Shown: positions 1 through 64,000 of the stretch, one piece after another
Layout: each line of letters starts with the position of its first letter
How positions within the stretch are numbered: position 1 is the stretch's first letter
NCBI GenBank assembly: GCA_964448705.1
Contig: CAYUZS010000002.1
Span: 49,577 to 113,576 of the forward strand
Direction: 5' to 3'
Length of the DNA: 64,000 nt
Source of the DNA: an uncultured Gammaproteobacteria bacterium
GTDB taxonomy: Bacteria > Patescibacteriota > Microgenomatia > UBA12405
Notes under the pieces: model-generated
What the model was told of the DNA's origin: nothing
Databases searched by the model: none
What the model saw: the letters and a program-made list of their open reading frames with translations, nothing else
Program-made: the position numbers and the translations under genes

Positions 1-691
1 CTTTACCGGTAAGATGGCCTGAAGTTAGGGCTAAAATAATCTGATCCGAATGATATGAAGAATTCTGGGGGTCGACCAGAGATTCAAAACGCTGTCGGCG
101 ATAGGGAGAAGTTAAAACCAAAATTAAACTGGCAGAAATGGCAAAAAGACATAGGACAAAAAGGGAAACAATTTCACCACCGGAGAGATAATACATGGTA
201 ATTACGGTGGCAGCAATTAAAATAGAAGTGCTTAAATTCGGTTCCAGAATGATTAACACCAGAGGAATGCCAAGATAGATGATTAAGTTTTTAATGTTGC
301 GGGAACGATCGTCAATAAATATTTTGGAAAAAAAGATAATTGCGGTCAGTTTGAATATTTCCGAAGGCTGGATGCCAAAAAAGCCGACATCAAACCAGCG
401 GCGGGCGCCGAGGACCTGATTTCCGAATTGAGGAATCAAAACGAGAATTAATAAACCTAAAGTAAGAAAATAAAATGTCTGAGAATATTTTTTAAGAAAA
501 CTAAATTTAATTTTAGCGGCGACAAAAAAAGCCGCGATGCCGACAACGGACCAAATCAATTGTTTTTTAATAAAATATAATTTGTCTCCGGCAGTGTAGA
601 CGGCTTCGGAAATAGAAGAAAGAGAAATGAAGAGCAGTCCAATCATGAGCAATAGTCCGGTAAGAAAGATCAAATTGGAATGTTTTTTCAT
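1..691 (-). CDS. ftsW: Cell-division lipid II flippase/glycosyltransferase FtsW/RodA (SEDS family), N-terminal part; the 3' end runs off the window
   Basis: Minus-strand ORF with ATG at 689-691 overlapping the stop of the upstream ATP-grasp gene (ATGA). Translation MKKHSNLIFLTGLLLMIG...GARRWFDVGFFGIQPSEIFKL... is polytopic and carries the SEDS G-x-R-R-W...QPSE signature. Not in the ORF track because no stop lies inside the window. Confidence 0.8.
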   Translation of the reverse strand, partial: MKKHSNLIFLTGLLLMIGLLFISLSSISEAVYTAGDKLYFIKKQLIWSVVGIAAFFVAAKIKFSFLKKYSQTFYFLTLGLLILVLIPQFGNQVLGARRWFDVGFFGIQPSEIFKLTAIIFFSKIFIDDRSRNIKNLIIYLGIPLVLIILEPNLSTSILIAATVITMYYLSGGEIVSLFVLCLFAISASLILVLTSPYRRQRFESLVDPQNSSYHSDQIILALTSGHLTGK

Positions 692-1797
692 AAAACGTTA
701 GCAATAACAGCGGGACTGATGGAAACAGGATCGGCAGAAGGAGAGAAGGTGGAAAACTGATGATATTTTTTTATGGTGACACCATTTGCATCTTTACGGG
801 TGATTTCCGAACCAATGAGTTGTGGATCGGTTGATCTGGAAACACCGGAGATATCGGTCGGTAAATTACAAAATTCAGACAGGTGGTAATAAAATAAAGG
901 GGTATAACCGGCATTTTTTTCTATTTCGGTATAAAAGGCAAAAGAGGCAGTAAGACGGGCGTTACATTCCAGAAGATAAACTTTGTCTTCCGAAACTAAA
1001 AAGTCTAAACCGAAAAAACCACGGAAATGTTGGGTTTTAAGGTATTCGGAAAAAGATTCAGTTAAGGCGTTGATCTGAGAAATAATTTCGGCGGGGGCCT
1101 GCGAGGGCCATTGACGGCCGACAGTAGCTAGAGGGTTGTCGGTTAATTGGGAAAGACCGGTATATTGAAGTCCAGGAGGACTGGTGATTAATCCCCTGCC
1201 GGTTAAACAGCAATTATTTATGAGTGAATAACCCGGTAAATATTTGGAAAATTTTACAATAGTACCGGGAGCGATTAACGACTGAACATCGGAAAAATCA
1301 TTTGAAAGATGGGAACTGTTTCCGGCCCAGCCGAAATGGGTTTGGATAACCAGAGGGGAGCCGAAATCCGCCATTGCCCGAGAGTAGTTTTCCTGATTGA
1401 AAGAAATAACTAAGTTAGGGATTTGGGGAAAATTTTGCTGATGACAAATTTCGACAAATTTTATTTTATCTTCGAGATAACGATTGAGAGAAGCGGGATT
1501 AGAAATTAATAGCCAATTGTTTTGAGTACAAAGGTGTTCAATTCTGGCTGAGGGTTTGAAAGGGATTATTGCCGGTTGACGACCGGTTGATTGCGAATGC
1601 TGTTTAATAAATTCAATTGTTTTTGGGTGGGAGAGCAATCTTCCGGAATTTTTTTCCGGCAAACTGATTCCAATTTTTTCCGGAGAAATAGAAATGAAAT
1701 TACTTATTTCCGGAAGACTGATATCAAGAAATTGATCGACGACCAAAAAATAAAAATCATAAGGAGCAAGATTGAGGGTTTCCAGAAGTGAGGTCAT
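688..1797 (-). CDS. ATP-grasp family ligase (RimK/LysX/Ddl-like amino-acid ligase), substrate unknown
   Basis: C-terminal ATP-grasp signature GFFGLDFLVSEDKVYLLECNARLTASF (compare Ddl [25 protein letters not shown] and the RimK LEVNSSPG block). The N-terminal ~90 aa does not look like the Ddl N-domain (no GGxSxE). Confidence 0.6.
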   Translation of the reverse strand: MTSLLETLNLAPYDFYFLVVDQFLDISLPEISNFISISPEKIGISLPEKNSGRLLSHPKTIEFIKQHSQSTGRQPAIIPFKPSARIEHLCTQNNWLLISNPASLNRYLEDKIKFVEICHQQNFPQIPNLVISFNQENYSRAMADFGSPLVIQTHFGWAGNSSHLSNDFSDVQSLIAPGTIVKFSKYLPGYSLINNCCLTGRGLITSPPGLQYTGLSQLTDNPLATVGRQWPSQAPAEIISQINALTESFSEYLKTQHFRGFFGLDFLVSEDKVYLLECNARLTASFAFYTEIEKNAGYTPLFYYHLSEFCNLPTDISGVSRSTDPQLIGSEITRKDANGVTIKKYHQFSTFSPSADPVSISPAVIANVL

Positions 1798-2600
1798 CTT
1801 TTGGTTCCGGTTAATAAAATAAGCGGATAAAGACCAGGATCATATTTTTCGAGGGCTTTTTTATATCCGGCAAAAGCCATAACACCTTCGGGAGAAGTAG
1901 AAAGATTATTAATATCAAAAAAGGCCGAAGCATCTTCAATTTGATGATTGTTGATAACAATACCTGAACCGGAGGAATTTTTGATGGCAGTAATAACTTG
2001 GGATTTTAAGGGAAGGAGTTTAACGGTTAAAGAATCGGTTAATGATTCTTTTTCCGGTTGATAATTTTGGTCGAAGAAGGAAGCGATGGGACAATTATTT
2101 GCCGGCTGAACTGCAAATATTTTAACTGAATCGGCCAGTTTTTGAGAAATACCCAAGAGGGTGGTGCCGCTACCCACCGGTATAAAAATACTGGTAACTT
2201 GAGGAAGTTGGGCCATTATTTCCGAGCCGATTTCCTGATAGCCGATTAAGGCGGCAGGATCTGTTGATTGACGTAAGAGATAACTTTGATTGGTTTTGGA
2301 AAAGCGAAAAGCTTCGGAGATCGGTTTGGGAGTGGTAAAAATTTTAGAATGTTTGATCAGAGCCAATTTTTGGGGATTAATTCCCGGAGAGACGAAGACA
2401 GTTAAAGGGATATTTTTTTGATGACAAAAATAATCTGCAGAAATAGCGGCGTTACCAGTGCTGGAAATGACGGCTGAAGAATAATTGAGTTTTTGTAACC
2501 GGTCAAGTTGGGCAGCAATTGCCCTATCTTTGGCAGAACCGGTTAGGTTTTGATCTTCTCTTTTAAAATAGACTGAATCAAATTTGACTATGGGTGTCAT
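1794..2600 (-). CDS. PLP-dependent enzyme, fold type II (tryptophan-synthase-beta superfamily; threonine synthase / cysteine synthase / serine racemase-like), short form (268 aa)
   Basis: TGSAKDRAIAAQL PLP-lysine motif (compare TGSFKDR of ThrC and relatives). Gly-rich VGSGTT loop later in the protein. 4-nt overlap with the downstream ATP-grasp gene. Confidence 0.6.
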   Translation of the reverse strand: MTPIVKFDSVYFKREDQNLTGSAKDRAIAAQLDRLQKLNYSSAVISSTGNAAISADYFCHQKNIPLTVFVSPGINPQKLALIKHSKIFTTPKPISEAFRFSKTNQSYLLRQSTDPAALIGYQEIGSEIMAQLPQVTSIFIPVGSGTTLLGISQKLADSVKIFAVQPANNCPIASFFDQNYQPEKESLTDSLTVKLLPLKSQVITAIKNSSGSGIVINNHQIEDASAFFDINNLSTSPEGVMAFAGYKKALEKYDPGLYPLILLTGTKR

Positions 2601-2638
2601 ATAATAGTATAAGGATTATATATTTATTTGGAATCAAA

Positions 2639-2806
2639 ATGAATCTAGAAGAAAATAAAATCATCTGTCCTGATTGTCAGGCGGAAATAATTAAACCTGA
2701 AACAATGGCAGTAGGCGACATTCTGGAATGCGCTGAGTGCGGTACTGAAGTGGAAATATTGTCTTTGGAACCTATTAAATACAAAGAGTTGGTTGAAGAA
2801 AAATAA
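2639..2806 (+). CDS. LysW/ArgW-like zinc-ribbon small protein (55 aa); possible amino-group carrier protein homolog
   Basis: MNLEENKIICPDCQAEIIKPETMAVGDILECAECGTEVEILSLEPIKYKELVEEK. It has the CPxC...(17 aa)...CxxCG(T/A)E(V/L)E(I/V) spacing and the hydrophobic pattern of LysW (compare Thermus CPECGAEL...CEDCGAELEVVGLDPLRLE). The ORF exactly fills the only 207-bp gap in the operon, with TATAAT at 2600-2605 and GGA 8 nt before the ATG. Its stop lies 1 nt from the convergent NlpC/P60 stop. The GTG start at 2594 given in the ORF track overlaps the PLP gene start and is unlikely. Confidence 0.45.
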   Translation: MNLEENKIICPDCQAEIIKPETMAVGDILECAECGTEVEILSLEPIKYKELVEEK

Positions 2807-2807
2807 A

Positions 2808-3356
2808 TTATTTCTGTAAATTAAGACGATAAAATCCCTGATGTGGAAATTCGGGATTGTCAATTTCAAATTTTCCCAAAACTACTCCCCTCTTTTTTTG
2901 ATTGCTTTCCAGGTATTCAACCAGATTACCGGTTTTTTTAATGACAAACAAAACATGCCGGCCGTTATTTTGACGAACCAGATCACCGGTAGTTAAAGAG
3001 TCAGAATCAACCGGCGATGATAGAGGGTATGAGGTGAGCATGTCGGCAGAAGTTTTTCGGGGATTGAGACTGGTTTTAAAATAAAAATTTAGGAGGTGAC
3101 AAACGAGTCCGGAGCAATCGATACCGAGATGATGTTTCTTTTGGAAATTGTAAATTTGTGAAGAGGAAAAATTAATTAACTTAACATTTTCGTTGTTGGC
3201 AAATTCGATTGTCTTTAAGGCAATTTCTTTGGCAGAACCTTTTCCAACTAAAGCATTTTCCCCATTATTTTTATACTTTCCCTTATTAATGAAATAGGGA
3301 ATACCAAGATAGGTGTTGATTTCTTGAAGAAGAGAATTTAATTTAGGCCTAACCAT
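2808..3356 (-). CDS. NlpC/P60-family cysteine peptidase/amidase, no signal peptide (cytoplasmic)
   Basis: Catalytic Cys in HHLGIDCSGLVCHLL and downstream His in NGRHVLFVIK, the typical NlpC/P60 Cys-His arrangement. The most plausible start is ATG at 3354-3356 (MVRPKLNSLL), overlapping the mraY 3' end by 19 nt. The N-terminus is not hydrophobic. Confidence 0.55.
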   Translation of the reverse strand: MVRPKLNSLLQEINTYLGIPYFINKGKYKNNGENALVGKGSAKEIALKTIEFANNENVKLINFSSSQIYNFQKKHHLGIDCSGLVCHLLNFYFKTSLNPRKTSADMLTSYPLSSPVDSDSLTTGDLVRQNNGRHVLFVIKKTGNLVEYLESNQKKRGVVLGKFEIDNPEFPHQGFYRLNLQK

Positions 3357-4372
3357 AGAGCAACAACTGCTAATATAATCGCCGCCAGCCAAGCCCGAAA
3401 GACGATTTTTGGTTCTTCCCAACCGATTTTTTGAAAAGTCAGATGAAGCGGTGCTGCCGGCAAAATTTTTCTTTTAAAATAGATTTTACTGAGTATTTGG
3501 ACTGCACTACTCATACCTTCAACGATAAACGGCAGTCCGACGATAAATAAAGGGACTAATTTACCTAATAAAATAGCTATTACGGCGATAGTGGCCCCAA
3601 AAGAAAGTGAGCCGACGTCACCAAGCCAGATACGGGCCGGATAAATATTAAAGTAAAGGAAAGCAATTAAAGCCCCCAACCATAAAGCAAGAAATAGAGA
3701 AATGGGAGTGTCTAAAGAATGGTTGGACAAAAACCAAAAAGCGAATAGAGCGATCATTAATAAACCACAGGAAAGTCCATCCAAACCATCGGTAATATTG
3801 AAAAAGTTAGCAAAGCCGACGATGATGGCTGTATACAAAGGTACAGAAAACCAACCCAAATTAACCGGCCCCAAGAAGGGAATGTAGACAAAATTAATTC
3901 CTAATTGAAAGACAGCATAAATGGAAATAAACAAAGCCAAAACAATCTGAAGAATAAGTTTGTGAACCATGCGAAGACCGAAAAACCCGGTTTTTGAAAA
4001 ACCAAAAAACTTTAAAATATCGTCGTATAGTCCCAGTAAAGCAAATCCGATAAAAGTGAAAAAGATGACGATAATTTCCTGATCGATTCGGTAGTTGCTG
4101 GAGATAAAAATGTTGGAAAAATGAAGCAAGGGAAAGAGGGATAAAAACAGAACAGTTACTGTAACAATGATCAAAAGACCGCCGCCGACCGGGGTGCCTG
4201 ATTTTTGACTATGAAAACGATCAAAAATTGGGGTGCGTTTGTTTTGAAAATCGAGGGTTTTTTGATTTTGACGCTGAAATTTTAGTTTATAGAGAAGATT
4301 GATAAAAGGAACAACAAGAATGCTGTTGGTGAGAAAGGAGAATAATAGTAAACCTAGATATAAATGGATCAC
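3338..4372 (-). CDS. mraY: Phospho-N-acetylmuramoyl-pentapeptide transferase MraY
   Basis: Polytopic membrane protein with KSGTPVGGG and NITDGLDGLSCG (DGLDGL) signatures of MraY/WecA-family polyprenyl-phosphate sugar-phosphate transferases. Sits in a dcw context. Confidence 0.9.
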   Translation of the reverse strand: MIHLYLGLLLFSFLTNSILVVPFINLLYKLKFQRQNQKTLDFQNKRTPIFDRFHSQKSGTPVGGGLLIIVTVTVLFLSLFPLLHFSNIFISSNYRIDQEIIVIFFTFIGFALLGLYDDILKFFGFSKTGFFGLRMVHKLILQIVLALFISIYAVFQLGINFVYIPFLGPVNLGWFSVPLYTAIIVGFANFFNITDGLDGLSCGLLMIALFAFWFLSNHSLDTPISLFLALWLGALIAFLYFNIYPARIWLGDVGSLSFGATIAVIAILLGKLVPLFIVGLPFIVEGMSSAVQILSKIYFKRKILPAAPLHLTFQKIGWEEPKIVFRAWLAAIILAVVALWLGLN

Positions 4373-4378
4373 TTTAGA

Positions 4379-5659
4379 TTAGATTATAAACTGTTTTAAA
4401 TTATTAAGTCCATCGAGACCTCCGGAACTAAAATGAATCAAGAGATCTCCCGGCTTTAGATTAGCGGAAAGATAGGTGAAGATATCGTCTTCAATCGGTA
4501 AATATTTCATTTTTTCACCGAGAACTTTTTGCCAATTAGCAGCTGTTACCCGATCATTTTTACCTGTATTGGCGGAAAAATGAATTTTTGAAAGGATAAA
4601 TTCATGACACATATTCTTGATTTGAGAAAAATCGTTAAGACTTTTTTGATTTTGAAGAAATTTGGCATGAGGCTCGAAATAGACAAAAATCCGACGTTTT
4701 GGATAAGCTTGTTGAAGTGCGGTGAGGGCTGAATAGACCCGGGAACCGGACTGAGCAAAATCGTCATAGATTAAAATATTGTTTTTGGAAGAAATTTTTT
4801 CCAGACGTCGTTTTAATCCGGGAAAAGTAGCGATATATTTTAAAATAATAGTACTTTTTAGGCCTAATTGATGACAAAAAGTATAAGCAGCGGCAATATT
4901 TTGCTGATTATATTGACCGATAAGTTTGGATTTGAAAACTTTGTCTATTTGATAATCAAAGGTCGGGGCCTTGCTTTCAGAAATAATCTTTTTTATTTCA
5001 CTGTCCTGTCCGTTATAAACAATAAATCCGTTTTCGGGTACATTTTTAATTAATTGCCGAAAGGCTTCAAAATTTTTTTCGGAGGTGGAATAAGATTCTT
5101 TATGTTCCCATTGAGCACTGGTGAGGATTAAATATTTGACAGGATAATAGAGAAATTTTGCTTTGGTATCCAGCCCGTTGATGGATTCATCGGCTTCAAC
5201 TACAGACCAGTTTGAAGTGGTGGAATTGATGGAAGGAGAATGATTAACAAGCTGGCCGCCAAAAAAATAATTTGGATGGTAGCCGGATTTATCCATAATC
5301 CAGGAAACAAGGGCGGTGATAGTGCTTTTGCCGTATGATCCGGCGACTAAAATAGAGTTTCCCCTAATTAAACTTTTAGCGATGAATTCAGTGGCGGTGG
5401 TGTAGGGAATATTAAGTTTTTTTATTTGTTCCCATTCTTCGACACATTTAGAAAAAGACAAAAAAGATGAACCAACAATGACGGCATCAATATGGGTGTT
5501 AATAGGAGTTTTATTCAACGGAATATCGGCGATAAGTTGACTGATGGGAGGATAGATTTTATCTTGGTCTGAACCGGTGACCTCGTGACCCTGCTGTTTT
5601 AAAATCATGGCAATTTGAGCTGTCATGACTCCGGCGATACCAAGAATATGAATATGCAT
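4379..5659 (-). CDS. Mur ligase family protein, Mpl/MurC-like (UDP-N-acetylmuramate:peptide or L-Ala ligase)
   Basis: N-terminus MHIHILGIAGVMTAQIAMILKQQGHEVTGSD closely resembles the Mpl/MurC Rossmann N-domain (E. coli Mpl MRIHILGICGTFMGGLAMLARQLGHEVTGSD as recalled). P-loop VAGSYGKSTIT. 426 aa. Confidence 0.7.
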   Translation of the reverse strand: MHIHILGIAGVMTAQIAMILKQQGHEVTGSDQDKIYPPISQLIADIPLNKTPINTHIDAVIVGSSFLSFSKCVEEWEQIKKLNIPYTTATEFIAKSLIRGNSILVAGSYGKSTITALVSWIMDKSGYHPNYFFGGQLVNHSPSINSTTSNWSVVEADESINGLDTKAKFLYYPVKYLILTSAQWEHKESYSTSEKNFEAFRQLIKNVPENGFIVYNGQDSEIKKIISESKAPTFDYQIDKVFKSKLIGQYNQQNIAAAYTFCHQLGLKSTIILKYIATFPGLKRRLEKISSKNNILIYDDFAQSGSRVYSALTALQQAYPKRRIFVYFEPHAKFLQNQKSLNDFSQIKNMCHEFILSKIHFSANTGKNDRVTAANWQKVLGEKMKYLPIEDDIFTYLSANLKPGDLLIHFSSGGLDGLNNLKQFII

Positions 5660-5664
5660 ATTTA

Positions 5665-6261
5665 TCAGTGATTAATATAGGGAACCCAAGAATTATTATA
5701 ATAGTATTCAAAACCAGGAAAACTGCGTTTGTAAAATCCTAATTTAGTCTCCGGATTAAATCTGCCTAAATAAGTGTATTTTAGCTGTTGTTCGTGGGAA
5801 TCGATGACAACCTGTAATGGACAGCGAATAGGGAGATCCTGATGAGAATATTTAGGATCGTAAAATAGGTAGGCGACATGGGAAATTGTCGGGGAAAAAT
5901 AACAAACGGCATAGGCGGCGACAACATCATGGTCGTAAAAAATATAAAGTCGATTGAAGATATGGTCGGTGAAAACTTTTTTTATGGAACTGGTGGGAAA
6001 ATCCCAGTTTAATTCCTTTACCCAATCATGAATTTGTTTTTGGAGCTTTGGGGTGTAAACAAAATCGGAAAGATTAACTGTTTTGTAAGTGATGTTTTCA
6101 GTTTTTTTTAAAATACGACGATTTTCGGAATTTAAGACAAAATTTTCCAAATTAGAACGACAGCTGCTTTCCTGATAAAAAATATTCTTTTCGTTGCGTT
6201 GAGGCAAAAGACCAAGATCGTAATTTTCTTCGATAGTAAGTTCGTTTTTAATGTTAAACAT
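5665..6261 (-). CDS. Hypothetical protein with Bpt/ATE-C-like (aminoacyl-tRNA--protein transferase family, GNAT fold) motifs
   Basis: HVAYLFYDPKY and KYTYLGRFNPE resemble the two conserved blocks of bacterial Bpt / eukaryotic ATE1 C-domain (recalled as ..SAVYTFYDP.. and ..YLYLGYWI..). 198 aa. 8-nt overlap with upstream murE-like gene. Low-confidence family call. Confidence 0.35.
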   Translation of the reverse strand: MFNIKNELTIEENYDLGLLPQRNEKNIFYQESSCRSNLENFVLNSENRRILKKTENITYKTVNLSDFVYTPKLQKQIHDWVKELNWDFPTSSIKKVFTDHIFNRLYIFYDHDVVAAYAVCYFSPTISHVAYLFYDPKYSHQDLPIRCPLQVVIDSHEQQLKYTYLGRFNPETKLGFYKRSFPGFEYYYNNSWVPYINH

Positions 6262-7522
6262 GCTGTTTTCTTAATCTAAAAGCGGATCTAAAAGCTTCGG
6301 ATTCGGACCAGGGATATTCAGTTTTACCATGAAGAATGGTAGTTTCGTGACCTTTACCGCAGGCGATTATAGTATCGCCCGGAGAGGCAAGTTTAACAGC
6401 TAAATTAAAAGCATCCTGACGATTGGGAATATCGTAATAAACGAAAGATTTATTTTGGAGACGATCCGGATCTATACCTTCAATTATCTGTGAATTAATA
6501 TCTTCAACTTTTTCATTACGGGTATCATCGGCGGTAATAATAGCAATGTCAGCTATTTTTGACACCTCGTAACCCATAATCGGGCGTTTGCTTTGGTCGC
6601 GGCCGCCGGTAGCGCCGAAAATAACAATCAACTTACCTGAAGTAATCTGACGAAGTGAAGAAAGGGTGTTTTTTAAGGCATTTGGAGTGTGGGCAAAATC
6701 GACGATAGTCCGAAAACGAAAACGATTGGAGACCTCTTCCCGGCGACCTTTAATTTCCGGAAAATGACGAATAGTGTTAATTAAAATTTGGGGATCAAAT
6801 TTTAACCAATTTAAAATTCCGTAGGCAGTCAAAATATTATAAATTTGATAACGATAGTTACTGTCGGTTTTGAAAGTTAATCCATTGACCGAAAAAGAAA
6901 GAAGGTCTGATTTATCGGAAATATTTTTAGCCTGATAATCGGATTTTTTTTCGATACTATAGGTGGTAAAAGGAACTTTAAGAGCAGGACTGATTTGAGA
7001 AAAAGTAGAATCATCTTTATTTAGAACAGCATAGCGGCACTTTTTAAAAATGAGACTTTTAGTGGAAACATAGTCGTCCATATCTAAAAAATCATCAAGG
7101 TGTTCATGAGAGGTATTGGTGATAGCGGCGACTTTAAAATTACAGCCATAAAATCGAAATTGGTCCAAGGCATGAGCAGTAACTTCGATAACGACGTGAG
7201 TAACTCCCTGATCTACCATCTGACGCAGTAAAAACTGAACTTTTGAGGAATCGGGAGAAGTGGTGTGGAGACCGATAGTTGATTCCTGGGTACCGATTTT
7301 AGAGCCGACAGTACTGATGAGTCCTGCCTTAATACCGGCGTTTAGTAAACATTGGTGAATAAGAACTGAGGTGGTGGTTTTACCATCAGTTCCGGTGATA
7401 CCAATGATAATCAGTTTCCGGGAAGGAAAGCGATAATAAAAGTTATAATACAAACTTTTGGGAAAATGCCAAAGAATATTTTTTATTTTCTGTTTAACTC
7501 TTTTTAATTTACGCTTAAACAT
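6254..7522 (-). CDS. murE: Mur ligase, MurE-like (UDP-MurNAc-L-Ala-D-Glu:diamino-acid ligase family) with a truncated N-terminal domain
   Basis: P-loop IIGITGTDGKTTT and C-terminal ITADDTRNEKVEDI (MurE DNPR(S/N)E-like block). Only ~37 aa precede the P-loop, versus ~100 in canonical MurE. Position after ftsI is as in dcw clusters. Confidence 0.65.
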   Translation of the reverse strand: MFKRKLKRVKQKIKNILWHFPKSLYYNFYYRFPSRKLIIIGITGTDGKTTTSVLIHQCLLNAGIKAGLISTVGSKIGTQESTIGLHTTSPDSSKVQFLLRQMVDQGVTHVVIEVTAHALDQFRFYGCNFKVAAITNTSHEHLDDFLDMDDYVSTKSLIFKKCRYAVLNKDDSTFSQISPALKVPFTTYSIEKKSDYQAKNISDKSDLLSFSVNGLTFKTDSNYRYQIYNILTAYGILNWLKFDPQILINTIRHFPEIKGRREEVSNRFRFRTIVDFAHTPNALKNTLSSLRQITSGKLIVIFGATGGRDQSKRPIMGYEVSKIADIAIITADDTRNEKVEDINSQIIEGIDPDRLQNKSFVYYDIPNRQDAFNLAVKLASPGDTIIACGKGHETTILHGKTEYPWSESEAFRSAFRLRKQHV

Positions 7523-7535
7523 AGGTTCATTTGAA

Positions 7536-9179
7536 TTATAACAGAGGAGTGATTTTAGAGGCTAATTCAAACCATATCGGAGCGGCGGTGCTTGAACCCC
7601 AAGGTGAACTTTTGGGATTGTTGATAGTGACAATCATAGTAAATTTGGGATTTTGACAAGGACTAAAACCGACATAAGAAGCATTGGTAAAAGATTCGGA
7701 ATAGCCGCCGGTGACAGCAACCTGAGCGGTACCGCTTTTGGCACAAACTTCAAGATCTTTTGGTCTAAATTGGTTAACGACACCGTTTTCAACGGCGTAT
7801 TTAAGAATTTCTTTAATGGTGTCAGTTGTAGACTTCTTGAATACTTCCGAAGGTTGGGGTAAATTATTGTTTATGATTTGGCTGCGGTCTTCAAAGTATT
7901 CAACTAAATGCGGCTGGGACATTAAGCCATCATTGGCCAAAGTATTGAAAGCCTGAAGCATTTGAATTTGAGTGACAGCAAAACCCTGGCCAAAAGAAGC
8001 GGTAGCCAAATCAATTTCCGGCCAAACGGTTTTTTCCAACGGTTTAACTTCTCCCTGAAGATCGATTCCGGTTTTTCGATTTAGACCAAGCGATTGGAAA
8101 TATTGTTGAAAAGTATTTAAACCAAGAGTTTCGATAATATAGCTCATGCCGATGTTGTCGGAATTTTTGATGATATCCTGAAGAGATGAATCGGGATGAT
8201 ACGAATTGTCCCAGTTTCCGATGGAATATTGGCCAATTTGATGGGGTTGATTACATTTAGTACAAACATAATCGGTAGAGATAGTCCGACTATTAAGAGC
8301 CATAGAGACAACCAGTGGTTTAAAAATTGAACCAGGCTCAAAAAGATCGGCAATTATCGGGTTTTTATACATAGCACTGGGAGTGGCGGAAGATGTGGCG
8401 ACAAAGCTGGCCATGGCAATTATGCCTCCGGTTTGGGGATTCATGATGGTAATCGAGCCGGAGTCGGCGTCGTATTTTTTTAGGCCTTCGGATAGAGAAT
8501 TTTCAGCAAGATACTGGATCTGACGATTCAAAGAAATATGTAAATTTCTCCCATCCTGAGGTTCAATATACCACCCCGGTTTATTCAAAACGGTTTGTCC
8601 GGTGGCGTCAATCCCCTGCCAGGAAAAACCATCACGACCGGAAAGTTGTTTTTGATAATAGCCTTCGATACCGCCAAGAGTTTTTGAGCCAAGGATAAGA
8701 GAGCCTAAATTTTTTTCCGGATAATAACGGGAATTAATTGAAGAAAAAGTTATCCCGGGATCTTTTAAAGAGTTTTTTTCTTCATAAGAAAAATTATCTT
8801 TTAAGGTTAACCATTTCTGATTAGGATTTAGAAGAAATTTATTCAATTGTTCCAAGTCTTCAGTAGAAATTTGAGGATGGACATGTTGAATTAAATTAAC
8901 GATTTCTTCGGGTTTTGTTTTAAGATCCGGCTTGTATAGCGAAAGCTGATAAAAAGTTTGATTAATGGATAAAGGAAAACCTGAAGCATCGTAAATTTTT
9001 CCAAACTGAGGCAAAACAACATTTGGCTTATAACTTTGATTGATAATTTTTTGGCTGAATTCCGGATTTTTGATTATCTGCCAGTAGAACAACCTACCGA
9101 TGACGATAAAATAACAAAAAATTAAGGTGAAGGTGACGATTTTTAAACGTTGAGAAAACATTTTAGTTAAGATTAACAA
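7536..9179 (-). CDS. ftsI: Class B penicillin-binding protein / peptidoglycan D,D-transpeptidase FtsI
   Basis: N-terminal TM, then SxxK (PGSIFKP), SxN-like and KSGTA motifs of PBP transpeptidase. Position between ftsL-like and murE. Confidence 0.85.
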   Translation of the reverse strand: MLILTKMFSQRLKIVTFTLIFCYFIVIGRLFYWQIIKNPEFSQKIINQSYKPNVVLPQFGKIYDASGFPLSINQTFYQLSLYKPDLKTKPEEIVNLIQHVHPQISTEDLEQLNKFLLNPNQKWLTLKDNFSYEEKNSLKDPGITFSSINSRYYPEKNLGSLILGSKTLGGIEGYYQKQLSGRDGFSWQGIDATGQTVLNKPGWYIEPQDGRNLHISLNRQIQYLAENSLSEGLKKYDADSGSITIMNPQTGGIIAMASFVATSSATPSAMYKNPIIADLFEPGSIFKPLVVSMALNSRTISTDYVCTKCNQPHQIGQYSIGNWDNSYHPDSSLQDIIKNSDNIGMSYIIETLGLNTFQQYFQSLGLNRKTGIDLQGEVKPLEKTVWPEIDLATASFGQGFAVTQIQMLQAFNTLANDGLMSQPHLVEYFEDRSQIINNNLPQPSEVFKKSTTDTIKEILKYAVENGVVNQFRPKDLEVCAKSGTAQVAVTGGYSESFTNASYVGFSPCQNPKFTMIVTINNPKSSPWGSSTAAPIWFELASKITPLL

Positions 9180-9417
9180 CAGTGTTAACAGGAGTATAAT
9201 TTTTTCCTTCGGTTTGAGAAAAAAGAGTGGAAAGAGAGTTAAGTTCGGAAAGATTTATTTCCAACTGCTGATTGATAATTGTGGCCTGAGTAAGATTCTG
9301 ATTAGAAACATTGGCCAACTGACTTAGATCAACAACCTTAATAGAGTAGATGATGGAAAAAATTACCTGAAGACAAAAGGAAAAGGCAGCCAATATGGTC
9401 AATGGTTTAAGACTCAT
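9163..9417 (-). CDS. FtsL-like small bitopic cell-division protein
   Basis: 84 aa with one N-terminal TM followed by a heptad-like Leu/Asn-rich stretch. Sits between rsmH and ftsI as ftsL does in dcw clusters. No sequence-level proof. Confidence 0.4.
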   Translation of the reverse strand: MSLKPLTILAAFSFCLQVIFSIIYSIKVVDLSQLANVSNQNLTQATIINQQLEINLSELNSLSTLFSQTEGKNYTPVNTVVNLN

Positions 9418-10286
9418 TAATCTATTCTATATGATCTGAGGACTGATGATCGAGATAAAGGATTATTTTTTATTTCAGAAAAAGACGGCAGAATGGCTTT
9501 GGTATTTGAGGCGGGAAAATGCTGACGAATAAATTGTTTAACCAGACGGTCTTCACCGGAATGAAAGGAAATAACAGCTACAACACAACCGGGAGAAAAT
9601 TTTAAAGTGGCCTGAAGAGCATTTTTTAGATTAGCAAATTCGTCGTTAACCGCGATTCTGAGGGCCATAAAAACTTTGGTAGCCGGATCTATTTTACTAT
9701 GGATGTGTTTTTCCTGGTAGTATTTACGGATAATGTCAGCTAATCTTTTTGCCGATTTTATCGGTTTATATTGTCTTTCTGAAATAATCCTGATGACAAG
9801 CGGTTTACTGAATTTTTCCTGGGCTAATTTGGAAAAAATATCATATAACTGCTGAAAGTCGTAAGTGTTGATAATTTCTTCAGCAGTAACAGTTTGAGTT
9901 TCTGGATCAAGCCTCATATCCAGTGAATCCGGATCGTTAAAAGAAAAACCACGACCGACACTTTTTTGCTGTCCGGAACTTAGTCCAAGATCAAAAAGAA
10001 TACCGTCAATTTTTGCCGGTATTTGATGACCAATAAGATTTTCCAATTGATTAAAATTAAAATGAAGAGGAATAAACTTTTGGGAAAGACCTAAATCGGA
10101 AATTCTTTGTTGAGCGATCGCCAAATTTACAGGATCCTGATCCAGTCCATAGACAATGCCGCCATGATTGATTATTTCCAGGGAATGACCACCATTTCCG
10201 GCTGTAGCATCGACATAAATACCACCGGGAACGACGTTAAGAACCTTAATTACTTCGTTTACCAGTACCGGTTGATGAAACTCCAT
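9417..10286 (-). CDS. rsmH: 16S rRNA (cytosine1402-N4)-methyltransferase RsmH/MraW
   Basis: MEFHQPVLVNEVIKVL...GIYVDATAGNGGHS is the characteristic RsmH N-terminus and SAM-binding motif. Confidence 0.9.
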   Translation of the reverse strand: MEFHQPVLVNEVIKVLNVVPGGIYVDATAGNGGHSLEIINHGGIVYGLDQDPVNLAIAQQRISDLGLSQKFIPLHFNFNQLENLIGHQIPAKIDGILFDLGLSSGQQKSVGRGFSFNDPDSLDMRLDPETQTVTAEEIINTYDFQQLYDIFSKLAQEKFSKPLVIRIISERQYKPIKSAKRLADIIRKYYQEKHIHSKIDPATKVFMALRIAVNDEFANLKNALQATLKFSPGCVVAVISFHSGEDRLVKQFIRQHFPASNTKAILPSFSEIKNNPLSRSSVLRSYRID

Positions 10287-10915
10287 TACTGATTTTGATA
10301 ATTACCTACCGGCGAACTCTGAGTACTGCCATAGACTGAATAACCGCCGCGATAGTTTTTAAGAAGAAGATAATAATTGCTGCCGGAAAGTTTTGATTTA
10401 AGAGGAACAGAAAAAGAACTATCCGTTAAAGCCAAAGAACCGGCTTTGTTGAGATCAGCAGTTGATTTGAGGGTAAACAAAGTTTCGTAAGTTGACATTT
10501 GGCCGTTTTTATCGATAAAGTTAAGTGTCATCGTTCCCCCGGTTACACCTTTATCATAGCTATATTTACAGCCATTAGTACAGCTTTCCGTGCCTAAAAG
10601 CAGTTTTCTTTCGATGGTTTTGGTAATTTCTTTTAGGGTATCACCTACTCCTTTTTCAATTTCGGCGCCATTATCACTGGCGTTGTATAGAATTTCATAT
10701 TCAATTGAAGAAATTGAATCGGGAATATCGACAATTTTTAGGGTTAAATAGTGGCCGTCAGCACTGGGAGTGAGACTGATTAAAGGTCGTTGATCAAGAG
10801 GCATTTCGACAACTCTTAATGCTGGAGTCGGAGTGACGGTGGTAGCGGATTTTTTGGCACCGCAACCAGCTAATAATAAACCAGTGGCAATTAAGGTTAG
10901 TATTTTTTTCTTCAT
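10286..10915 (-). CDS. Putative lipoprotein of unknown function
   Basis: MKKKILTLIATGLLLAGCGAKK gives a signal peptide with an LAGC lipobox. It occupies the slot where mraZ usually sits upstream of rsmH. Confidence 0.5.
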   Translation of the reverse strand: MKKKILTLIATGLLLAGCGAKKSATTVTPTPALRVVEMPLDQRPLISLTPSADGHYLTLKIVDIPDSISSIEYEILYNASDNGAEIEKGVGDTLKEITKTIERKLLLGTESCTNGCKYSYDKGVTGGTMTLNFIDKNGQMSTYETLFTLKSTADLNKAGSLALTDSSFSVPLKSKLSGSNYYLLLKNYRGGYSVYGSTQSSPVGNYQNQ

Positions 10916-10916
10916 G

Positions 10917-12236
10917 TTAAGAGTTTAGTTGTTGAGCAAGCCAGTTGTCAACTTCAGAAGCGGGAATACGCACCTGAGTCATAGTGTCCCGATCTCGAAT
11001 TGAAACAGTGTTGTCTTCCAGAGTTTGATAATCGACAACTAAACACCAGGGAGTTCCGATTTCGTCCTGTCGACGATATTTTTTACCGATATTACCGCTG
11101 TCATCCCAATCGAGGGAATATTTTTGAGAAAGCGACTGATAGAGCTCGTCAGCTTTGGTAACCAATTCCGGTTTGTTGGCAGCCAGTGGGAAAATAGCCA
11201 TTTTATAGGCAGAAACTTGAGGTTTAATTTGCAGCCAGGTTCGAATTTCACCATTCTCCAAAGTGTCTTCATGATAAGCATCGAGCAACATGAAGAAAAA
11301 GCTGCGATCAACTCCACCGGAGGTTTCGGTGATATGAGGTAAATATTTTTCATGAGTAACAGGATCGAGATAGGATAAATCCTGATTACTGAATTGACTG
11401 TGTTGAGTTAAATCATAATCTGAACGCCAGTGAATTCCTTCCATTTCTGACCAACCCCAGGGAGCGTTATATTCAATATCAAAAGCTTTTTTGGCGTAGA
11501 AAACGAGTTCGTCTTTTTCGTGCTGTCGAAAACGAAGGTTATCGGATTGGTTAAACATTTTTTTATACCAATTCATACGCTCTGCTTTCCAATATTCATA
11601 CCACTTGTCCATTTCTGAGGGATGAACGAAGTATTGAATATCCCATTGTTCAAATTCCCGGGTGCGGTACAAAAAGTTTTTGGGAGTTATTTCGTTTCGA
11701 AAAGCTTTTCCGATCTGAGCGATACCGAAAGGGATTTTGACACGGGAGGAATCGACTATATTTTTGAAATCAAGATAAATAGTTTGACAGGCTTCACCCC
11801 GAAGATAGGCATGCATTTTTTCGCCTTCAATGACACCAATGTCGGTTTCAAAAAGAATATTATATTTACGGCCCTCGGTGAATTCTCCATCGCATTCCGG
11901 ACATTTAGCAGCGTTGTCGATTAAATCCGGACGAAAGCGTTTATGGCACGATTTGCATTCGACCATAATATCGGCAAAGTTTTTAACATGCCCCGAAGCT
12001 TCCCAAACTCTGGGATGGGTAATTATTGAACCATCAATTAGAACTATGTCCCGACGGCGGGTAACGTTGTCGCGGATCCAAAGATTTTTCCAATTGTATT
12101 TCATCAACGCTCCGACCGGACCGTAATCATAGAAACCCTGAACACCTCCGTATATTTCACTGTTCTGAAAAATAATTCCCCGACGTTTGCAGAGAGAAAC
12201 AATTTTGGAAACGATATCGTTTTGAGTATTTGCCAT
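10917..12236 (-). CDS. glyS: Glycine--tRNA ligase (class II, homodimeric GlyRS type)
   Basis: IFQNSEIYGG...HPRVWEASGHV...FRNEITP...ETSGGVDR class-II aaRS / GlyRS motifs. 439 aa. Confidence 0.9.
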   Translation of the reverse strand: MANTQNDIVSKIVSLCKRRGIIFQNSEIYGGVQGFYDYGPVGALMKYNWKNLWIRDNVTRRRDIVLIDGSIITHPRVWEASGHVKNFADIMVECKSCHKRFRPDLIDNAAKCPECDGEFTEGRKYNILFETDIGVIEGEKMHAYLRGEACQTIYLDFKNIVDSSRVKIPFGIAQIGKAFRNEITPKNFLYRTREFEQWDIQYFVHPSEMDKWYEYWKAERMNWYKKMFNQSDNLRFRQHEKDELVFYAKKAFDIEYNAPWGWSEMEGIHWRSDYDLTQHSQFSNQDLSYLDPVTHEKYLPHITETSGGVDRSFFFMLLDAYHEDTLENGEIRTWLQIKPQVSAYKMAIFPLAANKPELVTKADELYQSLSQKYSLDWDDSGNIGKKYRRQDEIGTPWCLVVDYQTLEDNTVSIRDRDTMTQVRIPASEVDNWLAQQLNS

Positions 12237-12239
12237 AGT

Positions 12240-12404
12240 GGTCTCTAAAGTATTAATTAAATAATAACATTAGAGGTCCCTTCAGAGTATTTAGGGAGGT
12301 TCCACCTCAATTGCCAAACTATGATTATCCAATCAGTTTGACCACTTATTCAACCTGCTCCGGGGAGCCAATCCCCCATCACTGCAGAATAGCAAATTAT
12401 AGCA
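12240..12404 (-). promoter_or_regulatory. Candidate promoter (extended -10 TGCTATAAT at 12396-12404) plus T-box-like leader upstream of glyS
   Basis: On the minus strand the leader contains AATTGAGGTGGAACC (12298-12313), versus the T-box consensus AATTAGGGTGGTACC. Its UGGA bulge would pair with the ACCA end and U73 discriminator of tRNA-Gly. A GC-rich hairpin GGGGGAUUGGCUCCCC with GGC (Gly codon) in the loop lies upstream. This is the only ~185-nt non-coding stretch in this part of the window. No convincing terminator/antiterminator alternative was resolved by eye. Confidence 0.35.
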
Positions 12405-12421
12405 TACGAAAATAGTTCAAG

Positions 12422-12745
12422 TTATTTTTCACCACTTTTGAAGTAATAGCCAATAACAAAACCAAGAGAAGAGCCAACAATAGAACCAATTATTGAGAGT
12501 ATATCTTTTAAATCAATTAGTAGTTCGTTATTTTTAATGGTATTGTAGATTAAATAATTGTATGTTGGTATGAGAATAACAACAAGACCTATCAGTATGA
12601 AGAAACCCCATACGAAAACATTAGCAATTCTTGCCCTTTGATGATCAATATGTTCTTTTGGATTATATCTAGCTGGTTTGAGGTTGCTTTCAATAGTACT
12701 TTGTAATTTTGCAAAAGACTCTTGAAGATTTGTTTCTCTATTCAT
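12422..12745 (-). CDS. Small membrane protein (2 predicted TM), unknown function
   Basis: 107 aa, AT-rich relative to its neighbours. 4-nt overlap with the upstream 80-aa ORF. Hydrophobic segments FVWGFFILIGLVVILIP and IIGSIVGSSLGFVIGYYF. Confidence 0.3.
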   Translation of the reverse strand: MNRETNLQESFAKLQSTIESNLKPARYNPKEHIDHQRARIANVFVWGFFILIGLVVILIPTYNYLIYNTIKNNELLIDLKDILSIIGSIVGSSLGFVIGYYFKSGEK

Positions 12746-12984
12746 TGTTCGAGAAATTCTTTAGATAGTTCAACATAGCTATTTACTAGAGTTTCTGTCT
12801 TCTTTAGGATAATTTCGATATTTTGTTGCATTTTTTCGATCTCATCTTTTAGTTTTTGGTCTTGTATAGATATAGCTGATTTTTTTAAGAGAGCATATTG
12901 AATAGCAAGTTCTTGGAGTGCTTCAACATTTTCTTTAAGAGCAGAGTTAACTTGATTACTTTTATCGACTATCTGTTGGTTCAT
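12742..12984 (-). CDS. Small coiled-coil protein, unknown function
   Basis: 80 aa with heptad-like charged/hydrophobic periodicity (..LKENVEALQELAIQYALLKK..IEKMQQNIEIILKK..). Translationally coupled to the next ORF. Confidence 0.3.
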   Translation of the reverse strand: MNQQIVDKSNQVNSALKENVEALQELAIQYALLKKSAISIQDQKLKDEIEKMQQNIEIILKKTETLVNSYVELSKEFLEQ

Positions 12985-13011
12985 CTATCGATATTATAAC
13001 GGATTAATAAA

Positions 13012-13572
13012 TTATCGGAAGAGTTTGTCGCTTTGGAGCGGTTTTTCAATGATAGATTCCAAATGCCGTTTAAGAATTTTTTGAGCGGTGATATAGTCCT
13101 GCTGTTGATAGGCTTGGGTAACAGTTTCCGGTAAACCAAAACCAAGAAAATTAATAAACTCCATCTCGTACTTGATGAATTGGGATAATTGATTGAGGTT
13201 AATCGAAGTAATTAATTTTTCTGAAATTTGGTAAATGCCGGGAATATTTTGATTTTCAGCAATAAAATAATTGATTATTTCAAGAACGTAAAATAATAGG
13301 TTAAGCTGAGTTAAGGATTTTTGGTGATGAAGAAATTGAGAAACAGAAATTGATTCTGATAACCATAAAAAATCATTTTTTTGATAAAGATGAGCTTTAA
13401 TGATATTCCCCAACTGAAGTGTGCCCAGACGACTGCTTTTGATATTTTTAGCACCTTTGGCCAGAACAACAATTTTACCCAGTTCCGGAGTCAGCAGAGT
13501 AACAAAAATATCTGTTTCCCGATAAACTTTGGTTTTAACAACAATTCCGAGTGTATTTTGAAATTTTGGCAT
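13012..13572 (-). CDS. recO: DNA repair protein RecO (short form)
   Basis: N-terminal OB-fold pattern GIVVKTKVYRETDIFVTLLTPELGKIVVLAKGAKN typical of RecO. 186 aa. 1-nt overlap with upstream DUF4012 gene. Confidence 0.5.
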   Translation of the reverse strand: MPKFQNTLGIVVKTKVYRETDIFVTLLTPELGKIVVLAKGAKNIKSSRLGTLQLGNIIKAHLYQKNDFLWLSESISVSQFLHHQKSLTQLNLLFYVLEIINYFIAENQNIPGIYQISEKLITSINLNQLSQFIKYEMEFINFLGFGLPETVTQAYQQQDYITAQKILKRHLESIIEKPLQSDKLFR

Positions 13573-15530
13573 TAAAGAGAAAGTTTGACGGTTTTATCAC
13601 CAGTCCAAGTGAAACTTTCTTCAAGTTTACCATTTACCCAAAGATCATAGGGAATATCTTTAGTACCCGGTTGTTTTTGGAGCAACAAAGTATAGTTGGC
13701 ATTAGCGGGGACACTGGAAACATATTGTACAGATGTTTTGGCGCTGGATTGGGCATAAAGTGGATATTTATTTCCGTAAAATCCTTCAAAAACCTGCTTA
13801 CCAAGTTCTTCATAAACAACGGGTTCGACTTCGGAGCCAGTCATTTTTACCAGTTTTGAACCGGTGGGAACATAGAATCTAAACCAATCGCGATATTTGG
13901 GAGCATTAAGACATAGTCCGCCTGTTTCCAAATTACAGTTGCTGGCCTTAAAAGGATTAGTGTAGGTGACGGTGACTTTATGCTCTACCTGTCCGTTATT
14001 GGCGATGATTTCGTGTTTTATTTTTTGAGTGAGAAAAATATTAGTTTTAGCACTGGCGAAATTGGCATCATTAAGATGAAGATAATCAATAGAATTGTCG
14101 GTCTGGGTGATGCTGCCGGCAATACCTGCAGTGACGGCGGCTTTTTGGATTTCCGGATCAGTAAAGTAAAAAACAACGTGTTTTTTCATGATATCGTTAA
14201 ATCCGGTTTCGACCAGAGATCCGATTTTATTCTTTTCGGCACCAAGGACATTAGAAAGAATAGTGTGAATTAACGGACCAAGGAATCCTTTACGATTATT
14301 ATCGATATAGTTACGGGGCTGACCAGCCTCCCACTCTATCTGGTAAATAATTTGAGGACAACCATTACATCTTTTATCGGGATCAGCAGAAACATTTCCT
14401 AAAGTGCCGGCACCAACCCGACCTATTACTTTGAGAAGATCGACAAGAACCTGGGTGTCGATACCAATGACAGCATCAAATTTAGTTTTAGTTTTAGTAA
14501 TTTTGTAATAGGTATCCATAAAAGGTTCGATACTGGTGGGGAAATCAGGAGACAAATTCATGTCTCTAAGATTGTAGTAAGGAACATTAAGATGGTAGGC
14601 TTTTAACGGCCGGGGAGCCGGGACAGTGCTGCTGTACATAGCGTCGAGATCATAGATATTGCCGGAAGCACCGGGAGTAATCTTACCTTTATTAATAGTC
14701 ATAGTGCCATAAGCTGTCCAGAAACCACCGGTGGGACGAAGCTCAGCATCGTTTTGAAAAATCAAGAAATAGGTTCTGGGGCCATCTTTACCGAGAAACC
14801 ATGAGAGTTTAGAGAGAATCGGCTGACCGTTTTTAGTGAGTTGATGAATATCAGCGACGGTTTGTTTGGCTAAATTGATATTTGATTTAATAATCATGCC
14901 GTTAAATTCATCCGGATAACGTGATGAATCAATTTGATCAAATTCTGTTTCGATTTCGGCAAGTTTGGCTTCAATAGTACTAAGATGAGGAATAATTCCT
15001 TCCACAGATTCGGTTAAAAAGTCCAATCTATCCTGAGTAGTGGTGGCACTGTCGGTAGCAGAACCGGCTAATCCCAAGAAATCCTGATAAGGCTCGACGG
15101 CAGTAATGACAATTTGACCGGTTTCCAGACCTAGTTTTCCAATATTAACTAAATGATTACCATCAGAATAATAATCTTTTAGATAAGGTAATACCTTCAT
15201 GTAGGAAAACTTTTGATAGGACGACTGAAGTTGAGAAAGTTTTGACTGAAGATCGCTAACCTGGACTTTGGCATCTTTAAGATCTTTGTTGGCGACGGCG
15301 CTTTTAAGTTTATTGACACCTTCCTGAAGTGAAGTGGCTTGAGAGTAGATTTTTTGACCGGGAAGATAAACCAAGAAGAAACCGCTGATACCAAAAATGC
15401 CGATAATAATTAACAAAACCAAAAAGATTCTGGAAATAACTTTCAGAAACTTAGGTGTTTTTTTCTTACCACCGGTAACAGTAATTTTTTTTTCGGAGGC
15501 AGGTTTAGAAATAGACGGAACATCAATCAT
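13572..15530 (-). CDS. DUF4012-family membrane-anchored protein (cell-envelope associated, function unknown)
   Basis: N-terminal TM, long coiled-coil region, then FQNDAELRPTGGFWTAYG (DUF4012 N-x-A-E-x-R-x-x-GG motif). Confidence 0.5.
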   Translation of the reverse strand: MIDVPSISKPASEKKITVTGGKKKTPKFLKVISRIFLVLLIIIGIFGISGFFLVYLPGQKIYSQATSLQEGVNKLKSAVANKDLKDAKVQVSDLQSKLSQLQSSYQKFSYMKVLPYLKDYYSDGNHLVNIGKLGLETGQIVITAVEPYQDFLGLAGSATDSATTTQDRLDFLTESVEGIIPHLSTIEAKLAEIETEFDQIDSSRYPDEFNGMIIKSNINLAKQTVADIHQLTKNGQPILSKLSWFLGKDGPRTYFLIFQNDAELRPTGGFWTAYGTMTINKGKITPGASGNIYDLDAMYSSTVPAPRPLKAYHLNVPYYNLRDMNLSPDFPTSIEPFMDTYYKITKTKTKFDAVIGIDTQVLVDLLKVIGRVGAGTLGNVSADPDKRCNGCPQIIYQIEWEAGQPRNYIDNNRKGFLGPLIHTILSNVLGAEKNKIGSLVETGFNDIMKKHVVFYFTDPEIQKAAVTAGIAGSITQTDNSIDYLHLNDANFASAKTNIFLTQKIKHEIIANNGQVEHKVTVTYTNPFKASNCNLETGGLCLNAPKYRDWFRFYVPTGSKLVKMTGSEVEPVVYEELGKQVFEGFYGNKYPLYAQSSAKTSVQYVSSVPANANYTLLLQKQPGTKDIPYDLWVNGKLEESFTWTGDKTVKLSL

Positions 15531-15559
15531 CCTTTAAGTTTAAAGTATTTTTTTAAAAT

Positions 15560-16231
15560 TTACCAGATTGATAACATGGCTAAAGGAGTTTTTAGAAGAA
15601 TAATAATTTCCTGACGGAAAGATCGGTTCTTAATATAGTTGGCATCAAGCTCGGCTCTTTTTTCAAAGCTTAATTCATTTCTTCCGGATGTCTGCCAGAG
15701 ACCGGTGATGCCCGGTTTGGCAGTCCGAATGACATCAATATATTTTTTAGTCTGAGGATATTTGGCCTCGTATTCTTTCAATTCTTCATCACGATAAGCT
15801 CTTGGACCAACTAAACTCATCTCTCCTTTCAGAACATTTATAAATTGAGGCATTTCATCAACAGATGTGCTGCGGAGTATTTTACCGATGGCAGTGATTC
15901 TGGGATCTTCTTTCATGGGAAGTTTCCAATCAGATTTTTTGTATTTTTCCCAAAGTTCGGGATATTGTTCGCGTAATCTTTTATCGTTGTCACCGATATA
16001 CATACTACGAAATTTATACATATAAAATTCTTTTTTCTGACCGACTCTTTTTTGTTTAAAAATAACCGGTCCGGGAGAAGTGAGTTTAATAAGAATGGCA
16101 GAGATGATCAAAAAAGGAGAAAAAATGAGGAGTAAAAAGAGTGAACCAAAAATATCAATCAACCTTTTGGAGGTATCAAAAAGAAAAATTCTTTCTTTCA
16201 AAAATAATTTATCTGTTTTTTCATTGATCAT
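15560..16231 (-). CDS. Polyprenyl-phosphate hexose-1-phosphate transferase (bacterial sugar transferase, WbaP/PglC-type initiating enzyme)
   Basis: KRLIDIFGSLFLLLIFSPFLIISAILIKLTSPGPVIFKQKRVG...YKFRSM...DEMPQFINVLKGEMSLVGPR. Start moved to MINEK (16231) to avoid the 47-nt overlap with ManC. Confidence 0.8.
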   Translation of the reverse strand: MINEKTDKLFLKERIFLFDTSKRLIDIFGSLFLLLIFSPFLIISAILIKLTSPGPVIFKQKRVGQKKEFYMYKFRSMYIGDNDKRLREQYPELWEKYKKSDWKLPMKEDPRITAIGKILRSTSVDEMPQFINVLKGEMSLVGPRAYRDEELKEYEAKYPQTKKYIDVIRTAKPGITGLWQTSGRNELSFEKRAELDANYIKNRSFRQEIIILLKTPLAMLSIW

Positions 16232-17321
16232 TTTGGGATAGAAAATATTTTTTAAATTTAGAATCACTTACCATTTTGGCAACCAACTCACGAACTTTGT
16301 AACTGCCATTATAAGCAATATTGCAGACTAATAAACCATCAGGAGTGTCGATAATCGCTAAATTATTAACATCTACAAGTCCTACCAGTTTTCCTTTTGG
16401 GGCTAAAACAAGGCATTTTTTGGAATCAACTTCCAAAAATTCAGTATCCTGATTAAGAGGAATAACTTTGTCAGTTTTAATTGAAAGTTGACGATAGATA
16501 GATTTCCATTCGCCGACATCATTCCAGACAAAATCAGCGGCCAGCATAACAATATTTTTAGACTTTTCAGAGATGGCTATATCAAGGGGTAAACTTGGTG
16601 ATAATGAATAAATATGGGGAATGTCTTTGGGAGAGGATATTATTTTTTGATATAAGTCATAGTATTTTGGTGAACAGGATTTGAATTCCGAGAGAATAGT
16701 CTGAACATTAAAGGTGTAGATTCCCGAATTCCAATAACTTTTTCCGGAGCGAATTAATTTTTCAGCCGTGGCCAGCGGTGGTTTTTCGATGAAATTTTTG
16801 ACGGTATAAATCCCCTGTTGTTGATGACCGACTAAAATATAACCAAAAGAAACACTGGGTGAATTTGGGACAATTCCTAAGGTAACAACAATCGGTTTAC
16901 CGGCGGCAATAAGAGCGGATTTTTTTATCTGTTTAACGAAAACAGGTAAGTTGCCAATATAGTGATCGGAAGTAAAGGAGGAAATGACGGCCTGAGGATT
17001 TATCTGAGAAATAATAGAAGAGGCATAAAGAATGGCCATGGCGGTGTTCTTTTTATCGGGTTCGGAAATAAGATTATGTTCGGAAAGTAGACCTTTTAAA
17101 TGGCTTTTAATGAGGTGATTATATTTTTGGTGGCTGATGACAAAAATGTGGTCTCTGGGAACTATTTTTTGAGCTCTTAAAAAAGTTTCTCTAAGAAAAG
17201 AATCTTTGGAAAGAATGGATAAAAATTGTTTCGGATGACCGGACCTGGATAGTGGCCAGAGCCGTGGACCGCTGCCCCCGCAAAGAATTAAAATATAATG
17301 ATTATTTACTGTTCCCGACAT
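16221..17321 (-). CDS. manC: Mannose-1-phosphate guanylyltransferase-like sugar nucleotidyltransferase
   Basis: ILCGGSGPRLWPLSRSGHPKQFL nucleotidyltransferase signature. 366 aa. Confidence 0.7.
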   Translation of the reverse strand: MSGTVNNHYILILCGGSGPRLWPLSRSGHPKQFLSILSKDSFLRETFLRAQKIVPRDHIFVISHQKYNHLIKSHLKGLLSEHNLISEPDKKNTAMAILYASSIISQINPQAVISSFTSDHYIGNLPVFVKQIKKSALIAAGKPIVVTLGIVPNSPSVSFGYILVGHQQQGIYTVKNFIEKPPLATAEKLIRSGKSYWNSGIYTFNVQTILSEFKSCSPKYYDLYQKIISSPKDIPHIYSLSPSLPLDIAISEKSKNIVMLAADFVWNDVGEWKSIYRQLSIKTDKVIPLNQDTEFLEVDSKKCLVLAPKGKLVGLVDVNNLAIIDTPDGLLVCNIAYNGSYKVRELVAKMVSDSKFKKYFLSQNDQ

Positions 17322-18376
17322 AATTTATCGACTGCCTTTTTGAAGTTTAACATAAATTTAGTTTCGGAAAATTGAAGAGCATTTTGTCGACAAATTTTAG
17401 GATCAAAAACTATTTTTTCAAAATTACGTAATGCTTTTGTCAGATCAGAAACAAGAGGCCGATTAAAAAGTAAACCGGTCTGGCCATCGACTATAGTTTC
17501 AGTGTTACCTCCCTGCCCCAAACCAATTACCGGCCGACCGCATGCTTGGGCTTCAAGAGCGACAAGACCAAAATCTTCCAGTTGAGGACAAATGACAGCA
17601 TGGCAATTTTGGTACAGTGTCAGTAATTTTTTGTCCGATACCTTACCGGCGAAAGTAATATTTCTATTTTTAGAGGCTAATTTTTTTAGTTTTTTTTCTT
17701 CACGGCCGGTGCCGACAATTATCAAATTTTGGGGAAATTCTTTAAAGGCCTTGATGACCAAATCAATATTTTTATGAGCAACTAATCGGGTAACTATAAG
17801 ATAGTAATCCGAAGTCGGACGGTTGAGCGGTTTAAAATAATCAGTGTCGATACCGGGATAAATTACCAATGGTTTAATATCCAACTTTTCCGATAACCGC
17901 TGCTGAACTGTTTTTGAATTGCACAAGGAGATATCCGGACGGCGGGCATATTGATAATCAAGACGGCGGTAAATATTTAATAAGGGAGACAAAAAACGAT
18001 ATTTAGGAGGAGTGAAATATAAATAACGATTTAAATTGTGGTAATAACAAATAAATTTAGTGGAAGGCGGAGTGATGAGACAATGTCCGACAACAGAGGT
18101 GGTGGAAATGACAATATCATATTGAGAAAAATCAAATTGTTCCAAGGCCAGGTCGTAAATAGGAGTGTAGACCAGAGGATTGTTTTTAGAAAACGGAAGA
18201 CGATTGATAAAAGAAGTAATAACTGAAGTTTGACGGGGAAGCCATGGAGTTTTAGAGGGATTGTGGACTAAAGTATAGACCGGAGCATCGGGATAAATTT
18301 TTATTAAAGAAAGTAAAACTTTTTCGGCACCTCCCCATTGATTCAGCCAGTCATAAAATAAAGCAACTTTAGGCAT
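17306..18376 (-). CDS. Glycosyltransferase, GT-B fold (GT4 family)
   Basis: C-terminal EDFGLVALEAQACGRPVIGLGQGGNTETIVDGQTGLLF (E-x7-E GT4 motif). Confidence 0.8.
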   Translation of the reverse strand: MPKVALFYDWLNQWGGAEKVLLSLIKIYPDAPVYTLVHNPSKTPWLPRQTSVITSFINRLPFSKNNPLVYTPIYDLALEQFDFSQYDIVISTTSVVGHCLITPPSTKFICYYHNLNRYLYFTPPKYRFLSPLLNIYRRLDYQYARRPDISLCNSKTVQQRLSEKLDIKPLVIYPGIDTDYFKPLNRPTSDYYLIVTRLVAHKNIDLVIKAFKEFPQNLIIVGTGREEKKLKKLASKNRNITFAGKVSDKKLLTLYQNCHAVICPQLEDFGLVALEAQACGRPVIGLGQGGNTETIVDGQTGLLFNRPLVSDLTKALRNFEKIVFDPKICRQNALQFSETKFMLNFKKAVDKLCREQ

Positions 18377-19478
18377 GAAGAATTTGTTGATAATAGTTGA
18401 GAGTTTCTGTGGCTGTTTTATTCCACGAGAATTTTTTAACCTGATTTTGACCGCTGGTAATTAATAATTTCCGGAGAGGCGGGTTTTGATAGAGCTTTCT
18501 GATTTGTTTAACTAAATCCTGTGGATCTTTGGGATTAAAGTATAAAACTGAATTTTCATAGATTTCGGGTAGGCAGCTGCTGTCCGAAGAAATTACAGGA
18601 CAATTGAGAGCCATGGCTTCCAAACCGGTAAGGCTGAAACCTTCAAGAAACGAGGGGTGAACTAAGGCCAGAGCCGAGGAATATATTTTGGCAAATTCGG
18701 TGTCGGGAACAAAGCCCAGGAATTCGACTCTTTTTTGCAGATGATAATCGCTAATCATTTTTTCGATCCGATCGGCAAAGACACTCCGGGCGCAAATAAT
18801 TTTTAAAGAAATTTCGGGAATAAAACGTAAAGCTTCCAAAATGACAGAAATATTTTTATGCGGATAAAGGTTACCGGTGTAGACAATATAAGGTTTTGCG
18901 GGGGAAATTTTAGTTTTTGGTGAAGACAGAAAATGAGGATCAACTGCTTCGTAGGTGGTGATTATTTTTTGCGGCGAAAAATGATAGTGGTTGATAATGT
19001 AATTCCGCCAAAAGTTGCTGGGGACAATCAGATAACTGGTTTTAAAAATGCGTTGAGTCATCAACAGATAGCCTAAATATTTTAGCCAATAGAAAAGATG
19101 GTTTTTGGTAGTGGTGGCACTGCCTTTAGAAAAATGACGGATCAAATCATGAACGGTGACGACTGATAAACCGGAATAAAAAAGAGGTTTATCGAGGTGG
19201 GTGAAGTGAACCAAATCCGGATTAAGAGAACGAAGGAGTCGGGGAAGAAATATCTGTTCCTGGAGAGTGTAATGACGAATATCGGTAGAGATGTAAGTAA
19301 ATTTTTTACCAAGATCCTTTTTGATTTCCGGCAGAATTTCGGGATAGACAAGAAGAGTGAATTTGTATTCGGAAAAATCGGGAAGTTTAGCAATAGAGAC
19401 TAAAAGATTTTTGGTGTAGCGGCCAAGACCGGTGTGTTTGGGGCCGTAAAGCCGGGCATCGATGACGATATGTTTCAT
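18369..19478 (-). CDS. Glycosyltransferase, GT4 family
   Basis: MKHIVIDARLYGPKHTGLGRYTKNL N-terminus and EGFSLTGLEAMALNCPVISSD C-terminal motif. Confidence 0.8.
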   Translation of the reverse strand: MKHIVIDARLYGPKHTGLGRYTKNLLVSIAKLPDFSEYKFTLLVYPEILPEIKKDLGKKFTYISTDIRHYTLQEQIFLPRLLRSLNPDLVHFTHLDKPLFYSGLSVVTVHDLIRHFSKGSATTTKNHLFYWLKYLGYLLMTQRIFKTSYLIVPSNFWRNYIINHYHFSPQKIITTYEAVDPHFLSSPKTKISPAKPYIVYTGNLYPHKNISVILEALRFIPEISLKIICARSVFADRIEKMISDYHLQKRVEFLGFVPDTEFAKIYSSALALVHPSFLEGFSLTGLEAMALNCPVISSDSSCLPEIYENSVLYFNPKDPQDLVKQIRKLYQNPPLRKLLITSGQNQVKKFSWNKTATETLNYYQQILHA

Positions 19479-20416
19479 AAATATTTAGCTTTTAGATAAC
19501 GATAGAGGTCGAGAAGATCAATCCCCCGCCAGACAAACCAACGGAGGAATTGAGGATAGTTTTGAATCAAATTTTCGCGATAAAAAATTCTCATAGCCTC
19601 GGTTGTGGCTTTGGCGGAACGTATTTTTGTTTCCCGACTGGCCTGGCTTTTTACTTTTTTAATTCCGGATGAAATACCCTGAAAATGGGTAATTTTGAAA
19701 TAGGGAATGAAATAAAGTTTAAAATTATGTTGACGAAGCTGGTAGCAAAGATCAAGATCTTCACCATACATAAAATATTTTTCATTCCACCAACCAACAG
19801 TATCGCCGACAGACCGTTTCATCATTAAAAAGGCACCGACACAAGAATCGATGAGTTGAGGTTTGGTGTAATCGAGGTGGCCAAGAAAATAGCCGTTAAA
19901 AATTTTTGACTTGGGAAAAAGTTTGGGGATACCAAAACCAAAAAAATGCCAAAAAGTATTCCATGGATTAGGGAAACCACGGTGACATTCCGATTGAAGT
20001 TGCCCGGTGAGAGCCAGAGTGACGTAACAAGTGGCGGCATCGACCTGGGGGTGATCGTTAAAATAATCAATCATGCCGTCGAGGGTATCGGGATTGACGG
20101 TGGTATCGGGATTTAAAAAAAGGACATATTTAGAGAGTGGTGAAATTTTTTTCAGACCACGATTATTGCCGGCAGAAAATCCCAAATTTTCTTTAAGCTC
20201 CAAAAAAGTCAGAGAGATTTTGGATGAAGGATAAACCACTTTTTTGGCATCCGAGATACTGTTATCAGAGGAGGCATTATCGACAACAACGACATCCAGA
20301 GAATGGCGGAGTGATGATGAAGCAATGGACTGCAAACACTCCGTCAAAAAACTGCCGGCATTATAGTTGAGAATAACTATACTAAGAGAAGGTTTATTTT
20401 TTGGTGATGGCTTCAT
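19475..20416 (-). CDS. Glycosyltransferase, GT-A fold (GT2 family)
   Basis: LSIVILNYNAGSFLTECLQSI...VVVVDNASSDNS...DxD-type motif. Start moved to an internal Met to remove overlap with the upstream GT4. Confidence 0.8.
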   Translation of the reverse strand: MKPSPKNKPSLSIVILNYNAGSFLTECLQSIASSSLRHSLDVVVVDNASSDNSISDAKKVVYPSSKISLTFLELKENLGFSAGNNRGLKKISPLSKYVLFLNPDTTVNPDTLDGMIDYFNDHPQVDAATCYVTLALTGQLQSECHRGFPNPWNTFWHFFGFGIPKLFPKSKIFNGYFLGHLDYTKPQLIDSCVGAFLMMKRSVGDTVGWWNEKYFMYGEDLDLCYQLRQHNFKLYFIPYFKITHFQGISSGIKKVKSQASRETKIRSAKATTEAMRIFYRENLIQNYPQFLRWFVWRGIDLLDLYRYLKAKYL

Positions 20417-21605
20417 AAATTTGATTAAGTTTTTGGACACTACTTTCAAAAGAATAATTACTTTGAATTAATTTTCGGGCAGCATCCCCCATCTGACGGC
20501 GGTATTTGGTGTCATCAAAAAGACGATAAACATTTTTTAGGATTTCTTTTTTGGGACAGACAATGGCATGATAATAATTTTTTATTTTAATATTACCCAT
20601 TCCCCCTTCCGGATTGGTGATTACCGGGAGACCGAAAGTCATGCCTTCAAGAAATTTATTACGGGTTCCTCCGCCGCTGCCCATGGGAGCCAGAAGCAGC
20701 CAGCTGTATTCGTAATAATATTGAGGATCTTTTAGACCGTCAACTTCGGCTTCGGCAACGATGATGTCCGGAGAATCATATTTACTGAAAAATTCCGGAG
20801 CATTACGGCCAATAATGTAAAGTTTGGCCGTGGGATAACGTTTTTTAATAGAAGGCCAATAATCAGAAATAATCATTTCCACCGATTCCCGATTCTGCAT
20901 CCATTTCATATTCGAAGCACCGAAAAGAACGGAAGGGAAAGGAGATTTTTTGGTTTTTTGAGGCAAACTGAAATATTCCGGATCAACGGCATCATCAAAG
21001 ACTTGGATATCATGACGACCGGTGACTTTGGTAACAAAATCTTTGTCGTCATGGCTAAACATAATAACGGTATGAGTATTTTTCCAATAACGGGTTTCCC
21101 AATATTTAAGTTTAAGAACATCCAAGGCTAAGAAAGGAGCAATTATTTTTTTCCAACCGCTTAAACCTTCAACATAATGCTGGTAGATGGCATATTCTAT
21201 GGTGACATCGACCATTATTAATGGGATATCAGTTTTAGGAATGTTGGGCATGGGGTAGAGACAGTCGCAGTGAATCAAATCGTATTTGCCGGTGGCCAAT
21301 TCAGAAGAAATGGCGGCTTTAAATTCGTCATTAATGTAATTGACAAGCAAAAAGGGATAAAAACTAAAACCGGCAGATAAAATATTTTTTAAACTCCAGG
21401 TTGAACCCCGTTTAACCAAGATTACTTTTTGACAGTATTTAGTGAGATCTTTTAGGCCTTCGTCATTACGGCTATAACAAATAAGAGTAATATCGTTGGT
21501 CTTGGAGAGATATTTAAGAGTGAAAAAAGAATGTCTTTGACCGCCGGACTGATGGAGCCGGGGGATGTAAGGGGTGATCATGAGGATTTTTCTTTTTTTT
21601 GTCAT
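20394..21605 (-). CDS. Glycosyltransferase, GT4 family
   Basis: KILMITPYIPRLHQSGGQRHSFF N-terminus and GSGGGTRNKFLEGMTFGLPVITN C-terminus. Confidence 0.75.
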   Translation of the reverse strand: MTKKRKILMITPYIPRLHQSGGQRHSFFTLKYLSKTNDITLICYSRNDEGLKDLTKYCQKVILVKRGSTWSLKNILSAGFSFYPFLLVNYINDEFKAAISSELATGKYDLIHCDCLYPMPNIPKTDIPLIMVDVTIEYAIYQHYVEGLSGWKKIIAPFLALDVLKLKYWETRYWKNTHTVIMFSHDDKDFVTKVTGRHDIQVFDDAVDPEYFSLPQKTKKSPFPSVLFGASNMKWMQNRESVEMIISDYWPSIKKRYPTAKLYIIGRNAPEFFSKYDSPDIIVAEAEVDGLKDPQYYYEYSWLLLAPMGSGGGTRNKFLEGMTFGLPVITNPEGGMGNIKIKNYYHAIVCPKKEILKNVYRLFDDTKYRRQMGDAARKLIQSNYSFESSVQKLNQIYEAITKK

Positions 21606-23047
21606 GGGGAAATTTTTAGAATAATAAAATCGTTATTTTTATAAACAGTAGGATACTTGGCCATCAATGAGTTAGTATAGTGGTCATAGTTAACTGAAAC
21701 AAGATAAATCTGGCGATTGGGAAACATGGCAATTTTTTCATCGAGATCATAGATTTCTACCGGCCAACCACTGAATCCGGTTTGATAGAGAAATGCGGTA
21801 TCACCGGTATAGGGAGCGATAATAAAACTATCTGAAGGCAGCAATTCTTGGGCTTTTTGACCGGCGGCAACAATTTGAGGATGATCGATTTGATAGTAAG
21901 TTTTGATTTTATCCCAAGAAAAATAGGTGGAAAAACTAAAGATTACGAGCATTAAAATGGCAGATAAAAATTTTGAACTGAAAAGAAATCGGTTAAGATA
22001 GTAGTAGCCAAAACCAGAGAGAATGGAAATTGAGGGAATAATTAAAACCTGATAATAATCGTGCTGAATGTTGCCCTGAGCCACTATTACGAAATAAAGG
22101 AAAACTCCAGCCAGGAGTGAAAAAGAAAAAGCTTGGGTTTTGTTTTTTTTGTATGCCAATCCCAAAAACAGAGGAATTAAGCCGAAAGCTCCGGTAATTA
22201 AATTTCCGATGCGGTCGAAAAAAAGCCAACGCCACCAATGCGGACGGAATGCGATGAGCTGATTAAGAAATGAAAGATTGTAGCCGTGATACCAAACAGG
22301 AAAAGTGGAAGTGACGCCGTTATTAAAAAGCCAATCGCTGCTGGGGATGCCGGCAGAAAATTGTTTTATCCAAAATCTCCAAGCCAAAAAAGGAGCCATA
22401 GAAATCAGAAAAAAAGGCAACAGAGAAAATAAATATTTCCGTTGACGGGAAATTAGTAACAGTGAGGGAAAAATAATAATGGCGGTGTATGGTTTAAGAA
22501 GTATGGCTATCGCCATGGCCGGGGCAGCAAAATAGGGATTAATCTGAAACAAATATAAAGTTAAAGTCATAAAGAAAACTGCAGCCGGTTCCGGTAAAAT
22601 GGTTCGGGAATAAAAAATATTAAAAGGCAGAAAGAGAAAAACACTCATGGCGAAAAAGGCTGGCCAAAATTGAGAAGTGTAGCGATAACAAATCAAAAAA
22701 ATAAGAAAAGCGGAACCAAGAGAGAAGAAAATAGAAATTAGGCGTGAGGAAACTTCCAGACCGGGATGAAAAAGATTCTGATAACCGGCTGAGAGAGCAT
22801 TATAGAGAGGAAATTCGACCATACGCCAACCCTGAGGATTTTCCTGTCCGGATTGGACATTGGAGAGGTCGTGATATTGGGGATGAAGCCAATCGATACC
22901 ATTCTGTAAATAAATTCGGGAAACAGAAGCTGTGTCTGCTTGGCGGTGAGAATGCCAGTCGGCAATAGGAGCATTTAGGCGGTAGGTACGAAGAAAAAAG
23001 CCGACGATTAAAGCCAGAACTATAAAAATTTTTCGAACAGGTGACAT
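21602..23047 (-). CDS. Polytopic GT-C-fold glycosyltransferase (PMT_2/ArnT-like, lipid-linked sugar donor)
   Basis: At least 10 hydrophobic segments. First periplasmic loop HSHRQADTASVSRIY resembles the D/E-x-x-R/Y-A block of GT39/GT83 enzymes. Confidence 0.45.
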   Translation of the reverse strand: MSPVRKIFIVLALIVGFFLRTYRLNAPIADWHSHRQADTASVSRIYLQNGIDWLHPQYHDLSNVQSGQENPQGWRMVEFPLYNALSAGYQNLFHPGLEVSSRLISIFFSLGSAFLIFLICYRYTSQFWPAFFAMSVFLFLPFNIFYSRTILPEPAAVFFMTLTLYLFQINPYFAAPAMAIAILLKPYTAIIIFPSLLLISRQRKYLFSLLPFFLISMAPFLAWRFWIKQFSAGIPSSDWLFNNGVTSTFPVWYHGYNLSFLNQLIAFRPHWWRWLFFDRIGNLITGAFGLIPLFLGLAYKKNKTQAFSFSLLAGVFLYFVIVAQGNIQHDYYQVLIIPSISILSGFGYYYLNRFLFSSKFLSAILMLVIFSFSTYFSWDKIKTYYQIDHPQIVAAGQKAQELLPSDSFIIAPYTGDTAFLYQTGFSGWPVEIYDLDEKIAMFPNRQIYLVSVNYDHYTNSLMAKYPTVYKNNDFIILKISP

Positions 23048-24444
23048 TATGAACGAAGATGAAGAGACTGATAATAGAGTCCCATCATTATCCAGAACAA
23101 ATAAGCGGTTTTTGAAGCCTCAAAACTGTCGATTAAAGTGGCATTGGCTAAAAAGGTTATTAAGGCACCAAAAAATATTAAAGGAACCGGAGAAGAATTT
23201 TTGGAAAAAATCAAAGGAATAGTACGAACCACAAAATATAAAATAATGGATCCGAAAGTAAGGAAACCTAATATTCCGCTTTCGCCTAGAGTACGGAGAT
23301 AATCGTTGTCCGTGGCTAAAGTTATAGAACCTAAACCGGTACCGACAAAAGGATTTTTCTTAAAGGCATTAACCGCTCTGGGCCATTCGACATTAAAACG
23401 AATTTCACCGGATCTGGCAACTCCGACATCGGTATCAACAGGAATATATTCTATAACCGGCGGATGACGGAAGACGGTGGGGATGGGGGTGGAGAGAGGA
23501 GAAACTACACCCGGAGTGGTGACAACAGCGACCGGAGATGAAGCTGTAGTGGGAGTGGGGGCAACAGTAGGAACTAAATTAACAGAACTGCCGGTGATTT
23601 GGTTTCTTAAAGCGGGTATGGTGGCCAGTAAACGCTGATTTAGATCTTTGGAATTGAAGAGACTGTAAGTGAAAATTAAAGTTACGGGAATAATCCATAA
23701 ATAACGACGGAGAACGATGATGGTGAGACACATACCGCCAAAAAAAGCGAAGTTTGAAACCCTGGAAGCGGTTAGGGTTAACATATAAAAAGAAATCAGC
23801 CAGATGATGATGTTAAAAATTTTGAGCCAGATATTTTTTTGAATAATTATCATTCCACCAAAAATTACCAGAATAATACTAAGATAAACAGCTAAATCAT
23901 AATGGCCGGCAAAAGTTGAACTGATACGGGTCCAAGTGTCCATCTGCAACAACTGGCCTTTGGAAAATTCTTCGTTCATGGTGGAAATTACCGGAAAATG
24001 AAGAAATTTTTGTCCAAGACCATAGATAATTACGCCAATGTTGGCTAGTGTCAGAAAGAAATAGGGAAAATGAAAATCAGATCTTTTAGTGATGGTAGTG
24101 ACAGTGATAAAAAACAAAGACATATATTCAAAACGGCGAAAATAGTTGAGGAGGAGAACATGACGGGAGTCGGTTTGAAAAATTAGAACAGCAGTAACCA
24201 GACTGGCGGTTATGGCTGCAAAATAGGCAAAAAATAACCAAGTAATTTTTACTTTAAAAATAGGAAAACGATGAGTAATCTGGTAAATTATCCATGCGAT
24301 AACAGCCAAGGCAACGACGATATCATCCAAACGAATGGCGACATAAGTACCGGAGACATTAGCTAAGGGAAATTTTGGATAGAGAGGAATAAATAGAATA
24401 AGAACAGCCAGAATTGATTTTAAGAGAGAAGATTTTTTAAGCAT
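23047..24444 (-). CDS. O-antigen ligase / polymerase-like (Wzy_C family) membrane protein with Pro/Thr/Ser-rich segment
   Basis: 12 or more TM segments and a large loop. LVPTVAPTPTTASSPVAVVTTPGVVSPLSTPIPTVF low-complexity linker. Confidence 0.4.
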   Translation of the reverse strand: MLKKSSLLKSILAVLILFIPLYPKFPLANVSGTYVAIRLDDIVVALAVIAWIIYQITHRFPIFKVKITWLFFAYFAAITASLVTAVLIFQTDSRHVLLLNYFRRFEYMSLFFITVTTITKRSDFHFPYFFLTLANIGVIIYGLGQKFLHFPVISTMNEEFSKGQLLQMDTWTRISSTFAGHYDLAVYLSIILVIFGGMIIIQKNIWLKIFNIIIWLISFYMLTLTASRVSNFAFFGGMCLTIIVLRRYLWIIPVTLIFTYSLFNSKDLNQRLLATIPALRNQITGSSVNLVPTVAPTPTTASSPVAVVTTPGVVSPLSTPIPTVFRHPPVIEYIPVDTDVGVARSGEIRFNVEWPRAVNAFKKNPFVGTGLGSITLATDNDYLRTLGESGILGFLTFGSIILYFVVRTIPLIFSKNSSPVPLIFFGALITFLANATLIDSFEASKTAYLFWIMMGLYYQSLHLRS

Positions 24445-25360
24445 GGGAAAATAGTTTATAGATAGTAGAGTGAAGTAGACGGTTGATATTAATTAGGATA
24501 GCAACTATTTGTTTTTTTGGCGAACCGTAATGTTTTTCAAAAAAATGAAATATACCCTGATGTTCCAGTTGATAAATTGACTGCCGATTTTTAGCGGAAG
24601 AACCTCCGAGATGAATAATTTGAGGGCCGACTAGGTACCACAACTGAGATTTCGGGAAACGTCGATGAATCCGAAAACATAATTCCAATTCTTCACCATA
24701 CATAAAATAGTTTTCATCAAATCCCCCAACCTCTTCAAAAAAATTCTTTCGGATCATCATGAAAGCTCCAGTTATCCAGTCCTGAGGATGATCGTGAAGA
24801 TAGTAGCGGTCGTGAGTATAGAATTGCGGAGAATGGGGATGAATAGGTTTGATAAGATGGTTAACCAGAGGCAAATCATCAAGTCCGAGACACCAGGCAG
24901 CAGTGTTTAAAAGATTAGGAAAATAACCGCCGCTGGGTTGAATGGTTTTATCCTGATTTAATAACTGAGCTGTACAGGCGTAACTTTCAGGATGAGAAGA
25001 TAACCAATCCAAAGTTTGGCTGATGGCGGAATGAAGAATAATAGTATCGGAGTTTAGAAGTAAAAGATAATTTCCTTTGGCGGCTTTGGCACCCTGATTA
25101 TTAGCTTTTCCAAAACCATAGTTTTGGTGATTTTCAATTATTTTGAGAGGTTGTTTAAGTTTTTTTAACTGAGAAACAGTTTGGTCCGAAGAATTATTAT
25201 CAACAATAATTATTTCGGCCGGAATTTTAGAAGAAGAATCGGTGCTGCTTAGATTAAAATCAAGATTTTTATCGGCAAAGATCGATTTTAAACAATCAAG
25301 AACAAGCTGACTGGTGTTATAGCTGACAATGATTATGGAAAGAACAGGAAGATTAACCAT
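24437..25360 (-). CDS. Glycosyltransferase, GT2 family
   Basis: LSIIIVSYNTSQLVLDCL...IIIVDNNSSD N-terminal GT-A motifs. Confidence 0.8.
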   Translation of the reverse strand: MVNLPVLSIIIVSYNTSQLVLDCLKSIFADKNLDFNLSSTDSSSKIPAEIIIVDNNSSDQTVSQLKKLKQPLKIIENHQNYGFGKANNQGAKAAKGNYLLLLNSDTIILHSAISQTLDWLSSHPESYACTAQLLNQDKTIQPSGGYFPNLLNTAAWCLGLDDLPLVNHLIKPIHPHSPQFYTHDRYYLHDHPQDWITGAFMMIRKNFFEEVGGFDENYFMYGEELELCFRIHRRFPKSQLWYLVGPQIIHLGGSSAKNRQSIYQLEHQGIFHFFEKHYGSPKKQIVAILININRLLHSTIYKLFSHA

Positions 25361-25898
25361 TTTTGGTAAAGAAGACTTTTTTAATGGCTATAAAGGCGAA
25401 AAGATAGGCAGCTTCGATAGTGAAAAAAGTAATAAGCCTGGCAGCAACGGTGGTGGGGAAAACTTTTATGGTAACTTTTGAAAAATATTCCTGGTCGTGA
25501 TAGATCAGTTTGTTAACCACTTTTTTTTCTTCTTTTGTAAAAGGATCATTTTGCCATTCAAAGCCGTTGATAAAAACAGATTCTTCCAGAGGCAAAATAT
25601 ATTCTTCCAAATAATTACTTTGCATGGTGTCGACAATCACATCACGGGATCTTTCCGGAGGATGGTTAAGTTTTATCCGAAAAAGACCATTGAAATTGGC
25701 TTTATAAAATGTGGTGACTTCGGAACGGCTGAGATTAGTAAAATAGGCGGAAACATTTTTTAACTGAGTAGTGTCGCCGGGGAGATCAGATTTTACGGAA
25801 TCGGTTAAGTCCGGAAGTTTGGGAAGCGGGGCGAGTAGATAAGCAACTGCCAGCAAATTAAAAACAACGAAAATAGTAAGTAGAATTTTTTTGATCAC
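25353..25898 (-). CDS. Hypothetical membrane protein (TM at both ends)
   Basis: 181 aa with hydrophobic segments at the N- and C-termini. No recognisable motif. Confidence 0.3.
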   Translation of the reverse strand: MIKKILLTIFVVFNLLAVAYLLAPLPKLPDLTDSVKSDLPGDTTQLKNVSAYFTNLSRSEVTTFYKANFNGLFRIKLNHPPERSRDVIVDTMQSNYLEEYILPLEESVFINGFEWQNDPFTKEEKKVVNKLIYHDQEYFSKVTIKVFPTTVAARLITFFTIEAAYLFAFIAIKKVFFTKNG

Positions 25899-26512
25899 TG
25901 AAAAAGCATGGCTCTGCCGAGTCGGTAGTGAAGATCCTGCGGGCGATCGTTTATTTTTTTAGCAGGAACTCCTCCCCAAATTTCATATTCAGGAATATCT
26001 TTGGTGACAACAGCCCCGGCGGCAACGACTGCACCTTTGCCGATGGTGATGTTGGGAAGAATAATGACTCTGGGTCCAATAAAGACATAATCATTAATTG
26101 TTACCGGTCCGAATGAATTGCCATAATCCGGAGAATTAATATCGTGTTCATCGTTGTAGATCATGACATCGGTGGCGATACCAACATGACTGCCGATGGT
26201 TAATGGGGCGCGGCCGTCGAGGAAACAATTGCCGCCGACAATAGTGTCTTGACCAATGGTGACACCATTGGGATTAAAAAAATTGGCTCCCATATGAATA
26301 GTAGAGTTGAAAGGCATTTTGACACCAGATAGAAGATAAAAAAGTTTTCGTATGGTGTGTATCGGGATAAAACCGACAATCCGGAGTATTAAGAGCCAGA
26401 ACTCCAAAAAAATAGTTTTGAGACGATTAATAGCTTTGGCAAAGAAGTTTTTGGAGTTTAGTTTTTGACCAACTGTTTCATGCATAGTTTGATTATACAA
26501 AATAGAGATCAA
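25895..26512 (-). CDS. Sugar O-acetyltransferase, left-handed beta-helix (hexapeptide repeat) family
   Basis: Repeated [LIV]-G-x-x-x-x-I hexapeptides (IGSHVGIATDVMIY...IGPRVIILPNITIGKGAVVAAGAVV). N-terminal TM. Confidence 0.8.
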   Translation of the reverse strand: MISILYNQTMHETVGQKLNSKNFFAKAINRLKTIFLEFWLLILRIVGFIPIHTIRKLFYLLSGVKMPFNSTIHMGANFFNPNGVTIGQDTIVGGNCFLDGRAPLTIGSHVGIATDVMIYNDEHDINSPDYGNSFGPVTINDYVFIGPRVIILPNITIGKGAVVAAGAVVTKDIPEYEIWGGVPAKKINDRPQDLHYRLGRAMLFQ

Positions 26513-26556
26513 TAAAAATAATTTGAATATTATAAGATAGCCTGTTAAAATGAGGT

Positions 26557-26838
26557 ATGAGCGAAAGAGAGATTATGATTGAAGAGAGAGATGAAATTAT
26601 GGCAGTAATCGGATGTTTGCCGGTGGGATTACGGAAGGCTAATATGTTTTTTGGAATTGATGCTGAGGTAGGAGCAGTAGATGTAGATGTTGAGGTATCG
26701 ACAGACGGAACTATTGAGGAAATCATATACTGCCCTTGTTTACAGGATGGAAATATATGTCGATCCTGTGTTGAAGTTCAAGGTTTTTCTTGGACATGTA
26801 AACCAAGACTAATCGAACCAGAAGAAAACACTCTTTAA
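26557..26838 (+). CDS. Questionable small Cys-rich ORF in a 320-bp gap
   Basis: Acidic N-half (MSEREIMIEERDEIM) and C-half YCPCLQDGNICRSCVEVQGFSWTCK (5 Cys). No strong RBS. Opposite-strand ORF 26493-26726 is low-complexity (STSTSTAPTSAS) and equally doubtful. Confidence 0.2.
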   Translation: MSEREIMIEERDEIMAVIGCLPVGLRKANMFFGIDAEVGAVDVDVEVSTDGTIEEIIYCPCLQDGNICRSCVEVQGFSWTCKPRLIEPEENTL

Positions 26839-28016
26839 ACTTTCTTAAAGACATTGATAAGCGAGCGGGCGGAATTTTCCCAACTAAATTTTAGACTTTT
26901 TGCAAATCCTTTTTCAATCATTTTTCTTTTAAGCCGGGGAGATTGGATATTGATCATGGCCTGTTCAAGAGAAGAGATGTCGTGAGGATTAATAAATAGT
27001 GCAGAACTGCCTAAAATTTCTTTGAATGCGGGAATATCCGAAGCGATAACCGGACATTTAGAGATTTGACTTTCGACAGCAGGAATTCCAAAACCTTCGT
27101 AAAGACTGGGTAGAATGGTGGCTTGTGCCTGCCGATATAAAATCCATTTTTCAGTTTCACTAATATAATCGGTAAAAATAACTGAATTTTCTAAGTTAAA
27201 TTTTTGAACCGTCTGAAAAATGGTATTGAATAACCAACCTTTTTTGCCGGCAATAACGAGTTGGTGCTTTAGAACTTTAGAACTATAGTCCTTTAGAACT
27301 TTAGAACTATGGTCTTTTAGAACTTTAGAACTATAGAGCTTTAGAGCTTTAGGAGTTGGTGAGGAGTTAAGAAAGCGGGAAAAAGTTTCGATTAAAAAGG
27401 GAATATTTTTACTGGGTTTAAGAGTGCCTAAATATAGAAAATAAGGTTTGCGGATGGAAAATTTGTTCAGAACATCCTGGGGATTGGTTAGTATTTGGCG
27501 GGGAGGAGTGACACCGTTGTAGGCGATTGAAATTTTGTTCTTATCGATGTTGTATATCCGATTAATTTCATTTTTGGTAAATTCGGAAACGGCAATAATA
27601 TGTTTTGCCTGACGAAGGGAATGTTTAGTCCAGCTTGTAAGCTGGTATAGATCTTTTTTGGTAAACTGATCACCGGTAGAAAGATAACCGAGATCATGAA
27701 TGGTGGGGATAGTGGGAAAAGGACAAAAATGAGGAGAATAATGGCTGGGAGAATAAAATAAATCGAGTTTTATTTTGTCAGTATAGAGATGAAAAGGAAG
27801 AGCAAATTTGGTCCAAAGTTTTTCCGGTCCGAAGACATGATAGTGCCAATTAGCGGATTCGGGGGGCATATCCGGTAGGGGCTGGTTTTTTAAATACAGA
27901 TGATAAGTATTTTTTTGGTCGAGTAAAGAAAGTTGTTTAATAACGTTGTAGGCATATTGTCCAACTCCAACTCTCTGAGCTAAATTGGCTTCATTTCCAT
28001 CAATTCCAATAATCAT
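26835..28016 (-). CDS. Glycosyltransferase, GT4 family, with in-frame 3x 8-aa tandem repeat in the interdomain linker
   Basis: MIIGIDGNEANLAQRVGVGQY N-terminus. The repeat translates as ...YSSKVLKDHSSKVLKDYSSKVLKHQ... just before the LVIAGKKG start of the C-terminal Rossmann half. Confidence 0.8.
   Translation of the reverse strand: MIIGIDGNEANLAQRVGVGQYAYNVIKQLSLLDQKNTYHLYLKNQPLPDMPPESANWHYHVFGPEKLWTKFALPFHLYTDKIKLDLFYSPSHYSPHFCPFPTIPTIHDLGYLSTGDQFTKKDLYQLTSWTKHSLRQAKHIIAVSEFTKNEINRIYNIDKNKISIAYNGVTPPRQILTNPQDVLNKFSIRKPYFLYLGTLKPSKNIPFLIETFSRFLNSSPTPKALKLYSSKVLKDHSSKVLKDYSSKVLKHQLVIAGKKGWLFNTIFQTVQKFNLENSVIFTDYISETEKWILYRQAQATILPSLYEGFGIPAVESQISKCPVIASDIPAFKEILGSSALFINPHDISSLEQAMINIQSPRLKRKMIEKGFAKSLKFSWENSARSLINVFKKV
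27266..27355. repeat. Direct tandem repeat, ~3 copies of a 24-nt unit (CTTTAGAACTTTAGAACTATRGTC) plus degenerate tail, in frame within the GT4 gene
   Basis: Read directly: gctttagaactttagaactatagtc / ctttagaactttagaactatggtc / ttttagaactttagaactatagag / ctttagagctttagg. Confidence 0.85.
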
Positions 28017-28020
28017 AGTT

Positions 28021-28110
28021 ATTTAGTACTCTAGTACTATAGAGCTTTAGAACTATAGAACTTCATTAATTTATAACTTTAGAACTATAGAGCTTTAGTT
28101 CTTTAGTAAA
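28021..28110. repeat. Intergenic cluster of the same TTTAGAACTATAGAGC motif family (at least 2 copies, plus TAGTACT x2)
   Basis: agagctttagaactatagaac ... aactttagaactatagagctttagttctttag between two GT4 genes. A further degenerate copy lies at 31261-31295 (gtttagaactatggtgcgttagaactttag) inside another GT4. Confidence 0.75.
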
Positions 28111-29267
28111 TTTGTATAAACCTGTAATGTTTCCAGAGCAGCTTTTTGCCAAGAGAATTTTTGTGATTGCTGATAACCTTTGCTGATTAACTTGTGCCGT
28201 AAAACCGGAGAAGCAATGATTTTTTCCAAGGCCAGACTAAGATCGTTAATATTTGTCGGATCAACCAAAAGAGCGGCATTACCGGCAATTTCTTCGAGTG
28301 AAGAATTGCGGCTGGTGATAACCGGGGTGCCGACTTTCATCGATTTAACAATCGGAAGACCGAAACCTTCATAAAGAGAGGGATAGCATAAACAAAGAGC
28401 GCTGGCGTGGAGGGCGGCCATATCTTTTTCCGGAATGTACCCTAAAACTTTGATGGAGTTGTGGCTGCCGATGTCCAAATCATTCCCCCAACCGTATTTG
28501 CCGGAAATGGCCAATTCGATGGTTGATTTGGGATTTCTTTTTTTGTAGAGAATAAAGGCTTTAATCAAACGTTCCAAATTTTTTCGTGGTTCTCTCGTTC
28601 CCTGAGCCAAGATGAAATGTTTTAAACCGTACTGTTGAAAGATAAGAGTCTTTTTTTGTTTTTTCTCATTTTCGGAGAGCCGGTTAAATTCATCATATTT
28701 TTGTTCGGCGGCCTCGTAAATAACATGTACTTTATCTTTGGATATTTTGGGAAATAATTTCAGCAGATCACTTTTAGTGTTATGAGAAACGCAAATAAAA
28801 GCAGCACACTCTTTGATGGCTAAGTTAAATTTCCTTTTAAAAACAGCGATAGTTTTGGTGTGTTGGGTTTTTGGATAAAGAAAAGGGACAAAATCGTGAA
28901 TAGTGGTGATGGTTTTGGCGGCAATTGTCGGAGGTTGTGTCCAATCCCAAGTATGGAAAAGATTGCATTTTCCAATAAATAATTCTATAGGAAACCAATG
29001 AAGGCGGTTCCAAATAAACTCCATAAAGGTAGGAGGAAAATAGAAGCGATACAATTTTACATTCGGCCGGGCAATCAGTTTTTTAATTTCTTCGGGTATT
29101 GGTTGGCGGAGAGAAGAAAAGAATAATTTATAAGTATTATGCTTATCAATTTTTACCAAGTTACGGACAATATTAAGAGTGTAGTTGCTGACACCGGTAC
29201 CGTAGGGAACTGATGAGACGTCAATACCAATTATCCGAGCGGAATTTAAATTGGTTTTGGCTGCCAT
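28095..29267 (-). CDS. Glycosyltransferase, GT4 family
   Basis: ARIIGIDVSSVPYGTGVSNYTLNIV N-terminus and EGFGLPIVKSMKVGTPVITS C-terminus. Confidence 0.8.
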   Translation of the reverse strand: MAAKTNLNSARIIGIDVSSVPYGTGVSNYTLNIVRNLVKIDKHNTYKLFFSSLRQPIPEEIKKLIARPNVKLYRFYFPPTFMEFIWNRLHWFPIELFIGKCNLFHTWDWTQPPTIAAKTITTIHDFVPFLYPKTQHTKTIAVFKRKFNLAIKECAAFICVSHNTKSDLLKLFPKISKDKVHVIYEAAEQKYDEFNRLSENEKKQKKTLIFQQYGLKHFILAQGTREPRKNLERLIKAFILYKKRNPKSTIELAISGKYGWGNDLDIGSHNSIKVLGYIPEKDMAALHASALCLCYPSLYEGFGLPIVKSMKVGTPVITSRNSSLEEIAGNAALLVDPTNINDLSLALEKIIASPVLRHKLISKGYQQSQKFSWQKAALETLQVYTNLLKN

Positions 29268-30115
29268 TAAATTGATTTTAGCAAAAATGATAGGTTTCTG
29301 AGACGTTCAATAAAAATTGCAGGAAAATGAAGAATAATTTCCGATAAGGTATAGTTTTTAAAAATAAAATAAAACCAGTTTTTAAAAGTTTGTTTTGCCC
29401 GGAAGCCTTTGATTTGATCGGCAGTAGCACCGCCCCGATGATAAGCAATTGCGGCAGGAACAAATAAAGTTTTGCAGCCATGATGATGGAGACGATAGGC
29501 CACATCGACATCCTCTAAATAAGCAAAATATTTTTCATCAAAAAGACCAATCTTTAAAATCAAATCTTTTTGGTAGACAACCACAGCGGCACTGGAACCC
29601 CAGACCGGATAAGGTTTAAGGTTTGATATTGATTTTTGAGGAAAACGGGAGGAATGATTTAATTGAAGACATTTACCGGAATATTTAAATTCGATTCCCT
29701 GAGATTCGATCCGAAGACCGTGACGGTCGAGAACTGTTCCGCAAAAACAAGCGTATTCCGAATGTTTTTTTATTTCTTTGGAAATAAAATCAAACCAATC
29801 GGTTTTCAGAATAATATCGTTGTTTAAAAGACAAACATAATGGTTGGAAGCGGCGACAATCCCCTGGTTAACCGCGTAAGCAAAACCTAAATTAGTTTGA
29901 TTACGGATTAAAATCAAATTAGGAATTTTTAAGCCGGATAGGATATTTAAGGACTGATCGGTGGAGCCGTTGTCGATGAAAATTATTTCGGTGTTAAGAG
30001 GAAAGACATTTTTTAAATTGTCAAAGAGACTTGGCAAAAGAGAAGCACCATTAAAATTGGGAATGATTACAGAGATCATGAAAGGTTTATAAACTAGGAA
30101 GCCGAAGATAATCAC
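29267..30115 (-). CDS. Glycosyltransferase, GT2 family
   Basis: ISVIIPNFNGASLLPSLFDNL...IIFIDNGSTDQS...YLEDVD (DxD). Confidence 0.75.
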   Translation of the reverse strand: MIIFGFLVYKPFMISVIIPNFNGASLLPSLFDNLKNVFPLNTEIIFIDNGSTDQSLNILSGLKIPNLILIRNQTNLGFAYAVNQGIVAASNHYVCLLNNDIILKTDWFDFISKEIKKHSEYACFCGTVLDRHGLRIESQGIEFKYSGKCLQLNHSSRFPQKSISNLKPYPVWGSSAAVVVYQKDLILKIGLFDEKYFAYLEDVDVAYRLHHHGCKTLFVPAAIAYHRGGATADQIKGFRAKQTFKNWFYFIFKNYTLSEIILHFPAIFIERLRNLSFLLKSI

Positions 30116-30569
30116 CGACTTTTAATGATAATTTGTCGGTATCACCGGCATTTATTTCTATCACATATCTGACCGGAGAGAGGCTTTTATATAACTTAAG
30201 ATTGAGGTCAGTGGTGTTTGGTTCCGGCTGGGCGGTAAGAATATTGTCGATTCTTCCGTCTTTATCAACAAAAATCATATCTAAGGGAATGAGAGTGTTT
30301 TTCATCCAAAAAGTTTGAACAATATCGTAATTAAAAACAAAAATCATGCCGCAAGTAGGACATAAAGAGGAACGATTCATTAACCCCTGGGCGTGATGGG
30401 AGACGGTTTTGGCAACTTCCAAAGTATATTCTTTTGAATTTAGCGAAATTTTAACCTGGTTTAAAGGCGGTTTAAAAATAAAAAATTTATAAAATAAAAT
30501 CCCAAGAATAATTATCAGGATAAGGATGAAGATATTTTTTGCCATATTCGTTTTGATATTTTGTCCCAA
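30087..30569 (-). CDS. DUF192-family protein (COG1430), N-terminal TM
   Basis: QGLMNRSSLCPTCGMIFVF...FWMKNTLIPLDMIFVDKDGRI matches the conserved DUF192 core. Confidence 0.5.
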   Translation of the reverse strand: MGQNIKTNMAKNIFILILIIILGILFYKFFIFKPPLNQVKISLNSKEYTLEVAKTVSHHAQGLMNRSSLCPTCGMIFVFNYDIVQTFWMKNTLIPLDMIFVDKDGRIDNILTAQPEPNTTDLNLKLYKSLSPVRYVIEINAGDTDKLSLKVGDYLRLPSL

Positions 30570-31684
30570 GTTAAATTCTGACTGACATAATGATAACCTT
30601 TTTGAGCAAGTTTTTTTGAAAAATCAGGGCGACTTAGGAGCGAGTCGAGCTGAGCAGCTAAATCAGAAAGATTGTCGGTCTTAAAAAGCAGACCTCCCCG
30701 AAGAGTGTTGATAACTTCTGAAGTTTGGGGTGTATCGGCACCGATGATTGGCTTACCTCTGGCCAAACTCTCAACAAAAACCAAACCAAAGCTTTCATGG
30801 ATGGAAGGCAGACAAAGAACAGTGGAACGGTCGATGGCTTTTTTAATTTGGGAAAGAGTCGGAGTAAAGACGATTTTAATCGGATACGGTGAAGAATTAA
30901 TTTTACGAAGGATATTCGGCCAATAGAGAGTTTTTTGGCCGAGAAGGGTTAAAGTTAACTGAGGATATTTGGAACGAAGTTGGAAGTAGGCTGACAAAAG
31001 CAGTTCAAGTCTTTTATGAGCGGAAAAATTGGCGATAAACAAAATGTTGGGGTGCGGTGGGAAAACAATTTTATCGGCAGGAATAATAAATTCCGGATCG
31101 ACTCCAAGCGATTGAACCATGATGGGACAGGTGACAAAACGGGATAGCAGTTTTTTTTCGGCATGGGTAAAAGCGACGATAAAATCCGAATGACGGAGAG
31201 ATGAGCGTAAGAGAGGTTGATTAAAATCGGAATCCTGAGGGTGATAGCAGGGAATGGTGATTAGTTTAGAACTATGGTGCGTTAGAACTTTAGTTAAGAA
31301 AGATATTATGCGGCTGTAGATAATAATAGTGGTGGGAAGAGGACCGGCGATAATATAATCCGGACGAAAACGTAAAATAGTAAAGATGGGTAAATAAGAA
31401 AAGAGAGGACCTTTGGAAAATATTTTTAGAGTGGGAAAAAGTCGACCTAAAAATTTTAGAGGCCGATGAAAAATAGTGATAACCGGTAAACGAATGATTC
31501 CCGGTGTCGAGGATAAATGTGAATGGCGGGAAGAAACAAAATCATCGGAAGAATAGCAATCGGAAGTAACGACTAAAATTTCATGACCTTGTTTGTGGAG
31601 GTACTCCCCTATTTTGGCGACTACTTTTGAACCACCATCTGTGGCCGGAGGATAAATGTGGGTAATTAATAAAAACTTGGCCAT
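30515..31684 (-). CDS. Glycosyltransferase, GT4 family (contains one degenerate copy of the 24-nt repeat)
   Basis: MAKFLLITHIYPPATDGGSKV N-terminus and ESFGLVFVESLARGKPIIGAD C-terminus. ...FLTKVLTHHSSKLITIP corresponds to the repeat copy at 31261-31295. Confidence 0.7.
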   Translation of the reverse strand: MAKFLLITHIYPPATDGGSKVVAKIGEYLHKQGHEILVVTSDCYSSDDFVSSRHSHLSSTPGIIRLPVITIFHRPLKFLGRLFPTLKIFSKGPLFSYLPIFTILRFRPDYIIAGPLPTTIIIYSRIISFLTKVLTHHSSKLITIPCYHPQDSDFNQPLLRSSLRHSDFIVAFTHAEKKLLSRFVTCPIMVQSLGVDPEFIIPADKIVFPPHPNILFIANFSAHKRLELLLSAYFQLRSKYPQLTLTLLGQKTLYWPNILRKINSSPYPIKIVFTPTLSQIKKAIDRSTVLCLPSIHESFGLVFVESLARGKPIIGADTPQTSEVINTLRGGLLFKTDNLSDLAAQLDSLLSRPDFSKKLAQKGYHYVSQNLTWDKISKRIWQKISSSLS

Positions 31685-31709
31685 TTGGTATAGTATATTT
31701 CATACTACT

Positions 31710-32633
31710 ATGAATAGGTTGAAAAAGATTTTTGGCTCGAAGATTTTCCAAATGACGTTTTCGATTCTACTGATTTTTATTGCTTTCAGAAGAGTAAATA
31801 TTACCCGATTAATAGGAGAAGTTCAGCAAGTGCCAATATGGGTGATAGCAGTTTTGTTGGTATACATGGGAATTTCTATGTTTCTGGGTGGAATACGATG
31901 GGCAACTTTGGTTTTGGGTAAGGTCGGGGTGAAGGATGTTTTGGCATTTACAAAAGCGACTTATGCCGGTGGTTTTTATTCTTTATTTTTTCCCAGTTCG
32001 GTCGGAGGAGACTTGATTAAATGGACAACATTGTTAAAGCAATATCCGGACATTTCTAAATTAAAATTGGCCGGAACGGCGTTGATAGACAGGGTGATTG
32101 GTTTCAGCGCTTTTTCGGTGGCGGCAATGGCGGCATTAATTGCCGGTAAAATTTTTAAATATCAATTTCCGGATATGTTGTTTTGGTTGTTTTTGGGAAT
32201 AAATGTAGGAATGATATTCTTTTATGTTTTGGTTTTTAGTTTAGATTTTGAAAAAATATTGGGAAGAGTTAAGTTTCTGCACCGATTATTAGAAATAGTA
32301 GATTTACTGAAAAACAGCAATAAGAAAAGAATAATTATCTGTTTTTTGATTTCGTTAGTGTCGGAACCGGTGTGGATGTTGATGACTTGGTTTAGTTCTT
32401 TAACTTTTAAAGCAGAGATCAGTTTGCTGCAGGTGTTTATATTTATGCCGATAATATCGTTGATATTAGTGTTGCCGATTTCTTGGGCAGGTTTCGGAGC
32501 CAGGGAAAATTTGTTTTTAGTCTTTTTCGGACAGCTTGGTTTTCCGCCGGAAAAATTATTGTTGGTGTCAGCGTTTACCGGGATAATCGGGGTGCTCAAT
32601 GCCCTTTTAGGCGGATTGATTATACTGTTTTAA
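31710..32633 (+). CDS. Polytopic membrane protein, lysyl-phosphatidylglycerol-synthase-TM-region / UPF0104 flippase-like family
   Basis: 8 or more TM segments with basic N-terminus MNRLKKIF (start moved from 31656 to avoid a head-to-head overlap). A family commonly adjacent to GT2 genes. Confidence 0.4.
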   Translation: MNRLKKIFGSKIFQMTFSILLIFIAFRRVNITRLIGEVQQVPIWVIAVLLVYMGISMFLGGIRWATLVLGKVGVKDVLAFTKATYAGGFYSLFFPSSVGGDLIKWTTLLKQYPDISKLKLAGTALIDRVIGFSAFSVAAMAALIAGKIFKYQFPDMLFWLFLGINVGMIFFYVLVFSLDFEKILGRVKFLHRLLEIVDLLKNSNKKRIIICFLISLVSEPVWMLMTWFSSLTFKAEISLLQVFIFMPIISLILVLPISWAGFGARENLFLVFFGQLGFPPEKLLLVSAFTGIIGVLNALLGGLIILF

Positions 32634-32815
32634 TTTTCTTTTGGTCTGGATAAAGGTATTTTAGCTAATTCGGACTGTTTTTTCCATTCGCCGTAGAGAA
32701 TGGGTGTTGGTTCAGGAATGGTTTGCCGACAAAAAGGACATTGGTTGGTGGCGCCGAGAATCTCTCCGTATTTATGACATATAGGGCATTGGAATTCATG
32801 GTAGTTTGCGTTCAT
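32630..32815 (-). CDS. Small zinc-ribbon protein
   Basis: CPICHKYGE...CPFCRQ gives two CxxC pairs in 61 aa. Confidence 0.35.
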   Translation of the reverse strand: MNANYHEFQCPICHKYGEILGATNQCPFCRQTIPEPTPILYGEWKKQSELAKIPLSRPKEN

Positions 32816-32871
32816 AATGTGAATTTTACCAGATTGGTTTATTTGAATAAAGGGTTTGCTATACTGAAATT

Positions 32872-33840
32872 ATGATTTTGATTGTCGGCGGCGCCGGATA
32901 TATCGGCAGCCATGTGAATAAATATTTGAACCAAAAAGGATATAAAACAATTGTTTTTGACAATTTAAGCAAAGGCCATAGGGAAGCGGTTAAATGGGGA
33001 AAGTTTGTTGAAGGAGATTTAGGAAATATAGATGAGATAAGAAATGTTTTCAAAAAATATAAAATCGAAGTAGTGTTGAATTTTGCCGCCTTTATTGAAG
33101 TCGGTGAATCGGTTAAAGATCCGGAAAAATATTATTTTAATAATGTAGCTAATACTTTAAACCTATTAAAAGTAATGAGAGAGTTTGAAGTAAATAAAAT
33201 AATTTTCTCCTCAACAGCGGCAACTTTCGGGGAACCGAAGTATACGCCGATAGATGAAAAACATCCGCAGGATCCGATTAATCCCTATGGTCAAACAAAA
33301 CTGACAACTGAAAAAATATTTAAGGATTACGATAAGGCCTATGGATTAAAGTTTGTGGTGTTCAGATATTTCAACGCTGCCGGGGCCGATCCGGAAGGTG
33401 AAATTGGTGAATGGCATGAACCGGAAAGTCATTTAATTCCTCTGGTTTTTCAGGCAGCAAACGGAAAGAGAGCGGAGATAAAAGTTTTTGGAAATGATTA
33501 CCCTACCCCGGACGGGACATGTGTCAGAGATTATGTTCATGTTAACGACTTGGCACAGGCACATTGGTTAGGGTTGGAAAAACTTTTAAAAGGCGGCGAA
33601 AGCGGTTTTTATAATTTGGGTAACGGTAAGGGATTTTCGGTGAATGAAGTTATTGAAGCGGTTAAGAAAGTAACGCAAAAAGAGTTTACAGTGACCATAG
33701 ATGCCAGAAGAGAAGGAGATCCTCCAATTTTGATTGCGGCTAGTGAGAAGGCTAAAAAAGAATTAAATTGGCAGCCGGAATATGAAGATTTGGAAAAAAT
33801 CGTACAGACCGCTTGGAATTGGGAGGAGAAAAAGGGATAA
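32872..33840 (+). CDS. galE: UDP-glucose 4-epimerase
   Basis: MILIVGGAGYIGSHV NAD-binding motif and YGQTK catalytic YxxxK. Length and spacing typical of GalE. Confidence 0.85.
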   Translation: MILIVGGAGYIGSHVNKYLNQKGYKTIVFDNLSKGHREAVKWGKFVEGDLGNIDEIRNVFKKYKIEVVLNFAAFIEVGESVKDPEKYYFNNVANTLNLLKVMREFEVNKIIFSSTAATFGEPKYTPIDEKHPQDPINPYGQTKLTTEKIFKDYDKAYGLKFVVFRYFNAAGADPEGEIGEWHEPESHLIPLVFQAANGKRAEIKVFGNDYPTPDGTCVRDYVHVNDLAQAHWLGLEKLLKGGESGFYNLGNGKGFSVNEVIEAVKKVTQKEFTVTIDARREGDPPILIAASEKAKKELNWQPEYEDLEKIVQTAWNWEEKKG

Positions 33841-33846
33841 TCTGGA

Positions 33847-35448
33847 ATGAGTGTTACGATAGCAAAACTAATTAATTTTGTTCAAAGTAAATTGTTTTTT
33901 AGGTTGGGAATTGCTTTGGTAATTTTAATTTTTTTACTTTTGTCGTTAAAAAATCCTTTTTCTGACAGGTCAGTTATTTCAAATCTTGAACCATACCCGG
34001 ATACTTTGTTGTATTCTTTGCCTGTATGGAACTGGCTAAATGGTGATGGTTTGGTAATTAGGTCATTTGGTTTGGAGATCAAAAATGTGATTCCATTAAC
34101 ATATGGTTTTATGCTAATGCCATTTATGTGGTTGTTTAAAGACATTAGGGCCTTTTATTTCGGTAATGAATTGATGATGTTAGCGTCTGTTTTGCTTGTG
34201 ATTTTTACTATAAAAAGAATAGGTAAAGATTTTAAATGGGTTAATGTAGTGTCTTTATTTTGTGGATTTCTACTGGCAACAAATTTTTATATTTATACTC
34301 AGCCTCAATTAATGATGGCTGAAAATGTAAATATTTTAATGATCAGTCTGTTTTTTTACTTGTTATGTTTTAAGATTGATTATAAAACGGGGACTATATT
34401 TGGAATAATCCTGATGCTAACAGGATCAATAAAGACTACAAATATTCCAATTGCGGGAATGATGTTGGGTTGGTGGTTGATGAAATTAATAATTGAAAAT
34501 ATATGGCCAAAAAAACAATTAAGAAAATATGTAGTGGTGGTTTTTTTGATGGGGTTATCACTTTTGTCTTGGTACATTTTACCCAGATTCCCTGGTTTAA
34601 ATGGAGAATCGTTTAATTGGAAGTATCTTGGTCCAAATTTTGATTTTTATCTTAAAGTGATTACTGGGGGCGATAATCGATATTTGTGGTACTATCAACC
34701 GTTGTTTACGAGAGATATATTTGTTTTGGCAACCATGGGAATAATTTATGGCTTTTTCAAGAAAAGATATAGAATGTTTACTTTTTCTGGTTTGTCGATA
34801 ATATTGATTTTTATGTTGGCTATGTCTCTATTTAGGGACACAGAAGGTAGATATATGGCGATATTTTTGCCAATTATAATGGTGCTTGCTGCTTTTGGAA
34901 TGGAAATGATATTGGTAAAAGTAAGAAACGATTTTATAGCGATGCTATTGATTGGTCTGCTTTTAACGATAAATATGATACAAACCTTCCCAGAACAAGA
35001 CAAAAAGTTGCTTAAGATTATCTCCATAAAAAGGCAAATTGTAATGAATATTAAATATCGGGAAGATCCATGGAATTATATAGCACTTGAGTATATGAAT
35101 AATTATTTTAATAATATCGGCGCTGGCGATGATGTGTATTTGGGAACATTACTGCCACCTTTTTATGTAGATTTGTTCAGTAATAAAAGGTATCAGTATT
35201 TGCCAATCACAAAAAGACAGGAGTTTCCTGACTTATGGTATAAGGTGTACAACCAAGGAGATATGGAAAGATATTATGAAACTCTGCTTACATCAGGAAA
35301 AAGAATTTATGTGACGGATTATTATATAAATGCAAATCAAAAATGGAAGGAAGATTATATTACGTTACTATCGAAATTTGAAACGAATTTAGTTTGGCAA
35401 AGCCCTTTGGATAACGCAAATATTTATGAATTACGATTGAAAAAATGA
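33847..35448 (+). CDS. Large polytopic membrane protein (possible GT-C-like), unknown function
   Basis: 533 aa with 12 or more hydrophobic segments. No diagnostic motif found. Confidence 0.35.
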   Translation: MSVTIAKLINFVQSKLFFRLGIALVILIFLLLSLKNPFSDRSVISNLEPYPDTLLYSLPVWNWLNGDGLVIRSFGLEIKNVIPLTYGFMLMPFMWLFKDIRAFYFGNELMMLASVLLVIFTIKRIGKDFKWVNVVSLFCGFLLATNFYIYTQPQLMMAENVNILMISLFFYLLCFKIDYKTGTIFGIILMLTGSIKTTNIPIAGMMLGWWLMKLIIENIWPKKQLRKYVVVVFLMGLSLLSWYILPRFPGLNGESFNWKYLGPNFDFYLKVITGGDNRYLWYYQPLFTRDIFVLATMGIIYGFFKKRYRMFTFSGLSIILIFMLAMSLFRDTEGRYMAIFLPIIMVLAAFGMEMILVKVRNDFIAMLLIGLLLTINMIQTFPEQDKKLLKIISIKRQIVMNIKYREDPWNYIALEYMNNYFNNIGAGDDVYLGTLLPPFYVDLFSNKRYQYLPITKRQEFPDLWYKVYNQGDMERYYETLLTSGKRIYVTDYYINANQKWKEDYITLLSKFETNLVWQSPLDNANIYELRLKK

Positions 35449-36116
35449 AAACTGTAATAATAGTACCAGTATTTAATGAGAGTGGGAGGGCAGTCAAGAC
35501 GATTGATGAAATATTGAAGTTTAGTAAAAAAAATATAGTGGTAGTGGATGACGGTTCAAATGATGATTCCTATGAGATTTTACATAAAAACTTTTCAAAA
35601 AATAAGCGATTGGTTTTACTCCGACACGTGATAAATTTGGGGAAAGGTGCAGCGATGAAAACTGGAGTTATTATGGCCTGGAGGTTAGGAGCAAAGGCGG
35701 TTGTTTTTATAGACGCTGATGGTCAACATGATGTTAAAAAACTTCCCGAATTTGAGAAGTTGTTGGAGACTAATGATTTAGTATTTGGATATAGAAATCT
35801 AGGGATAGAGATGCCGATCATTCGAAGGTGGGGAAACTTATTTTCGATTAATTTAATGAAATCGATGTTTAATATTAAGAGAGCAGATTTGTTGTGTGGT
35901 TATTTTGGGTTTCGAAAATCAGTTTATAAAAAGATTAAATGGAGTGAGTCCAGATACGGGGTTGAAACAGAGATTGCGGCGAAAGTGGGAAAGAATCACC
36001 TTCCGTTTAAGGAGGTCAAAATTGATACAATTTACATTGACAAGTACAAAGGGGTAACAATTTTTGATGCTTTTAAAATATTGGTTAAGCTACCCTACTG
36101 GTACTTCAAAAAATGA
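35445..36116 (+). CDS. GT2 polyprenyl-phosphate hexosyltransferase (DPM1/GtrB/ArnC-like)
   Basis: VIIVPVFNESGRAVKTIDEIL...VVVDDGSNDDS...FIDADGQHD (DxD) typical of Dpm1-like GT2. Confidence 0.8.
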   Translation: MKTVIIVPVFNESGRAVKTIDEILKFSKKNIVVVDDGSNDDSYEILHKNFSKNKRLVLLRHVINLGKGAAMKTGVIMAWRLGAKAVVFIDADGQHDVKKLPEFEKLLETNDLVFGYRNLGIEMPIIRRWGNLFSINLMKSMFNIKRADLLCGYFGFRKSVYKKIKWSESRYGVETEIAAKVGKNHLPFKEVKIDTIYIDKYKGVTIFDAFKILVKLPYWYFKK

Positions 36117-36445
36117 ATATCGTAGGAGTGCAACTAATAGTTTCCGCTTTTGGTTTTTTAATGCTATACAATTTGTTTTTGCAATGGAAAAAGAAAAATA
36201 TCGGATCAAATGGAGCGTTGGTGTGGTTGTTGATGTGGGGTGGATTAATTTGGATAACTTTATTTCCAAGTTCAATAGAACCTTTAATTAAGCAATTATT
36301 TTTTGTTAGGGTTTTTGATTTTGTGGCAGTGGGAGCATTAGTGGTACTAACTTATGTGATGTTTGAGAATCATATTCGGATTAATAAGATGCAACAACAG
36401 TTAGAGAAATTAGTAAGGAGTATTGCTGTTAAAAAGAAGAAATAG
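36113..36445 (+). CDS. DUF2304-like small membrane protein (GT2-associated)
   Basis: 110 aa with 3-4 TM and C-terminal ...LEKLVRSIAVKKKK. Immediately downstream of a DPM1-like GT2 with a 4-nt overlap, as in DUF2304/GtrA-type pairings. Confidence 0.4.
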   Translation: MNIVGVQLIVSAFGFLMLYNLFLQWKKKNIGSNGALVWLLMWGGLIWITLFPSSIEPLIKQLFFVRVFDFVAVGALVVLTYVMFENHIRINKMQQQLEKLVRSIAVKKKK

Positions 36446-37559
36446 AATGAAAATAGTTTTTTTTTCACCTTATTTTTATCCTCACTTGGGTGGCTTAGAG
36501 AACTATGTTATGGATTTTTCTGAAGAGTTGGTGAACAGTGGTCATAAAGTGACAGTGATAACTGCAAATATTCCCAAATCAAAGAAATATGAACTCAAGA
36601 ATGGAGTGAAGGTATTGAGGTTTCCAGCAGTTGAACTTGTTAGTAACTATCCCGTGCCAAATATTTTTAACAAAGATTTTTGGAATATTATTGGAAAAAT
36701 TAAAGAGGAAAAACCCGAGGCAGTATTTTCGAATACAAGATTCTTTTTAACTTCACTACTAGCACTGATGATTGCCAGAAGTATAAAAGTTAAATATTTT
36801 CATATTGAACATGGTGCAACTTTTGTTAAGTCCGGAGGGAAGATGGTTAGGTTTGTGTCATGGCTGGTTGACCAGACATTAGGAAGAGCGGTATTTAGTC
36901 TAAGTGATGGTAATATTGCTGTATCAAAAAAAGTAGTTGAGTTTGTAAATAAATTTGATAAAAGAAAAGTTGAGATAATATATAGAGGTATTGATGAAAA
37001 ATTACTTAAAGGGAAAAGAAACGTTAAGAAGAAGGATGAGAAAATTAAACTGCTCTATGTTGGGAGATTAATAAACGGAAAGGGAATTCTTGATCTAGTA
37101 AAAGCATTAAGTAATATTGATGAGAAATATGTATGTGAGATTGTTGGTCAAGGACCGCAGAAAAGAGAAATTGAAGATTTGGTAGTAAGTTTAAATTTGG
37201 GTGAAAAAATTAAATTATTGGGACAGTTGTCCCACAAGGAAGTTATAGAAAAAATGTGGGATGTTGATATCTTTGTGAATCCGAGCTATACAGAGGGCTT
37301 ACCAACAACACTTATTGAGTCAGTATATTGTGGATGTTATGTGATTGCTACTGACGTTGGTGGTACTAAAGAAGTGTTGGAATATTACAAAAGAAGTGAA
37401 TTGGTTGAGGCAAAAAATGTTGTGATGTTAACGGAGGCGATTGAGAAAGCGATAACGGCAGTGAAAAGCAGAAGTGTATTCAAAAGTGGGAAGGATGCTT
37501 TGAATAAATTTTCATGGACGAAAGGAATAGTTAAATTGGAGAAACTGTCAAATGGTTAG
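36423..37559 (+). CDS. Glycosyltransferase, GT4 family
   Basis: MKIVFFSPYFYPHLGGLENYV N-terminus and EGLPTTLIESVYCGCYVIATDVGG C-terminus. Confidence 0.8.
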   Translation: MLLKRRNRMKIVFFSPYFYPHLGGLENYVMDFSEELVNSGHKVTVITANIPKSKKYELKNGVKVLRFPAVELVSNYPVPNIFNKDFWNIIGKIKEEKPEAVFSNTRFFLTSLLALMIARSIKVKYFHIEHGATFVKSGGKMVRFVSWLVDQTLGRAVFSLSDGNIAVSKKVVEFVNKFDKRKVEIIYRGIDEKLLKGKRNVKKKDEKIKLLYVGRLINGKGILDLVKALSNIDEKYVCEIVGQGPQKREIEDLVVSLNLGEKIKLLGQLSHKEVIEKMWDVDIFVNPSYTEGLPTTLIESVYCGCYVIATDVGGTKEVLEYYKRSELVEAKNVVMLTEAIEKAITAVKSRSVFKSGKDALNKFSWTKGIVKLEKLSNG

Positions 37560-38652
37560 AAAGAAGGTTTTGCATTTAATAACCGGTCTTGGAATTGGTG
37601 GAGCTGAGAATATGTTGCTAAAGTCTCTACCTATTCTAGAAAAAGATTTTGAGAACAGGGTTTGTTCGATAATGGGAAGCAAAGAAGTTGGCTTTATATT
37701 AGAGGAGAAAGGTATAAAGGTTTATTATCTAGAATTTAAAGGATGGTGGGATATATTTGGACTTATATATCGTCTTTGGAAAGTGATTGACGATTTCAGA
37801 CCAAACTTGATGGTGACATATTTAATTCATGCAGACATTTTCGGAAGGATATTTGGAAAATTGTTTGGTGTTAAGAAAATTATTTGTTCCCAGAGAGGGA
37901 GTTTGCTTAACTGGGAATGGTTAAGGATAGTAGATAGGTTTACCAGCTTTTTAGTTGATAAGTATATTGTTCAAACGAATGTTGCAAAAAGAGAATTGGT
38001 TTTTAAATTAAAAGAAGACTCAAATAAGTTTGTGGTGGTTCCTAATGGGATTGATCTATCAGATTATAATTTTGATATTAACAAGAATAAAAAGGTTCAA
38101 GAGCTCGGAATATTTAAAGATAATTTAAATATTGTTTGTGTAAGTAATTTGAGAATTAGGAAAGGTCACGAGTATTTACTAGAGGCGTTTGACTTGCTGT
38201 ATAGAGAGACTAAAAAAATTAACTTATTAATCGTGGGAGATGGAGATCAGAAAGAAAAACTTTTGGAGCAATGTAAGGATTACAAATCGAGAAAGAATAT
38301 ATTCTTTTTAGGAAAAAGAAAAGATATAAGAGAAATATTAGCGATTTGCAACATATTTGTTTTGGCTACTGAAACTGAAGGTATGAGTAATGCAATAATG
38401 GAGGCAATGGCGAGTAAGTTGACTATAGTCACTACAGACATTGAAGTGAATAAGGAACTATTGGAAAATAAAAAAGAGGCATTATTGATATCTCCAAAGA
38501 ATGTGACAGCTTTGAAAAAAGCTGTTGAATTTTTACTAAACCATAGATCAGTATCTACAGAATTGAGTAAAAATGCATATCTTAAAGTTGAGAGGAAGTA
38601 TACAATTAATAGAATAGCTGAGCGTTTAATGAAAATTTATGCGGAAATATAA
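37552..38652 (+). CDS. Glycosyltransferase, GT4 family
   Basis: KVLHLITGLGIGGAENMLL N-terminus and EGMSNAIMEAMASKLTIVTTD C-terminus. Confidence 0.8.
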   Translation: MVRKKVLHLITGLGIGGAENMLLKSLPILEKDFENRVCSIMGSKEVGFILEEKGIKVYYLEFKGWWDIFGLIYRLWKVIDDFRPNLMVTYLIHADIFGRIFGKLFGVKKIICSQRGSLLNWEWLRIVDRFTSFLVDKYIVQTNVAKRELVFKLKEDSNKFVVVPNGIDLSDYNFDINKNKKVQELGIFKDNLNIVCVSNLRIRKGHEYLLEAFDLLYRETKKINLLIVGDGDQKEKLLEQCKDYKSRKNIFFLGKRKDIREILAICNIFVLATETEGMSNAIMEAMASKLTIVTTDIEVNKELLENKKEALLISPKNVTALKKAVEFLLNHRSVSTELSKNAYLKVERKYTINRIAERLMKIYAEI

Positions 38653-38661
38653 TAACTAATT

Positions 38662-40548
38662 ATGTGTGGTATTACTGGGAAGATATTTTTTAAAGATGGA
38701 ATAATAACTGATGATGATATTCTGAAAATGAACGATGCAATAAAGCATCGTGGACCTGATGATGGTGGGGTTTATGTTTCAACCGATAAAAAAGTTGGGT
38801 TAGGACATAGAAGGTTGTCAATTATTGATTTGTCCCCTCTCGGTCATCAGCCAATGAGTTATTTGGACAAGTATTGGATAGTTTTTAATGGGGAAATTTA
38901 TAATTACCAGGAAAGTCGTAACAAATTAGAAATGGAGGGGTATAAGTTTAACTCAATGTCTGATACTGAGGTTATAATGGCGCTGTATGATAAGTACGGA
39001 GTAAAGTGCCTGAGTTATCTACGTGGAATGTTTTCATTTGCGATCTATGATAAAGAAAAGGAAAAAGTTTTTTGTGCCAGAGATAGGGTGGGTAAAAAAC
39101 CCTTTAAATATTATTTAAACGATAAGGTATTTATTTTTGCTTCTGAGTTAAAAGCTATATTGACTCAATCGGAGTATAAGAAGGAAGTAGATTATCAAGC
39201 TATTCACCACTATTTAACATTTCAGTATGTTCCATCACCTTTAACAGGTTTTAAAGATATCTATAAACTGGAAGCTGCTCATTATTTACTCGTTGATTTA
39301 AAAACCAGAAAAATTGTAAAAAAGAAATATTGGAGTATAGATTATTCTCATAAGCTTAATTTAAGCGAAGATGCGTGGAAAAAACGTATTTTTGATAAAT
39401 TAGAAGAATCAGTTAAATTAAGAATGATATCTGATGTGCCCGTAGGTGCATTTTTGTCGGGGGGAATTGATTCAAGTGCGGTTGTAGGTATGATGAGTAA
39501 ATTATCAGATAGGCCAGTAAAAACTTTTACAATTGGATTTGAAGATAAGAAATACGACGAGACAAAGTACGCGAGTATTGTGGCAAAAAAGTTTAATACA
39601 GATCACACAGTATTTAGAGTAAAACCTGAGACTGTTGATATTTTGCCCTTGTTAGCAAATCATTACGAAGAACCATTTGCTGACAGTAGTGCTTTACCGA
39701 CCTATTACGTGTCTAAGTTGACTCGTGATAATGTAACTGTTGCTTTAAATGGAGACGGCGGTGATGAAAACTTTGGTGGTTACGAAAGATATAGTCTTCA
39801 AAAATTCAGTTTTATATATGATAATTTCCGATTATTGAACAGACTGGTAATTCCTGTAACCAGATATTTAAATAATGTATATAAGAATACTCTATTTGAT
39901 AGGGCAAATAAATTCGCATTATCAATGAATGAAGATTATAAATCGAGATATTTAAACTATATTTGTTATTTTGATAATAATGCAAAAAAGGAAATGTACA
40001 CGGATTCTTTCCTGAAGAAGGTTGTTAAAAACAATTCAGGTGATATTATTGTCAACAAATTCGATGAGTCTGGAACTAAAGATAAGATAGATCAGACTTT
40101 GTATACTGATTTTAATTCATACCTACCAGATGATTTGTTGGTAAAAGTTGATATCGCTACTATGGCGGTGGCACTTGAGGGTAGATCCCCTTTTCTTGAC
40201 CATGAGTTCTTGGAAATGACAGCAAAGATACCTTCTAATTTGAAACTTAAAGGTTTAACTGATAAAAAATATATTCTAAAGGAAGCACTTAGAGGTTTTG
40301 TTCCAAATGAAGTTATGTTTCGTCAAAAGATGGGGTTTGGAGTACCGATTGACAGTTGGTTTAGGGATGAATTATCAAAATATGTTAGTAATATCCTGCT
40401 TTCTGATAAGGCGGTTTCTCGAGGATTGTTTAAAGAAGATTATATAAGGAGATTGTTGAAGTCACATAATGAGACGAAAGTGAATCAATCATATCGGATT
40501 TGGGCACTTTTGATGTTAGAGTTGTGGTTTAGGGAGTACTTCGATTGA
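38662..40548 (+). CDS. asnB: Asparagine synthetase B-type glutamine amidotransferase (WbpS-like in glycan loci)
   Basis: MCGITG N-terminal nucleophile and SGGIDSS PP-loop. Confidence 0.85.
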   Translation: MCGITGKIFFKDGIITDDDILKMNDAIKHRGPDDGGVYVSTDKKVGLGHRRLSIIDLSPLGHQPMSYLDKYWIVFNGEIYNYQESRNKLEMEGYKFNSMSDTEVIMALYDKYGVKCLSYLRGMFSFAIYDKEKEKVFCARDRVGKKPFKYYLNDKVFIFASELKAILTQSEYKKEVDYQAIHHYLTFQYVPSPLTGFKDIYKLEAAHYLLVDLKTRKIVKKKYWSIDYSHKLNLSEDAWKKRIFDKLEESVKLRMISDVPVGAFLSGGIDSSAVVGMMSKLSDRPVKTFTIGFEDKKYDETKYASIVAKKFNTDHTVFRVKPETVDILPLLANHYEEPFADSSALPTYYVSKLTRDNVTVALNGDGGDENFGGYERYSLQKFSFIYDNFRLLNRLVIPVTRYLNNVYKNTLFDRANKFALSMNEDYKSRYLNYICYFDNNAKKEMYTDSFLKKVVKNNSGDIIVNKFDESGTKDKIDQTLYTDFNSYLPDDLLVKVDIATMAVALEGRSPFLDHEFLEMTAKIPSNLKLKGLTDKKYILKEALRGFVPNEVMFRQKMGFGVPIDSWFRDELSKYVSNILLSDKAVSRGLFKEDYIRRLLKSHNETKVNQSYRIWALLMLELWFREYFD

Positions 40549-40549
40549 T

Positions 40550-41380
40550 TTAAAGTTTTTTAAATAGAATTTCATGACAGCCTAAACCCGAGCTTGATTT
40601 TGATTTTATAGTAGCAAACCCTTTTTTACCGAAATAGTTTATTAGTTCGTCAATTGTGGCAAATTCATAAGGGTATCCTCCTAACCAATCCTGAAGATCG
40701 GTAAAGAAACTCATACCTCGGGTGTTTGAGTAGGTTTTGATATATCTGATGGGATTTCTGAGTGTAAAAATAAGACCAAAGAACCATCTGATTAAATAAA
40801 TTGCTTCCATTAGTCTTTTTCCCATAGATCCGAAATTGTTGTAAGTTTTTTTAATCGTTACCCATAAGGTTGATGATCCAAACAGAAGTGTGTTTAAACC
40901 TTGGCACTTATTGTAAATGGCAATGTATAAATAACCGTTTTTGTTACACAGTTTCGTTATGTTTTCAAAAGCCTTGTTCATGTTGCCGGTGTGGTGAAGA
41001 ACACCCCAAGAATAGACAATATCATACTTACCTAGTTTGTCTACAAACTTATTATCTAAAATAGACCCCCTTTTTGTGGTCCAGTTTTTAGGATTACCGT
41101 TGTCTCGTTGAATTTTCTTGACACATTTAATTGAACTATCATCAATGTCAACACTAATAATTTTTTTGGCTTTAAGCTTATAGGAAGCCAGAGAAAATAT
41201 TCCACTTCCACAACCAATGTCTATAAAGGTGTGATTTTTTATTTCTTTTTGTGGCAAAAACTCGGTTAGTGAAATTTTTGCTTTTTCTAATTGTTTTGGT
41301 TCAATATCTTTAATAAATTTCCACCAGTTTTTACCAAAACTGAAATGATGTTTATTTTTATAGGTTTTTTCGTACAACAT
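40550..41380 (-). CDS. Class I SAM-dependent methyltransferase
   Basis: FIDIGCGSGIFS motif I. Confidence 0.7.
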   Translation of the reverse strand: MLYEKTYKNKHHFSFGKNWWKFIKDIEPKQLEKAKISLTEFLPQKEIKNHTFIDIGCGSGIFSLASYKLKAKKIISVDIDDSSIKCVKKIQRDNGNPKNWTTKRGSILDNKFVDKLGKYDIVYSWGVLHHTGNMNKAFENITKLCNKNGYLYIAIYNKCQGLNTLLFGSSTLWVTIKKTYNNFGSMGKRLMEAIYLIRWFFGLIFTLRNPIRYIKTYSNTRGMSFFTDLQDWLGGYPYEFATIDELINYFGKKGFATIKSKSSSGLGCHEILFKKL

Positions 41381-42456
41381 TATTTTAGTATTTTTTCTAA
41401 TTTATAAATATTCTTATTAATATCATGATTTTTACAAACATAGTTAAAATTGTTTTTACCCAACTCTAAGCACAATTTTGGATTATTTATTAGCTCATTT
41501 ATTCCTATCAACATATTTTTGAATTTATTATGGAAGCTATACCCACAAATATATCTGTTTAAATAATTGTCGGGATTAACGGTTAGTGAAACAATTGGAA
41601 TTTTGGCAAGTCCGGCTTCGATAAATGTATTAGGAAAACCTTCATAGCTTGAAGTATTTATTAATAACTTTGCTTTGTTAAAATAGTTTTGAATTTCCAA
41701 AAACGGTACTTGGCTAATGATCTTTAGGTTGGTAAGGAACTTGCTTTGTCCATTTATTTTTTCCCATAATTGGTGGTCGTTATTTGGCATTATCATGACA
41801 AATTTTTCATCCGGAAAATTGCTGGCGATATCTAAAAATATTTGAGGTTGTTTAAGTTTTTGAGAAGAGCCAACCCACAAAATATAGCTTTTTTTAGTTC
41901 TCGGTTGTTTCTTAATAACATAGCTGTTTTTTATTATTACAGCGGATTTTTTGTAGGTTTTTTTTAGTAACTTTTTCTGTTCATTATTTTGAACTACAAT
42001 TGTGTTAGCTAAGCTTATACCTAGATTATAAAATATGCCTCGAATAGGGTGCAATTTTTTATATTTTCCATCGACATCAATTGTGCTTGCAGACATATAA
42101 ATAAATTTTTTGTTAAGTATTCTACTGATGATGGCGATAATACCTGTTTCTACACCGGCTGATCTCTGAATAAATACATTACTTTCTGAAATAAGTAATT
42201 CGTAGATAAATTTTGATATGAATTTTATTTGATTTAATATTTTAGGTGACAAATTACCTAGTTTGATTATTTTTATTTTCTCTATAATTTCAGTTTCGTG
42301 ATTATTATAACTAGCGGTGAGAATATCTACATCATAACCAATTTTGGATAGTTGTTTGGCTATTATGGAAAGCTGTAGTTCTGCACCGCCGAATGCACCT
42401 GGTTGTTTTTGGTTAAAAAGTGGATACGATTGAAAGGATACAAAGGTGATTTTCAT
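41380..42456 (-). CDS. Glycosyltransferase, GT4 family
   Basis: MKITFVSFQSYPLFNQKQPGAFGGAELQ N-terminus (start moved to an internal Met to avoid overlap with the upstream gene) and EGFPNTFIEAGLAKIPIVS C-terminus. Confidence 0.7.
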   Translation of the reverse strand: MKITFVSFQSYPLFNQKQPGAFGGAELQLSIIAKQLSKIGYDVDILTASYNNHETEIIEKIKIIKLGNLSPKILNQIKFISKFIYELLISESNVFIQRSAGVETGIIAIISRILNKKFIYMSASTIDVDGKYKKLHPIRGIFYNLGISLANTIVVQNNEQKKLLKKTYKKSAVIIKNSYVIKKQPRTKKSYILWVGSSQKLKQPQIFLDIASNFPDEKFVMIMPNNDHQLWEKINGQSKFLTNLKIISQVPFLEIQNYFNKAKLLINTSSYEGFPNTFIEAGLAKIPIVSLTVNPDNYLNRYICGYSFHNKFKNMLIGINELINNPKLCLELGKNNFNYVCKNHDINKNIYKLEKILK

Positions 42457-42463
42457 ATTAGTA

Positions 42464-43888
42464 TTAATTTGGACAGTATAGGTAAACACTTGGAGACTGG
42501 TCGCAGACATAATATTTACTTATGTATTCCTTAAATCTATTTCTGTTGTCCATAATGCTTTTTGGAACCACAAGTTTTAGGTCGTGGTGGATAATGAACA
42601 GATCATAAAAATAGTCATGATCATCTAAAAATGGTAGATCGGTAATTATAAAATTACCAATCAGAGGAAGTTTTTTGTCATAATAAAAAGAAACTGTTTG
42701 ACCAGTCAGGTAGATGTTGGGGTATTTTGAGATCCATTCTTCAACTTTACTGTTATCTTCGCTTGATAGTTGATTATTGTATTTGTGCATTGTTACCAGA
42801 GGGTTGTTAACTTTTGATATTGTGTAAATTAATAAAAGAGACAGAGACAATATTGAAAGCTTATCTATAAATGGTTTATTCGTGTTTTGTGTAGTTATTG
42901 ATATTGCAATCCACATTTCTATAGGAAACACTAACATCAAAAAATAATGTAAATATAATTTATCTCCTCCCAAGTATATTGAGAAAATGCCGATAAAAAT
43001 GGTAGAAACAAAAAAGATGATAAATGTTTGATAGTTTGAGTTAAGTTTAAATTTTTTAAAAGTAACTAAAAGACTTGAGAATAAACCAATTACCAAGCCA
43101 TAGATGATAGCCTTGCTGGTATATAGAAACTCGAAAATTTCTTGAGTTTTCCCGAAACTGATACCTGTATAAAATTTCTTATTATATGAATATATTCCAA
43201 GCATAAACCAACTTAGGCTGGTAGGTGAATATAAGTACGGAACGATGAAAATGAACCAGGGAGTTAAAAGACTAAAGTAAAAAAGTGAAAGCTTGGTAAG
43301 AGATTTAGTATTGATGAATATGGTGATGGAGGCTGGGATAGAAAGTAGAATATATGTTTGTTTAATCATCGATAGCCAACATATTAACAGCCCTCCATAA
43401 ATCAGATTAGGCCACTCTCTTTTACGTGTATTTAACGCAAACCATCCGTAAGTCAGCAAGAGTGGAAGTTTTAGTTGTTGCTCCGTCAATAGGTTATATT
43501 GACCTTCGATCAATTTCGAGTCACCAATAAATAATTCAAGTATTACAAATATAAGCCCTGCTAACTTACCGAAATGTTTGCTTAAGATTGCGTAACCAAT
43601 TATGTTGACCAAAACGGAAATGGTGAGTCCAATGATGCGTGCACTTAATTGGTTTCCAGTGTCGAAGACTCCGGAAATAACATGTGGAATGTACACGCCA
43701 AATGGCTTCTGATCAAAAGCATCAACGTATGGTAACTTTCCCTTAAGAATTATTTCTTTGCCGATGTATCCATGGACGACTTCATCATAAGATAATGGAA
43801 TACCAATATTATTTATTCTAGTGAATATGGTAATAAGGATTATTAGTATATAGATTAAGTTTGAGCTAAGTTTTTTTTCTATTTTCAT
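42464..43888 (-). CDS. Polytopic GT-C glycosyltransferase (PMT_2 / ArnT-like)
   Basis: First loop GIPLSYDEVVHGYIGKEI carries the D-E-x-x-[HY] motif of GT39/GT83. 12 or more TM. Confidence 0.55.
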   Translation of the reverse strand: MKIEKKLSSNLIYILIILITIFTRINNIGIPLSYDEVVHGYIGKEIILKGKLPYVDAFDQKPFGVYIPHVISGVFDTGNQLSARIIGLTISVLVNIIGYAILSKHFGKLAGLIFVILELFIGDSKLIEGQYNLLTEQQLKLPLLLTYGWFALNTRKREWPNLIYGGLLICWLSMIKQTYILLSIPASITIFINTKSLTKLSLFYFSLLTPWFIFIVPYLYSPTSLSWFMLGIYSYNKKFYTGISFGKTQEIFEFLYTSKAIIYGLVIGLFSSLLVTFKKFKLNSNYQTFIIFFVSTIFIGIFSIYLGGDKLYLHYFLMLVFPIEMWIAISITTQNTNKPFIDKLSILSLSLLLIYTISKVNNPLVTMHKYNNQLSSEDNSKVEEWISKYPNIYLTGQTVSFYYDKKLPLIGNFIITDLPFLDDHDYFYDLFIIHHDLKLVVPKSIMDNRNRFKEYISKYYVCDQSPSVYLYCPN

Positions 43889-44987
43889 TCAATAGTTTTG
43901 CGGCATTAATTTCTGAAAAAATTTTGTAAAAAGATTTGGCAGTTGAGTATTCCCTAATAGCTTTATTACGACCGGCAGAGGATATTCTGACTCTTTCGTC
44001 TTCATGCTTCAAATAGTATTCGATTTTGTTAATTGCGTCTTTAACATTTCTGTAAGTAATAACTTCTTTCCCAACCTTGTAAATCTTTTTCGTTCCTTTT
44101 GTACAATCTGTAATGAGTAAACAACCATTTGCAGGAATTTCATAGTTTCTGACATTACTTGGACCATATGATAAGTGAAAATTTATTCCAATTTTACTAT
44201 TTTGATAATACTGAACTAGTTTTTTGTTTGACTTAATGGATTCAATATGGCCAATGCCATACATCTTTTTTATGAGTTTTAATATTACAGTTTTAAGATA
44301 GTTATCAGACTCGTTCCACCCCTTACCAAAAAACAACATTCTGTTACCAAAGTGTCTTTTAAGTCGAAAAATCCTAAACGTCTTTGATAGAAAACACGAA
44401 CCAACATAAATTAAATCGTACTGTCTTTTTTGTTGTGGTTTTGATAGTTTTCTGTATTTATTAATATTGAATCCAATGGGAATAAATTTAGATTTTTTAG
44501 CACCCCATGTTATATATTTTTGGGAAATTGTGGTGTGACTGTCATAATAAATTCCACCACAAAACGCATAATCATAGTCCTTGACATAGTATTTAGATGT
44601 TTCTTCGGCACCTTCCGGGTCATCAGCGAAATAGCAGGCGCAGTAGCTGACATTTCTAAGTGAGGTTATGAATTCTGAAGACCATGGGTATCCGCTGCCT
44701 AGAAATAAACAGAGGTCAATTTTGTATTTCTTTACGTAATCATGTATATATTTATATTCTCTAAGCACCGACTTTTTATGAGTTATAACCAAATGACTTT
44801 TATACGATCCCCGACCGGCTAGAATGAATTGGTTGGAAGTCTTATATAAGTGAACTTCAATTTGGTTATATTTAGCAATGGAGTTTAGTACCTCCTGTTT
44901 GTCAAGCTGTCCTCCAAATGATCCCTTATAAAAAATAACGACCTTTTTAATAGTTTTTTGCTGATTGTTTGTTATTTCAAAGATCAT
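43866..44987 (-). CDS. CgeB-like putative glycosyltransferase
   Basis: YDLIYVGS and C-terminal RISSAGRNKAIREYSTAKSF resemble CgeB/DUF3880-Glyco_trans_1_2 proteins. Low-confidence family call. Confidence 0.4.
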   Translation of the reverse strand: MIFEITNNQQKTIKKVVIFYKGSFGGQLDKQEVLNSIAKYNQIEVHLYKTSNQFILAGRGSYKSHLVITHKKSVLREYKYIHDYVKKYKIDLCLFLGSGYPWSSEFITSLRNVSYCACYFADDPEGAEETSKYYVKDYDYAFCGGIYYDSHTTISQKYITWGAKKSKFIPIGFNINKYRKLSKPQQKRQYDLIYVGSCFLSKTFRIFRLKRHFGNRMLFFGKGWNESDNYLKTVILKLIKKMYGIGHIESIKSNKKLVQYYQNSKIGINFHLSYGPSNVRNYEIPANGCLLITDCTKGTKKIYKVGKEVITYRNVKDAINKIEYYLKHEDERVRISSAGRNKAIREYSTAKSFYKIFSEINAAKLLNENRKKT

Positions 44988-46284
44988 TCTGTACTTTATG
45001 CTGCATATAATCTGATTTTATCTGTTTGTTGGCATAGAATATGGCCGCCAAATAGATAGCTATTTGAGAGATAACATAAAAAGCTATGTTTTTGGTAATG
45101 ACAATCATAATGATAAATGTAAAAGGAATTATGGTACTTATAACAGATATCCTTTTAGCGTGATTTATTAGTAATATGTAGGCTAGTATTGACCAACAAA
45201 TGTTTAGATACGAAGAAAACGTAAATATCAGTGAGTAGAGATTGCTGTGTTGGTATGCTGACCCAAACAAAAGAATAAATAAGTTGACGGCGGCATATAT
45301 CGAAAATAACCAGACAGGACTTAGTTGGAAAAGTATTTTTTTTATTTTGATGATTGATGAGTAGAAGTTGCTTTTCTCCTGGATGAGGTACGGCCAATAG
45401 GCGTTCATAAATATAATCGTGAGAGTGGATAGGATGGATTGTGAAACGGCGTAGTAGGCACTAAATATTCCAAGTTTCTCTAACCCCATAAAATGTCCAA
45501 TAGTAAACTTTTCAAAACCGAGTAGGACACTTCCGATCAAACTAAGCAATAATATTTTGTTGTAATTAGCAAGAGTTTTTATTTCTTTCCTTGGGAAATT
45601 AAGATGCTTTAAGGGTAATTTGCCGGTGGTGAAAGACATTAGAAAAAAGCTAAGATAGCTAAGAATCAGAATGTGGATTAGATATTGATAATCAAAAGAT
45701 ATCTTTAGAAAAAGTGGTACAAGTAGAAACAAAAGTACAAGCGTCGACTCCACTATTTTGGCAACTGATTGGGCTTTAAACAAAAGGAAAGACTTTAGTA
45801 TAGAGTCAGAAAGAGACTTGTAAGCAATAAAGATGCCGGCTATTAGGGAGAGTATTAGATCGGATTTTTGTAGGGAGATTTTTCCTAACCATAGCTTTGA
45901 GGTCAAAAAGCCAATGGCGAAAACTATTGCTAGATTAATGGTAGAAATAATTATTGAAGCCCAAAAATATCTGTTTTTTGATGTTTCGTTGTCTGAATCT
46001 GAGGCGAATCTGGTAAGTCCGATATTAGTACCCAGAAGAATTAATAAAGAAAAAGTTGTTCCTAAGGAAATAATCGAGTTATATTTTCCAAACTGAAAAG
46101 GACCAAGTTTATTACCGATTGTTGTGGTAAAAATAAACATTATAATGGCAGAAAACAGTCCACCTATAAATGACCAGGTTAGGTAGTTAAACAATTTTTT
46201 TGCGTTTGAACCGATTTGGTGACCAAAGAACTTGGTATAGATGTTGTCTAATATACTAATCGTGTTGACAGGAAAAATGCTCAT
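44977..46284 (-). CDS. Wzx-like polysaccharide flippase (MOP superfamily)
   Basis: 435 aa, about 12 TM, typical Polysacc_synt topology. Sits within the glycan locus. Confidence 0.5.
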   Translation of the reverse strand: MSIFPVNTISILDNIYTKFFGHQIGSNAKKLFNYLTWSFIGGLFSAIIMFIFTTTIGNKLGPFQFGKYNSIISLGTTFSLLILLGTNIGLTRFASDSDNETSKNRYFWASIIISTINLAIVFAIGFLTSKLWLGKISLQKSDLILSLIAGIFIAYKSLSDSILKSFLLFKAQSVAKIVESTLVLLFLLVPLFLKISFDYQYLIHILILSYLSFFLMSFTTGKLPLKHLNFPRKEIKTLANYNKILLLSLIGSVLLGFEKFTIGHFMGLEKLGIFSAYYAVSQSILSTLTIIFMNAYWPYLIQEKSNFYSSIIKIKKILFQLSPVWLFSIYAAVNLFILLFGSAYQHSNLYSLIFTFSSYLNICWSILAYILLINHAKRISVISTIIPFTFIIMIVITKNIAFYVISQIAIYLAAIFYANKQIKSDYMQHKVQNDL

Positions 46285-46973
46285 TTAGTTTTTTTTGCTA
46301 ATAGTATAATTTGTTCGCCGAGGTTGATGTTAAATAAATGAATGAAGGGTATTGGTATCAACGTTTTAGTGGTTGGGAAATAGGCCTGATTGGTGGTAGC
46401 AGTGACAATCCTTAAATGTTTCTTTTTTAGAAAGATCGATAATTTTTGGAAATTAAGTATTTGGATATGGGTTGGATCGAATGATGAAGTTGTAGGTGTA
46501 TAACCGGCGAGTACCCTGATTCGTGAAGATAATGAACAAATATTTGGTGTTGATATTAAAAAGTATCCTTTTGGTTTCAAGACTCGACATATCTCGGCTA
46601 GATATAAGTCAATATTTTTTATATGTTCAACAACTTCGCTGGAAATAACGAAGTCAAAGTAGTTTTTTTTGTAAGGGAGTGGTGTCGTTTCGATGTCTAT
46701 TAGATGAGTGGTAATATGGCTTCTTTTTGCTATCTCTATGGCTTTAGAGGAAATATCAACAAGGTGAAGATTGGATTTTGGGAAGTAAAACCTGGATTTG
46801 TCTCCGGTACCGCCGCCAACATCAAGTACTTTTTTTAGGGGGTCGTCGTAGTGCTTGGTTATTTCTTTTACAGTGGTGATAAGTGACTGGACATTATGAC
46901 AGTAGGAACTAATATTTAAAGTGGTTTTAACGGTTGATGTAAAATATTTGTTCCAATGTTCCTGTTGATTCAT
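46281..46973 (-). CDS. Class I SAM-dependent methyltransferase
   Basis: KVLDVGGGTGDKS motif I and VISSEVVEHI post-I. Confidence 0.75.
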   Translation of the reverse strand: MNQQEHWNKYFTSTVKTTLNISSYCHNVQSLITTVKEITKHYDDPLKKVLDVGGGTGDKSRFYFPKSNLHLVDISSKAIEIAKRSHITTHLIDIETTPLPYKKNYFDFVISSEVVEHIKNIDLYLAEICRVLKPKGYFLISTPNICSLSSRIRVLAGYTPTTSSFDPTHIQILNFQKLSIFLKKKHLRIVTATTNQAYFPTTKTLIPIPFIHLFNINLGEQIILLAKKTK

Positions 46974-47043
46974 CTTGTGCTCCTGAATTGTAAAGTAAGT
47001 ATATCATTGAGAAGACACGGTAATTTGAATATACTTAGGGGAG

Positions 47044-49089
47044 ATGAAAACGCTGTGTCGATGGTGGTGGTTGCTGCTACTTATTTCTGTTTTTACATTA
47101 CTATTAAATAATAAGAAGCCGGTATCCTTGTGTCTAACTTTGCCGAAAAATAACGGTGAGTGTATGTTTTCACAAGAGAATATTTGGAAATATGACAGGG
47201 TGAGGGTTAGCCGGTTTGAGAGAAATATCGATTTTGGAAGGGTGGAGGGCAACGACTGGCGTTTGTCCGGCTTCAATGATTTGAAATTTGATATTTATAA
47301 CCAGGAAAATGGTGATTTGAACTGGAATGTTTGGGATAGGATGCGAAAAGAAAGAAACTACCCTTTTAAGGCTATATTTATTATTAAGTCTGAAGAGCTC
47401 AGTGCGATGGCAGAGAAGTTGAAAGTAAGCAATTTAGACTTTAGAGTTTCGTATAAAGGAAAATTAAATGATGGTGAGTATTTTGAGGACGGTAATGTAA
47501 GGGATTTAGCGGTTGATCGTGATAAGGATTTTAGATTGAGTTATCAGAACTATACTTGTGTTGATGATTCGGGTGATTGTTTGGAAGATGTTTCCAAGGT
47601 TAAGAGTATTAAACACGACGATGCCAGTTTGTATGTGACTGTAAAGAATAATAAGGGCGATTATATTGACCTTGGCACTGTTAACGGAATAGGAGTGAGC
47701 TTTTATATTGTTTATTTTGATATTGGTCTTATATTAGTGCTGTTGTTTTTGATGGTTGTAAAGCTTACTCCCTTACTGTTTGAGCTGCTGAGGAACTATA
47801 AGTTGGGGAACTTTATTAACTTTATTTTCTATTTTGTTAGTATATTTGTGTTCGTTAAGGTTTTAGCATTTATATATCTTAAATATTATCCACATTCTTT
47901 CGTAGCCGAATATTTTCCTTTTATTAAATATGCTTTAGTGGCAATAATGTTTCTATATACATTTGAGTATCTGTGGGAGAAGATTGTTGGGTTACACGAG
48001 AGAGTTGGCAGCAAGCTGTTTGTCGGTATTTTTGCAATGGTTATTGTGTCTTTGTATATTCTTTCCTGTTTAAATGGGTATTCGTTTAGACCGGAGTCGA
48101 TTTATTACAGTGCAGGCTTTGATCAATTAACTTACTACTCATGGTCGAGGGATATTTTGAGAGATAAGACGTTTTTTATAGAATCGACTGTTGTTTATTC
48201 AAAACCATTTTTCCTGTACTTTAAAGCCTTGATGATGATGGTGTTTGGAGACGACAACAAAGTTATGGATACGTTTTCACATTGGATGCTTTTATCGTTA
48301 CCGTTAATGTTTATAATTGCGTTTTTGATAAGACTTAAGAAAAGTGGTCGGACTATTAAAGAAAGGTTGATGAAGGTGTTTGGGGTGGAACTAATATTAC
48401 TATTAACTGTCTATTGGAACTTTATGATGAATGGTTGGTTCATAAGATTTATAGAAAATATTTCAGAAATGCCGGCTTGGTTTTTTATGGGAGCGGCGAC
48501 TTGTTTAGTGCCTTTTGTCGGTAAGGAAGGAGATAAGAAAGTAATAAAGGCGATTTCTATTTTTGTAGGATTGTCTTTATTGATGAGAACGACCATGATT
48601 ATTTATCTACCAATATTGTTGTTTGGTATGTTAATTATGTTTAAAAGCTTTGGATGGAAATTAATAAAAAAACTGTTGCCAATTGGTATCGGATTGGGAT
48701 TGTCTGGTTTACTGATACTAATACACTCTAAGCTAGGAGTAATAACAAGCAATGGTGTTAATAAGTATTTTAGTGATAATACTTCAATCAGTATTGGCCT
48801 TTTTACTATTTTTGAAAGATGGCATAAGTTAGTACCTACCGGTTATGAATTGTTTATATGGGTAATCCTAATTTTCTCACTTATAGTTAATACTGTTATT
48901 GTCAAAAGGTTGAATAGGATTATTCTTTTTATAGGTGTCATATTCATTACGTTAATTTTTGAACTACCCATGTTGAGTGAAATTTATGGTAATAGGGGTT
49001 TATTCTGGTTATATTGGATGCTTAGTTACTTGTCAGCAATTCTTATATTGGACGCTGTACATGCTAGTAAAGACTCCGATAATCGATAG
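47044..49089 (+). CDS. Large membrane protein with ~200-aa extracytoplasmic N-domain and 12 or more TM, unknown function (polymerase/GT-C candidate)
   Basis: Signal/TM CRWWWLLLLISVFTLLL, soluble domain rich in D/N/K, then a long polytopic region. Only plus-strand gene in a minus-strand run. Confidence 0.35.
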   Translation: MKTLCRWWWLLLLISVFTLLLNNKKPVSLCLTLPKNNGECMFSQENIWKYDRVRVSRFERNIDFGRVEGNDWRLSGFNDLKFDIYNQENGDLNWNVWDRMRKERNYPFKAIFIIKSEELSAMAEKLKVSNLDFRVSYKGKLNDGEYFEDGNVRDLAVDRDKDFRLSYQNYTCVDDSGDCLEDVSKVKSIKHDDASLYVTVKNNKGDYIDLGTVNGIGVSFYIVYFDIGLILVLLFLMVVKLTPLLFELLRNYKLGNFINFIFYFVSIFVFVKVLAFIYLKYYPHSFVAEYFPFIKYALVAIMFLYTFEYLWEKIVGLHERVGSKLFVGIFAMVIVSLYILSCLNGYSFRPESIYYSAGFDQLTYYSWSRDILRDKTFFIESTVVYSKPFFLYFKALMMMVFGDDNKVMDTFSHWMLLSLPLMFIIAFLIRLKKSGRTIKERLMKVFGVELILLLTVYWNFMMNGWFIRFIENISEMPAWFFMGAATCLVPFVGKEGDKKVIKAISIFVGLSLLMRTTMIIYLPILLFGMLIMFKSFGWKLIKKLLPIGIGLGLSGLLILIHSKLGVITSNGVNKYFSDNTSISIGLFTIFERWHKLVPTGYELFIWVILIFSLIVNTVIVKRLNRIILFIGVIFITLIFELPMLSEIYGNRGLFWLYWMLSYLSAILILDAVHASKDSDNR

Positions 49090-49306
49090 AAGAAAGATTG
49101 TTACTTGGGCATGGCTCTTGACTTAATGTGACATTTAATTCTGGTTGGTTGTGGAAAAATTTGAGTGCATCACCTGGACCGTAGATAAAGATATGGTCTG
49201 GTTTATCGATATCGCATATCAAAATTGTGTCTGTTTCGAGTGGATGTCGACTGAGACTTTGGTAGGTTGTTTTATTAATACGTCCGCTTGTTTGCCACCA
49301 GATTTT

Positions 49307-50449
49307 TTATGTTTGGTATAAAGGATCTATGTAGTTTGCAAAGATAATAATGAGGGCAAATGCAGGGATAAAATATTTTTTAATATGTATCTTATCGAAG
49401 AGGTTGTAAACAATTAGTGTTGTGAGTATCGACAAAAAGATGGAAGGGAAGTAGAGGTATAGTTTTTGTTGTCGGTTGGTTAATAATATGACAGGGCCAA
49501 GTGCAAGGATGGCAGCAAACAACAGATAAAGGTATTTTTTATAATTATTCTTGAGAGTATAAATAGCACTAACAATAAAAATAGACAAAGAGGTAAGACC
49601 AATAATAGAATATGAGGTGAAGTCTATACCCGACTCACGAATATTGGTATAAAGATAAAAATAATTAAAGGTTGATTTTATCCAATTAATTGGATTTAGG
49701 CTGGGATAGTATGGATTGGCGTTTTGAAAGTGTTGAAAGTTACTGGACATCCCGAGAAAAATTAGGGAGATTAAGTAGAAAATCATTAAAATAACCGAAG
49801 GATAAATGTATTTCTTATTTTTTGGATTGACTAACAATAGAGAAATTAAAGGTAGAAAGATAATTGATTCTTTAGTTCTGATGGCTAAATAGTAGGTTAT
49901 AAAAAGTAGAATACCTTGGAGAATAGTGTTTATTTTGTTTTTAAGAAGAATAGAAAGAAAGATCAGCGATAAAAATGTTGAAACTAAATCAAAAATAGCA
50001 GATACCCATTGAACAACAAAGGTTGAACGAGGCCAGACTGAAAATAATAGAGTTGATACCAATGCTAAAACATAAGAGTTTTTTATATTAAATTTATTTA
50101 GAATTTTTGTAGATAGAGATAAAAATAGGAAACTGTTGAGGAGGTGGATGAGAAATATCACTATGGAATAGGGCTGGTAATTGTCTGAGAACAAGGAATA
50201 AAGAAGCTTTATAATAATTAGACCAAAAGGTCGGTCGTTATACATTTGTTGTGGCCAAATATGAAACAAAGTGGCAACTGAGTTTTGTTGAACAGTAAGA
50301 AGGTGGGAAAAGTCATCATAAATAAAAAATTGATTGGGGCTGAGCAACCAAGCTTTAAACAATAAGGCAAAAGCAAATATAATTAGAAAATAATAAAAAG
50401 GAATTTTGGCTATTTTCGGTATTGATGAGGAATCCATTTTGCTTTCCAT
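49307..50449 (-). CDS. Polytopic GT-C-like membrane protein (PMT_2-like)
   Basis: First loop QFFIYDDFSHL (DD-aromatic motif) followed by about 10 TM. See the finding on the open frame continuing past its TAA. Confidence 0.45.
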   Translation of the reverse strand: MESKMDSSSIPKIAKIPFYYFLIIFAFALLFKAWLLSPNQFFIYDDFSHLLTVQQNSVATLFHIWPQQMYNDRPFGLIIIKLLYSLFSDNYQPYSIVIFLIHLLNSFLFLSLSTKILNKFNIKNSYVLALVSTLLFSVWPRSTFVVQWVSAIFDLVSTFLSLIFLSILLKNKINTILQGILLFITYYLAIRTKESIIFLPLISLLLVNPKNKKYIYPSVILMIFYLISLIFLGMSSNFQHFQNANPYYPSLNPINWIKSTFNYFYLYTNIRESGIDFTSYSIIGLTSLSIFIVSAIYTLKNNYKKYLYLLFAAILALGPVILLTNRQQKLYLYFPSIFLSILTTLIVYNLFDKIHIKKYFIPAFALIIIFANYIDPLYQT

Positions 50450-52449
50450 TTAGATTCAAACTTATTTTTATTAACTTTAAATAATTGTTCATATTCAGTA
50501 GAGGGTAGTTCTTTAAATGAAGAACCGCCAAAATGATGAATAAAAACGTCGTCAGCAATCAGAATCTCCAGACCAAGTTTTTTGATTCTTTTACAATAAT
50601 CATCATCTTCAAACATTCCCATACCAAATCTCTCATCAAGATCCCCTACTTTGTTGTAGGTGTGACGACTCATAATCCAACAAAAAGCAGCAATATTGTT
50701 AACATTAAGAGTTTCGCCCCAATGGGCAGAAGTGTAATTAAGAGCGGCACTTTCGAGTTGTGATTGATTATCTGAATCGTAAACAATGTTTATTTTAGCC
50801 TCGTTACCAATAGAATTAGTTACCGGGCCAACCAGACCAACATTTGATTTTTGAACATGAAATAAAAGCCTGGAAATCCATCCGGGAGTAACAATAACAT
50901 CATTGTTTAGCAATATTAAATAGTCACCCGTGGCCGCTTTTAAACCAATGTTATTACCTTTGGCAAAGCCATAATTTTCATTATTAAAAATTATCTTGAA
51001 GTTTGGAAGGTGTTTATACTTGTTAAGTAAAGATTTGGTTTCAGAATCGGAATTGTTGTCTACAATTATTATTTCCATATTAGGATAAAATGAACGATTG
51101 ACGACCGATTCGATAGTTTTTTTTAATAAATCAGGATGATTATAGGAAAGGATAATCACTGATACTTTTGGGAAGAAATGATCTAATGTCTTTTCGATTA
51201 AATCAGTACGTTGAGTCCATGTACTATTTTTAGCAATGGTGATTTTTGATGATGCTTTATCGGGACTTTTAAGAGCAAGTGAAATTTTATCAGAAAAGTT
51301 ATTAGAGCTGGAAAAAAATATATTATCAGAAAATGGAATCAATTCCGGAAGTTTTGTTGAGACCACTTTTTTACCGGCAGAAAAATATTCATAAATTTTA
51401 ACCGGATTGGTTGCCTTGATAAGTGGGGTAAGTAAAAAAGGAATTAAAGCAACATCAAATTGATTTAAATATTTTGGAATTTCTGAATATGGTTTCTCTC
51501 CTAAAAGGAAAAGATTTTTATATTTTAGTTTAGTAACTTCCTGATTCTCTATCTTTCCAATAAAGACAAATGATTTATCAGGGTGTTTTGACAACGAGTC
51601 CTCTATTGCTTTTAAATCTAACCAATGAGATATGGCTCCGTAATAACCAATTATCGGATGTTTAATATTTTTTATATCTTCAGGAATTGTTTTTTGAGGA
51701 GAGTTGAAATGAACAAAATCGACTCCGTTGGGGACCAGTATTGTTTTTTGAGGCTGATTGATTTTATTTTCTAAAAATTTTGATGTGACAATTACCTTAT
51801 TTGATTTATTAACCAGTTCTTTTTCTATAGTATCGATATTTTTGGCTGAATCTTTAAAACCAGAATGATTATCCATACAATCGTAAATAAAAGGTATAGA
51901 TAAGTTATCAACTATAAAGCCCCAGAATGGATGGTCTATTTTACCTATAGGATTGGTAATATGGGCTTGTTTTATTAAATTCTTAATAGAAGCAATGATT
52001 ATTTTTTGGTCAGAGGAGGAAGGTTTTTCCTGATAGATAAATAATTCTCGTGAGGCAGAAATAATAATTTGATAAATGTTCTTATTTTTTTTGATTACTT
52101 GTATTGGAGCAAATTTACTATTTGGGTTGGGATGAGAAAGAAATTCGTGTTCAATATAAAAAACTCGGTGACCATTTTTAGCTAGTTCGTGAGAAATTTG
52201 TTGAGGTCTTTGATATCTTAAGTCCCAGGAAATTACACTAAAATTAATAATATCAGCTTTATTTGAATTATTGTTTTCCCATTCTGTTTTTATATCTGAA
52301 GGGATAATTTCTTTGGCCGGGACTAAAAACTTTCCAATATATGACTTGATCTTTTTACGACTAGCGATAGGAATGATGGTTTTAATGGCATTTTCTAAAT
52401 TAGTCGGAATATTAAATTTTCTAAAAATGCTGTTGTGATCTCTAGTCAT
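50410..52449 (-). CDS. Two-domain glycosyltransferase: N-terminal GT-B-like domain plus C-terminal GT2 domain
   Basis: C-terminal VSVIILSYNHPDLLKKTIESV...IIIVDNNSDSE...LILLNNDV (GT2). The N-terminal ~400 aa has Rossmann-like alternation and EKPYSEIPKYLNQFDVALIPF. Confidence 0.65.
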   Translation of the reverse strand: MTRDHNSIFRKFNIPTNLENAIKTIIPIASRKKIKSYIGKFLVPAKEIIPSDIKTEWENNNSNKADIINFSVISWDLRYQRPQQISHELAKNGHRVFYIEHEFLSHPNPNSKFAPIQVIKKNKNIYQIIISASRELFIYQEKPSSSDQKIIIASIKNLIKQAHITNPIGKIDHPFWGFIVDNLSIPFIYDCMDNHSGFKDSAKNIDTIEKELVNKSNKVIVTSKFLENKINQPQKTILVPNGVDFVHFNSPQKTIPEDIKNIKHPIIGYYGAISHWLDLKAIEDSLSKHPDKSFVFIGKIENQEVTKLKYKNLFLLGEKPYSEIPKYLNQFDVALIPFLLTPLIKATNPVKIYEYFSAGKKVVSTKLPELIPFSDNIFFSSSNNFSDKISLALKSPDKASSKITIAKNSTWTQRTDLIEKTLDHFFPKVSVIILSYNHPDLLKKTIESVVNRSFYPNMEIIIVDNNSDSETKSLLNKYKHLPNFKIIFNNENYGFAKGNNIGLKAATGDYLILLNNDVIVTPGWISRLLFHVQKSNVGLVGPVTNSIGNEAKINIVYDSDNQSQLESAALNYTSAHWGETLNVNNIAAFCWIMSRHTYNKVGDLDERFGMGMFEDDDYCKRIKKLGLEILIADDVFIHHFGGSSFKELPSTEYEQLFKVNKNKFESKWKAKWIPHQYRK

Positions 52450-53182
52450 GTTTTATCTTGCTGTACTTAGAAATGACCTTAGCCGGTTCACCATCAGAAA
52501 TGATTTTTGAATGATTAAGATAGATAACCCTGGTGCAGAAATCTTCGACTTGTTTTAAATTGTGGGAGACAAAAAGGATAGTGACATTTTGGTCCTTTTT
52601 AAACTCCTCCATTTTCCGGAAACATTTGTCCTGGAAGGCAGTGTCGCCGACAGCTAATATTTCATCAACAATAAGGATTTCCGGTCTAACGTGAATAGCA
52701 ATGGAAAAACCGAGACGCATATACATACCGGAAGAATAATGTTTTACCGGCTGATTAATAAAATCCTCTAACTCGGCGAATTTGATAATATCGTCCAACT
52801 GTCGCTCGATTTCTTTTCTTTTTAATCCCAGAATGGCGCCGTTGAGATAAATGTTTTCCCGGCCGGTTAGTTCGGGGTGAAAACCAGCACCTAGTTCGAT
52901 TAAGGGAGAAACTTTACCTTCGACGGTTACTTTACCTCGGGAGGGAGACATAACACCGGCGACCAGCTTGAGTATAGTGGATTTACCTGAACCGTTGGGG
53001 CCTATAATTCCAACCACCTCCCCTTTCTTGATTTCAAATGAAATATCGGAAAGAGCGGTGAAATTATTTTTGGTTTGTTCACCCATAAACAATGCCGGCA
53101 AAAATTCTTTAAAAGTCTTTTGATTTTGAAGACTAAAATTTTTGGTAACGTGTTGGAATTTTATAACGGTGTTGTTTGACAT
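52442..53182 (-). CDS. ABC transporter ATP-binding protein, Wzt/TagH-like (polysaccharide export), short form
   Basis: Walker A GPNGSGKST, signature-like YSSGMYMRLGFSIA and Walker B ILIVDE. Confidence 0.85.
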   Translation of the reverse strand: MSNNTVIKFQHVTKNFSLQNQKTFKEFLPALFMGEQTKNNFTALSDISFEIKKGEVVGIIGPNGSGKSTILKLVAGVMSPSRGKVTVEGKVSPLIELGAGFHPELTGRENIYLNGAILGLKRKEIERQLDDIIKFAELEDFINQPVKHYSSGMYMRLGFSIAIHVRPEILIVDEILAVGDTAFQDKCFRKMEEFKKDQNVTILFVSHNLKQVEDFCTRVIYLNHSKIISDGEPAKVISKYSKIKHD

Positions 53183-53229
53183 GATTTGGTTTATTTTATA
53201 TAATAACTCATCACGATGACTGGACTAGC

Positions 53230-53760
53230 CTAAGGTTTCGACCGACCGCGAATGCCAGTCTTTTTTTGTGCTAATGAATTTTTAAGCAAATCGATACGGG
53301 AAATTAGGTTATAGGCATTGAAATGTCGAAGTAGACTGGAATACCTAGCTGTGGGGGCGAGAACTTTTAGTAGTTTTTCTTTTTTTGATAGATATTCGAT
53401 GAGACAATGGAAGTCGCCATCACCACTGACTATAACCGCTTTTTGATAGTGATTAAGATGAATCATGGTATGGAGTACCAGTTCAGCATCAACATTACCT
53501 TTGACAGTCATTTTTCCATCGACTTTGTGTTCAAGAGTCGGTTTAAAAATTAGAATATACCCACTTTCCTGGAGAAAAGTGTAGAGGCTTTCATTACCTG
53601 CAAGTTGTCCAATGAATAAGTATGCTTTTTTAACATGATATTTATTATTTAAGTATTGTCTGAACTTGCGCCAATCAAGTTTCCACCCCTGACTTTTTAC
53701 TCCTAGATTAAGATTCTGGCTGTCGATAAAGGCGTAGTTTGTCGGTATAGTTGATTTCAT
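53230..53760 (-). CDS. NYN/LabA-like (PIN-fold) domain protein
   Basis: AFIDSQNLNLG...GNVDAELVLHTM...VIVSGDGDF, the characteristic acidic triad blocks of NYN/LabA. Sits between wzm (1 nt upstream) and wzt. Confidence 0.55.
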   Translation of the reverse strand: MKSTIPTNYAFIDSQNLNLGVKSQGWKLDWRKFRQYLNNKYHVKKAYLFIGQLAGNESLYTFLQESGYILIFKPTLEHKVDGKMTVKGNVDAELVLHTMIHLNHYQKAVIVSGDGDFHCLIEYLSKKEKLLKVLAPTARYSSLLRHFNAYNLISRIDLLKNSLAQKKTGIRGRSKP

Positions 53761-53761
53761 T

Positions 53762-54562
53762 CTAAATATTGTCGGCGAAGATTTTTTCGCGGGATTTAAA
53801 ATAACTTAAGCCGACAAACAAAATTATAAGAGAGACAGCCAAGGCAATTAGAAGACTAAGGTAATTGGGAACACCGCCGCCGAGGATAGTTTGGCGATAG
53901 GCATTAATAATGACAGCCATGGGGTTTAGCTGAAAAATAATTCTATATTTATCGGGAACAATATCTGCCGGATAAATAACCGGAGTGGCATACATCCAAA
54001 GAACGAGCAGTAAATTCAGGAGATATTGGATATCGCGATAGAGAAGATTGGCAGCAGCAAAAAATAAAGACAAACCAATAGTAAAAATTTGTTGGATAAA
54101 AAATATAGGTATTATCCATAAGATGTTTAAAGTTATTGGTATTTGAAAGGCAATCATATAAACAATCAGAATTAACGAGGCAAATAAAAAGTCGACGATT
54201 TTGGCAAGAATCGTAGAAATAACCAGGATGGTTCGAGGAAAATAAACTTTAGTGATTAATGATGAAGAGTTGACCAGAGAACTGGTGGATGATGAAAGTG
54301 AGTTGGCAAAGAGATTCCATGGCAGCAGAGCTGTGAATAAAAAGACGGAATAAGGAATATTTCCGGCAGAATTAGTAGGGATACGGAGAATTATGGAAAA
54401 GGCAAAACTCATGACTAACATTTGGGCAAGAGGATTCAATATTACCCAAAAATAGCCAAGAACAGACTGTTTGTATCTGGCTTTGACCTCGCGGCCAACC
54501 ATCTGCCAAAGAAGCTCCCGCCATTTGATGATGAGGCTGAATTCTTTGATAATATGGACCAT
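53762..54562 (-). CDS. ABC-2 type transporter permease (Wzm-like)
   Basis: 6 TM. Start taken at MVHIIKEFSLIIKWRELLWQMVGREVKARYKQSVLGYFW (ABC-2 N-terminal pattern) rather than the ORF-track start at 54670. Confidence 0.7.
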   Translation of the reverse strand: MVHIIKEFSLIIKWRELLWQMVGREVKARYKQSVLGYFWVILNPLAQMLVMSFAFSIILRIPTNSAGNIPYSVFLFTALLPWNLFANSLSSSTSSLVNSSSLITKVYFPRTILVISTILAKIVDFLFASLILIVYMIAFQIPITLNILWIIPIFFIQQIFTIGLSLFFAAANLLYRDIQYLLNLLLVLWMYATPVIYPADIVPDKYRIIFQLNPMAVIINAYRQTILGGGVPNYLSLLIALAVSLIILFVGLSYFKSREKIFADNI

Positions 54563-54608
54563 ATGGTTATTATACATATTTTGGGAAGTGGTATGATATT
54601 GAAAAGAG

Positions 54609-55589
54609 ATGAGAACGGAGACGATGATCTGTACAATCGGCGGTGGTTCGGGAATGCCGGTGATTAACAAATCACTGGTAGAAGCAGGATTTAATAATAT
54701 TCACTCGATAGTAACTACTTTTGACAGCGGCGGTGACACCGGAAGAATGAGAACAGATGAAAGGGGCGGCATACTGGCTTTTTCTGATTATTGGCGGTCG
54801 CTGATATCCTTGTGGAAAGACGGAAAAAGAAAAGAAAATTGGGAAGAGATGTTGAGATTTCGGGACGGGAGAGGAAGAAACTTTGGCAATATATTTTTTC
54901 AATTTATGTCGGAAAGAGTTGGTGATTTGTCTAATGTCGACAAATTGTTTTCTTTATTGACCGGATCGAAATTAAGTGGTGAAGTAGTTCCTGTTTCCAC
55001 TAAACCGGCTAATGTTTGTTTTGAAACGATCAGTGGGAAACGATATTGCGGTGAGCATTTTATGGACAGCTTAAGAATGTCCAGAGATATGGTAAAAAAA
55101 GTTTGGCTGGAGCCGGAGGTGAGGGCAAATAGCGAGGCAGTAGAGGTTATTCTGAAGTCGGAAGTAATAATTTTTTGTCCGGGAAGTTTATACGGCAGTG
55201 TGCTGACAAATTTACTGCCAAAGGGAATTAAAGAAGCTTACGGCCAATCTAAAGCGAAAAAAGTATTGATGACGAATATAATGTCGGTGTCCAATGAAAG
55301 CAACGATTTTTCCCAGGTCGATTATGTTAACGTTTTTGCGAAAGAACTTGGACAGAAATCACCTTTCGATTTGGTAGTGATGGTGGATTTAGATAAACTG
55401 GACAGGCAAAAAATGAATAAAATTCTGAAATTTTATGAAATGGAGAATTCTTTTCCTCTAAAATATTCCAAAAAAGAGACTTCTTATGAAACAACAGTGG
55501 CTGATATTGGGAAAATTGAAGAGGTAAATATGAGATTGAGACATAGTGAAGAAAAATTGGGACTTTTTTTTAGAGATTTGAAATTTTGA
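54609..55589 (+). CDS. YvcK/CofD-like (UPF0052, 2-phospho-L-lactate-transferase fold) protein
   Basis: ICTIGGGSGMP N-terminal glycine loop and CPGSLYGSVL block typical of YvcK/CofD. Confidence 0.7.
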   Translation: MRTETMICTIGGGSGMPVINKSLVEAGFNNIHSIVTTFDSGGDTGRMRTDERGGILAFSDYWRSLISLWKDGKRKENWEEMLRFRDGRGRNFGNIFFQFMSERVGDLSNVDKLFSLLTGSKLSGEVVPVSTKPANVCFETISGKRYCGEHFMDSLRMSRDMVKKVWLEPEVRANSEAVEVILKSEVIIFCPGSLYGSVLTNLLPKGIKEAYGQSKAKKVLMTNIMSVSNESNDFSQVDYVNVFAKELGQKSPFDLVVMVDLDKLDRQKMNKILKFYEMENSFPLKYSKKETSYETTVADIGKIEEVNMRLRHSEEKLGLFFRDLKF

Positions 55590-56311
55590 TGATAGTTGGT
55601 ATTACCGGCTCCAATGGGTTTATTGGCAGAAAATTGGTTTCTTATTTACGTCAGAAAGGAATTGAGGTAGCTGCAGGAACTAGAGAAAATGCTGATGTTA
55701 CCGATAAAGAGAAGGTAGACAAATTTGTTAAAGAGGTTAAGATAATTGTTCATTTGGCAGCATATCAAAATGTGTTTGATGACAGTTATAATAAATTTGA
55801 AGCAGTAACGGTTTTGGGAAGTAAAAATGTCTTAGAAGCAGCCAAAAAATATAATAAAAAAGTGATTCTGTTTTCCAGTGAAGTAGTTTTTGGAAACAAA
55901 AGTGATTTTTATACAAAATCAAAAAAAGCTCAGGTAAGATTGGCAAAAAAATATAAGCAGGTAGAGATTGTGTATCCACCGGTGGTGATAGATTTTAAAC
56001 AAAAAAAGAAATGGTGGCAGCTAACATATGGAGGAGTAATGATGATGGCCGGAGATAGAAACAAAAATATCAACTACATAGATATGGAAGATTTGTGCAG
56101 ATTTGTTTATGAAAAAATCACTTCAAATACAAAAACAAGACTGCCGATAAAAACTTTAACAAAAACAGAATTTTTGAAAAAAATGAAAAAAGAAATCGGT
56201 GGGTGGCAGCTGCCGTTTAGAATTTCTAAGCAGGGACTAAAAGGATTGAATCTTGTTTTAAATCACACAAAATACGGAAGACTGATAGAATCAATATTAG
56301 AAAATGAGTAA
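55586..56311 (+). CDS. Short NAD(P)-dependent epimerase/dehydratase (atypical SDR)
   Basis: VGITGSNGFIGRKL Rossmann motif and YTKSK (YxxxK). Confidence 0.6.
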   Translation: MMIVGITGSNGFIGRKLVSYLRQKGIEVAAGTRENADVTDKEKVDKFVKEVKIIVHLAAYQNVFDDSYNKFEAVTVLGSKNVLEAAKKYNKKVILFSSEVVFGNKSDFYTKSKKAQVRLAKKYKQVEIVYPPVVIDFKQKKKWWQLTYGGVMMMAGDRNKNINYIDMEDLCRFVYEKITSNTKTRLPIKTLTKTEFLKKMKKEIGGWQLPFRISKQGLKGLNLVLNHTKYGRLIESILENE

Positions 56312-57806
56312 AAAGAAACAGATAAGAGTGATGCTGATTCATCCGCCGGGAACAGTTTACGGATCGGGAATCCTGGGGCCGAGTATACCAATGGGTTTGT
56401 TGTTTATTTCTTCGTATTTAAAAAGCAAAGGAGTGGAAGTTAAATTTTTGGATGCTTTGGCCGGTGACAGTAAAAGGATGATACGAAACGGTCGAGGGCG
56501 ACGATATGGGATGAGCAAAAGAAGAATTTATAAAGCAATAAAAGAATTTAATCCGGAGGTAGTGGGTATTGGCTGTATGTTTACTGCTTACTATAATGAT
56601 GTGGCGGAAATAGCTGAAATTGTGAAATCGGTTAACAAAAAAATCAGAGTAGTGGTGGGAGGGTCTCATGTCAGTGTTGATCCGGAAGGAGTTTTGAAAT
56701 GCAGAAATATTGATGTAGCAGTATTTGGCGAAGGTGAGATAACTATGATGGAGTTATTAAGCAGACGCAAATTGGAAAACATTAAAGGAATAGCCTACAG
56801 AGAGGGAAGAAAAATTATAAAAAATGAACAAAGGGAATTAATTAAAAACCTGGACAGTTTACCGATGGCAGACTGGGAGTCATTGAAAATTGATGAATAT
56901 ATAATGGGAAGCAGTTTTAATATGAGAAAGCCGGTTTATCCGTTAATTTCTTCCAGGGGCTGTCCGGGACATTGTTTATATTGTTCTGTAAATGCAGTAT
57001 GGCATCACTGCTGGCGGGGAAGGAGTCCGGAAAATGTAGTTGATGAAATGGAATATTTAATAAAAAACTATGGAGCAAGGGAGTTTGCTTTTCAGGATGA
57101 TAGTGTTTCTGTGGATAGAATCAGATTTGAAAAAATCTGCGATGAAATAATTAAAAGAAAATTAGATATTAAATGGACAACTCCTAACGGAATTGCCCAC
57201 TGGACTTTAACAAAACCTATTTTGAAGAAAATGAAACAAGCCGGCTGCTATCGGATTACTTTTGGGATAGAATCCGGTGACCCGGAGATGAGAAGATGGG
57301 TAGGAAAACCGTATAGCTTAGAACAGGCAAAAGAATTAACTAAATATGCGAACAGTTTGGGTTTTTGGACATTGGCAACAAACATAGTCGGTTTTCCGTA
57401 TGAAACTATGGATAATCTGAAAAATACCCTTGACTTTGCGATTAAGTCAGATGTCGATTTGGCTTTCTTTTTTCGTTTAAGTTTAAGACCCGGAACGGAA
57501 ATTTATAAAATTTTTGAAAAAGAAAAATGGCTGATAAAAGACAAAAAGTTTATGTTTTCAGAAAATGCCACTTTCAGAACGAAATATTTTACCGGCGAGG
57601 AGGTGGTGGCGATTCAAAATAAATTGTACCGGTCTTTTTTGATACGCAGATGGCTGACTCCCAAAAGTATTTTTAGAGTGATTAATAAATTTAGAAGTTG
57701 GGAAGACGTTCGATATATTCTGCACATTGCGCTGGTAGGTATTAAACTGAATTTTAAATTGTTGATAAACCGAAAAGAGGTAACTTCAGGGGTTTTAAAA
57801 GTTTAG
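56304..57806 (+). CDS. B12-binding-domain radical SAM enzyme (class B radical SAM methyltransferase-like)
   Basis: N-terminal cobalamin-binding-like domain (IRVMLIHPP...YLKSKGVEVKFLD) and CPGHCLYCS CxxxCxxC cluster. Confidence 0.8.
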   Translation: MSKKKQIRVMLIHPPGTVYGSGILGPSIPMGLLFISSYLKSKGVEVKFLDALAGDSKRMIRNGRGRRYGMSKRRIYKAIKEFNPEVVGIGCMFTAYYNDVAEIAEIVKSVNKKIRVVVGGSHVSVDPEGVLKCRNIDVAVFGEGEITMMELLSRRKLENIKGIAYREGRKIIKNEQRELIKNLDSLPMADWESLKIDEYIMGSSFNMRKPVYPLISSRGCPGHCLYCSVNAVWHHCWRGRSPENVVDEMEYLIKNYGAREFAFQDDSVSVDRIRFEKICDEIIKRKLDIKWTTPNGIAHWTLTKPILKKMKQAGCYRITFGIESGDPEMRRWVGKPYSLEQAKELTKYANSLGFWTLATNIVGFPYETMDNLKNTLDFAIKSDVDLAFFFRLSLRPGTEIYKIFEKEKWLIKDKKFMFSENATFRTKYFTGEEVVAIQNKLYRSFLIRRWLTPKSIFRVINKFRSWEDVRYILHIALVGIKLNFKLLINRKEVTSGVLKV

Positions 57807-57808
57807 TT

Positions 57809-59575
57809 GTGCTAAAATTTGGAATGTCTCAACGCAAGATAAAAAAGCTTCGAAACAAGGAAAAGACTGATGAGATATTAACGCAAGGTGCGGAAGTTGT
57901 TAAACATTCCATTAGAAATATTCTAAGCAAAAATAAAGTATTTTTGTTGCTAATTTCAATAGGAATATTATGCCTTTTTTTTAACGGAATAAGAGGCGAT
58001 TTTGTCTCTGACGACTATGCCACAATAATCAACAATAGTGAAATTGGAAGCCTTAATTATTTTGATGGAAATATAACACCAGTGATGTTGGCTAATTTCT
58101 TAGTCGGAAACATTTTTGGAATTCACCCGATCCCCTACCATATATTTAGTGTATTGTTTTATATTTTTACCTGTTGGACGGCATTTATATTCCTGAACTT
58201 TGTAACGTCAGAAAGAATCGCTAAAATTGCTCTAGGATTATTTGCAGGGATGTCGATACATGTAGAAGCAGTGACCTGGATATCCGGTAAGCCGTATTTG
58301 TTTATCGCCTTTTTTGTGATGTTTTCGACAATTACTTTTATTAAATATCTGGAAGAAGATAAGCCGAGATTTCTGGTATATTCTGCGATATCGTTTTTAT
58401 TGGCATTATTGGCTGATATTCCCCGTCCGTTTAGTATATTTTTGGTAATTTTCCTATATCTGGTTATGACGAATAACCGTCAATATTGGCAGAAATCAAA
58501 AAAAACGATTCCATATATAGGATTGTTATTGATAACATCTTTTTTAATAAAATTACCAACAATCACCAATAGAGTGCAATTGGTTAACGGTGGTTATAAT
58601 GCCACTGACAGCATTTTCTATAATCCATTTTTCCAATACCCAACAGGAATTCCCAAATATCTGCAGCTAATACTTTTTCCGGTAGATTTGACACTGTACC
58701 ATACAATGTATATATTGCCGGTATGGCTTAATTGGATGATATTTTTATCCTATATTGGCTTATTAATTGTTACATTCAAGAGAAACAAAAATATATTTTT
58801 TGGTTTAAGTTTTTTTCTTCTGACTTTACTGCCGTCTATGGCACCGATAAAGGTTAGTTGGCTGGTGGCAGAAAGATATGGCCTACTACCGTCATTGGGT
58901 ATAGCAATGGTGATGGCAACGGTGATAGATGATTTATGGAAAAGAAGAAAAGAAGCAGCAATAGTGGTGATGTCCGGCTGGTGCGTGTTTTATGCCGTCA
59001 GAACATATTTGAGAAATATTGATTGGCAGACAAATCATAATTTATGGGTTAATACCTGCCAAGTGTCTCCAAACAGCCATAACGCCTGGAATAATATTGG
59101 AGATGATTACGACAAATTAGCAGCCGAAGCGACAAATGATACGGAAAAAATGAATCAGTATTACAACGCCATAAAAGGTTTCTCGCAGTCGACAATTGTG
59201 AAACCAAATTATGCCGATGCCTACCATAATCGGGCAAATATTTTATATAAAATCGGCAGACTGGATTTGGCCAGAGATAGCTATGAAACTGCTTTGTACT
59301 ACACCCCAACCCTCTATCAGACATATTTAAGCTTGGTGCAGATTGATTTGCTGGAAGGGAAAATTCAACTAGCGATGGAACATGCAAACAAGGCGGTTGA
59401 AATTCAACCAAATGATCCGCAATCCGCTTATGTGGTGGCGGTTGTTTATGCCCAGGGTGGAGAGTTTGAAAAAGCGGAACAAATTTTAAAAAATATACTT
59501 CAGGCGTATCCGAATTACACCCAGGCTTCAGAAACTTTGAAACAACTTAAAGCAATAATGATTGGGAATTCTTAA
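57809..59575 (+). CDS. GT-C-like polytopic membrane protein with C-terminal TPR repeats (TMTC/PMT-like)
   Basis: First loop GDFVSDDYATII (DD-aromatic motif), about 10 TM, then at least 3 TPR-like repeats (AYHNRANILYKIGRLDLARDSYETAL...). Confidence 0.55.
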   Translation: MLKFGMSQRKIKKLRNKEKTDEILTQGAEVVKHSIRNILSKNKVFLLLISIGILCLFFNGIRGDFVSDDYATIINNSEIGSLNYFDGNITPVMLANFLVGNIFGIHPIPYHIFSVLFYIFTCWTAFIFLNFVTSERIAKIALGLFAGMSIHVEAVTWISGKPYLFIAFFVMFSTITFIKYLEEDKPRFLVYSAISFLLALLADIPRPFSIFLVIFLYLVMTNNRQYWQKSKKTIPYIGLLLITSFLIKLPTITNRVQLVNGGYNATDSIFYNPFFQYPTGIPKYLQLILFPVDLTLYHTMYILPVWLNWMIFLSYIGLLIVTFKRNKNIFFGLSFFLLTLLPSMAPIKVSWLVAERYGLLPSLGIAMVMATVIDDLWKRRKEAAIVVMSGWCVFYAVRTYLRNIDWQTNHNLWVNTCQVSPNSHNAWNNIGDDYDKLAAEATNDTEKMNQYYNAIKGFSQSTIVKPNYADAYHNRANILYKIGRLDLARDSYETALYYTPTLYQTYLSLVQIDLLEGKIQLAMEHANKAVEIQPNDPQSAYVVAVVYAQGGEFEKAEQILKNILQAYPNYTQASETLKQLKAIMIGNS

Positions 59576-60603
59576 AGAATACCTTTATTTTTTGAACAAT
59601 TTCGACAAAAAGAGTAGTGTTGATGATTCTGACGAAATTTTTTAGCCGAATCCCCGTTCCAAACAGAATTAGAATCCTGACGGACAATATTGCCGAATGA
59701 AAAACGGGAAAGAGCAGTATCGTAATCTATAAACTGAGGAATTATGCAGCAGGGAAGAATATCGCCTGAGGCAGTAATTTGTGGATATATCCATGGATAA
59801 TAGCACTGTTTATTCTTTATAACGGTGGAAGGAAATGTGACTTTAAGATGATGATTTTGGGCGTAGCTTTCTAAATTTTGAAAAATAGTCTTTATTTTAC
59901 CTGATTCATAGAGATGGTTAATGTAAGGTGAAATTTGATGAATGTTTTGAGTACTAACAGTGTCGATGTTCAGAGAATCGGCCAGATCGAATATTTTAGT
60001 TAAATGCCGAATATCTTTTAAGTTGAAGTCTAAAAGGACAACATTAATAATAATTTGAGTCGGAAGAGAATTTTTTACAACAAACTGTTTTAGAAGTTTG
60101 AGGTTTTTAACTAAAAGAGAATAATCGGCACCGGCTCTGATTTGAGAATATTTTTTAGGTATTCCGGATTCCATGGAGATTTTTATATATTTGACAGGAT
60201 ATTTTTTAAGATAGTAAAGGTGCTTTTTATTCAATAATTGAAGATTGGTGATAAAGGTGGTGGAGATTTTATTTTGAGAACAGAGACGAAGCAGTTGGCC
60301 GAAATACGGATTGAGAAGAGTTTCTCCCATGCCGGTTAGATTTATCGATATCGGTTTTAATTTTTTGATGATTAGGGATAATGATTCGGGAGTGAGAAAT
60401 TTTAACGGCTGGTGACTTTTGTTTAAGGAACACATCCGACAATGCAGATTGCAGACGGCCGATGGTTCGATTTGAATTTCCATAGGTAATGAGGCCTGTT
60501 TTGTTTTAAAGAAAGCATGAAGATAACTATTTAAAGTCGGAATAAAATGACGGGGAGGAAAGCTGAATAAATTAATAATTCCTTTTAAATATGGTGAATT
60601 CAT
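59572..60603 (-). CDS. Radical SAM enzyme with C-terminal SPASM/twitch-like Cys-rich domain
   Basis: CNLHCRMCS CxxxCxxC. C-terminal cysteines in ...ILPCCIIPQF...YSFCRNCSKNKG. Confidence 0.7.
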   Translation of the reverse strand: MNSPYLKGIINLFSFPPRHFIPTLNSYLHAFFKTKQASLPMEIQIEPSAVCNLHCRMCSLNKSHQPLKFLTPESLSLIIKKLKPISINLTGMGETLLNPYFGQLLRLCSQNKISTTFITNLQLLNKKHLYYLKKYPVKYIKISMESGIPKKYSQIRAGADYSLLVKNLKLLKQFVVKNSLPTQIIINVVLLDFNLKDIRHLTKIFDLADSLNIDTVSTQNIHQISPYINHLYESGKIKTIFQNLESYAQNHHLKVTFPSTVIKNKQCYYPWIYPQITASGDILPCCIIPQFIDYDTALSRFSFGNIVRQDSNSVWNGDSAKKFRQNHQHYSFCRNCSKNKGIL

Positions 60604-61793
60604 GAAGTGAAAATTTGTTGATAAATTTTTTCCGCCTGTTTTTCCCAGGTCCAGGATTCAGCGATAAGGGTTAAGCCGGAGGTTGATAAGTGCTGGTAAA
60701 GAGTTTTATTTTCGGACAATTTTATTATAGATTTGGCGAACTTTTTGTAGTCAAAACATGGAACTTTTATGAAACCCTGCGGATAATAAGTTTTTAGAGC
60801 GGGCAGATCAAAAGAAATACCCGGCAAACCCCAGGACAAGCCTTCAGCAGCTGCCATACCGCCGCTGTCGAAAGTAGCCGGATGAAGAATCATCTGACTG
60901 TTTTGGAAAATATTTATTTTGTCTTTTCCTTCCATAAATCCAAACATTTTAATGTTTTTGGATAAATTATGTAGTTTTATTTCATGCTTAATTTTGGTTT
61001 CTAATTGGCCGTTACCGATGAGCGCTAATTTAGCATTAGGGATTTTTTGAGTTACCAACTGCCAGATATCAATTAATTGTAAAACTCCCTTTTGAACATG
61101 AAGACGACCTAGATAACATGCTAAGTAAGGTCTTTTCGATGGATCCCGATATGACTTTGACTGTTTATATTTTTCAAAATTTACTGAATTAACTCCGCCT
61201 CTAACTATAATTACCCTCGGGCGATTAAATTTTGATTTATCGGGTTGGCTGGTTACAAAAACAATATCAGCAAAGTGTTCTGTCAGAAAACGGGACGGAA
61301 TCTGAGAGAGAAAATAAAAGAAACCTTTGAGCGATTGATGATTTTGATTATAAGGTGAATTCTGATCCAAAGGATTAGGGGCAAAAAGATAAAAAGAGGC
61401 TATCCAGATGGTTTGAGGATGAAATATTTTAATAAATAGAGCCGGTAAGAGATCAGGATAAAAATCAGATACAGATAGGACATATTGATATTTTTTAATA
61501 TCAGTCCAATGACTTAAAACGTAGGAAAGACATTTAAAAACCCGACGGATTTGGTGACGAATAAGATTCCCAAGCTGATAATGGCCGGAGTTGTTATAAA
61601 TGTCGACTTTAATTCCGGAAAAATTTGTTTGATGACGTTTGCCCAACTCAAATGATTCGGGAACACCCAAAAGAAAAAGGTCTATTTTTTTACGCCATTG
61701 TTTACATAGGTTTACCCAAATCCTGTCCCCTCCAGATAAACCATGCCCCAAGTTATTGACAGCAATAACCAATAGTTTGGACGACGAGTTCAT
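60600..61793 (-). CDS. Glycosyltransferase, GT4 family
   Basis: Start moved to MNSSSKLLVIAVNNLGHGLSGGDRIW (61791-61793). The ORF-track 75-aa N-terminal extension is unlikely because it overlaps the divergent methyltransferase. C-terminal GGMAAAEGLSWGLPGISFD. Confidence 0.75.
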   Translation of the reverse strand: MNSSSKLLVIAVNNLGHGLSGGDRIWVNLCKQWRKKIDLFLLGVPESFELGKRHQTNFSGIKVDIYNNSGHYQLGNLIRHQIRRVFKCLSYVLSHWTDIKKYQYVLSVSDFYPDLLPALFIKIFHPQTIWIASFYLFAPNPLDQNSPYNQNHQSLKGFFYFLSQIPSRFLTEHFADIVFVTSQPDKSKFNRPRVIIVRGGVNSVNFEKYKQSKSYRDPSKRPYLACYLGRLHVQKGVLQLIDIWQLVTQKIPNAKLALIGNGQLETKIKHEIKLHNLSKNIKMFGFMEGKDKINIFQNSQMILHPATFDSGGMAAAEGLSWGLPGISFDLPALKTYYPQGFIKVPCFDYKKFAKSIIKLSENKTLYQHLSTSGLTLIAESWTWEKQAEKIYQQIFTS

Positions 61794-61815
61794 ATGAGTT
61801 ATTATATAGATTATT

Positions 61816-62427
61816 ATGGTAAAAATTAATTTGGGATCGGGTCCTTCAGGAGTATCCGGCTGGCGAAACTTTGATTGGGGTTTATTGCCGATGATAGGGA
61901 AATATAATTTATTATCGATATTTGTACGATTGGGTTTGTTGAAAGAATCATATTTAGTTAAATGGCCGGAGATTGAATTGGTTGATATCCGAAAAAAATT
62001 ACCTTTGGATAACAAAAGTGTTAATTTTGTTTACTGCTCCCACGTTTTGGAGCATTTTGAAAGAGAAGAAACAGCAGCAATTTTGAAAGAAGTAAAAAGA
62101 ATACTTAAAAAAAACGGTAGAATTAGAATTGTTCTTCCGGATTTAGAAAAAATTTATAAAAAGTATATTAACAGCGAAAAAATTAATGATGTTTTAGCCG
62201 GATATCCGAAAAGTGAATATAGCGGTATGTTGGGGAATATAAAAAGACATTTTGTGAGACCTCATTTGTGGATGTATACCTATTCGACTTTTAAAAAAAT
62301 GCTTCAGGAGTCAGGTTTCAAAAATATAAAAAAATCTGCTTTTAAAAAAGGTGATTTTCCAGATATTGATAAGTTAGATCTGGATATACACGAAGATTTA
62401 AGCTTTTACGTAGAAGCGGGTAATTAA
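61816..62427 (+). CDS. Class I SAM-dependent methyltransferase (Methyltransf_11/23-like)
   Basis: MVKINLGSGP...FVYCSHVLEHF. Confidence 0.7.
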   Translation: MVKINLGSGPSGVSGWRNFDWGLLPMIGKYNLLSIFVRLGLLKESYLVKWPEIELVDIRKKLPLDNKSVNFVYCSHVLEHFEREETAAILKEVKRILKKNGRIRIVLPDLEKIYKKYINSEKINDVLAGYPKSEYSGMLGNIKRHFVRPHLWMYTYSTFKKMLQESGFKNIKKSAFKKGDFPDIDKLDLDIHEDLSFYVEAGN

Positions 62428-63504
62428 ACTGATGTTTTTATCGGAAAAATGGCGAAGAGCATAGGAACGACAATTTTTTTTAAGAGAAGTTAGTCGGGAT
62501 ATACGTTTAAGTTCCGAAAGAATATTTTTATAGGTAGGTTTGATTAAAATCCCAACGGAAGGATCGACAACTTCCGGGACAGCACCCAAATTGGTAGCTA
62601 AAACCGGAACACCGCAGGAAATTGCTTCCATGACTACCCTACCCCAACCTTCATCATATTTTGAAGGAAGGCAAAAAACAGAAGCCTGACGATAATAATT
62701 TTGTAATTCCGAATAGGGAACATCGCCGATAAGCTGAATGTTGGAAAGTGAAGAAGAAATTAGTTTTATTTTTGGAAATTGGGGGCCAGTGCCGACAAAT
62801 ATAAAATTGAGGTGAGGAAGTTTTTGGGCAGCACGGGCCAAAGAGAGTGCATTTTTAGGCGGTATCATCCGACCAATGAAAAGAACGGTTGGTTTAGAGG
62901 GCAGTGTCGGAGACGGAGAAAAACGATTGGTATCGATCCAATGGCGGTAGCGATGAATTTTGGAAGACTGAACACCTAATTTACGAAGCTGTTCAATGGA
63001 GCGATCGGACTGGGTTAAAACGACGTCCACCCGATTTAATATTGAAGCAATGTATTTCTGACCATTGGGTACCTGATCATAACTGGAATAAATGCTGACA
63101 AGATGAGTTTTTACTTTAAATATTTTTTGAAAGATGATTCCGACTACAGCGGCATTAAGACCATGAGAATGAATAACATCAAGGGAAGGACGATGAATAA
63201 TCTGCCATAACAGAGAGCGGATTAGTAAATAAGGAGTAAGGTAAATAAAATTTAATAATGGGTGTGACTCCAAACGATGAAAAAGGTTGTATCCAAAATA
63301 ACGGAATCTGCGGACGTAAAGATATGGGGAATGTTCATATTTTTTCCAAGACAAATGTTTGGTGGTCAAGGGAGAATAAGTGAGAACATAATTTTGATAA
63401 TGAAGAGAAGCAAGTTTGGTGGTTAGATCGTGAAGGTGGGTTTCGACACCGCCGATATTAGGCGGATAAAATGGAGTAAGGTGGAGGATTTTTATTGATT
63501 CCAT
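62398..63504 (-). CDS. Glycosyltransferase, GT4 family
   Basis: IKILHLTPFYPPNIGGVETHLHDL N-terminus and EGWGRVVMEAISCGVPVLATNLG C-terminus. Confidence 0.8.
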   Translation of the reverse strand: MESIKILHLTPFYPPNIGGVETHLHDLTTKLASLHYQNYVLTYSPLTTKHLSWKKYEHSPYLYVRRFRYFGYNLFHRLESHPLLNFIYLTPYLLIRSLLWQIIHRPSLDVIHSHGLNAAVVGIIFQKIFKVKTHLVSIYSSYDQVPNGQKYIASILNRVDVVLTQSDRSIEQLRKLGVQSSKIHRYRHWIDTNRFSPSPTLPSKPTVLFIGRMIPPKNALSLARAAQKLPHLNFIFVGTGPQFPKIKLISSSLSNIQLIGDVPYSELQNYYRQASVFCLPSKYDEGWGRVVMEAISCGVPVLATNLGAVPEVVDPSVGILIKPTYKNILSELKRISRLTSLKKNCRSYALRHFSDKNISLITRFYVKA

Positions 63505-64000
63505 GTTTGCCTGTTTATCGGTCTTAAGAGACCTAAATATTTTTTAATCGTGATAAAAATATAAACTACAACCGAGAGAAAGCAGGCAATCGGGTGAAAG
63601 AACCAGGCAATATCCGGTTTTTTAAAAAAGCCCCGACAGGCATCAATAAAGGGAGGAATTATAAACAGACTGTAAAAGACAAAGTATGGCACCCGATTTT
63701 GAGTTTGCCATTGATATTTTCGAAATGGTATATAGTAGTAATAATCCGTTAAGCGGCGGCTTTGCTTTTTAATAAATTTTTTTAAAGAACTTTCGCAAAA
63801 AGTGTGAATAATGCCAACTTTAACTTTAGCAAAATACAAAGGTTTGGGAGCCATTGCCAGCAAGTCTATATCAAATAGATAATCACCTGTAAAGAATTTG
63901 ATTAAAAATGTTTTTCGAAAAATAGTTCCGTTTGCCCCGATAGTTGGGAGATGTTGATTGCTATCGATACATAATTTTAGATAATGAGGAAAGTCAGTTT
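63492..64000 (-). CDS. C-terminal part of a membrane-anchored GT2-like glycosyltransferase; the 5' end lies outside the window
   Basis: The frame is open from the window edge (...DSNQHLPTIGANGTIFRKTF...DYLFDIDLLAMAPKPLYF...) into 2 C-terminal TM segments. Weak GT2-like blocks only. Confidence 0.3.
   Translation of the reverse strand, partial: TDFPHYLKLCIDSNQHLPTIGANGTIFRKTFLIKFFTGDYLFDIDLLAMAPKPLYFAKVKVGIIHTFCESSLKKFIKKQSRRLTDYYYYIPFRKYQWQTQNRVPYFVFYSLFIIPPFIDACRGFFKKPDIAWFFHPIACFLSVVVYIFITIKKYLGLLRPINRQTWNQ

Follow-up and report, generated by a model that had tools for sequence, protein, structure and literature searches.

The window, the whole 64-kb stretch of DNA that was analysed, opens on a dcw cell-division cluster from the Microgenomates lineage of the CPR, and all but one of the cluster's genes lie on the minus strand. 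Its upstream dcw genes are rsmH (9417-10286), an ftsL-like gene (9163-9417) and a gene for a class B PBP (7536-9179). These are followed by a murE whose 422 aa product lacks the N-terminal UDP-binding domain (6254-7522), a gene for a 198 aa ATE_C/Bpt-like protein that is a putative aminoacyl-tRNA-dependent transferase (5665-6261), and the gene under study (4379-5659), which begins with ATG and encodes a 426 aa Mur ligase with N-terminal UDP-binding, middle ATP-binding and C-terminal domains. Next comes mraY, the phospho-MurNAc-peptide transferase gene (3338-4372), which was identified by Pfam, NCBIfam and tblastn. The remaining genes encode a cytoplasmic NlpC/P60-like cysteine peptidase (2808-3356; 182 aa as called, with an open reading frame that reaches 3422), a 55 aa LysW-like zinc ribbon on the plus strand, antisense to the operon (2639-2806), a 268 aa fold-type II PLP enzyme (1794-2600) and a 369 aa ATP-grasp ligase of an undescribed subfamily (688-1797). 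The 5′ part of ftsW, found by tblastn, is cut by the window start (2-682). The ligase gene is thus flanked by murE and mraY, with junctions that are either 5-6 nt spacers or short overlaps, and the intervening Bpt-like gene is translationally coupled with both the murE and the ligase genes. A large glycosyltransferase island lies near the cluster.

A preliminary description of this DNA reported an Mpl/MurC-type gene in the murF slot and no murC, murD, murF, murG or ddl in the window. A tblastn search with E. coli and CPR queries, together with Pfam searches of the remaining open reading frames, found no further Mur ligase, MurA or Ddl in the 64 kb, and on the same evidence we rejected the possibility that the window conceals another Mur ligase. 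We found murC, murD, murF and ddl to be absent from the cluster, including about 10 kb past either window end, and no second Mur ligase turned up in about 85 kb of DNA from the source organism. The claim holds for these four genes and fails for murG, whose apparent absence was an artefact of the window edge: on contigs L093 and L094, which come from the same organism and carry the identical ATP-grasp protein, the genes downstream of ftsW are murG, an ftsQ-like gene, ftsA and ftsZ.

The ligase matched all three Mur-ligase Pfam domains, with the N-terminal PF01225 at residues 2-95 and a GSYGKST P-loop in the middle, ATP-binding domain. Among NCBIfam profiles the highest score was to murC (TIGR01082, 202 bits, split into two stretches and below the cut-off of 335.1), followed by mpl (TIGR01081, 167.3 bits, below the cut-off of 388.7), murD (62 bits) and murF (TIGR01143, 28.9 bits, from the middle domain alone). 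The murF score and the Rossmann-type N-terminal domain of the MurC/Mpl kind exclude identification as MurF, and the domain match, profile scores and flanking genes bear out the earlier assignment of both the N-terminus and the gene in the murF slot. E. coli Mpl aligned over the full length at 169 bits compared with 117 bits for E. coli MurC, and the closest solved structure was 3hn7 (134 bits), which we take to be the Psychrobacter Mpl of an earlier study (PMC3060825).

Neighbor-joining analysis placed the protein with Mpl and outside MurC. The target clade received 100% bootstrap support, the CPR-type clade 94%, and the grouping of the CPR-type clade with classical Mpl 72%. Among the nearest 150 cluster representatives (50% clustering, drawn from 1.84 billion proteins), 143 scored higher to Mpl than to MurC, and 137 of those 143 carried a motif after E[AG]DE that is consistent with the Mpl loop insertion. 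Homologues of the Mpl-like protein numbered more than 500 at 90% clustering. As a separate observation, the MurC-type nearest neighbours P0175, P0236 and P0261 sat on short contigs without dcw genes, placing MurC outside the cluster in other organisms.

We compared motifs using the definitions of PMC3060825, in which the Mpl N-domain carries GI[CG]GxxM, Asp31 and Tyr35, and the loop (S/T)AFFDKRSK after EADEY is specific to Mpl and is not found in MurC-F. Catalytic and UDP-binding motifs were conserved across the Mpl-like family, including the N-domain features GIAGVMT, the Asp of GSD, and IYPP. With classical Mpl the target shares its three-domain architecture, its best full-length sequence match, a sister position in the tree, and the IYPP, DDFA, EP, S-x-GG and KRRLE elements, and it has an insertion at the post-EADE loop site; however, it is only 27-29% identical and falls under the TIGR01081 cut-off. 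The insertion at the loop site is four residues shorter than in classical Mpl and degenerate (EADESINGLDTKAKF; INGLDTKAKF compared with AFFDKRSKF), with Ser in place of Tyr182, and the full-length loop is present in deeper CPR-type relatives. Equivalents of Tyr182, the SGP motif, His376/His377 and Arg404-Thr407 are not conserved. In the C-domain, FAHH, EPRSNT and SNG of Mpl read FAQS, EPHAKF and SSG, which retains the F, A, E, P, S and G; the replacement of HH by QS and of EPRSNT by EPHAKF suggests that the substrate is not the classical tripeptide. With MurC the protein has in common family, architecture, presumed nucleotide substrate and its top NCBIfam score, but it lies under the 335.1 cut-off and outside the MurC group of the tree, and it has YPP and an insertion at the Mpl loop site. 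The residues that bind L-Ala in MurC (His376, Arg377, Arg380, Tyr346 and His348 in HiMurC; PMC3060825) are not matched either: QPH[RT]x[ST]RT[RK] is EPHAKFLQ in the target, DDYAHH is DDFAQS and GAGD is SSGG, leaving neither H-R-x-x-R nor GAGD. By sequence, the gene is divergent but falls within the Mpl branch of the MurC/Mpl family, and a relocated murC is disfavoured.

The murE product matched the MurE profile (TIGR01085) at 323 bits, above cut-off, but only from position 95 of 486, and Pfam did not detect PF01225 in it. Its catalytic motifs are intact, with DNPR changed to DDTR. In this MurE and in all of about 70 orthologues the protein begins some 35 residues ahead of the P-loop, which falls at residue 36-70 in the orthologues compared with residue 116 in E. 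coli, and the N-domain is missing from MurE in every related locus with a complete murE. Deeper relatives tell a similar story for MurF. Seven deeper loci retain a MurF-like gene, and in five of them the murF profile was matched only from position ~63-76; the copy at L077 carries a membrane region at its N-terminus instead, and that at L076 a non-homologous N-terminus. A search with the MurF-like protein of one deep relative, L073, returned only its own clade among the best 120 matches (51-100% identity). One deeper relative also keeps ddl, and from the retention of the MurF-like gene and of ddl we infer that the new module displaced murC and murD first. Mur ligases bind UDP through the N-domain, and Mur-type ligases that lack this domain use non-UDP substrates, as does two-domain MurT, whose substrate is membrane-bound lipid II (PMC8210147). 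With this domain missing from MurE, and from the MurF-like protein in five of the seven deeper loci, the Mpl-like enzyme is the only ligase of the cluster built to bind UDP-MurNAc. The short ligases resemble MurT/GatD in being Mur-family ligases without a UDP-binding N-domain that would act on non-nucleotide substrates (PMC8210147); however, the short MurE is clearly MurE by sequence and has no GatD partner here, and MurT amidates without extending the peptide.

The same arrangement recurs across 64 species-level loci of Microgenomates/CPR, in the order rsmH, ftsL, PBP, short murE, Bpt-like, Mpl-like, (murA), mraY, P60-like, LysW-like, PLP enzyme, ATP-grasp, ftsW and murG. In none of these target-clade loci did murC, murD, murF or ddl give a match within ±10 kb. 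Short murE, Bpt-like and Mpl-like genes were contiguous in 61 of the 64, and the complete block from mraY through P60, LysW, PLP and ATP-grasp to ftsW was found in 44, most of the others stopping at contig edges. The P60-like/LysW-like/PLP/ATP-grasp block occupies the murD slot. In 51 loci the Mpl-like gene adjoins murA, and other CPR lineages have it beside murB, an association that fits UDP-MurNAc as its substrate. Our search of the literature on mur genes, Mpl or LysW in Microgenomates, Patescibacteria or CPR found no account of this cluster.

The Bpt-like protein matched Pfam ATE_C (3.8e-6; 27.9 bits, cut-off 25), as did 25 of 28 orthologues, and the assignment made in the preliminary description probably stands for the family as a whole. 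Against the NCBIfam arginyltransferase profiles the E-value reached 1.6e-8, with scores of at most 34.5 that are far under the cut-offs of at least 170, and the YLG...YK..FPGFE motif is kept. An AF2 model from the single sequence was unusable (pLDDT 40). Enzymes of the Bpt/ATE family add an amino acid to an N-terminal Asp or Glu, which is the same regiochemistry as the bond from L-Ala to Glu. Fem enzymes illustrate that aminoacyl-tRNA can feed peptidoglycan peptides. A Dojkabacteria locus has a genuine FemAB besides, which argues against the Bpt-like gene being a mere stand-in for Fem. We know of no Bpt/ATE-type enzyme in peptidoglycan synthesis, and the likeness here is to Bpt/ATE1 through the ATE_C and arginyltransferase profiles.

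The genes downstream of mraY matched known families more loosely. The P60-like peptidase gave a weak Pfam NLPC_P60 match (5.7e-4), with D-C-S-G and His invariant in 27 orthologues. The minigene, which had been described as carrier-like, does encode a zinc ribbon (PF21344, 1.4e-8) but scored 30.6 against the lysW cut-off of 53.2, and it ends in ...EL[IV]EEK, with EEK in 57 of 59 orthologues, rather than in the C-terminal Glu of true carriers. The PLP enzyme (Pfam PALP, 1.4e-36; lysine motif TGSAKDR) has serine racemase, Ser/Thr dehydratases and CysM as its best solved relatives. The ATP-grasp ligase, defined by profile searches and an AF2 model (pLDDT 96), showed by Foldseek a generic biotin-carboxylase/PurK/PurT-like fold (TM 0.55-0.63) and no specific affinity to LysX or Ddl; its RimK score was 16.9 bits. 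In profile searches against PDB sequences, the Bpt-like, ATP-grasp and P60-like families returned weak or generic matches alone. A PF21344 zinc-ribbon minigene beside an ATP-grasp ligase and a hydrolase recalls the LysW/LysX system, but the tail ends in EEK, the ATP-grasp enzyme is not LysX/RimK-like, and the cluster contains no LysZ, LysY or LysJ genes.

We tentatively propose that the stem peptide is put together away from the nucleotide and that the Mpl-like ligase then attaches it en bloc, a reading that we regard as quite possible. The Mpl-like ligase would then be the sole stem-peptide step on the sugar nucleotide in this Microgenomates lineage, using ATP to activate the lactyl carboxylate of UDP-MurNAc and coupling it to the N-terminal amine of a ready-made peptide. 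This peptide would be pre-assembled without UDP and would comprise at least a dipeptide, probably an L-Ala-Glu-diamino-acid core or longer. MurE without its N-domain would form the bond from gamma-Glu to the diamino acid, and the Bpt-like aminoacyl-tRNA transferase would put the N-terminal residue onto an acidic N-terminus, in place of the bonds that MurC and MurD form. The P60-like/LysW-like/PLP/ATP-grasp block might supply D-Glu or the diamino acid, or a peptide scaffold, and in the deeper relatives the MurF-like ligase without an N-domain would add the D-Ala-D-Ala part. These roles for the neighbours are assigned from family and position. En-bloc attachment had been raised in the preliminary description, and the short MurE of every related locus with a complete murE and the 64 loci without murC, murD, murF or ddl nearby favour it; since the deeper relatives keep a MurF-like gene, its extension to all five residues is more conjectural. 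Against the model, it does not explain where the target clade obtains D-Ala-D-Ala, the MurT precedent acts on lipid II and not on free peptide, and one MurF-like homologue is membrane-anchored. To our knowledge, the only wall pathway with late, en-bloc attachment of a peptide is that of pseudomurein in methanogens, where pMurC/D/E make the cross-linking peptide on a non-glycan carrier and it is joined to the glycan later. That pathway differs in being archaeal and in using UDP-activated Glu and its own pMur ligases, to which NCBIfam scores here were at most 57 bits.

A different reading of the same domain losses is that the Mpl-like enzyme replaces MurC and joins just one residue, the first (L-Ala, Gly or Ser), to UDP-MurNAc, and that unusual enzymes add the rest of the stem later, possibly after MraY on lipid-linked intermediates. 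This would also explain why MurE and the MurF-like proteins lack a UDP-binding domain, by comparison with MurT on lipid II (PMC8210147), and the N-terminal membrane region of the Dojkabacteria MurF-like protein agrees with it. The gene is the sole member of the MurC/Mpl family that was seen, murC does not occupy its customary slot behind murG, and in its C-domain the protein departs from the motifs of classical Mpl. Mpl is also known to accept L-Ala weakly and, when overexpressed, to complement a murC(ts) mutant (PMC3060825). However, the motifs that bind L-Ala are missing from a protein of the Mpl branch, the second residue would have to be added without any MurD-like enzyme in the cluster, a one-residue precursor would have to suit MraY, and the Bpt-like partner is left without a role in the core stem. 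We consider this replacement of MurC unlikely, if still credible.

Classical Mpl genes serve recycling, are dispensable and lie elsewhere, whereas the target lies inside a dcw operon in a cluster without murC, murD or murF. It could nonetheless be a salvage enzyme that recycles the cell's own or host-derived stem peptides in the manner of Gram-negative bacteria, with neighbours that trim or repair scavenged peptides and with canonical murC, murD, murF and ddl elsewhere in the genome. Membership of the Mpl branch agrees with salvage. Cytoplasmic NlpC/P60 peptidases serve peptide recycling, and the P60-like neighbour would fit such a role. MurC-type genes lie outside dcw clusters in other organisms, and the inventory made here is at the level of the cluster. 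CPR bacteria also rely on scavenging (PMC7143001), a dependence that favours this reading. Against it, all 64 species-level loci place the gene inside the dcw operon, between murE and mraY and with translational coupling, the three canonical ligase slots are empty in each of them, and roughly 85 kb of the organism's DNA contain no other Mur ligase. The lost UDP-binding domain of MurE is likewise hard to square with a parallel pathway on the nucleotide, and we judge salvage to be distinctly unlikely.

Two further readings have less in their favour. In the first, which we think improbable, the stem peptide would follow a partly ribosome- and tRNA-dependent route on a carrier protein, without MurC, MurD or canonical MurF: the LysW-like protein would offer its invariant Glu-Glu-Lys tail as a scaffold or precursor, the ATP-grasp ligase, PLP enzyme and MurE (and MurF-like protein) without N-domains would extend or modify this tail, and the P60-like peptidase would release a peptide whose acidic N-terminus the Bpt-like protein caps before the Mpl-like ligase joins it to UDP-MurNAc in one step. 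In the second, the sub-cut-off family scores, the unique C-domain motifs and the nearby glycosyltransferase island would reflect a ligase for a non-peptidoglycan substrate (such as a different UDP-sugar acid or a polymer of a secondary cell wall) with an incidental position in the cluster, but its tight embedding between murE and mraY, beside murA or murB across lineages, and its conserved catalytic and UDP-binding motifs make this very improbable.

In bacteria that have peptidoglycan, the MurC-D-E-F ladder on UDP-MurNAc is considered universal, and it is also a classic target of antibiotics. Here, a large uncultured lineage has a cell-division cluster without three of the four ligases, and the remaining one, MurE, is without its nucleotide-binding domain. 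Should canonical genes exist elsewhere, the finding would reduce to an oddly placed salvage ligase. If en-bloc attachment by an Mpl-type enzyme together with a tRNA-dependent transferase is true, it would be the first bacterial case in which this is the primary route to the stem peptide, and the scoring of a "complete peptidoglycan pathway" in CPR genomes would change. Genes that are currently auto-annotated in those genomes as Mpl, "hypothetical" or ATP-grasp would then become concrete enzymes to test, from which unusual stem-peptide chemistry might emerge.

The Mpl-like Mur ligase gene (4379-5659, minus strand) is an open reading frame of 426 aa with an ATG start, which begins 5 nt past the upstream gene's stop codon and ends 6 nt short of the mraY start codon, GTG. 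Its product matches all three Mur-ligase Pfam domains, with the N-terminal PF01225 at residues 2-95, and scores 202 bits against the NCBIfam murC family, 167.3 against mpl, 62 against murD and 29 against murF, which is under the curated thresholds of both murC (335.1) and mpl (388.7). Because of these domains and scores it is a MurC/Mpl-type ligase, as the preliminary description had proposed for this gene in the usual murF slot. The catalytic motifs are intact and conserved among relatives (P-loop GSYGKST, EADE, His186, an Arg-Arg pair and an Asp-Asp pair).

E. coli Mpl aligned with the target over its full length at 169 bits, compared with 117 bits for E. coli MurC. The top solved relative was 3hn7 (134 bits), which we take to be the Psychrobacter Mpl of Das et al., and MurC structures scored about 100 bits. 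When 1.84 billion cluster representatives were searched exhaustively with HMMER, 492 proteins were returned at E <= 1e-30. For 143 of the best 150, the score against E. coli Mpl exceeded that against MurC, and in 137 of those 143 the residues following E[AG]DE form a motif that fits a loop insertion regarded as Mpl-specific by Das et al. (PMC3060825). In a neighbor-joining tree with 100 bootstraps, the target clade was recovered at 100% and a wider "CPR-type" clade at 94%; the latter joined classical Mpl at 72%, leaving MurC outside and the target on the Mpl side. A motif table shows that the target and Mpl have in common IYPP, DDFA, EP, S-x-GG and KRRLE, and that at the site of the Mpl loop the target carries a degenerate insertion, INGLDTKAKF, four residues shorter than in Mpl. 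Unlike MurC, the target lacks the L-Ala-binding H-R-x-x-R and GAGD motifs, and unlike classical Mpl it has QS in place of HH and HAKF in place of RSNT. From the scores, the tree and the motif table we therefore conclude that the target represents a putative third class of specificity within the Mpl branch; a relocated murC is disfavored.

The short MurE encoded nearby (6254-7522, minus strand) scores 323 bits against TIGR01085, above the cut-off, with a match that begins at about profile position 95 of 486, and Pfam gives no PF01225 match in it. Across about 70 orthologues the P-loop lies at residue 36-70, compared with 116 in E. coli, and the M-x-QK-x-KN..WHLPKS start is conserved in all of them; all catalytic motifs are kept, with DNPR changed to DDTR and the Arg preserved. 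A MurF-like gene is kept by 7 of 16 deeper relatives, and in five of the seven the murF profile is matched only from about position 63-76. The MurF-like protein of a Dojkabacteria locus (L077:1215-2666) has an N-terminal membrane region where the N-domain would be. The N-domain is the UDP-binding part of Mur ligases, and Mur-type ligases without it, such as MurT, use non-nucleotide substrates (PMC8210147). Since the short MurE and the MurF-like proteins lack this domain, the Mpl-like protein is predicted to be the sole ligase of the cluster equipped for UDP-MurNAc binding. The MurF-like ligases without an N-terminal domain at five deeper loci (L071, L072, L073, L075 and L079; e.g. L073:13617-14831) also carry a Cys-rich C-terminal tail, GCxxxxCHxYxxCxxC; counted at >=51% identity, this family runs to at least 120 clusters.

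We scanned 185,579 species-representative genomes, mapping genes by our own ORF calling and blastp, and obtained 80 loci. The target clade accounts for 64 (41-57% identity), labeled Shapirobacteria, Woesebacteria or Microgenomates, or mislabeled. The short MurE, Bpt-like and Mpl-like genes stand side by side in 61/64 of these, murA is immediately downstream of the Mpl-like ligase in 51/64, and the block of mraY, P60-like, LysW-like (opposite strand), PLP enzyme, ATP-grasp and ftsW genes is complete in 44/64, the remainder mostly stopping at contig edges. By blastp mapping, murC, murD, murF and ddl had no match within ±10 kb in any of the 64. In the 16 deeper relatives (29-36% identity) the trio is contiguous at nine loci; five of the seven MurF-like genes lie between murA and mraY, and ddl is retained at one of these seven loci (L076). 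Dojkabacteria and another lineage have the Mpl-like ligase adjoining murB and murA, and they also possess a true FemAB gene. At such loci of other CPR lineages (L077:224-1243, minus; L077:11621-12742, minus; L081:2046-3125, plus) the FemAB-family gene lies beside mraY and the MurF-like gene, with a separate Bpt-like gene. Public records of many GTDB representative MAGs with the Microgenomates-type cluster bear the title "uncultured Gammaproteobacteria bacterium" (L013, L014, L016 and many others), almost certainly a submission labeling artefact.

Searching the window by tblastn with E. coli MurC to MurG, DdlB, Mpl, MraY and FtsW recovered nothing beyond the target, its neighbors mraY and the short MurE, and part of ftsW (2-682), and CPR MurA, MurG, MurF-like and Ddl queries gave no further matches within it. 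On same-population contigs whose ATP-grasp protein is identical, the next genes are ftsW, murG, a 125-aa ftsQ-like gene, ftsA, ftsZ and ileS, with no murC or ddl after murG. Thus murG simply lies off the window edge, and it is murC, murD, murF and ddl that are absent from the cluster. The 10 kb beyond the other end hold further glycosyltransferases only.

Immediately upstream of the target, the Bpt-like gene (5665-6261, minus strand; 198 aa) matches the ATE_C profile slightly above its cut-off (27.9 against 25 bits), as do 25 of 28 orthologues, and bacterial arginyltransferase (Bpt) profiles well under theirs (at most 34.5 against 170 or more), and is a putative aminoacyl-tRNA transferase. The LysW-like zinc-ribbon minigene (2639-2806, plus strand; orthologues in L002-L079) always runs against the minus-strand operon in which it sits, flanked by the genes for the P60-like protein and the PLP enzyme. 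Its product has a zinc ribbon and a tail, ...EL[IV]EEK, invariant in 57/59 orthologues; true LysW carriers end in Glu, whereas this protein ends in EEK. The Glu-Lys-COOH end resembles that of a Lys-type stem tripeptide. The predicted PLP enzyme is of fold-type II, its closest solved relatives being serine racemase, Ser/Thr dehydratases and CysM. The AF2 model of the ATP-grasp protein (pLDDT 96) resembles only generic biotin-carboxylase/PurK/PurT folds. The P60-like protein, a putative peptidase, keeps the catalytic Cys and His, and inspection of its N-terminus revealed no evident signal peptide. A conserved lipoprotein-like ORF (10286-10915, minus strand; 209 aa, LLAGC lipobox) without a Pfam match occupies, at essentially every related locus, the usual place of mraZ directly upstream of rsmH. 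It is preceded by a class II aaRS gene (10917-12236) that looks GlyRS-like by sequence, two small ORFs (12422-12984) and recO.

The window otherwise contains a glycosyltransferase island (about 15560-56300, running on past 64000) and radical-SAM genes. The island, which probably serves glycosylation or the making of a secondary cell-wall polysaccharide, encodes glycosyltransferases (GT1, GT2, GT4), Wzy-like and PMT-like proteins, flippases, an ABC-2 exporter, asparagine synthase and methyltransferases. Inside the glycosyltransferase region are genes for a B12-binding radical SAM enzyme (56304-57806, plus), a TPR protein (57809-59575, plus) and a SPASM-domain radical SAM enzyme (59572-60603, minus), and two additional B12-radical SAM genes follow immediately past the window end (L095). 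GC skew is positive in all 2-kb bins (0.05-0.41), and cumulative skew rises monotonically despite several gene-orientation switches, recalling the strand composition disparity reported for a Microgenomates genome (PMC7143001).

We tentatively suggest, at just short of an even chance, that the Mpl-like enzyme links UDP-MurNAc to a peptide assembled beforehand. MurE without its N-domain, like the MurF-like ligase in the relatives that keep one, would act away from the nucleotide; the N-terminal residue would be added onto Glu by the Bpt-like transferase, the gene block in the murD slot would supply or scaffold a component, and the Mpl-like enzyme would couple the ready-made peptide. Such en bloc attachment would account for why the protein falls on the Mpl branch, why its partners lost domains, why the murC and murD slots stand empty and why the three genes are so tightly coupled. 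It is rather unlikely that the enzyme instead replaces MurC by adding one residue, with the stem completed later, perhaps on lipid intermediates, as the precedent of MurT (PMC8210147) and the membrane-anchored MurF-like protein would favor. That the target is a salvage Mpl, with canonical genes elsewhere in the genome, as in some other organisms whose MurC-type genes sit outside any dcw cluster, seems improbable. D-Ala-D-Ala addition in the target clade is accounted for by none of these readings.

We found no description of this gene arrangement in the literature on CPR/Microgenomates mur genes, Mpl or LysW; a Microgenomates complete-genome paper merely calls peptidoglycan synthesis "essentially complete" (PMC7143001), and public annotations of the cluster proteins read Mpl, "Mur ligase family", "ATP-grasp" or hypothetical. 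The pathway implied by the target could be much more unusual than the gene itself.

Follow-up and report, generated by a model that had tools for sequence, protein, structure and literature searches.

Organization of the locus

The window, which is the whole stretch of 64,000 nucleotides analysed here, carries a 198-amino-acid open reading frame, called X throughout, between a MurE-like gene and a second Mur ligase gene. X and the genes around it are as follows.

1 to ~690, minus strand: N-terminus of FtsW, directly after the ATP-grasp ligase gene and running off the start of the window
688 to 1797, minus strand: ATP-grasp ligase of the module; Pfam ATP-grasp families just below threshold, weak RimK/LysX matches
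1794 to 2600, minus strand: PALP fold-type-II PLP enzyme (threonine-synthase/SbnA-like); Pfam PALP, 126.8 bits
2639 to 2806, plus strand (opposite to its neighbors): LysW-like zinc-ribbon protein, 55 aa; NCBIfam lysW, 31.6 bits, cut-off 53
2808 to 3422, minus strand: NlpC/P60-like cytoplasmic protein; Pfam NLPC_P60, 20.3 bits, cut-off 23; carries a Cys motif ('DCSG') and, further along, a His
3338 to 4372, minus strand: MraY-type phospho-MurNAc-pentapeptide transferase; Pfam Glycos_transf_4; best NCBIfam match mraY, 158.6 bits, cut-off 192
4379 to 5659, minus strand: Mpl-type UDP-MurNAc ligase, 426 aa, partner of X; assigned from Pfam Mur_ligase domains, blastp, PDB match and loop
5665 to 6261, minus strand: X, 198 aa, Cys-less and homologous to the ATE/Bpt aminoacyl-tRNA-protein transferases; ATG start, TGA stop
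6254 to 7522, minus strand: MurE-like ligase (MurE'), 422 aa, lacking the N-terminal domain of ~95 residues
10917 to 12236, minus strand: glycine--tRNA ligase (GlyRS); NCBIfam, 557 bits, cut-off 312; head of the tightly packed gene string

The initial annotation had described X as a gene joined to its neighbors by junctions of 8 and 6 nt and therefore operonic. The start of X does overlap the stop of MurE' by 8 nt (ATGTTTAA, 6254-6261), while the gap between its stop and the ATG of the following Mur ligase gene is 5 nt (5660-5664) rather than 6. The operonic setting was confirmed: X lies in a GlyRS-RsmH-FtsL-FtsI-MurE'-X-ligase-MraY-NlpC/P60 string in which every overlap or gap is 13 nt or less. 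Homologues of X number 142 (identity 53-70%, ~200 aa), and the AlphaFold2 model has a mean pLDDT of 94.5. A pattern scan of species-representative genomes found 526 relatives, which are skewed towards Shapirobacteria-like sequences because the scan was seeded with alignment A1 rather than with the diverse alignment A2, which had no conserved stretch. The homologues, the pattern-scan relatives and the confident model show that X is a real gene and not a chance open reading frame. A scan for promoter-like and terminator-like sequences gave no meaningful enrichment, and no tRNA genes were found in a search across the window.

MurE' scored 323 bits against NCBIfam murE (TIGR01085; cut-off 257), with an alignment that began only at model positions 75-102, and its blastp match to E. 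coli MurE covered only residues 101-483. The short MurE', together with a short MurF' in locus L074, was considered as an X-specific sign of UDP-free peptide substrates; this reading was rejected because MurE' and MurF' are just as short in the X-less loci L093 and L097. Several of the other neighbors recur elsewhere. The NlpC/P60-like protein has orthologues in Parcubacteria modules, the LysW-like gene is kept in the module (Pfam Zn_ribbon_LysW in L001, L002, L085 and L092), and the ATP-grasp ligase has ATP-grasp orthologues in L085, L092 and L096. The best NCBIfam matches of the PALP gene, threonine synthase and SbnA, were all below threshold.

Family membership of X

The initial annotation had quoted two blocks from X, HVAYLFYDPKY and KYTYLGRFNPE, and had assigned it to the ATE/Bpt family. 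Both blocks are present in the checked translation, and the family assignment was borne out by profile searches; the accompanying proposal, Fem-like branching of the stem peptide, is retained as a serious rival reading and is weighed below. X scored 27.9 bits against Pfam ATE_C (PF04377; cut-off 25, E 3.8e-6, residues 74-185), a domain that is precomputed for many of its homologues, and hhalign matched a 50-sequence X family to four canonical Bpt sequences over 164 columns with 99.5% probability (E 2.4e-22). X has an ATE-type GNAT fold, and in both structure and sequence the proteins that match it best are without exception aminoacyl-tRNA transferases. The elements of X referred to here are listed below.

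5728 to 5733, minus strand: Tyr177-Lys178, corresponding to the catalytic pair Tyr303-Lys304 of klAte1 (Phe304-Lys305 of FemX)
5749 to 5781, minus strand: KYTYLGRFNPE block, residues 161-171
5848 to 5880, minus strand: HVAYLFYDPKY block, residues 128-138
5749 to 5880, minus strand: GNAT core containing both blocks, aligned with Bpt 'SAVYTFFDP' and 'YVYLGYY' (hhalign, MAFFT)
6103 to 6129, minus strand: basic helix SENRRILKK, residues 45-53, aligned with the Bpt 'SRSQ(K/R)R' helix (hhalign, MAFFT)

Searches of X with the FemAB and ATE_N profiles gave no match, and the Leu_Phe_trans (Aat) profile did not recognize it as a member. [quoted passage not shown] The hhalign match begins beyond the Bpt Cys cluster, and MAFFT places no Cys of X in the columns of Bpt C21, C65, C68 and C71. 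The best NCBIfam arginyltransferase score of X was 34.5 bits against an equivalog cut-off of 205, and X fell far below all such cut-offs. In contrast to Bpt and ATE1, X was found only in Patescibacteria-type genomes. Judged by its sequence, X belongs to the ATE/Bpt branch of the GNAT-fold aminoacyl-tRNA transferases, as a divergent, Cys-less representative.

Counterparts of catalytic, tRNA-binding and pocket residues

Tyr177-Lys178 is invariant in 50 members of the X family and is aligned with Bpt Y220-K221 by both hhalign and MAFFT; in klAte1, the K304A and Y303F variants of the equivalent pair are inactive (PMC9351520). Helix 45-53 is also predicted in the AlphaFold2 model, and among 50 diverse family members no substitution occurs at S45, E46, N47 or R49, while R48 is kept in at least 90%. 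From its relative position, the helix probably corresponds to the alpha3 patch of klAte1 for the tRNA acceptor stem (K112, K115, K119, R120 and K123; PMC9351520).

In the hhalign alignment, the positions of klAte1 S255, S273, E277 and Y289 are occupied in X by V129/A130, C147, V151 and T163, and across the X family by V/A, C/L, V and T/C, the Bpt equivalents of these donor-pocket positions being taken from PMC9351520. Eukaryotic, arginyl-transferring ATE1 has an acidic Arg pocket (klAte1 Glu277) that is missing from X; Arg is therefore an unlikely donor, and X probably takes a small or neutral amino acid, for example Ala, Gly or Ser. The klAte1 motif GFRRSG, whose Arg80 recognizes the acidic N-terminal acceptor residue, is set against 'GLLPQR' in X, where MAFFT aligns R22 with the Bpt Arg only through a three-residue insertion, and R22 is not invariant across the wider family. 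In the hhalign alignment, X has no conserved counterpart of klAte1 His178.

GlyRS may supply X with aminoacyl-tRNA, and its synteny recurs in X-containing loci. As a clue to a glycyl donor, the co-operonic GlyRS was downgraded, since the X-less locus L093 has an aminoacyl-tRNA synthetase with the same two Pfam domains (tRNA-synt_2b, HGTP_anticodon) at this position.

The partner gene encodes an Mpl-type ligase

In the ligase that follows X, the Pfam Mur_ligase N and M domains scored above their cut-offs and the C domain scored 28.1 bits against a cut-off of 28.4. The protein is closer to the E. coli and P. arcticus Mpl enzymes than to MurC: blastp gave 169 bits against E. coli Mpl and 84 bits against MurC, and the top PDB match was 3hn7, the P. 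arcticus Mpl structure. It shares with the murein peptide ligase Mpl an (S/T)AFFDKRSK-type loop, 'YPPxS' in the N domain, and 'RR', 'EP' and 'S(S/N)GG' in the C domain. This loop is absent from MurC-F (PMC3060825); it was found in 85 of 85 X-linked ligases, at 10-12 residues compared with 4 in MurC. Of the MurC L-Ala-binding residues His376/Arg377/Arg380 (H. influenzae numbering), the arginines are missing, the sequence there reading 'PHAKFLQ'. NCBIfam ranked murC (202 bits, cut-off 335) above mpl (167 bits, cut-off 388.7), both below threshold; this ranking conflicts with BLAST, PDB and motifs, and the shared insertion was given the greater weight.

The peptide-binding motif of the Mpl C domain is EPRSNT, whereas the partner ligase reads EPHAKF. 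The partner ligase also occupies the MurC position of the dcw cluster, is the only MurC/Mpl-family gene seen there and is always accompanied by X, which suggests that its role is biosynthetic rather than one of recycling.

X and the ligase form an obligate pair

X adjoins a Mur ligase in 83 of the 84 loci analysed, in both gene orders and also outside the dcw cluster, and in one lineage the two are fused into a protein of 645 aa; most of these loci come from closely related Shapirobacteria and are thus not independent. Every X-linked ligase is of the Mpl type, with the Mpl-specific loop. In Parcubacteria, X and its ligase are found by themselves, at a distance from MurE and MurF.

In X-less sister lineages, of which two independent ones were compared, a MurC-type ligase and MurD(+MurI) occupy the same operon positions; the ligases of L093 and L097 read 'PHQYS-RLK' and have no Mpl loop. 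In X-containing lineages the MurD slot holds the NlpC/P60-like, LysW-like, PALP and ATP-grasp genes, the NlpC/P60-like gene being the first of them. The comparison covered ~10 kb on either side of X, and MurC or MurD could lie elsewhere in the X-containing genomes. Additional Mur ligases in the loci were sought with MurD, MurF and Ddl queries, and a divergent MurD-like ligase was found beside the module in three X-containing Parcubacteria loci (L083, L085 and L092); the proposal that X replaces MurD everywhere was rejected on this ground. Separate FemX-like open reading frames adjoin MurF in the X-containing loci L078 and L082, the assignment having been profile-tested in L082 only.

Possible roles of X

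The substrates of ATE/Bpt enzymes are N-terminal Glu and Asp residues, and Bpt ordinarily leucylates such termini for ClpS-ClpAP. That X is an N-degron enzyme of this kind, placed in the dcw operon by chance, is very improbable, even though it is homologous to Bpt and some of its homologues are labelled arginyl-tRNA--protein transferase by JGI. Its arginyltransferase score is far too low and it has no Cys clusters; its genomic partner is a Mur ligase instead of N-degron machinery, and adjacency or fusion to that ligase persists across very divergent lineages, whichever of the two genes comes first. Between sister lineages, X and MurC/MurD also take each other's place. It is improbable, though less so, that X has become a tRNA-free GNAT-fold protein that either N-acylates a precursor amine with acyl-CoA as donor or, without catalysing anything itself, binds substrate as a subunit of the Mpl-type ligase. 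Its best matches being exclusively aminoacyl-tRNA transferases speaks against both forms, as does the invariance of the Tyr-Lys pair specific to those enzymes and of the basic helix; the strong purifying selection on these elements argues against a non-catalytic X in particular.

Fem-like decoration, the role put forward in the initial annotation, would have X act after the ligase, moving a residue from aminoacyl-tRNA onto the side-chain amine of residue 3 (Lys/DAP) of UDP-MurNAc-peptide or lipid II to give a branched stem or cross-bridge. This is rather unlikely. Fem enzymes have a two-domain architecture; X is a single compact ATE-type unit of 198 aa that differs from FemX, FemA, FemB and MurM in giving no FemAB match and in coexisting with FemX-like genes by MurF in L078 and L082. 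The enzymes most closely related to it, ATE and Bpt, modify alpha-amino termini, and the Parcubacteria pair lies apart from MurE and MurF. X is coupled to a first-step ligase and not, as FemABX are, to finished pentapeptide precursors. Decoration would also leave unexplained why the partner is always of the Mpl type and why, in X-containing lineages, other genes take the operon positions of MurC and MurD(+MurI). MprF and other aminoacyl-phosphatidylglycerol synthases, and the Sbb17-type aminoacyl-tRNA-dependent peptide synthases, act on lipid head groups and antibiotic scaffolds; X has no sequence relationship to them, no membrane domain and a different genomic context.

The reading we tentatively prefer, at somewhat less than an even chance, is that Patescibacteria have put X to use in making peptidoglycan precursors, in obligate partnership with an Mpl-type UDP-MurNAc:peptide ligase, and that the pair stands in for MurC and possibly MurD. 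In such a pathway, X would bind aminoacyl-tRNA through R48, R49, K52 and K53 of the basic helix, and Tyr177-Lys178 would serve to attach the aminoacyl group to a stem-peptide fragment at its free alpha-amino group. Given the preference of ATE/Bpt enzymes for N-terminal Glu or Asp, the most economical acceptor would be D-Glu or a gamma-D-Glu peptide, with a product such as L-Ala-D-Glu. The adjacent or fused ligase would then join this peptide, by its new N-terminus, to UDP-MurNAc, and the resulting UDP-MurNAc-dipeptide would be extended by the co-encoded MurE-like ligase. Loading of an X-made peptide by the Mpl-type ligase would let the pair replace MurC, and possibly MurD, in X-containing lineages, in which case MurC and MurD may have been lost genome-wide. 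The order in which X precedes the ligase is presumed here; the reverse, with X decorating the ligase product, is chemically equally possible. Points that weigh against the preferred reading are the missing Cys/Zn module, the lack of a conserved His178 counterpart, the ambiguous match to klAte1 Arg80, the NCBIfam ranking of murC above mpl for the ligase, and the MurD-like ligase of L083, L085 and L092.

A broader and more specific version of the preferred reading is possible but doubtful. In it, a large block of Patescibacteria would not have MurC and MurD attach stem residues 1 and 2 singly to UDP-MurNAc but would join the two beforehand, a Bpt/ATE-type enzyme using aminoacyl-tRNA and a free acceptor (for example, Ala-tRNA and D-Glu to give L-Ala-D-Glu), after which the Mpl-type ligase would load UDP-MurNAc; the NlpC/P60-like, LysW-like, PALP and ATP-grasp proteins would supply or salvage the acceptor.

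Implications

The order MurC-MurD-MurE-MurF belongs to a drug-target pathway and, to our knowledge, is treated as universal in wall-bearing bacteria; the only tRNA-dependent steps that we know of serve side-chain bridges (Fem/MurM). These observations suggest that the X-ligase pair is an undescribed tRNA-dependent route to cell-wall peptide, and a literature search, within the library covered, found no paper on the pairing of X with an Mpl-type ligase. If true, the broader version of the preferred reading would provide a tRNA-dependent, peptide-first entry into a pathway held to be universal. Either version would give the ATE/Bpt family a physiological function that is new and lies outside protein degradation. 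In hundreds of species of the candidate phyla radiation, a gene of the Bpt/ATE type is tied to one for an Mpl-type ligase, and this tie, with the alternation with MurC/MurD in sister lineages, makes a concrete case, open to test, in which the enzyme that begins the stem peptide would have been displaced by a non-orthologous one. The case is relevant to the ways in which ultra-small, auxotrophic episymbionts make or salvage their walls.

The analysis also corrects database labels. Homologues of X are at present called 'arginyltransferase', 'GNAT N-acetyltransferase' or 'hypothetical'. For the partner ligase, NCBIfam gives only sub-threshold murC and mpl scores.

Gene organization around X

The window is AT-rich (36% G+C), and its first 12 kb hold a tightly packed, minus-strand gene string in which the 198-aa ORF under study, here called X, lies between two Mur ligase genes.

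Gene string in the first 12 kb of the window
10917-12236, minus strand: GlyRS, a genuine glycine--tRNA ligase, heading the dcw gene string
between GlyRS and RsmH, minus strand: 209-aa protein with a lipoprotein-like N-terminus
upstream of the MurE-like ligase, minus strand: RsmH, an FtsL-like protein and FtsI
6254-7522, minus strand: MurE-like ligase
5665-6261, minus strand: X
4379-5659, minus strand: second Mur ligase, downstream of X
3338-4372, minus strand: MraY
within 688-3422, minus strand: NlpC/P60-like protein, PALP enzyme and ATP-grasp enzyme, after MraY
within 688-3422, opposite strand: LysW-like zinc-ribbon protein, between MraY and FtsW
1-690, minus strand: FtsW, running off the window start

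X overlaps the stop of the murE-like gene by 8 nt (ATGTTTAA), as the initial annotation stated; the gap to the next ligase was measured as 5 nt rather than the 6 nt reported there. Both motif blocks that it quoted are present in X.

Assignment and distribution of X

X is a genuine and conserved gene. An initial search gave 142 homologues, about 200 aa long and sharing 53-70% identity; the few whose source is named come from Candidatus Shapirobacteria. More distant members, at 20-40% identity, emerged from a second search that used a profile, and those with names belong to Adlerbacteria and Pacebacteria/Paceibacterota. When 1.84 billion representative proteins were searched exhaustively by profile, only 261 clusters appeared, mostly of 215-270 aa, so the family is small and confined to particular lineages. 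Scanning species-representative genomes with a pattern confirmed 526 relatives, whose labels are Shapirobacteria, Woesebacteria, Dojkabacteria, Nomurabacteria, Parcubacteria, Saccharibacteria or evidently wrong placeholder names.

Shapirobacteria-type dcw loci (L006, L008, L014, L015, L020-L023 and many others) occur in numerous MAG records that bear the title 'uncultured Gammaproteobacteria bacterium', and in some titled 'Candidatus Saccharibacteria' or 'Clostridia'; these titles are evidently placeholders or errors.

The ATE/Bpt family call, made initially from motifs, proved correct when profiles were applied. Pfam ATE_C matched X at 27.9 (gathering score 25), and hhalign agreed, aligning 50 diverse X-family sequences with four canonical Bpt sequences from the exhaustive search over 164 columns (99.5% probability, E 2.4e-22). 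ATE_C was the only model above its gathering score in the Pfam search; FemAB and Leu_Phe_trans, which had also been put forward for comparison, gave no match, nor did any other Pfam domain. Seven NCBIfam arginyltransferase models matched with E-values of about 1e-8 to 5e-3, all far under their cut-offs, in alignments beginning at model position 64-80. An AlphaFold2 model of X, built from a 26-sequence alignment, had a mean pLDDT of 94.5 and a pTM of 0.90. Within the ATE/Bpt superfamily, X is a divergent member, orthologous to neither Bpt nor ATE1.

Tyr303 and Lys304 are essential in Kluyveromyces lactis Ate1 (PMC9351520), and their aligned counterpart in X, Tyr177-Lys178, is invariant among 50 family members. 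The basic patch of Ate1 helix alpha3 (K112, K115, K119, R120 and K123) binds the tRNA acceptor stem (PMC9351520); it corresponds by position to the X helix SSENRRILKK, which by alignment matches the SRSQ(K/R)R helix of Bpt and in which S45, E46, N47 and R49 are invariant and R48 nearly so in the same 50 members. In contrast, the Cys clusters of ATE_N, which in ATE1 form a Zn finger touching the tRNA 3' end (PMC10115844), are all missing from X. The arginine pocket (S255, S273, E277 and Y289 in Ate1; A168, A185, Q189 and L201 in Bpt) reads V/A, C/L, V and T/C in X, and arginine is unlikely to be its donor because the Ate1 pocket residues are replaced. Where the acceptor-recognising Arg80 motif has GFRRSG, X has GLLPQR, a correspondence that is ambiguous. 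As modelled and aligned, X has the fold, the catalytic residues and the predicted tRNA-binding residues of aminoacyl-tRNA transferases.

The partner ligase

Against Escherichia coli K-12 proteins, the window ligase downstream of X scored 169 bits with Mpl, over its full length, and 84 bits with MurC; the partners of four other loci (L074, L078, L082 and L083) scored 167-189 and 94-125 bits, respectively. Among MurC, MurD, MurE, MurF and Mpl, the best match was Mpl for all 86 partner ligases compared, and the top PDB match of the window ligase was Psychrobacter arcticus Mpl (3hn7, 133.8 bits; MurC structures, at most 104.6). The P. arcticus structure defined a loop, (S/T)AFFDKRSK, specific to Mpl and missing in MurC-F, together with Mpl-specific C-domain residues and the L-Ala-binding His376, Arg377 and Arg380 of MurC (PMC3060825). 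The loop is present in all 85 full-length X-linked ligases (10-12 residues, compared with 4 in MurC). All sixteen X-linked ligases that were multiply aligned carry an N-domain motif of the YPPxS type and lack the MurC arginines, the window ligase reading EPHAKFLQ in that region. NCBIfam disagreed mildly, scoring the window ligase higher with murC (202 bits) than with mpl (167 bits), both well under their cut-offs; the shared insertion was given more weight, and the partner of X is an Mpl-type rather than a MurC-type ligase.

The surroundings of X were retrieved for more than 90 loci and their ORFs called anew. A ligase of this type adjoins X on the same strand in 83 of the 84 loci analysed, and the sole exception stops about 700 bp past X. 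The pair persists where all other synteny has gone, as in Dojkabacteria-like L078 and in L079, where murE is not adjacent. Five Parcubacteria loci (L084, L086, L089, L090 and L091) have the reverse order, ligase then X, the stop of one gene overlapping or almost touching the start of the next, and lie outside any dcw cluster; genes found nearby include those for a glutamate racemase (L086) and a class-IV aminotransferase (L089). Three further Parcubacteria loci (L083, L085 and L092) run ATP-grasp, NlpC/P60-like, MraY-type GT4, X, ligase, LysW-like (opposite strand) and PALP; L081 shows the first four of these genes before its contig ends. In one lineage, X and the ligase form a single 630-654-aa protein with a Pro/Ser-rich linker (cluster P0121), and since its seven members lie on nine contigs from ENA, JGI and NCBI, the fusion is not an assembly artefact. 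X is thus genetically inseparable from the Mpl-type ligase, and sometimes fused to it.

A second fusion, seen in a single 809-aa protein (P0172), joins the X domain to PPDK_N (ATP-grasp-like) and PEP-utilizers mobile domains, which hints at another ATP-dependent partner. A conserved 288-292-aa protein is encoded 5' of the ligase in L084 (7687-8565), L089 (5649-6518) and L091 (4236-5102), directly preceding it in the first two and separated from it by a glutamine-amidotransferase gene in L091. Precomputed Pfam annotation is empty for all three copies and the L089 copy has no NCBIfam match; the protein may be a further member of the X system.

Comparison of clusters with and without X

With the MurF-like protein of an X-containing locus (L074) as query, four homologues were inspected, yielding Microgenomates-type dcw clusters with X (X+) and without it (X-less). 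X-less L093, of which L094 and L095 are copies, reads GlyRS-x-MraZ-RsmH-FtsL-FtsI-MurE'-ligase-MurB-MurA-MurF'-MraY-MurD-FtsW, and X-less L097 reads, from MurE' onward, MurE'-ligase-MurB-MurA-MurF'-MraY-MurI-MurD::FtsW. The ligases of both lack the Mpl loop, carry DDYAVHPT, EPHQYS-RLK and a GAG C-terminus, and score nearly equally with E. coli MurC and Mpl; they are MurC-type. X+ L074, L096 and L098 share the order MurE'-X-Mpl'-MurB-MurA-Ddl-MurF'-MraY, after which comes an NlpC'-like gene; L074 has an additional 209-aa ORF separating X from MurE', the PALP and ATP-grasp genes come after NlpC' in L074 and L096, and FtsW is visible in L096 only. L076, L077 and L080, mapped for the query genes only, have those genes in the same order; Shapirobacteria and the window read MurE'-X-Mpl'-(MurA)-MraY-NlpC'-LysW-PALP-ATPgrasp-FtsW.

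Aligned position by position against these two independent X-less lineages, X and the Mpl-type ligase occupy the operon position of MurC, and the NlpC/P60-like, LysW-like, PALP and ATP-grasp module that of MurD(+MurI); at these positions the pair therefore replaces MurC and the four-gene module replaces MurD(+MurI). No MurD-like gene was found in the retrieved DNA (~10 kb either side of X) of 87 of 90 X+ loci, which are mostly closely related; MurC and MurD could lie elsewhere in these genomes. The remaining three, from Parcubacteria, have a divergent MurD-like gene beside the module (NCBIfam murD 131 bits, cut-off 212). MraY and the NlpC', PALP and ATP-grasp genes occur in 56 of the 90, the LysW-like ORF being too short for scoring.

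The MraY-FtsW interval holds MurD, or MurI and MurD, in X-less relatives, and the module instead in the window (688-3422); the module also occurs in L002, L085, L092 and L096. Its PLP enzyme is threonine-synthase/SbnA-like, its ATP-grasp ligase has weak LysX/RimK similarity and its NlpC/P60-like protein is cytoplasmic. With the LysW-like protein, the set looks like a pathway of the amino-group-carrier-protein type embedded in the dcw cluster. In L097, an 815-aa MurD::FtsW fusion (13097-15544) follows a gene of the glutamate racemase family (Pfam Asp_Glu_race).

Two features were set aside as support for a functional model, both occurring in X+ and X-less relatives alike. GlyRS at the operon head is kept in X+ relatives, and an aminoacyl-tRNA synthetase with the same Pfam domains holds that position in L093. 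An N-terminal domain of about 60-100 residues, present in canonical MurE and MurF, is missing from the MurE-like ligase and, in related loci, from the MurF-like ligase (window 6254-7522; L074 15453-16664; L093; L097), alignments beginning at E. coli MurE residue 101 and MurF residue 93; being common to both groups, this is a trait of the lineage and not of the X system.

Possible function of X and its partner

Mpl ligases join a peptide, via its free N-terminus, to UDP-MurNAc, and ATE/Bpt/LFTR enzymes extend an alpha-amino group by one residue, which becomes the new N-terminus, the classical acceptor being N-terminal Glu or Asp. In the simplest joint function that these chemistries suggest, X would aminoacylate a stem-peptide fragment that is free (D-Glu or a gamma-D-Glu peptide) and that the accessory module makes or salvages; the Mpl-type ligase would then attach the product to UDP-MurNAc. 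Because the MurE-like ligase is retained beside the pair and the MurD slot lacks MurD, what is loaded would be a dipeptide. This proposal is tentative, and we give it somewhat less than an even chance. Salvage input is also plausible, since Mpl enzymes accept L-Ala-D-Glu weakly (PMC3060825) and cytoplasmic YkfC-type NlpC/P60 enzymes release that dipeptide from recycled tripeptide (PMC9928106).

The initial annotation instead suggested that X decorates a precursor in the manner of Fem enzymes. If the ligase product were decorated in this way, the chemistry would be just as feasible, and the adjacency and fusion of X and the ligase would likewise be accounted for; however, it leaves the switch from MurC to Mpl and the replacement of the MurD/MurI slot unexplained, and FemX-like ORFs are encoded separately in X+ L078 and L082. 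We consider it rather unlikely. That X works without tRNA, as an acyl-CoA GNAT or a non-catalytic subunit, seems improbable, and a role as a classical N-degron Bpt very improbable indeed.

It is well established that Fem, MprF, LFTR and ATE enzymes are related in general (PMC2922099), and in full-text literature searches no paper was found that describes an ATE/Bpt homologue tied to Mur/Mpl ligases or to CPR cell-wall synthesis. We regard X as a new branch of a known superfamily of enzymes, specific to its lineage and engaged in a new functional partnership. Should the dipeptide indeed be assembled first, the textbook order of stem-peptide assembly changes for a large bacterial radiation.

Additional observations

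L075 (2679-3690) has a detectable match to no more than the C-terminal third of X (residues 126-195), abutting a shortened murE-like ORF, which reflects either a deletion across the murE 3' end and the 5' half of X or an assembly error. L082 has two MraY paralogues, at 1984-3081 and 15192-16220, one in the ATP-grasp/NlpC module and the other beside mraZ-rsmH-ftsI. L078 and L082 share a divergently oriented minus-strand trio of a FemX-like protein, a MurF-like ligase with a hydrophobic N-terminal extension and an ORF of ~250 aa that, by eye, looks like an alpha/beta-hydrolase. Elsewhere in the window, a minus-strand surface-polysaccharide cluster (13572-25360) encodes a DUF4012 protein, a Bac_transf initiating transferase, a sugar nucleotidyltransferase with a ManC-type beta-helix domain, several GT1/GT2/GT4 glycosyltransferases, a PMT-like protein and a Wzy_C-like protein (Wzy_C below cut-off).

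Follow-up and report, generated by a model that had tools for sequence, protein, structure and literature searches.

The window (the whole 64-kb stretch of DNA that was analysed) carries the gene order rsmH-ftsL-ftsI-murE; all features given with coordinates here lie on the minus strand. The murE coding sequence (6254..7522) encodes a protein of 422 aa which, by its Pfam, TIGR01085 and PDB matches, comprises domains 2 and 3 only of a Mur ligase. Directly upstream is ftsI (7536..9179; a PBP transpeptidase with Pfam Transpeptidase and PBP_dimer matches), the neighbour that defines the dcw position. The murE ATG start codon lies 13 nt past the ftsI stop codon and this gap (7523..7535) leaves no space for an N-terminal extension of the reading frame. 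Downstream, an ATE_C-like gene of 198 aa (5665..6261; PF04377, 27.9 bits) overlaps the murE stop by 8 nt and is followed by a divergent MurC-like ligase of 426 aa that, by Pfam and family models, keeps the UDP-binding N-terminal PF01225 (4379..5659), and by mraY, of the phospho-MurNAc-pentapeptide translocase family (3338..4372; PF00953, 105 bits). The short MurE and the MurC-like gene are the only Mur ligases in the window.

The MurE protein begins with an N-terminal extension, residues 1-18 (MFKRKLKRVKQKIKNILW; 7469..7522), recognized from a helix in the AF2 model and from invariant columns, and a retained linker helix, residues 19-29 (7436..7468), delimited by comparing anchor-based consensus sequences of the short and the canonical forms. 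The P-loop GITGTDGKTTT occupies residues 41-51 (7370..7402). It is followed by the central domain, predicted to bind ATP and the MurNAc-peptide (residues 42-236, 6815..7399; PF08245, Mur_ligase_M, 138 bits), and by the amino-acid binding C-terminal domain (residues 260-391, 6350..6745; PF02875, Mur_ligase_C, 82.6 bits). Within the latter, column counts place the sequence DDTR at residues 332-335 (6518..6529), inside the block ADDTRNE at 331-337. An earlier note on this DNA had put the P-loop near residue 41, had called the ADDTRNE block MurE-like and had seen no room for a longer N-terminus, and all three claims agree with what we find.

A MurE orthologue lacking domain 1

Textbook MurC-F ligases are three-domain enzymes whose N-terminal domain is regarded as the UDP-substrate binding module. 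In the window MurE, Mur_ligase_M and Mur_ligase_C are the only Pfam matches and PF01225 was not detected. The murE model TIGR01085 (NCBIfam) scores 323.4 bits against a cut-off of 257.3, aligning residues 27-414 with model positions 75-470, and PDB MurE chains align to the protein only from their residue 93-138 on. The DAP-specific equivalog NF001126 falls slightly under its cut-off (350 vs 373), and the models for MurT (NF052464; 30 bits vs 800), FolC (32.8 vs 162.7), cyanophycin synthetase (CphA; 114.6 vs 850) and pseudomurein pMurE (69 vs 600) stay far under theirs. The AF2 model (pLDDT 90, pTM 0.89) consists of one helix (residues 2-29) after which domain 2 begins immediately, and its best Foldseek matches are MurE structures, with TM-scores of 0.82-0.85 normalised on the query and ~0.70 on the target. 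The single helix and the profile alignments together rule out a compact yet complete domain 1.

An HMM of domain 1 built from 41 canonical MurEs gave zero matches at E <= 10 in the six frames of the window and the flanks of 33 short-MurE loci (~0.7 Mb), and the same HMM does detect canonical-MurE loci, for example L055, L024, L062 and L042. This rules out a split gene or a free-standing domain 1 nearby, within the window and these 33 loci. The window MurE is thus confirmed as a MurE orthologue that lacks the uridine-binding domain 1 (~90 aa), a two-domain variant and not a canonical member. That the gene encodes a MurE-like ligase without most of its N-terminal UDP-binding domain had been the central claim of the earlier note, and profile comparison and structure prediction both bear it out.

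In the rest of the protein the likeness to canonical MurE is extensive. Domains 2 and 3 superpose on those of canonical enzymes, and the P-loop, the Mg ligands, the carbamyl-lysine position, the MurNAc-dipeptide contacts, a DNPR-type motif and the dcw position are all shared, at 26-32% identity to solved MurE structures (Foldseek alignments) and 33-39% identity to canonical MurE cluster representatives. Unlike canonical MurE, the window protein has neither the uridine pocket nor the diphosphate loop of domain 1, carries instead a basic helical extension of ~17 aa with the motif KN..H, and has DDTR for DNPR. The sublineage to which the window belongs also differs by S116A, H145F, N226Q and I372F, substitutions at otherwise conserved MurE sites.

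Active-site residues and the N-terminal helix

Catalytic and substrate-contact residues are equally conserved in 76 short and 41 canonical forms. K48, E113, H141 and K155 (the carbamylated-lysine position, nt 7058-7060) are invariant across both sets. In Mycobacterium tuberculosis MurE, Thr195/196, Ser222 and Arg230 are domain-2 contacts to MurNAc-L-Ala-D-Glu, and the diphosphate loop (Gly83/Ser84) sits in domain 1 (PMC6736417). The equivalents of T196, S222 and R230 in the window protein are T88, T115 and R123, conserved in at least 97% of the short forms when T/S and R/K exchanges are counted; the Gly83/Ser84 loop is missing along with domain 1.

DNPR and its Arg416 take part in binding the incoming diamino acid (PMC3829189, PMC6736417), and Arg at the fourth position of this motif is typical for DAP-adding MurEs (PMC6736417). 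The window DDTR is the counterpart of E. coli DNPR and keeps the fourth-position Arg335, and E393 is also kept; most other short forms have EDPR at this position. Thermotoga MurE, whose motif reads DDPR in the PDB alignment, adds lysine, so that the motif alone leaves amino-acid specificity unfixed. Arg335 favours a DAP-like substrate for the window enzyme but is not decisive.

The position of domain 1 is taken by the one basic amphipathic helix of residues 2-29 (pLDDT 90 in the AF2 model). Q11, K14 and N15 are invariant across the close family and the KN..H motif of the extension is conserved. H19 of the linker helix, which aligns with the Ser of the canonical MurE n-S-R motif, is at least 90% conserved among 62 diverse short forms. 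Across 76 short forms the extension has a median length of 17 aa, a median net charge of +3 and a hydrophobic moment of 0.6, and the moment and hydrophobicity of the helix do not fall clearly within the membrane-seeking range. The helix probably serves in one of two ways: it either makes a minimal diphosphate contact or holds the enzyme near its partners or the membrane, and tight uridine recognition would then be dispensable.

Distribution of the short form and its neighbouring genes

The best 120 homologues are each 407-442 aa long and all 120 lack PF01225. Among 120 aligned 50%-cluster representatives, which are 33-60% identical to the window protein, 79 have the short architecture. The reading frame is closed by a stop 39-80 codons upstream of the P-loop lysine in 33 independent genome loci. 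A frameshift or mis-called start is ruled out by these bounding stops, the homologues of equal length and the 13-nt gap to ftsI, which also disposes of the upstream frameshift that the earlier note had named as a way to restore a longer N-terminus. The probability that this is an artefact or a decaying gene (a mis-called start, a frameshift or a pseudogene) is practically nil: nothing speaks for it except the short length, and against it stand same-length homologues by the thousands, stop-bounded open reading frames in 33 genomes, invariant active-site residues and a confident AF2 model. In a large, Microgenomates-type group of the ultra-small CPR bacteria, the standard MurE has this short form. 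We found no account of domain loss in the literature on MurE or Mur ligases in CPR, Patescibacteria or Microgenomates, nor of the MurF forms and the gene block treated below, and the minimal two-domain MurE architecture is apparently undescribed in the literature searched.

In a neighbour-joining tree (100 bootstraps) short and canonical MurEs are not separated, the best split misplacing 28 of 117 sequences, and a single loss event is therefore not claimed. Mean identities are likewise similar within and between the two forms (0.42 short-short, 0.40 canonical-canonical, 0.40 short-canonical).

Gene neighbourhoods place the short form in the murE slot. The window shares the order DUF4012-RecO-aaRS-...-rsmH-ftsL-ftsI-murE with locus L086, in which the slot holds a canonical MurE of 518 aa, and none of the compared loci has a short and a canonical MurE together. 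Complete clusters that encode MurC, MurD and MurF as well as MurA, MurB and MraY have the short MurE as their sole gene of MurE type: the L085 cluster, for instance, reads mraZ-rsmH-ftsL-ftsI-murE(420 aa)-murC-murB-murA-murF-mraY-murD-ftsW, and in L059 the short MurE stands alongside MurC, MurF and MurD. The only neighbour common to all short-MurE loci is ftsI. MurC in the window, and MurC and MurD in relatives, retain their UDP-binding domains, which argues that UDP-MurNAc intermediates are made.

MurE is not alone in its loss. MurF in these lineages is without domain 1 and is either short or membrane-anchored, with 2-5 TM-like segments replacing domain 1 in the MurF of other CPR loci, and in some relatives a short MurF accompanies a canonical MurE. 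This independent loss of the same type of domain shows that the domain type is dispensable in CPR. Fusions among Mur proteins also occur: the N-terminal part of GlmU with MurC in L059, MurE with an NTP-transferase domain and MurB with MurD in L087. Long MurC-class open reading frames are present in L010, L034 and L080.

The acceptor of the short MurE

Judged from sequence and context, the short MurE is probably a genuine two-domain MurE of a large Microgenomates-type CPR clade that is still the third-step stem-peptide ligase and works on a MurNAc-linked dipeptide. The murE slot, the complete clusters and the conserved residues make it most likely that position 3 of the stem peptide is still its task, and TIGR01085, the PDB sequence matches and the fold matches all point to MurE. 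In the reaction we propose, the MurNAc-linked dipeptide would have its free carboxylate converted by ATP into an acyl-phosphate in domain 2, where P-loop K48, the Mg ligands E113 and H141 and the carbamyl-lysine position K155 would act. Domain 3 would hold a diamino acid (through DDTR with Arg335, and E393), whose amino group would then attack the acyl-phosphate. With the uridine-binding domain deleted and the linker helix retained and extended by the ~17 basic amphipathic residues with KN..H, the acceptor would be recognized chiefly through the conserved domain-2 MurNAc-dipeptide contacts T88, T115 and R123. The identity of this acceptor (UDP-MurNAc-dipeptide) is inferred, as are what the helix does and which amino acid is added.

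Several points weigh against this assignment. To our knowledge all characterised Mur-type ligases without domain 1 (MurT, FolC, CapB and the M domain of cyanophycin synthetase) have a non-nucleotide acceptor, and by analogy this counts against a UDP-linked substrate, as does the loss of the diphosphate loop with domain 1. Within the window's own sublineage, no MurD, MurI, MurF, Ddl or MurB was seen in the 64-kb window or in 8 related loci, which also counts against it, as do the four substitutions of that sublineage, whose acceptor may differ from the textbook dipeptide. From the missing UDP-binding domain the earlier note had suggested that the substrate may be non-nucleotide; the absence of the domain stands, but the consequence finds no support in the murE slot, the complete clusters, the retained residues of domains 2 and 3 or the low MurT, FolC and cyanophycin synthetase scores. 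A lipid-linked or other non-UDP acceptor for the short MurE is a minority reading.

The known two-domain ligases differ from the window protein in several respects. MurT (the lipid II isoglutaminyl synthase subunit that works with GatD; PDB 6GS2 and 7Q8E) shares with it the Mur-ligase fold, a place in peptidoglycan synthesis and the lack of domain 1, and matches it weakly in PDB (E ~6e-4, residues 204-338). The C-terminal domain of MurT is DUF1727 and that of the window protein PF02875; MurT also has the partner GatD, and it amidates the D-iGlu of lipid II and adds no amino acid. None of the annotated neighbours of the window MurE carries a GatD-type annotation. FolC/FPGS, CapB and the cyanophycin synthetase M domain are likewise two-domain Mur ligases with acyl-phosphate chemistry, but their substrates are folate, poly-gamma-glutamate and cyanophycin and they lie outside dcw clusters. 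The top Foldseek match (E = 3.8e-35) is the plant plastid MurE-like protein PAP11 (8R6S, 8W9Z), a MurE-derived and re-purposed protein. PAP11 has retained an N-terminal region and plays a structural part in the plastid RNA polymerase, of which it is a subunit; all catalytic residues and a bacterial dcw context are kept in the window protein.

The precedent of MurT, a relative without domain 1 that acts on lipid II, raises the possibility that the short MurE, with the short or membrane-anchored MurF, works at the membrane on undecaprenyl-PP-MurNAc-peptide (a lipid I/II-type intermediate with an incomplete stem), its basic amphipathic N-terminal helix serving as a peripheral anchor. The missing domain 1, the charge and amphipathicity of the extension and the TM-like segments of MurF in other CPR loci would suit such a step, and the retained domain-2 contacts bind the PP-MurNAc-peptide part common to lipid- and UDP-linked precursors. 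We nevertheless consider it unlikely. MraY normally requires the pentapeptide and uses shorter stems only poorly, the genes stand in the canonical order of the cytoplasmic pathway, the helix is not clearly membrane-seeking and the MurT model scores far under its cut-off; moreover, canonical MurE and short MurF coexist in some relatives, so that domain 1 was not lost in step with a re-ordering of the whole pathway. The broader form of this idea, that MurE and MurF gave up uridine recognition in a re-ordered precursor pathway that uses lipid-linked MurNAc-peptides at the membrane or a membrane-bound channelling complex, with MurE held by its helix and MurF by transmembrane segments, also has a low probability. 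Uridine recognition could alternatively be supplied in trans, by a multi-enzyme complex (MurD, MurC, MurF or another protein) that hands over UDP-MurNAc-dipeptide and on which the helix docks. The many Mur fusions and long MurC-class reading frames of these lineages, and a helix motif conserved despite being too small for a nucleotide pocket, are in keeping with this, but the lack of any free-standing domain-1-like reading frame in the window or the ~0.7 Mb of flanks, and of any neighbour besides ftsI common to all short-MurE loci, makes it quite unlikely.

The window's sublineage poses a question of its own. An ATE_C-like gene is present in 13 loci; in 11 of them it separates murE from the murC-like gene, and in L012 and L046 an extra open reading frame intervenes. 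Ten of the 13 also have a full set of LysW-like, PLP-enzyme and ATP-grasp genes (L003, L004 and L012 end at contig ends), a block located between mraY and ftsW, the usual murD site. MurD was found in none of the 13 loci (12-64 kb per genome), including those with MurB, Ddl and MurF. These associations, together with the sublineage-specific substitutions, which may signal an acceptor different from the textbook dipeptide, and DDTR in place of EDPR, argue for a short MurE that ligates onto a non-standard stem (one with another second residue, or an intermediate bound to a carrier or a peptide). In that case the ATE_C-like, LysW-like, PLP-enzyme and ATP-grasp genes would have displaced MurD and MurI, and perhaps MurF and Ddl. 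Both the changed acceptor and the displacement are very unlikely in our estimate: the gene absences cover just 12-64 kb per genome, and no catalytic or MurNAc-contact residue has been lost. A low probability, too, attaches to the version that joins this module, displacing MurD and MurI, and a tRNA-dependent ATE_C-like transferase to the re-ordered membrane pathway. In any event the short architecture is far older and wider than the gene block, which therefore offers no explanation for the missing domain.

Automated annotation labels these short proteins as ordinary MurE, and inhibitor design has frequently been aimed at the uridine pocket, which they lack. The short MurE also bears on the cell envelopes of CPR bacteria, which are experimentally almost unknown: a whole bacterial radiation appears to make peptidoglycan with a MurE, and often a MurF, that has no UDP module. 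Domain 1 is thus dispensable in vivo, a natural minimal MurE is defined, and how such an enzyme recognizes the nucleotide (or lipid) carrier of its precursor becomes a testable question.

Architecture of the short MurE

The murE gene of the window (6254–7522, − strand) encodes a protein of 422 residues, and its ATG lies 13 nt past the stop codon of ftsI (ORF 7536–9179). The P-loop GITGTDGKTTT (residues 41–51) and the ADDTRNE block (residues 331–337) are as an earlier note on the sequence had described them. Pfam recognizes the central Mur_ligase_M domain (domain 2; residues 42–236, 138 bits) and Mur_ligase_C (domain 3; residues 260–391, 83 bits) and returns no match to PF01225, the N-terminal uridine-binding domain (domain 1) of canonical MurE, which the same search detects in the adjoining MurC-like protein. 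Against the NCBIfam murE model TIGR01085 the protein reaches 323 bits, above the cut-off of 257, with an alignment limited to residues 27–414 (model positions 75–470); with the models of MurT, FolC, cyanophycin synthetase and the pseudomurein ligase it stays far under the respective cut-offs. Solved MurE structures align only from residue 93 on in T. maritima, 99 in E. coli and 138 in M. tuberculosis. In an AlphaFold2 model made with 45 homologues as input (pLDDT 90, pTM 0.89) a single long helix, residues 2–29, is joined directly to the opening strand of domain 2. Foldseek matches of this model in the PDB are MurE structures, with TM-scores of 0.82–0.85 when normalised to the query and ~0.70 when normalised to the target, the latter being the value of a target MurE matched by the predicted fold in all but domain 1. 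The Pfam result, the TIGR01085 range, the PDB alignments and the model thus bear out the earlier note, which described a MurE-like ligase missing most of domain 1 and had itself suggested profile comparison and structure prediction as checks.

When all sequences are anchored on the P-loop, the short forms match the linker helix of canonical MurE from H19 on, H19 itself occupying the position of Ser in the n-S-R motif of the canonical enzymes. Just ~17 residues precede it, typically with a net charge of +3 and clearly amphipathic. H19 is at least 90% conserved among 62 diverse short forms, and within the close family Q11, K14, N15, H19 and P21 do not vary at all. The diphosphate loop of M. tuberculosis MurE (Gly83/Ser84) belongs to domain 1 (PMC6736417) and is gone with that domain from the short MurE.

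Distribution and genomic setting of the two-domain form

Each of the best 120 homologues has 407–442 residues and the same two Pfam domains, at 58–81% identity plus one entry at 100%; those with names belong to Shapirobacteria, Woesebacteria and the Microgenomates group. In an exhaustive search, 79 of the 120 aligned representatives of 50%-identity clusters were short, having 30–62 residues ahead of the P-loop lysine versus 100–140 in canonical representatives, and in 33 independent genome loci a stop closes the reading frame 39–80 codons ahead of this lysine. A domain-1 profile built from 41 canonical MurEs, positive on canonical-MurE loci (e.g. L055, L024, L062 and L042), had no match at E ≤ 10 in the flanks of short-MurE loci, nor in any of the six frames of the window. 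Homologues of the same length, the stop-bounded ORFs and the conserved N-terminus refute an artefact or pseudogene, to which we assign a vanishingly small probability.

Named carriers of the short form are Shapiro-, Woese-, Levy-, Davies-, Gottesman- and Woykebacteria, CPR3 and 'Patescibacteria group' MAGs. Canonical MurE is kept in some Woesebacteria-labelled and other Patescibacteria genomes, and the Chloroflexota MurEs with the same TGTDGKTT P-loop are canonical. A simple NJ analysis gave no resolution as to the monophyly of the short forms. Databases label them as ordinary MurE and a literature search found no paper on the missing domain 1. The titles of several MAG records with CPR-type dcw clusters and a short MurE (L001, L004, L007, L010, L012, L013 and L033 among them) name Gammaproteobacteria, Pseudomonadales, Bathyarchaeia or Limnocylindrales, probably a placeholder or mis-binned taxonomy.

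The short gene occupies the orthologous murE slot. In the window the order is rsmH, ftsL-like, ftsI and murE, followed by an ATE_C-like gene, a MurC-like ligase and mraY, and the upstream series DUF4012, RecO, class II aaRS, rsmH, ftsL, ftsI is common to the window and the Woesebacteria-labelled locus L086, where the slot holds a canonical 518-residue MurE and murA lies between ftsI and murE. In other genomes the short gene stands within complete clusters: an 864-kb contig (L085) reads mraZ-rsmH-ftsL-ftsI-murE-murC-murB-murA-murF-mraY-murD-ftsW, with murE (420 residues) and murF (415 residues) both reduced to domains 2 and 3, and in L059 the short MurE is accompanied by MurC, MurF and MurD. 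None of the loci compared carries a short and a canonical MurE together. Upstream of the dcw cluster the window also holds a polysaccharide-type block (13572–20449, −) of DUF4012, a Bac_transf sugar transferase, a ManC-like nucleotidyltransferase and three glycosyltransferases (two GT4, one GT2). L081 and L082 share the proximal part of this block in synteny (ManC-like nucleotidyltransferase, Bac_transf and DUF4012, together with RecO), and L082 additionally has one GT4 glycosyltransferase.

The domain 1 of MurF is of the same kind as that of MurE and is absent from MurF in many of these genomes. Short MurFs of 394–425 residues (L017, L020, L041, L043, L046, L059, L063, L072, L083, L085 and L086) have a short N-terminal helix with the motif P-x-H-x2-RR-x2-AK-x-W, and those of 398–425 residues align to the MurF model starting at position 62–68. 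Short MurFs form a large family, the best 120 matches all having 378–424 residues and domains 2 and 3 only. Since a short MurF stands beside a canonical MurE in L086, MurE and MurF lost domain 1 in separate events. Other CPR MurFs (L007:16612–18327, L013:19356–20813, L034:11388–12986, L052:17999–19393, L058:19143–20594 and L053:16505–18040) replace domain 1 by 120–230 residues with 2–5 hydrophobic TM-like segments and a conserved motif LWQLKEYR[FI]DR, which suggests membrane anchoring. We also observed a fusion of the uridyltransferase part of GlmU to MurC (L059:11190–13181), a MurE + NTP-transferase domain fusion and a MurB-MurD fusion (L087:10001–12286 and 13729–16269), and long MurC-class ORFs of 648–826 residues (L010:3422–5368, L034:3360–5666 and L080:12200–14680). 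In L087 a FemAB-family gene and a DegT aminotransferase adjoin MurF.

Gene content of the window's sublineage

The window and its eight closest loci (53–64% MurE identity to it) share the ATE_C-like gene, a divergent MurC and a gene block between mraY and ftsW. Within the 12–64 kb covered per genome none of them has MurB, MurD, MurI, Ddl or MurF; the 64-kb window has no homologue of these or of MurA, and murA lies between murC and mraY in the closest relatives (L001–L006, L081 and L082) and not in the window. The ATE_C-like gene (5665–6261, −; 198 residues; PF04377, 27.9 bits) overlaps the end of murE by 8 nt and follows murE directly except in L046. In 11 of 13 carrier loci it has murE on one side and the murC-like gene on the other, a further ORF intervening in L012 and L046 (MurB-like in L046). 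Its product has the C-terminal fold of arginyl-tRNA-protein transferases, which is related to Fem/L-F transferases, and is a candidate for the tRNA-dependent transfer of an aminoacyl group to a peptidoglycan precursor. The MurC-like ligase (4379–5659, −), a separate subfamily in this sublineage, scores 202 bits with TIGR01082 (cut-off 335), its C-terminal half matching poorly and its UDP-binding N-terminal domain being kept.

The conserved four-gene block (688–3422) comprises an ATP-grasp ligase (688–1797, −), a fold-type-II PLP enzyme (1794–2600, −), a LysW-like zinc ribbon (2639–2806, +) and an NlpC/P60-like gene (2808–3422, −). The zinc ribbon, with CxxC...CxxC and the C-terminus ELVEEK, is similar to the LysW amino-group carrier but at 31.6 bits stays under the cut-off of 53.2. 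The block sits at the exact murD site of L085 and adjoins the murD/murI site of L086. It is complete in 10 of the 13 loci with the ATE_C-like gene (L003, L004 and L012 end at contig ends), and MurD is found in none of the 13 within 12–64 kb per genome. L083 and L084, which retain MurB, Ddl and MurF, and L046, which retains MurB and MurF, likewise carry the block without MurD. The block may stand in for MurD/MurI as a non-orthologous replacement, or it may be a module for diamino-acid synthesis.

The sublineage MurEs carry the substitutions S116A, H145F (HLDYH to HLDDF), N226Q and I372F at positions where the other short MurEs and the canonical MurEs alike show at least 88% conservation, and read DDTR where most short forms read EDPR. 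Gene content and substitutions together hint at a remodelled stem-peptide pathway.

Proposed substrate and function

Residue roles for ATP/Mg, MurNAc-dipeptide and diamino acid are taken from work on the M. tuberculosis and E. coli enzymes (PMC6736417, PMC3829189). The corresponding sets in the short MurE are K48, E113, H141 and the carbamyl-lysine position K155; T88, T115 and R123 (M. tuberculosis Thr196, Ser222 and Arg230); and [DE]D[PT]R with Arg335, plus E393. All three are equally conserved in 76 short and 41 canonical forms. The Arg kept in the DNPR-type motif speaks for a DAP-like substrate but is not decisive, because the Thermotoga MurE, whose motif reads DDPR in the PDB alignment, adds lysine.

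We consider the short, two-domain protein to be probably the functional MurE of these organisms. It would use the usual acyl-phosphate chemistry to join the position-3 diamino acid to the MurNAc-linked dipeptide and would recognize the acceptor, which we infer to be UDP-linked, through domain 2, while the basic helix would substitute for domain 1 as a minimal stand-in that contacts the diphosphate and/or serves in docking. Loss of uridine recognition, the basic and amphipathic helix and the TM-like segments of other CPR MurFs would also fit a lipid-linked acceptor used at the membrane; we think this unlikely, as MraY is known to prefer the pentapeptide and genomes with canonical MurE and short MurF exist.

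Uridine binding might instead be provided in trans inside a Mur complex, an idea to which the frequent Mur fusions of these lineages lend some appeal; no partner gene is linked universally to short murE in the loci compared, and we rate it slightly less likely again. Least probable among these alternatives is a changed acceptor peculiar to the window's sublineage, for which its lack of MurD and other Mur genes over 12–64 kb per genome, its own gene block and the four MurE substitutions speak. With a functional two-domain MurE, substrate recognition by a minimal MurE becomes directly testable.
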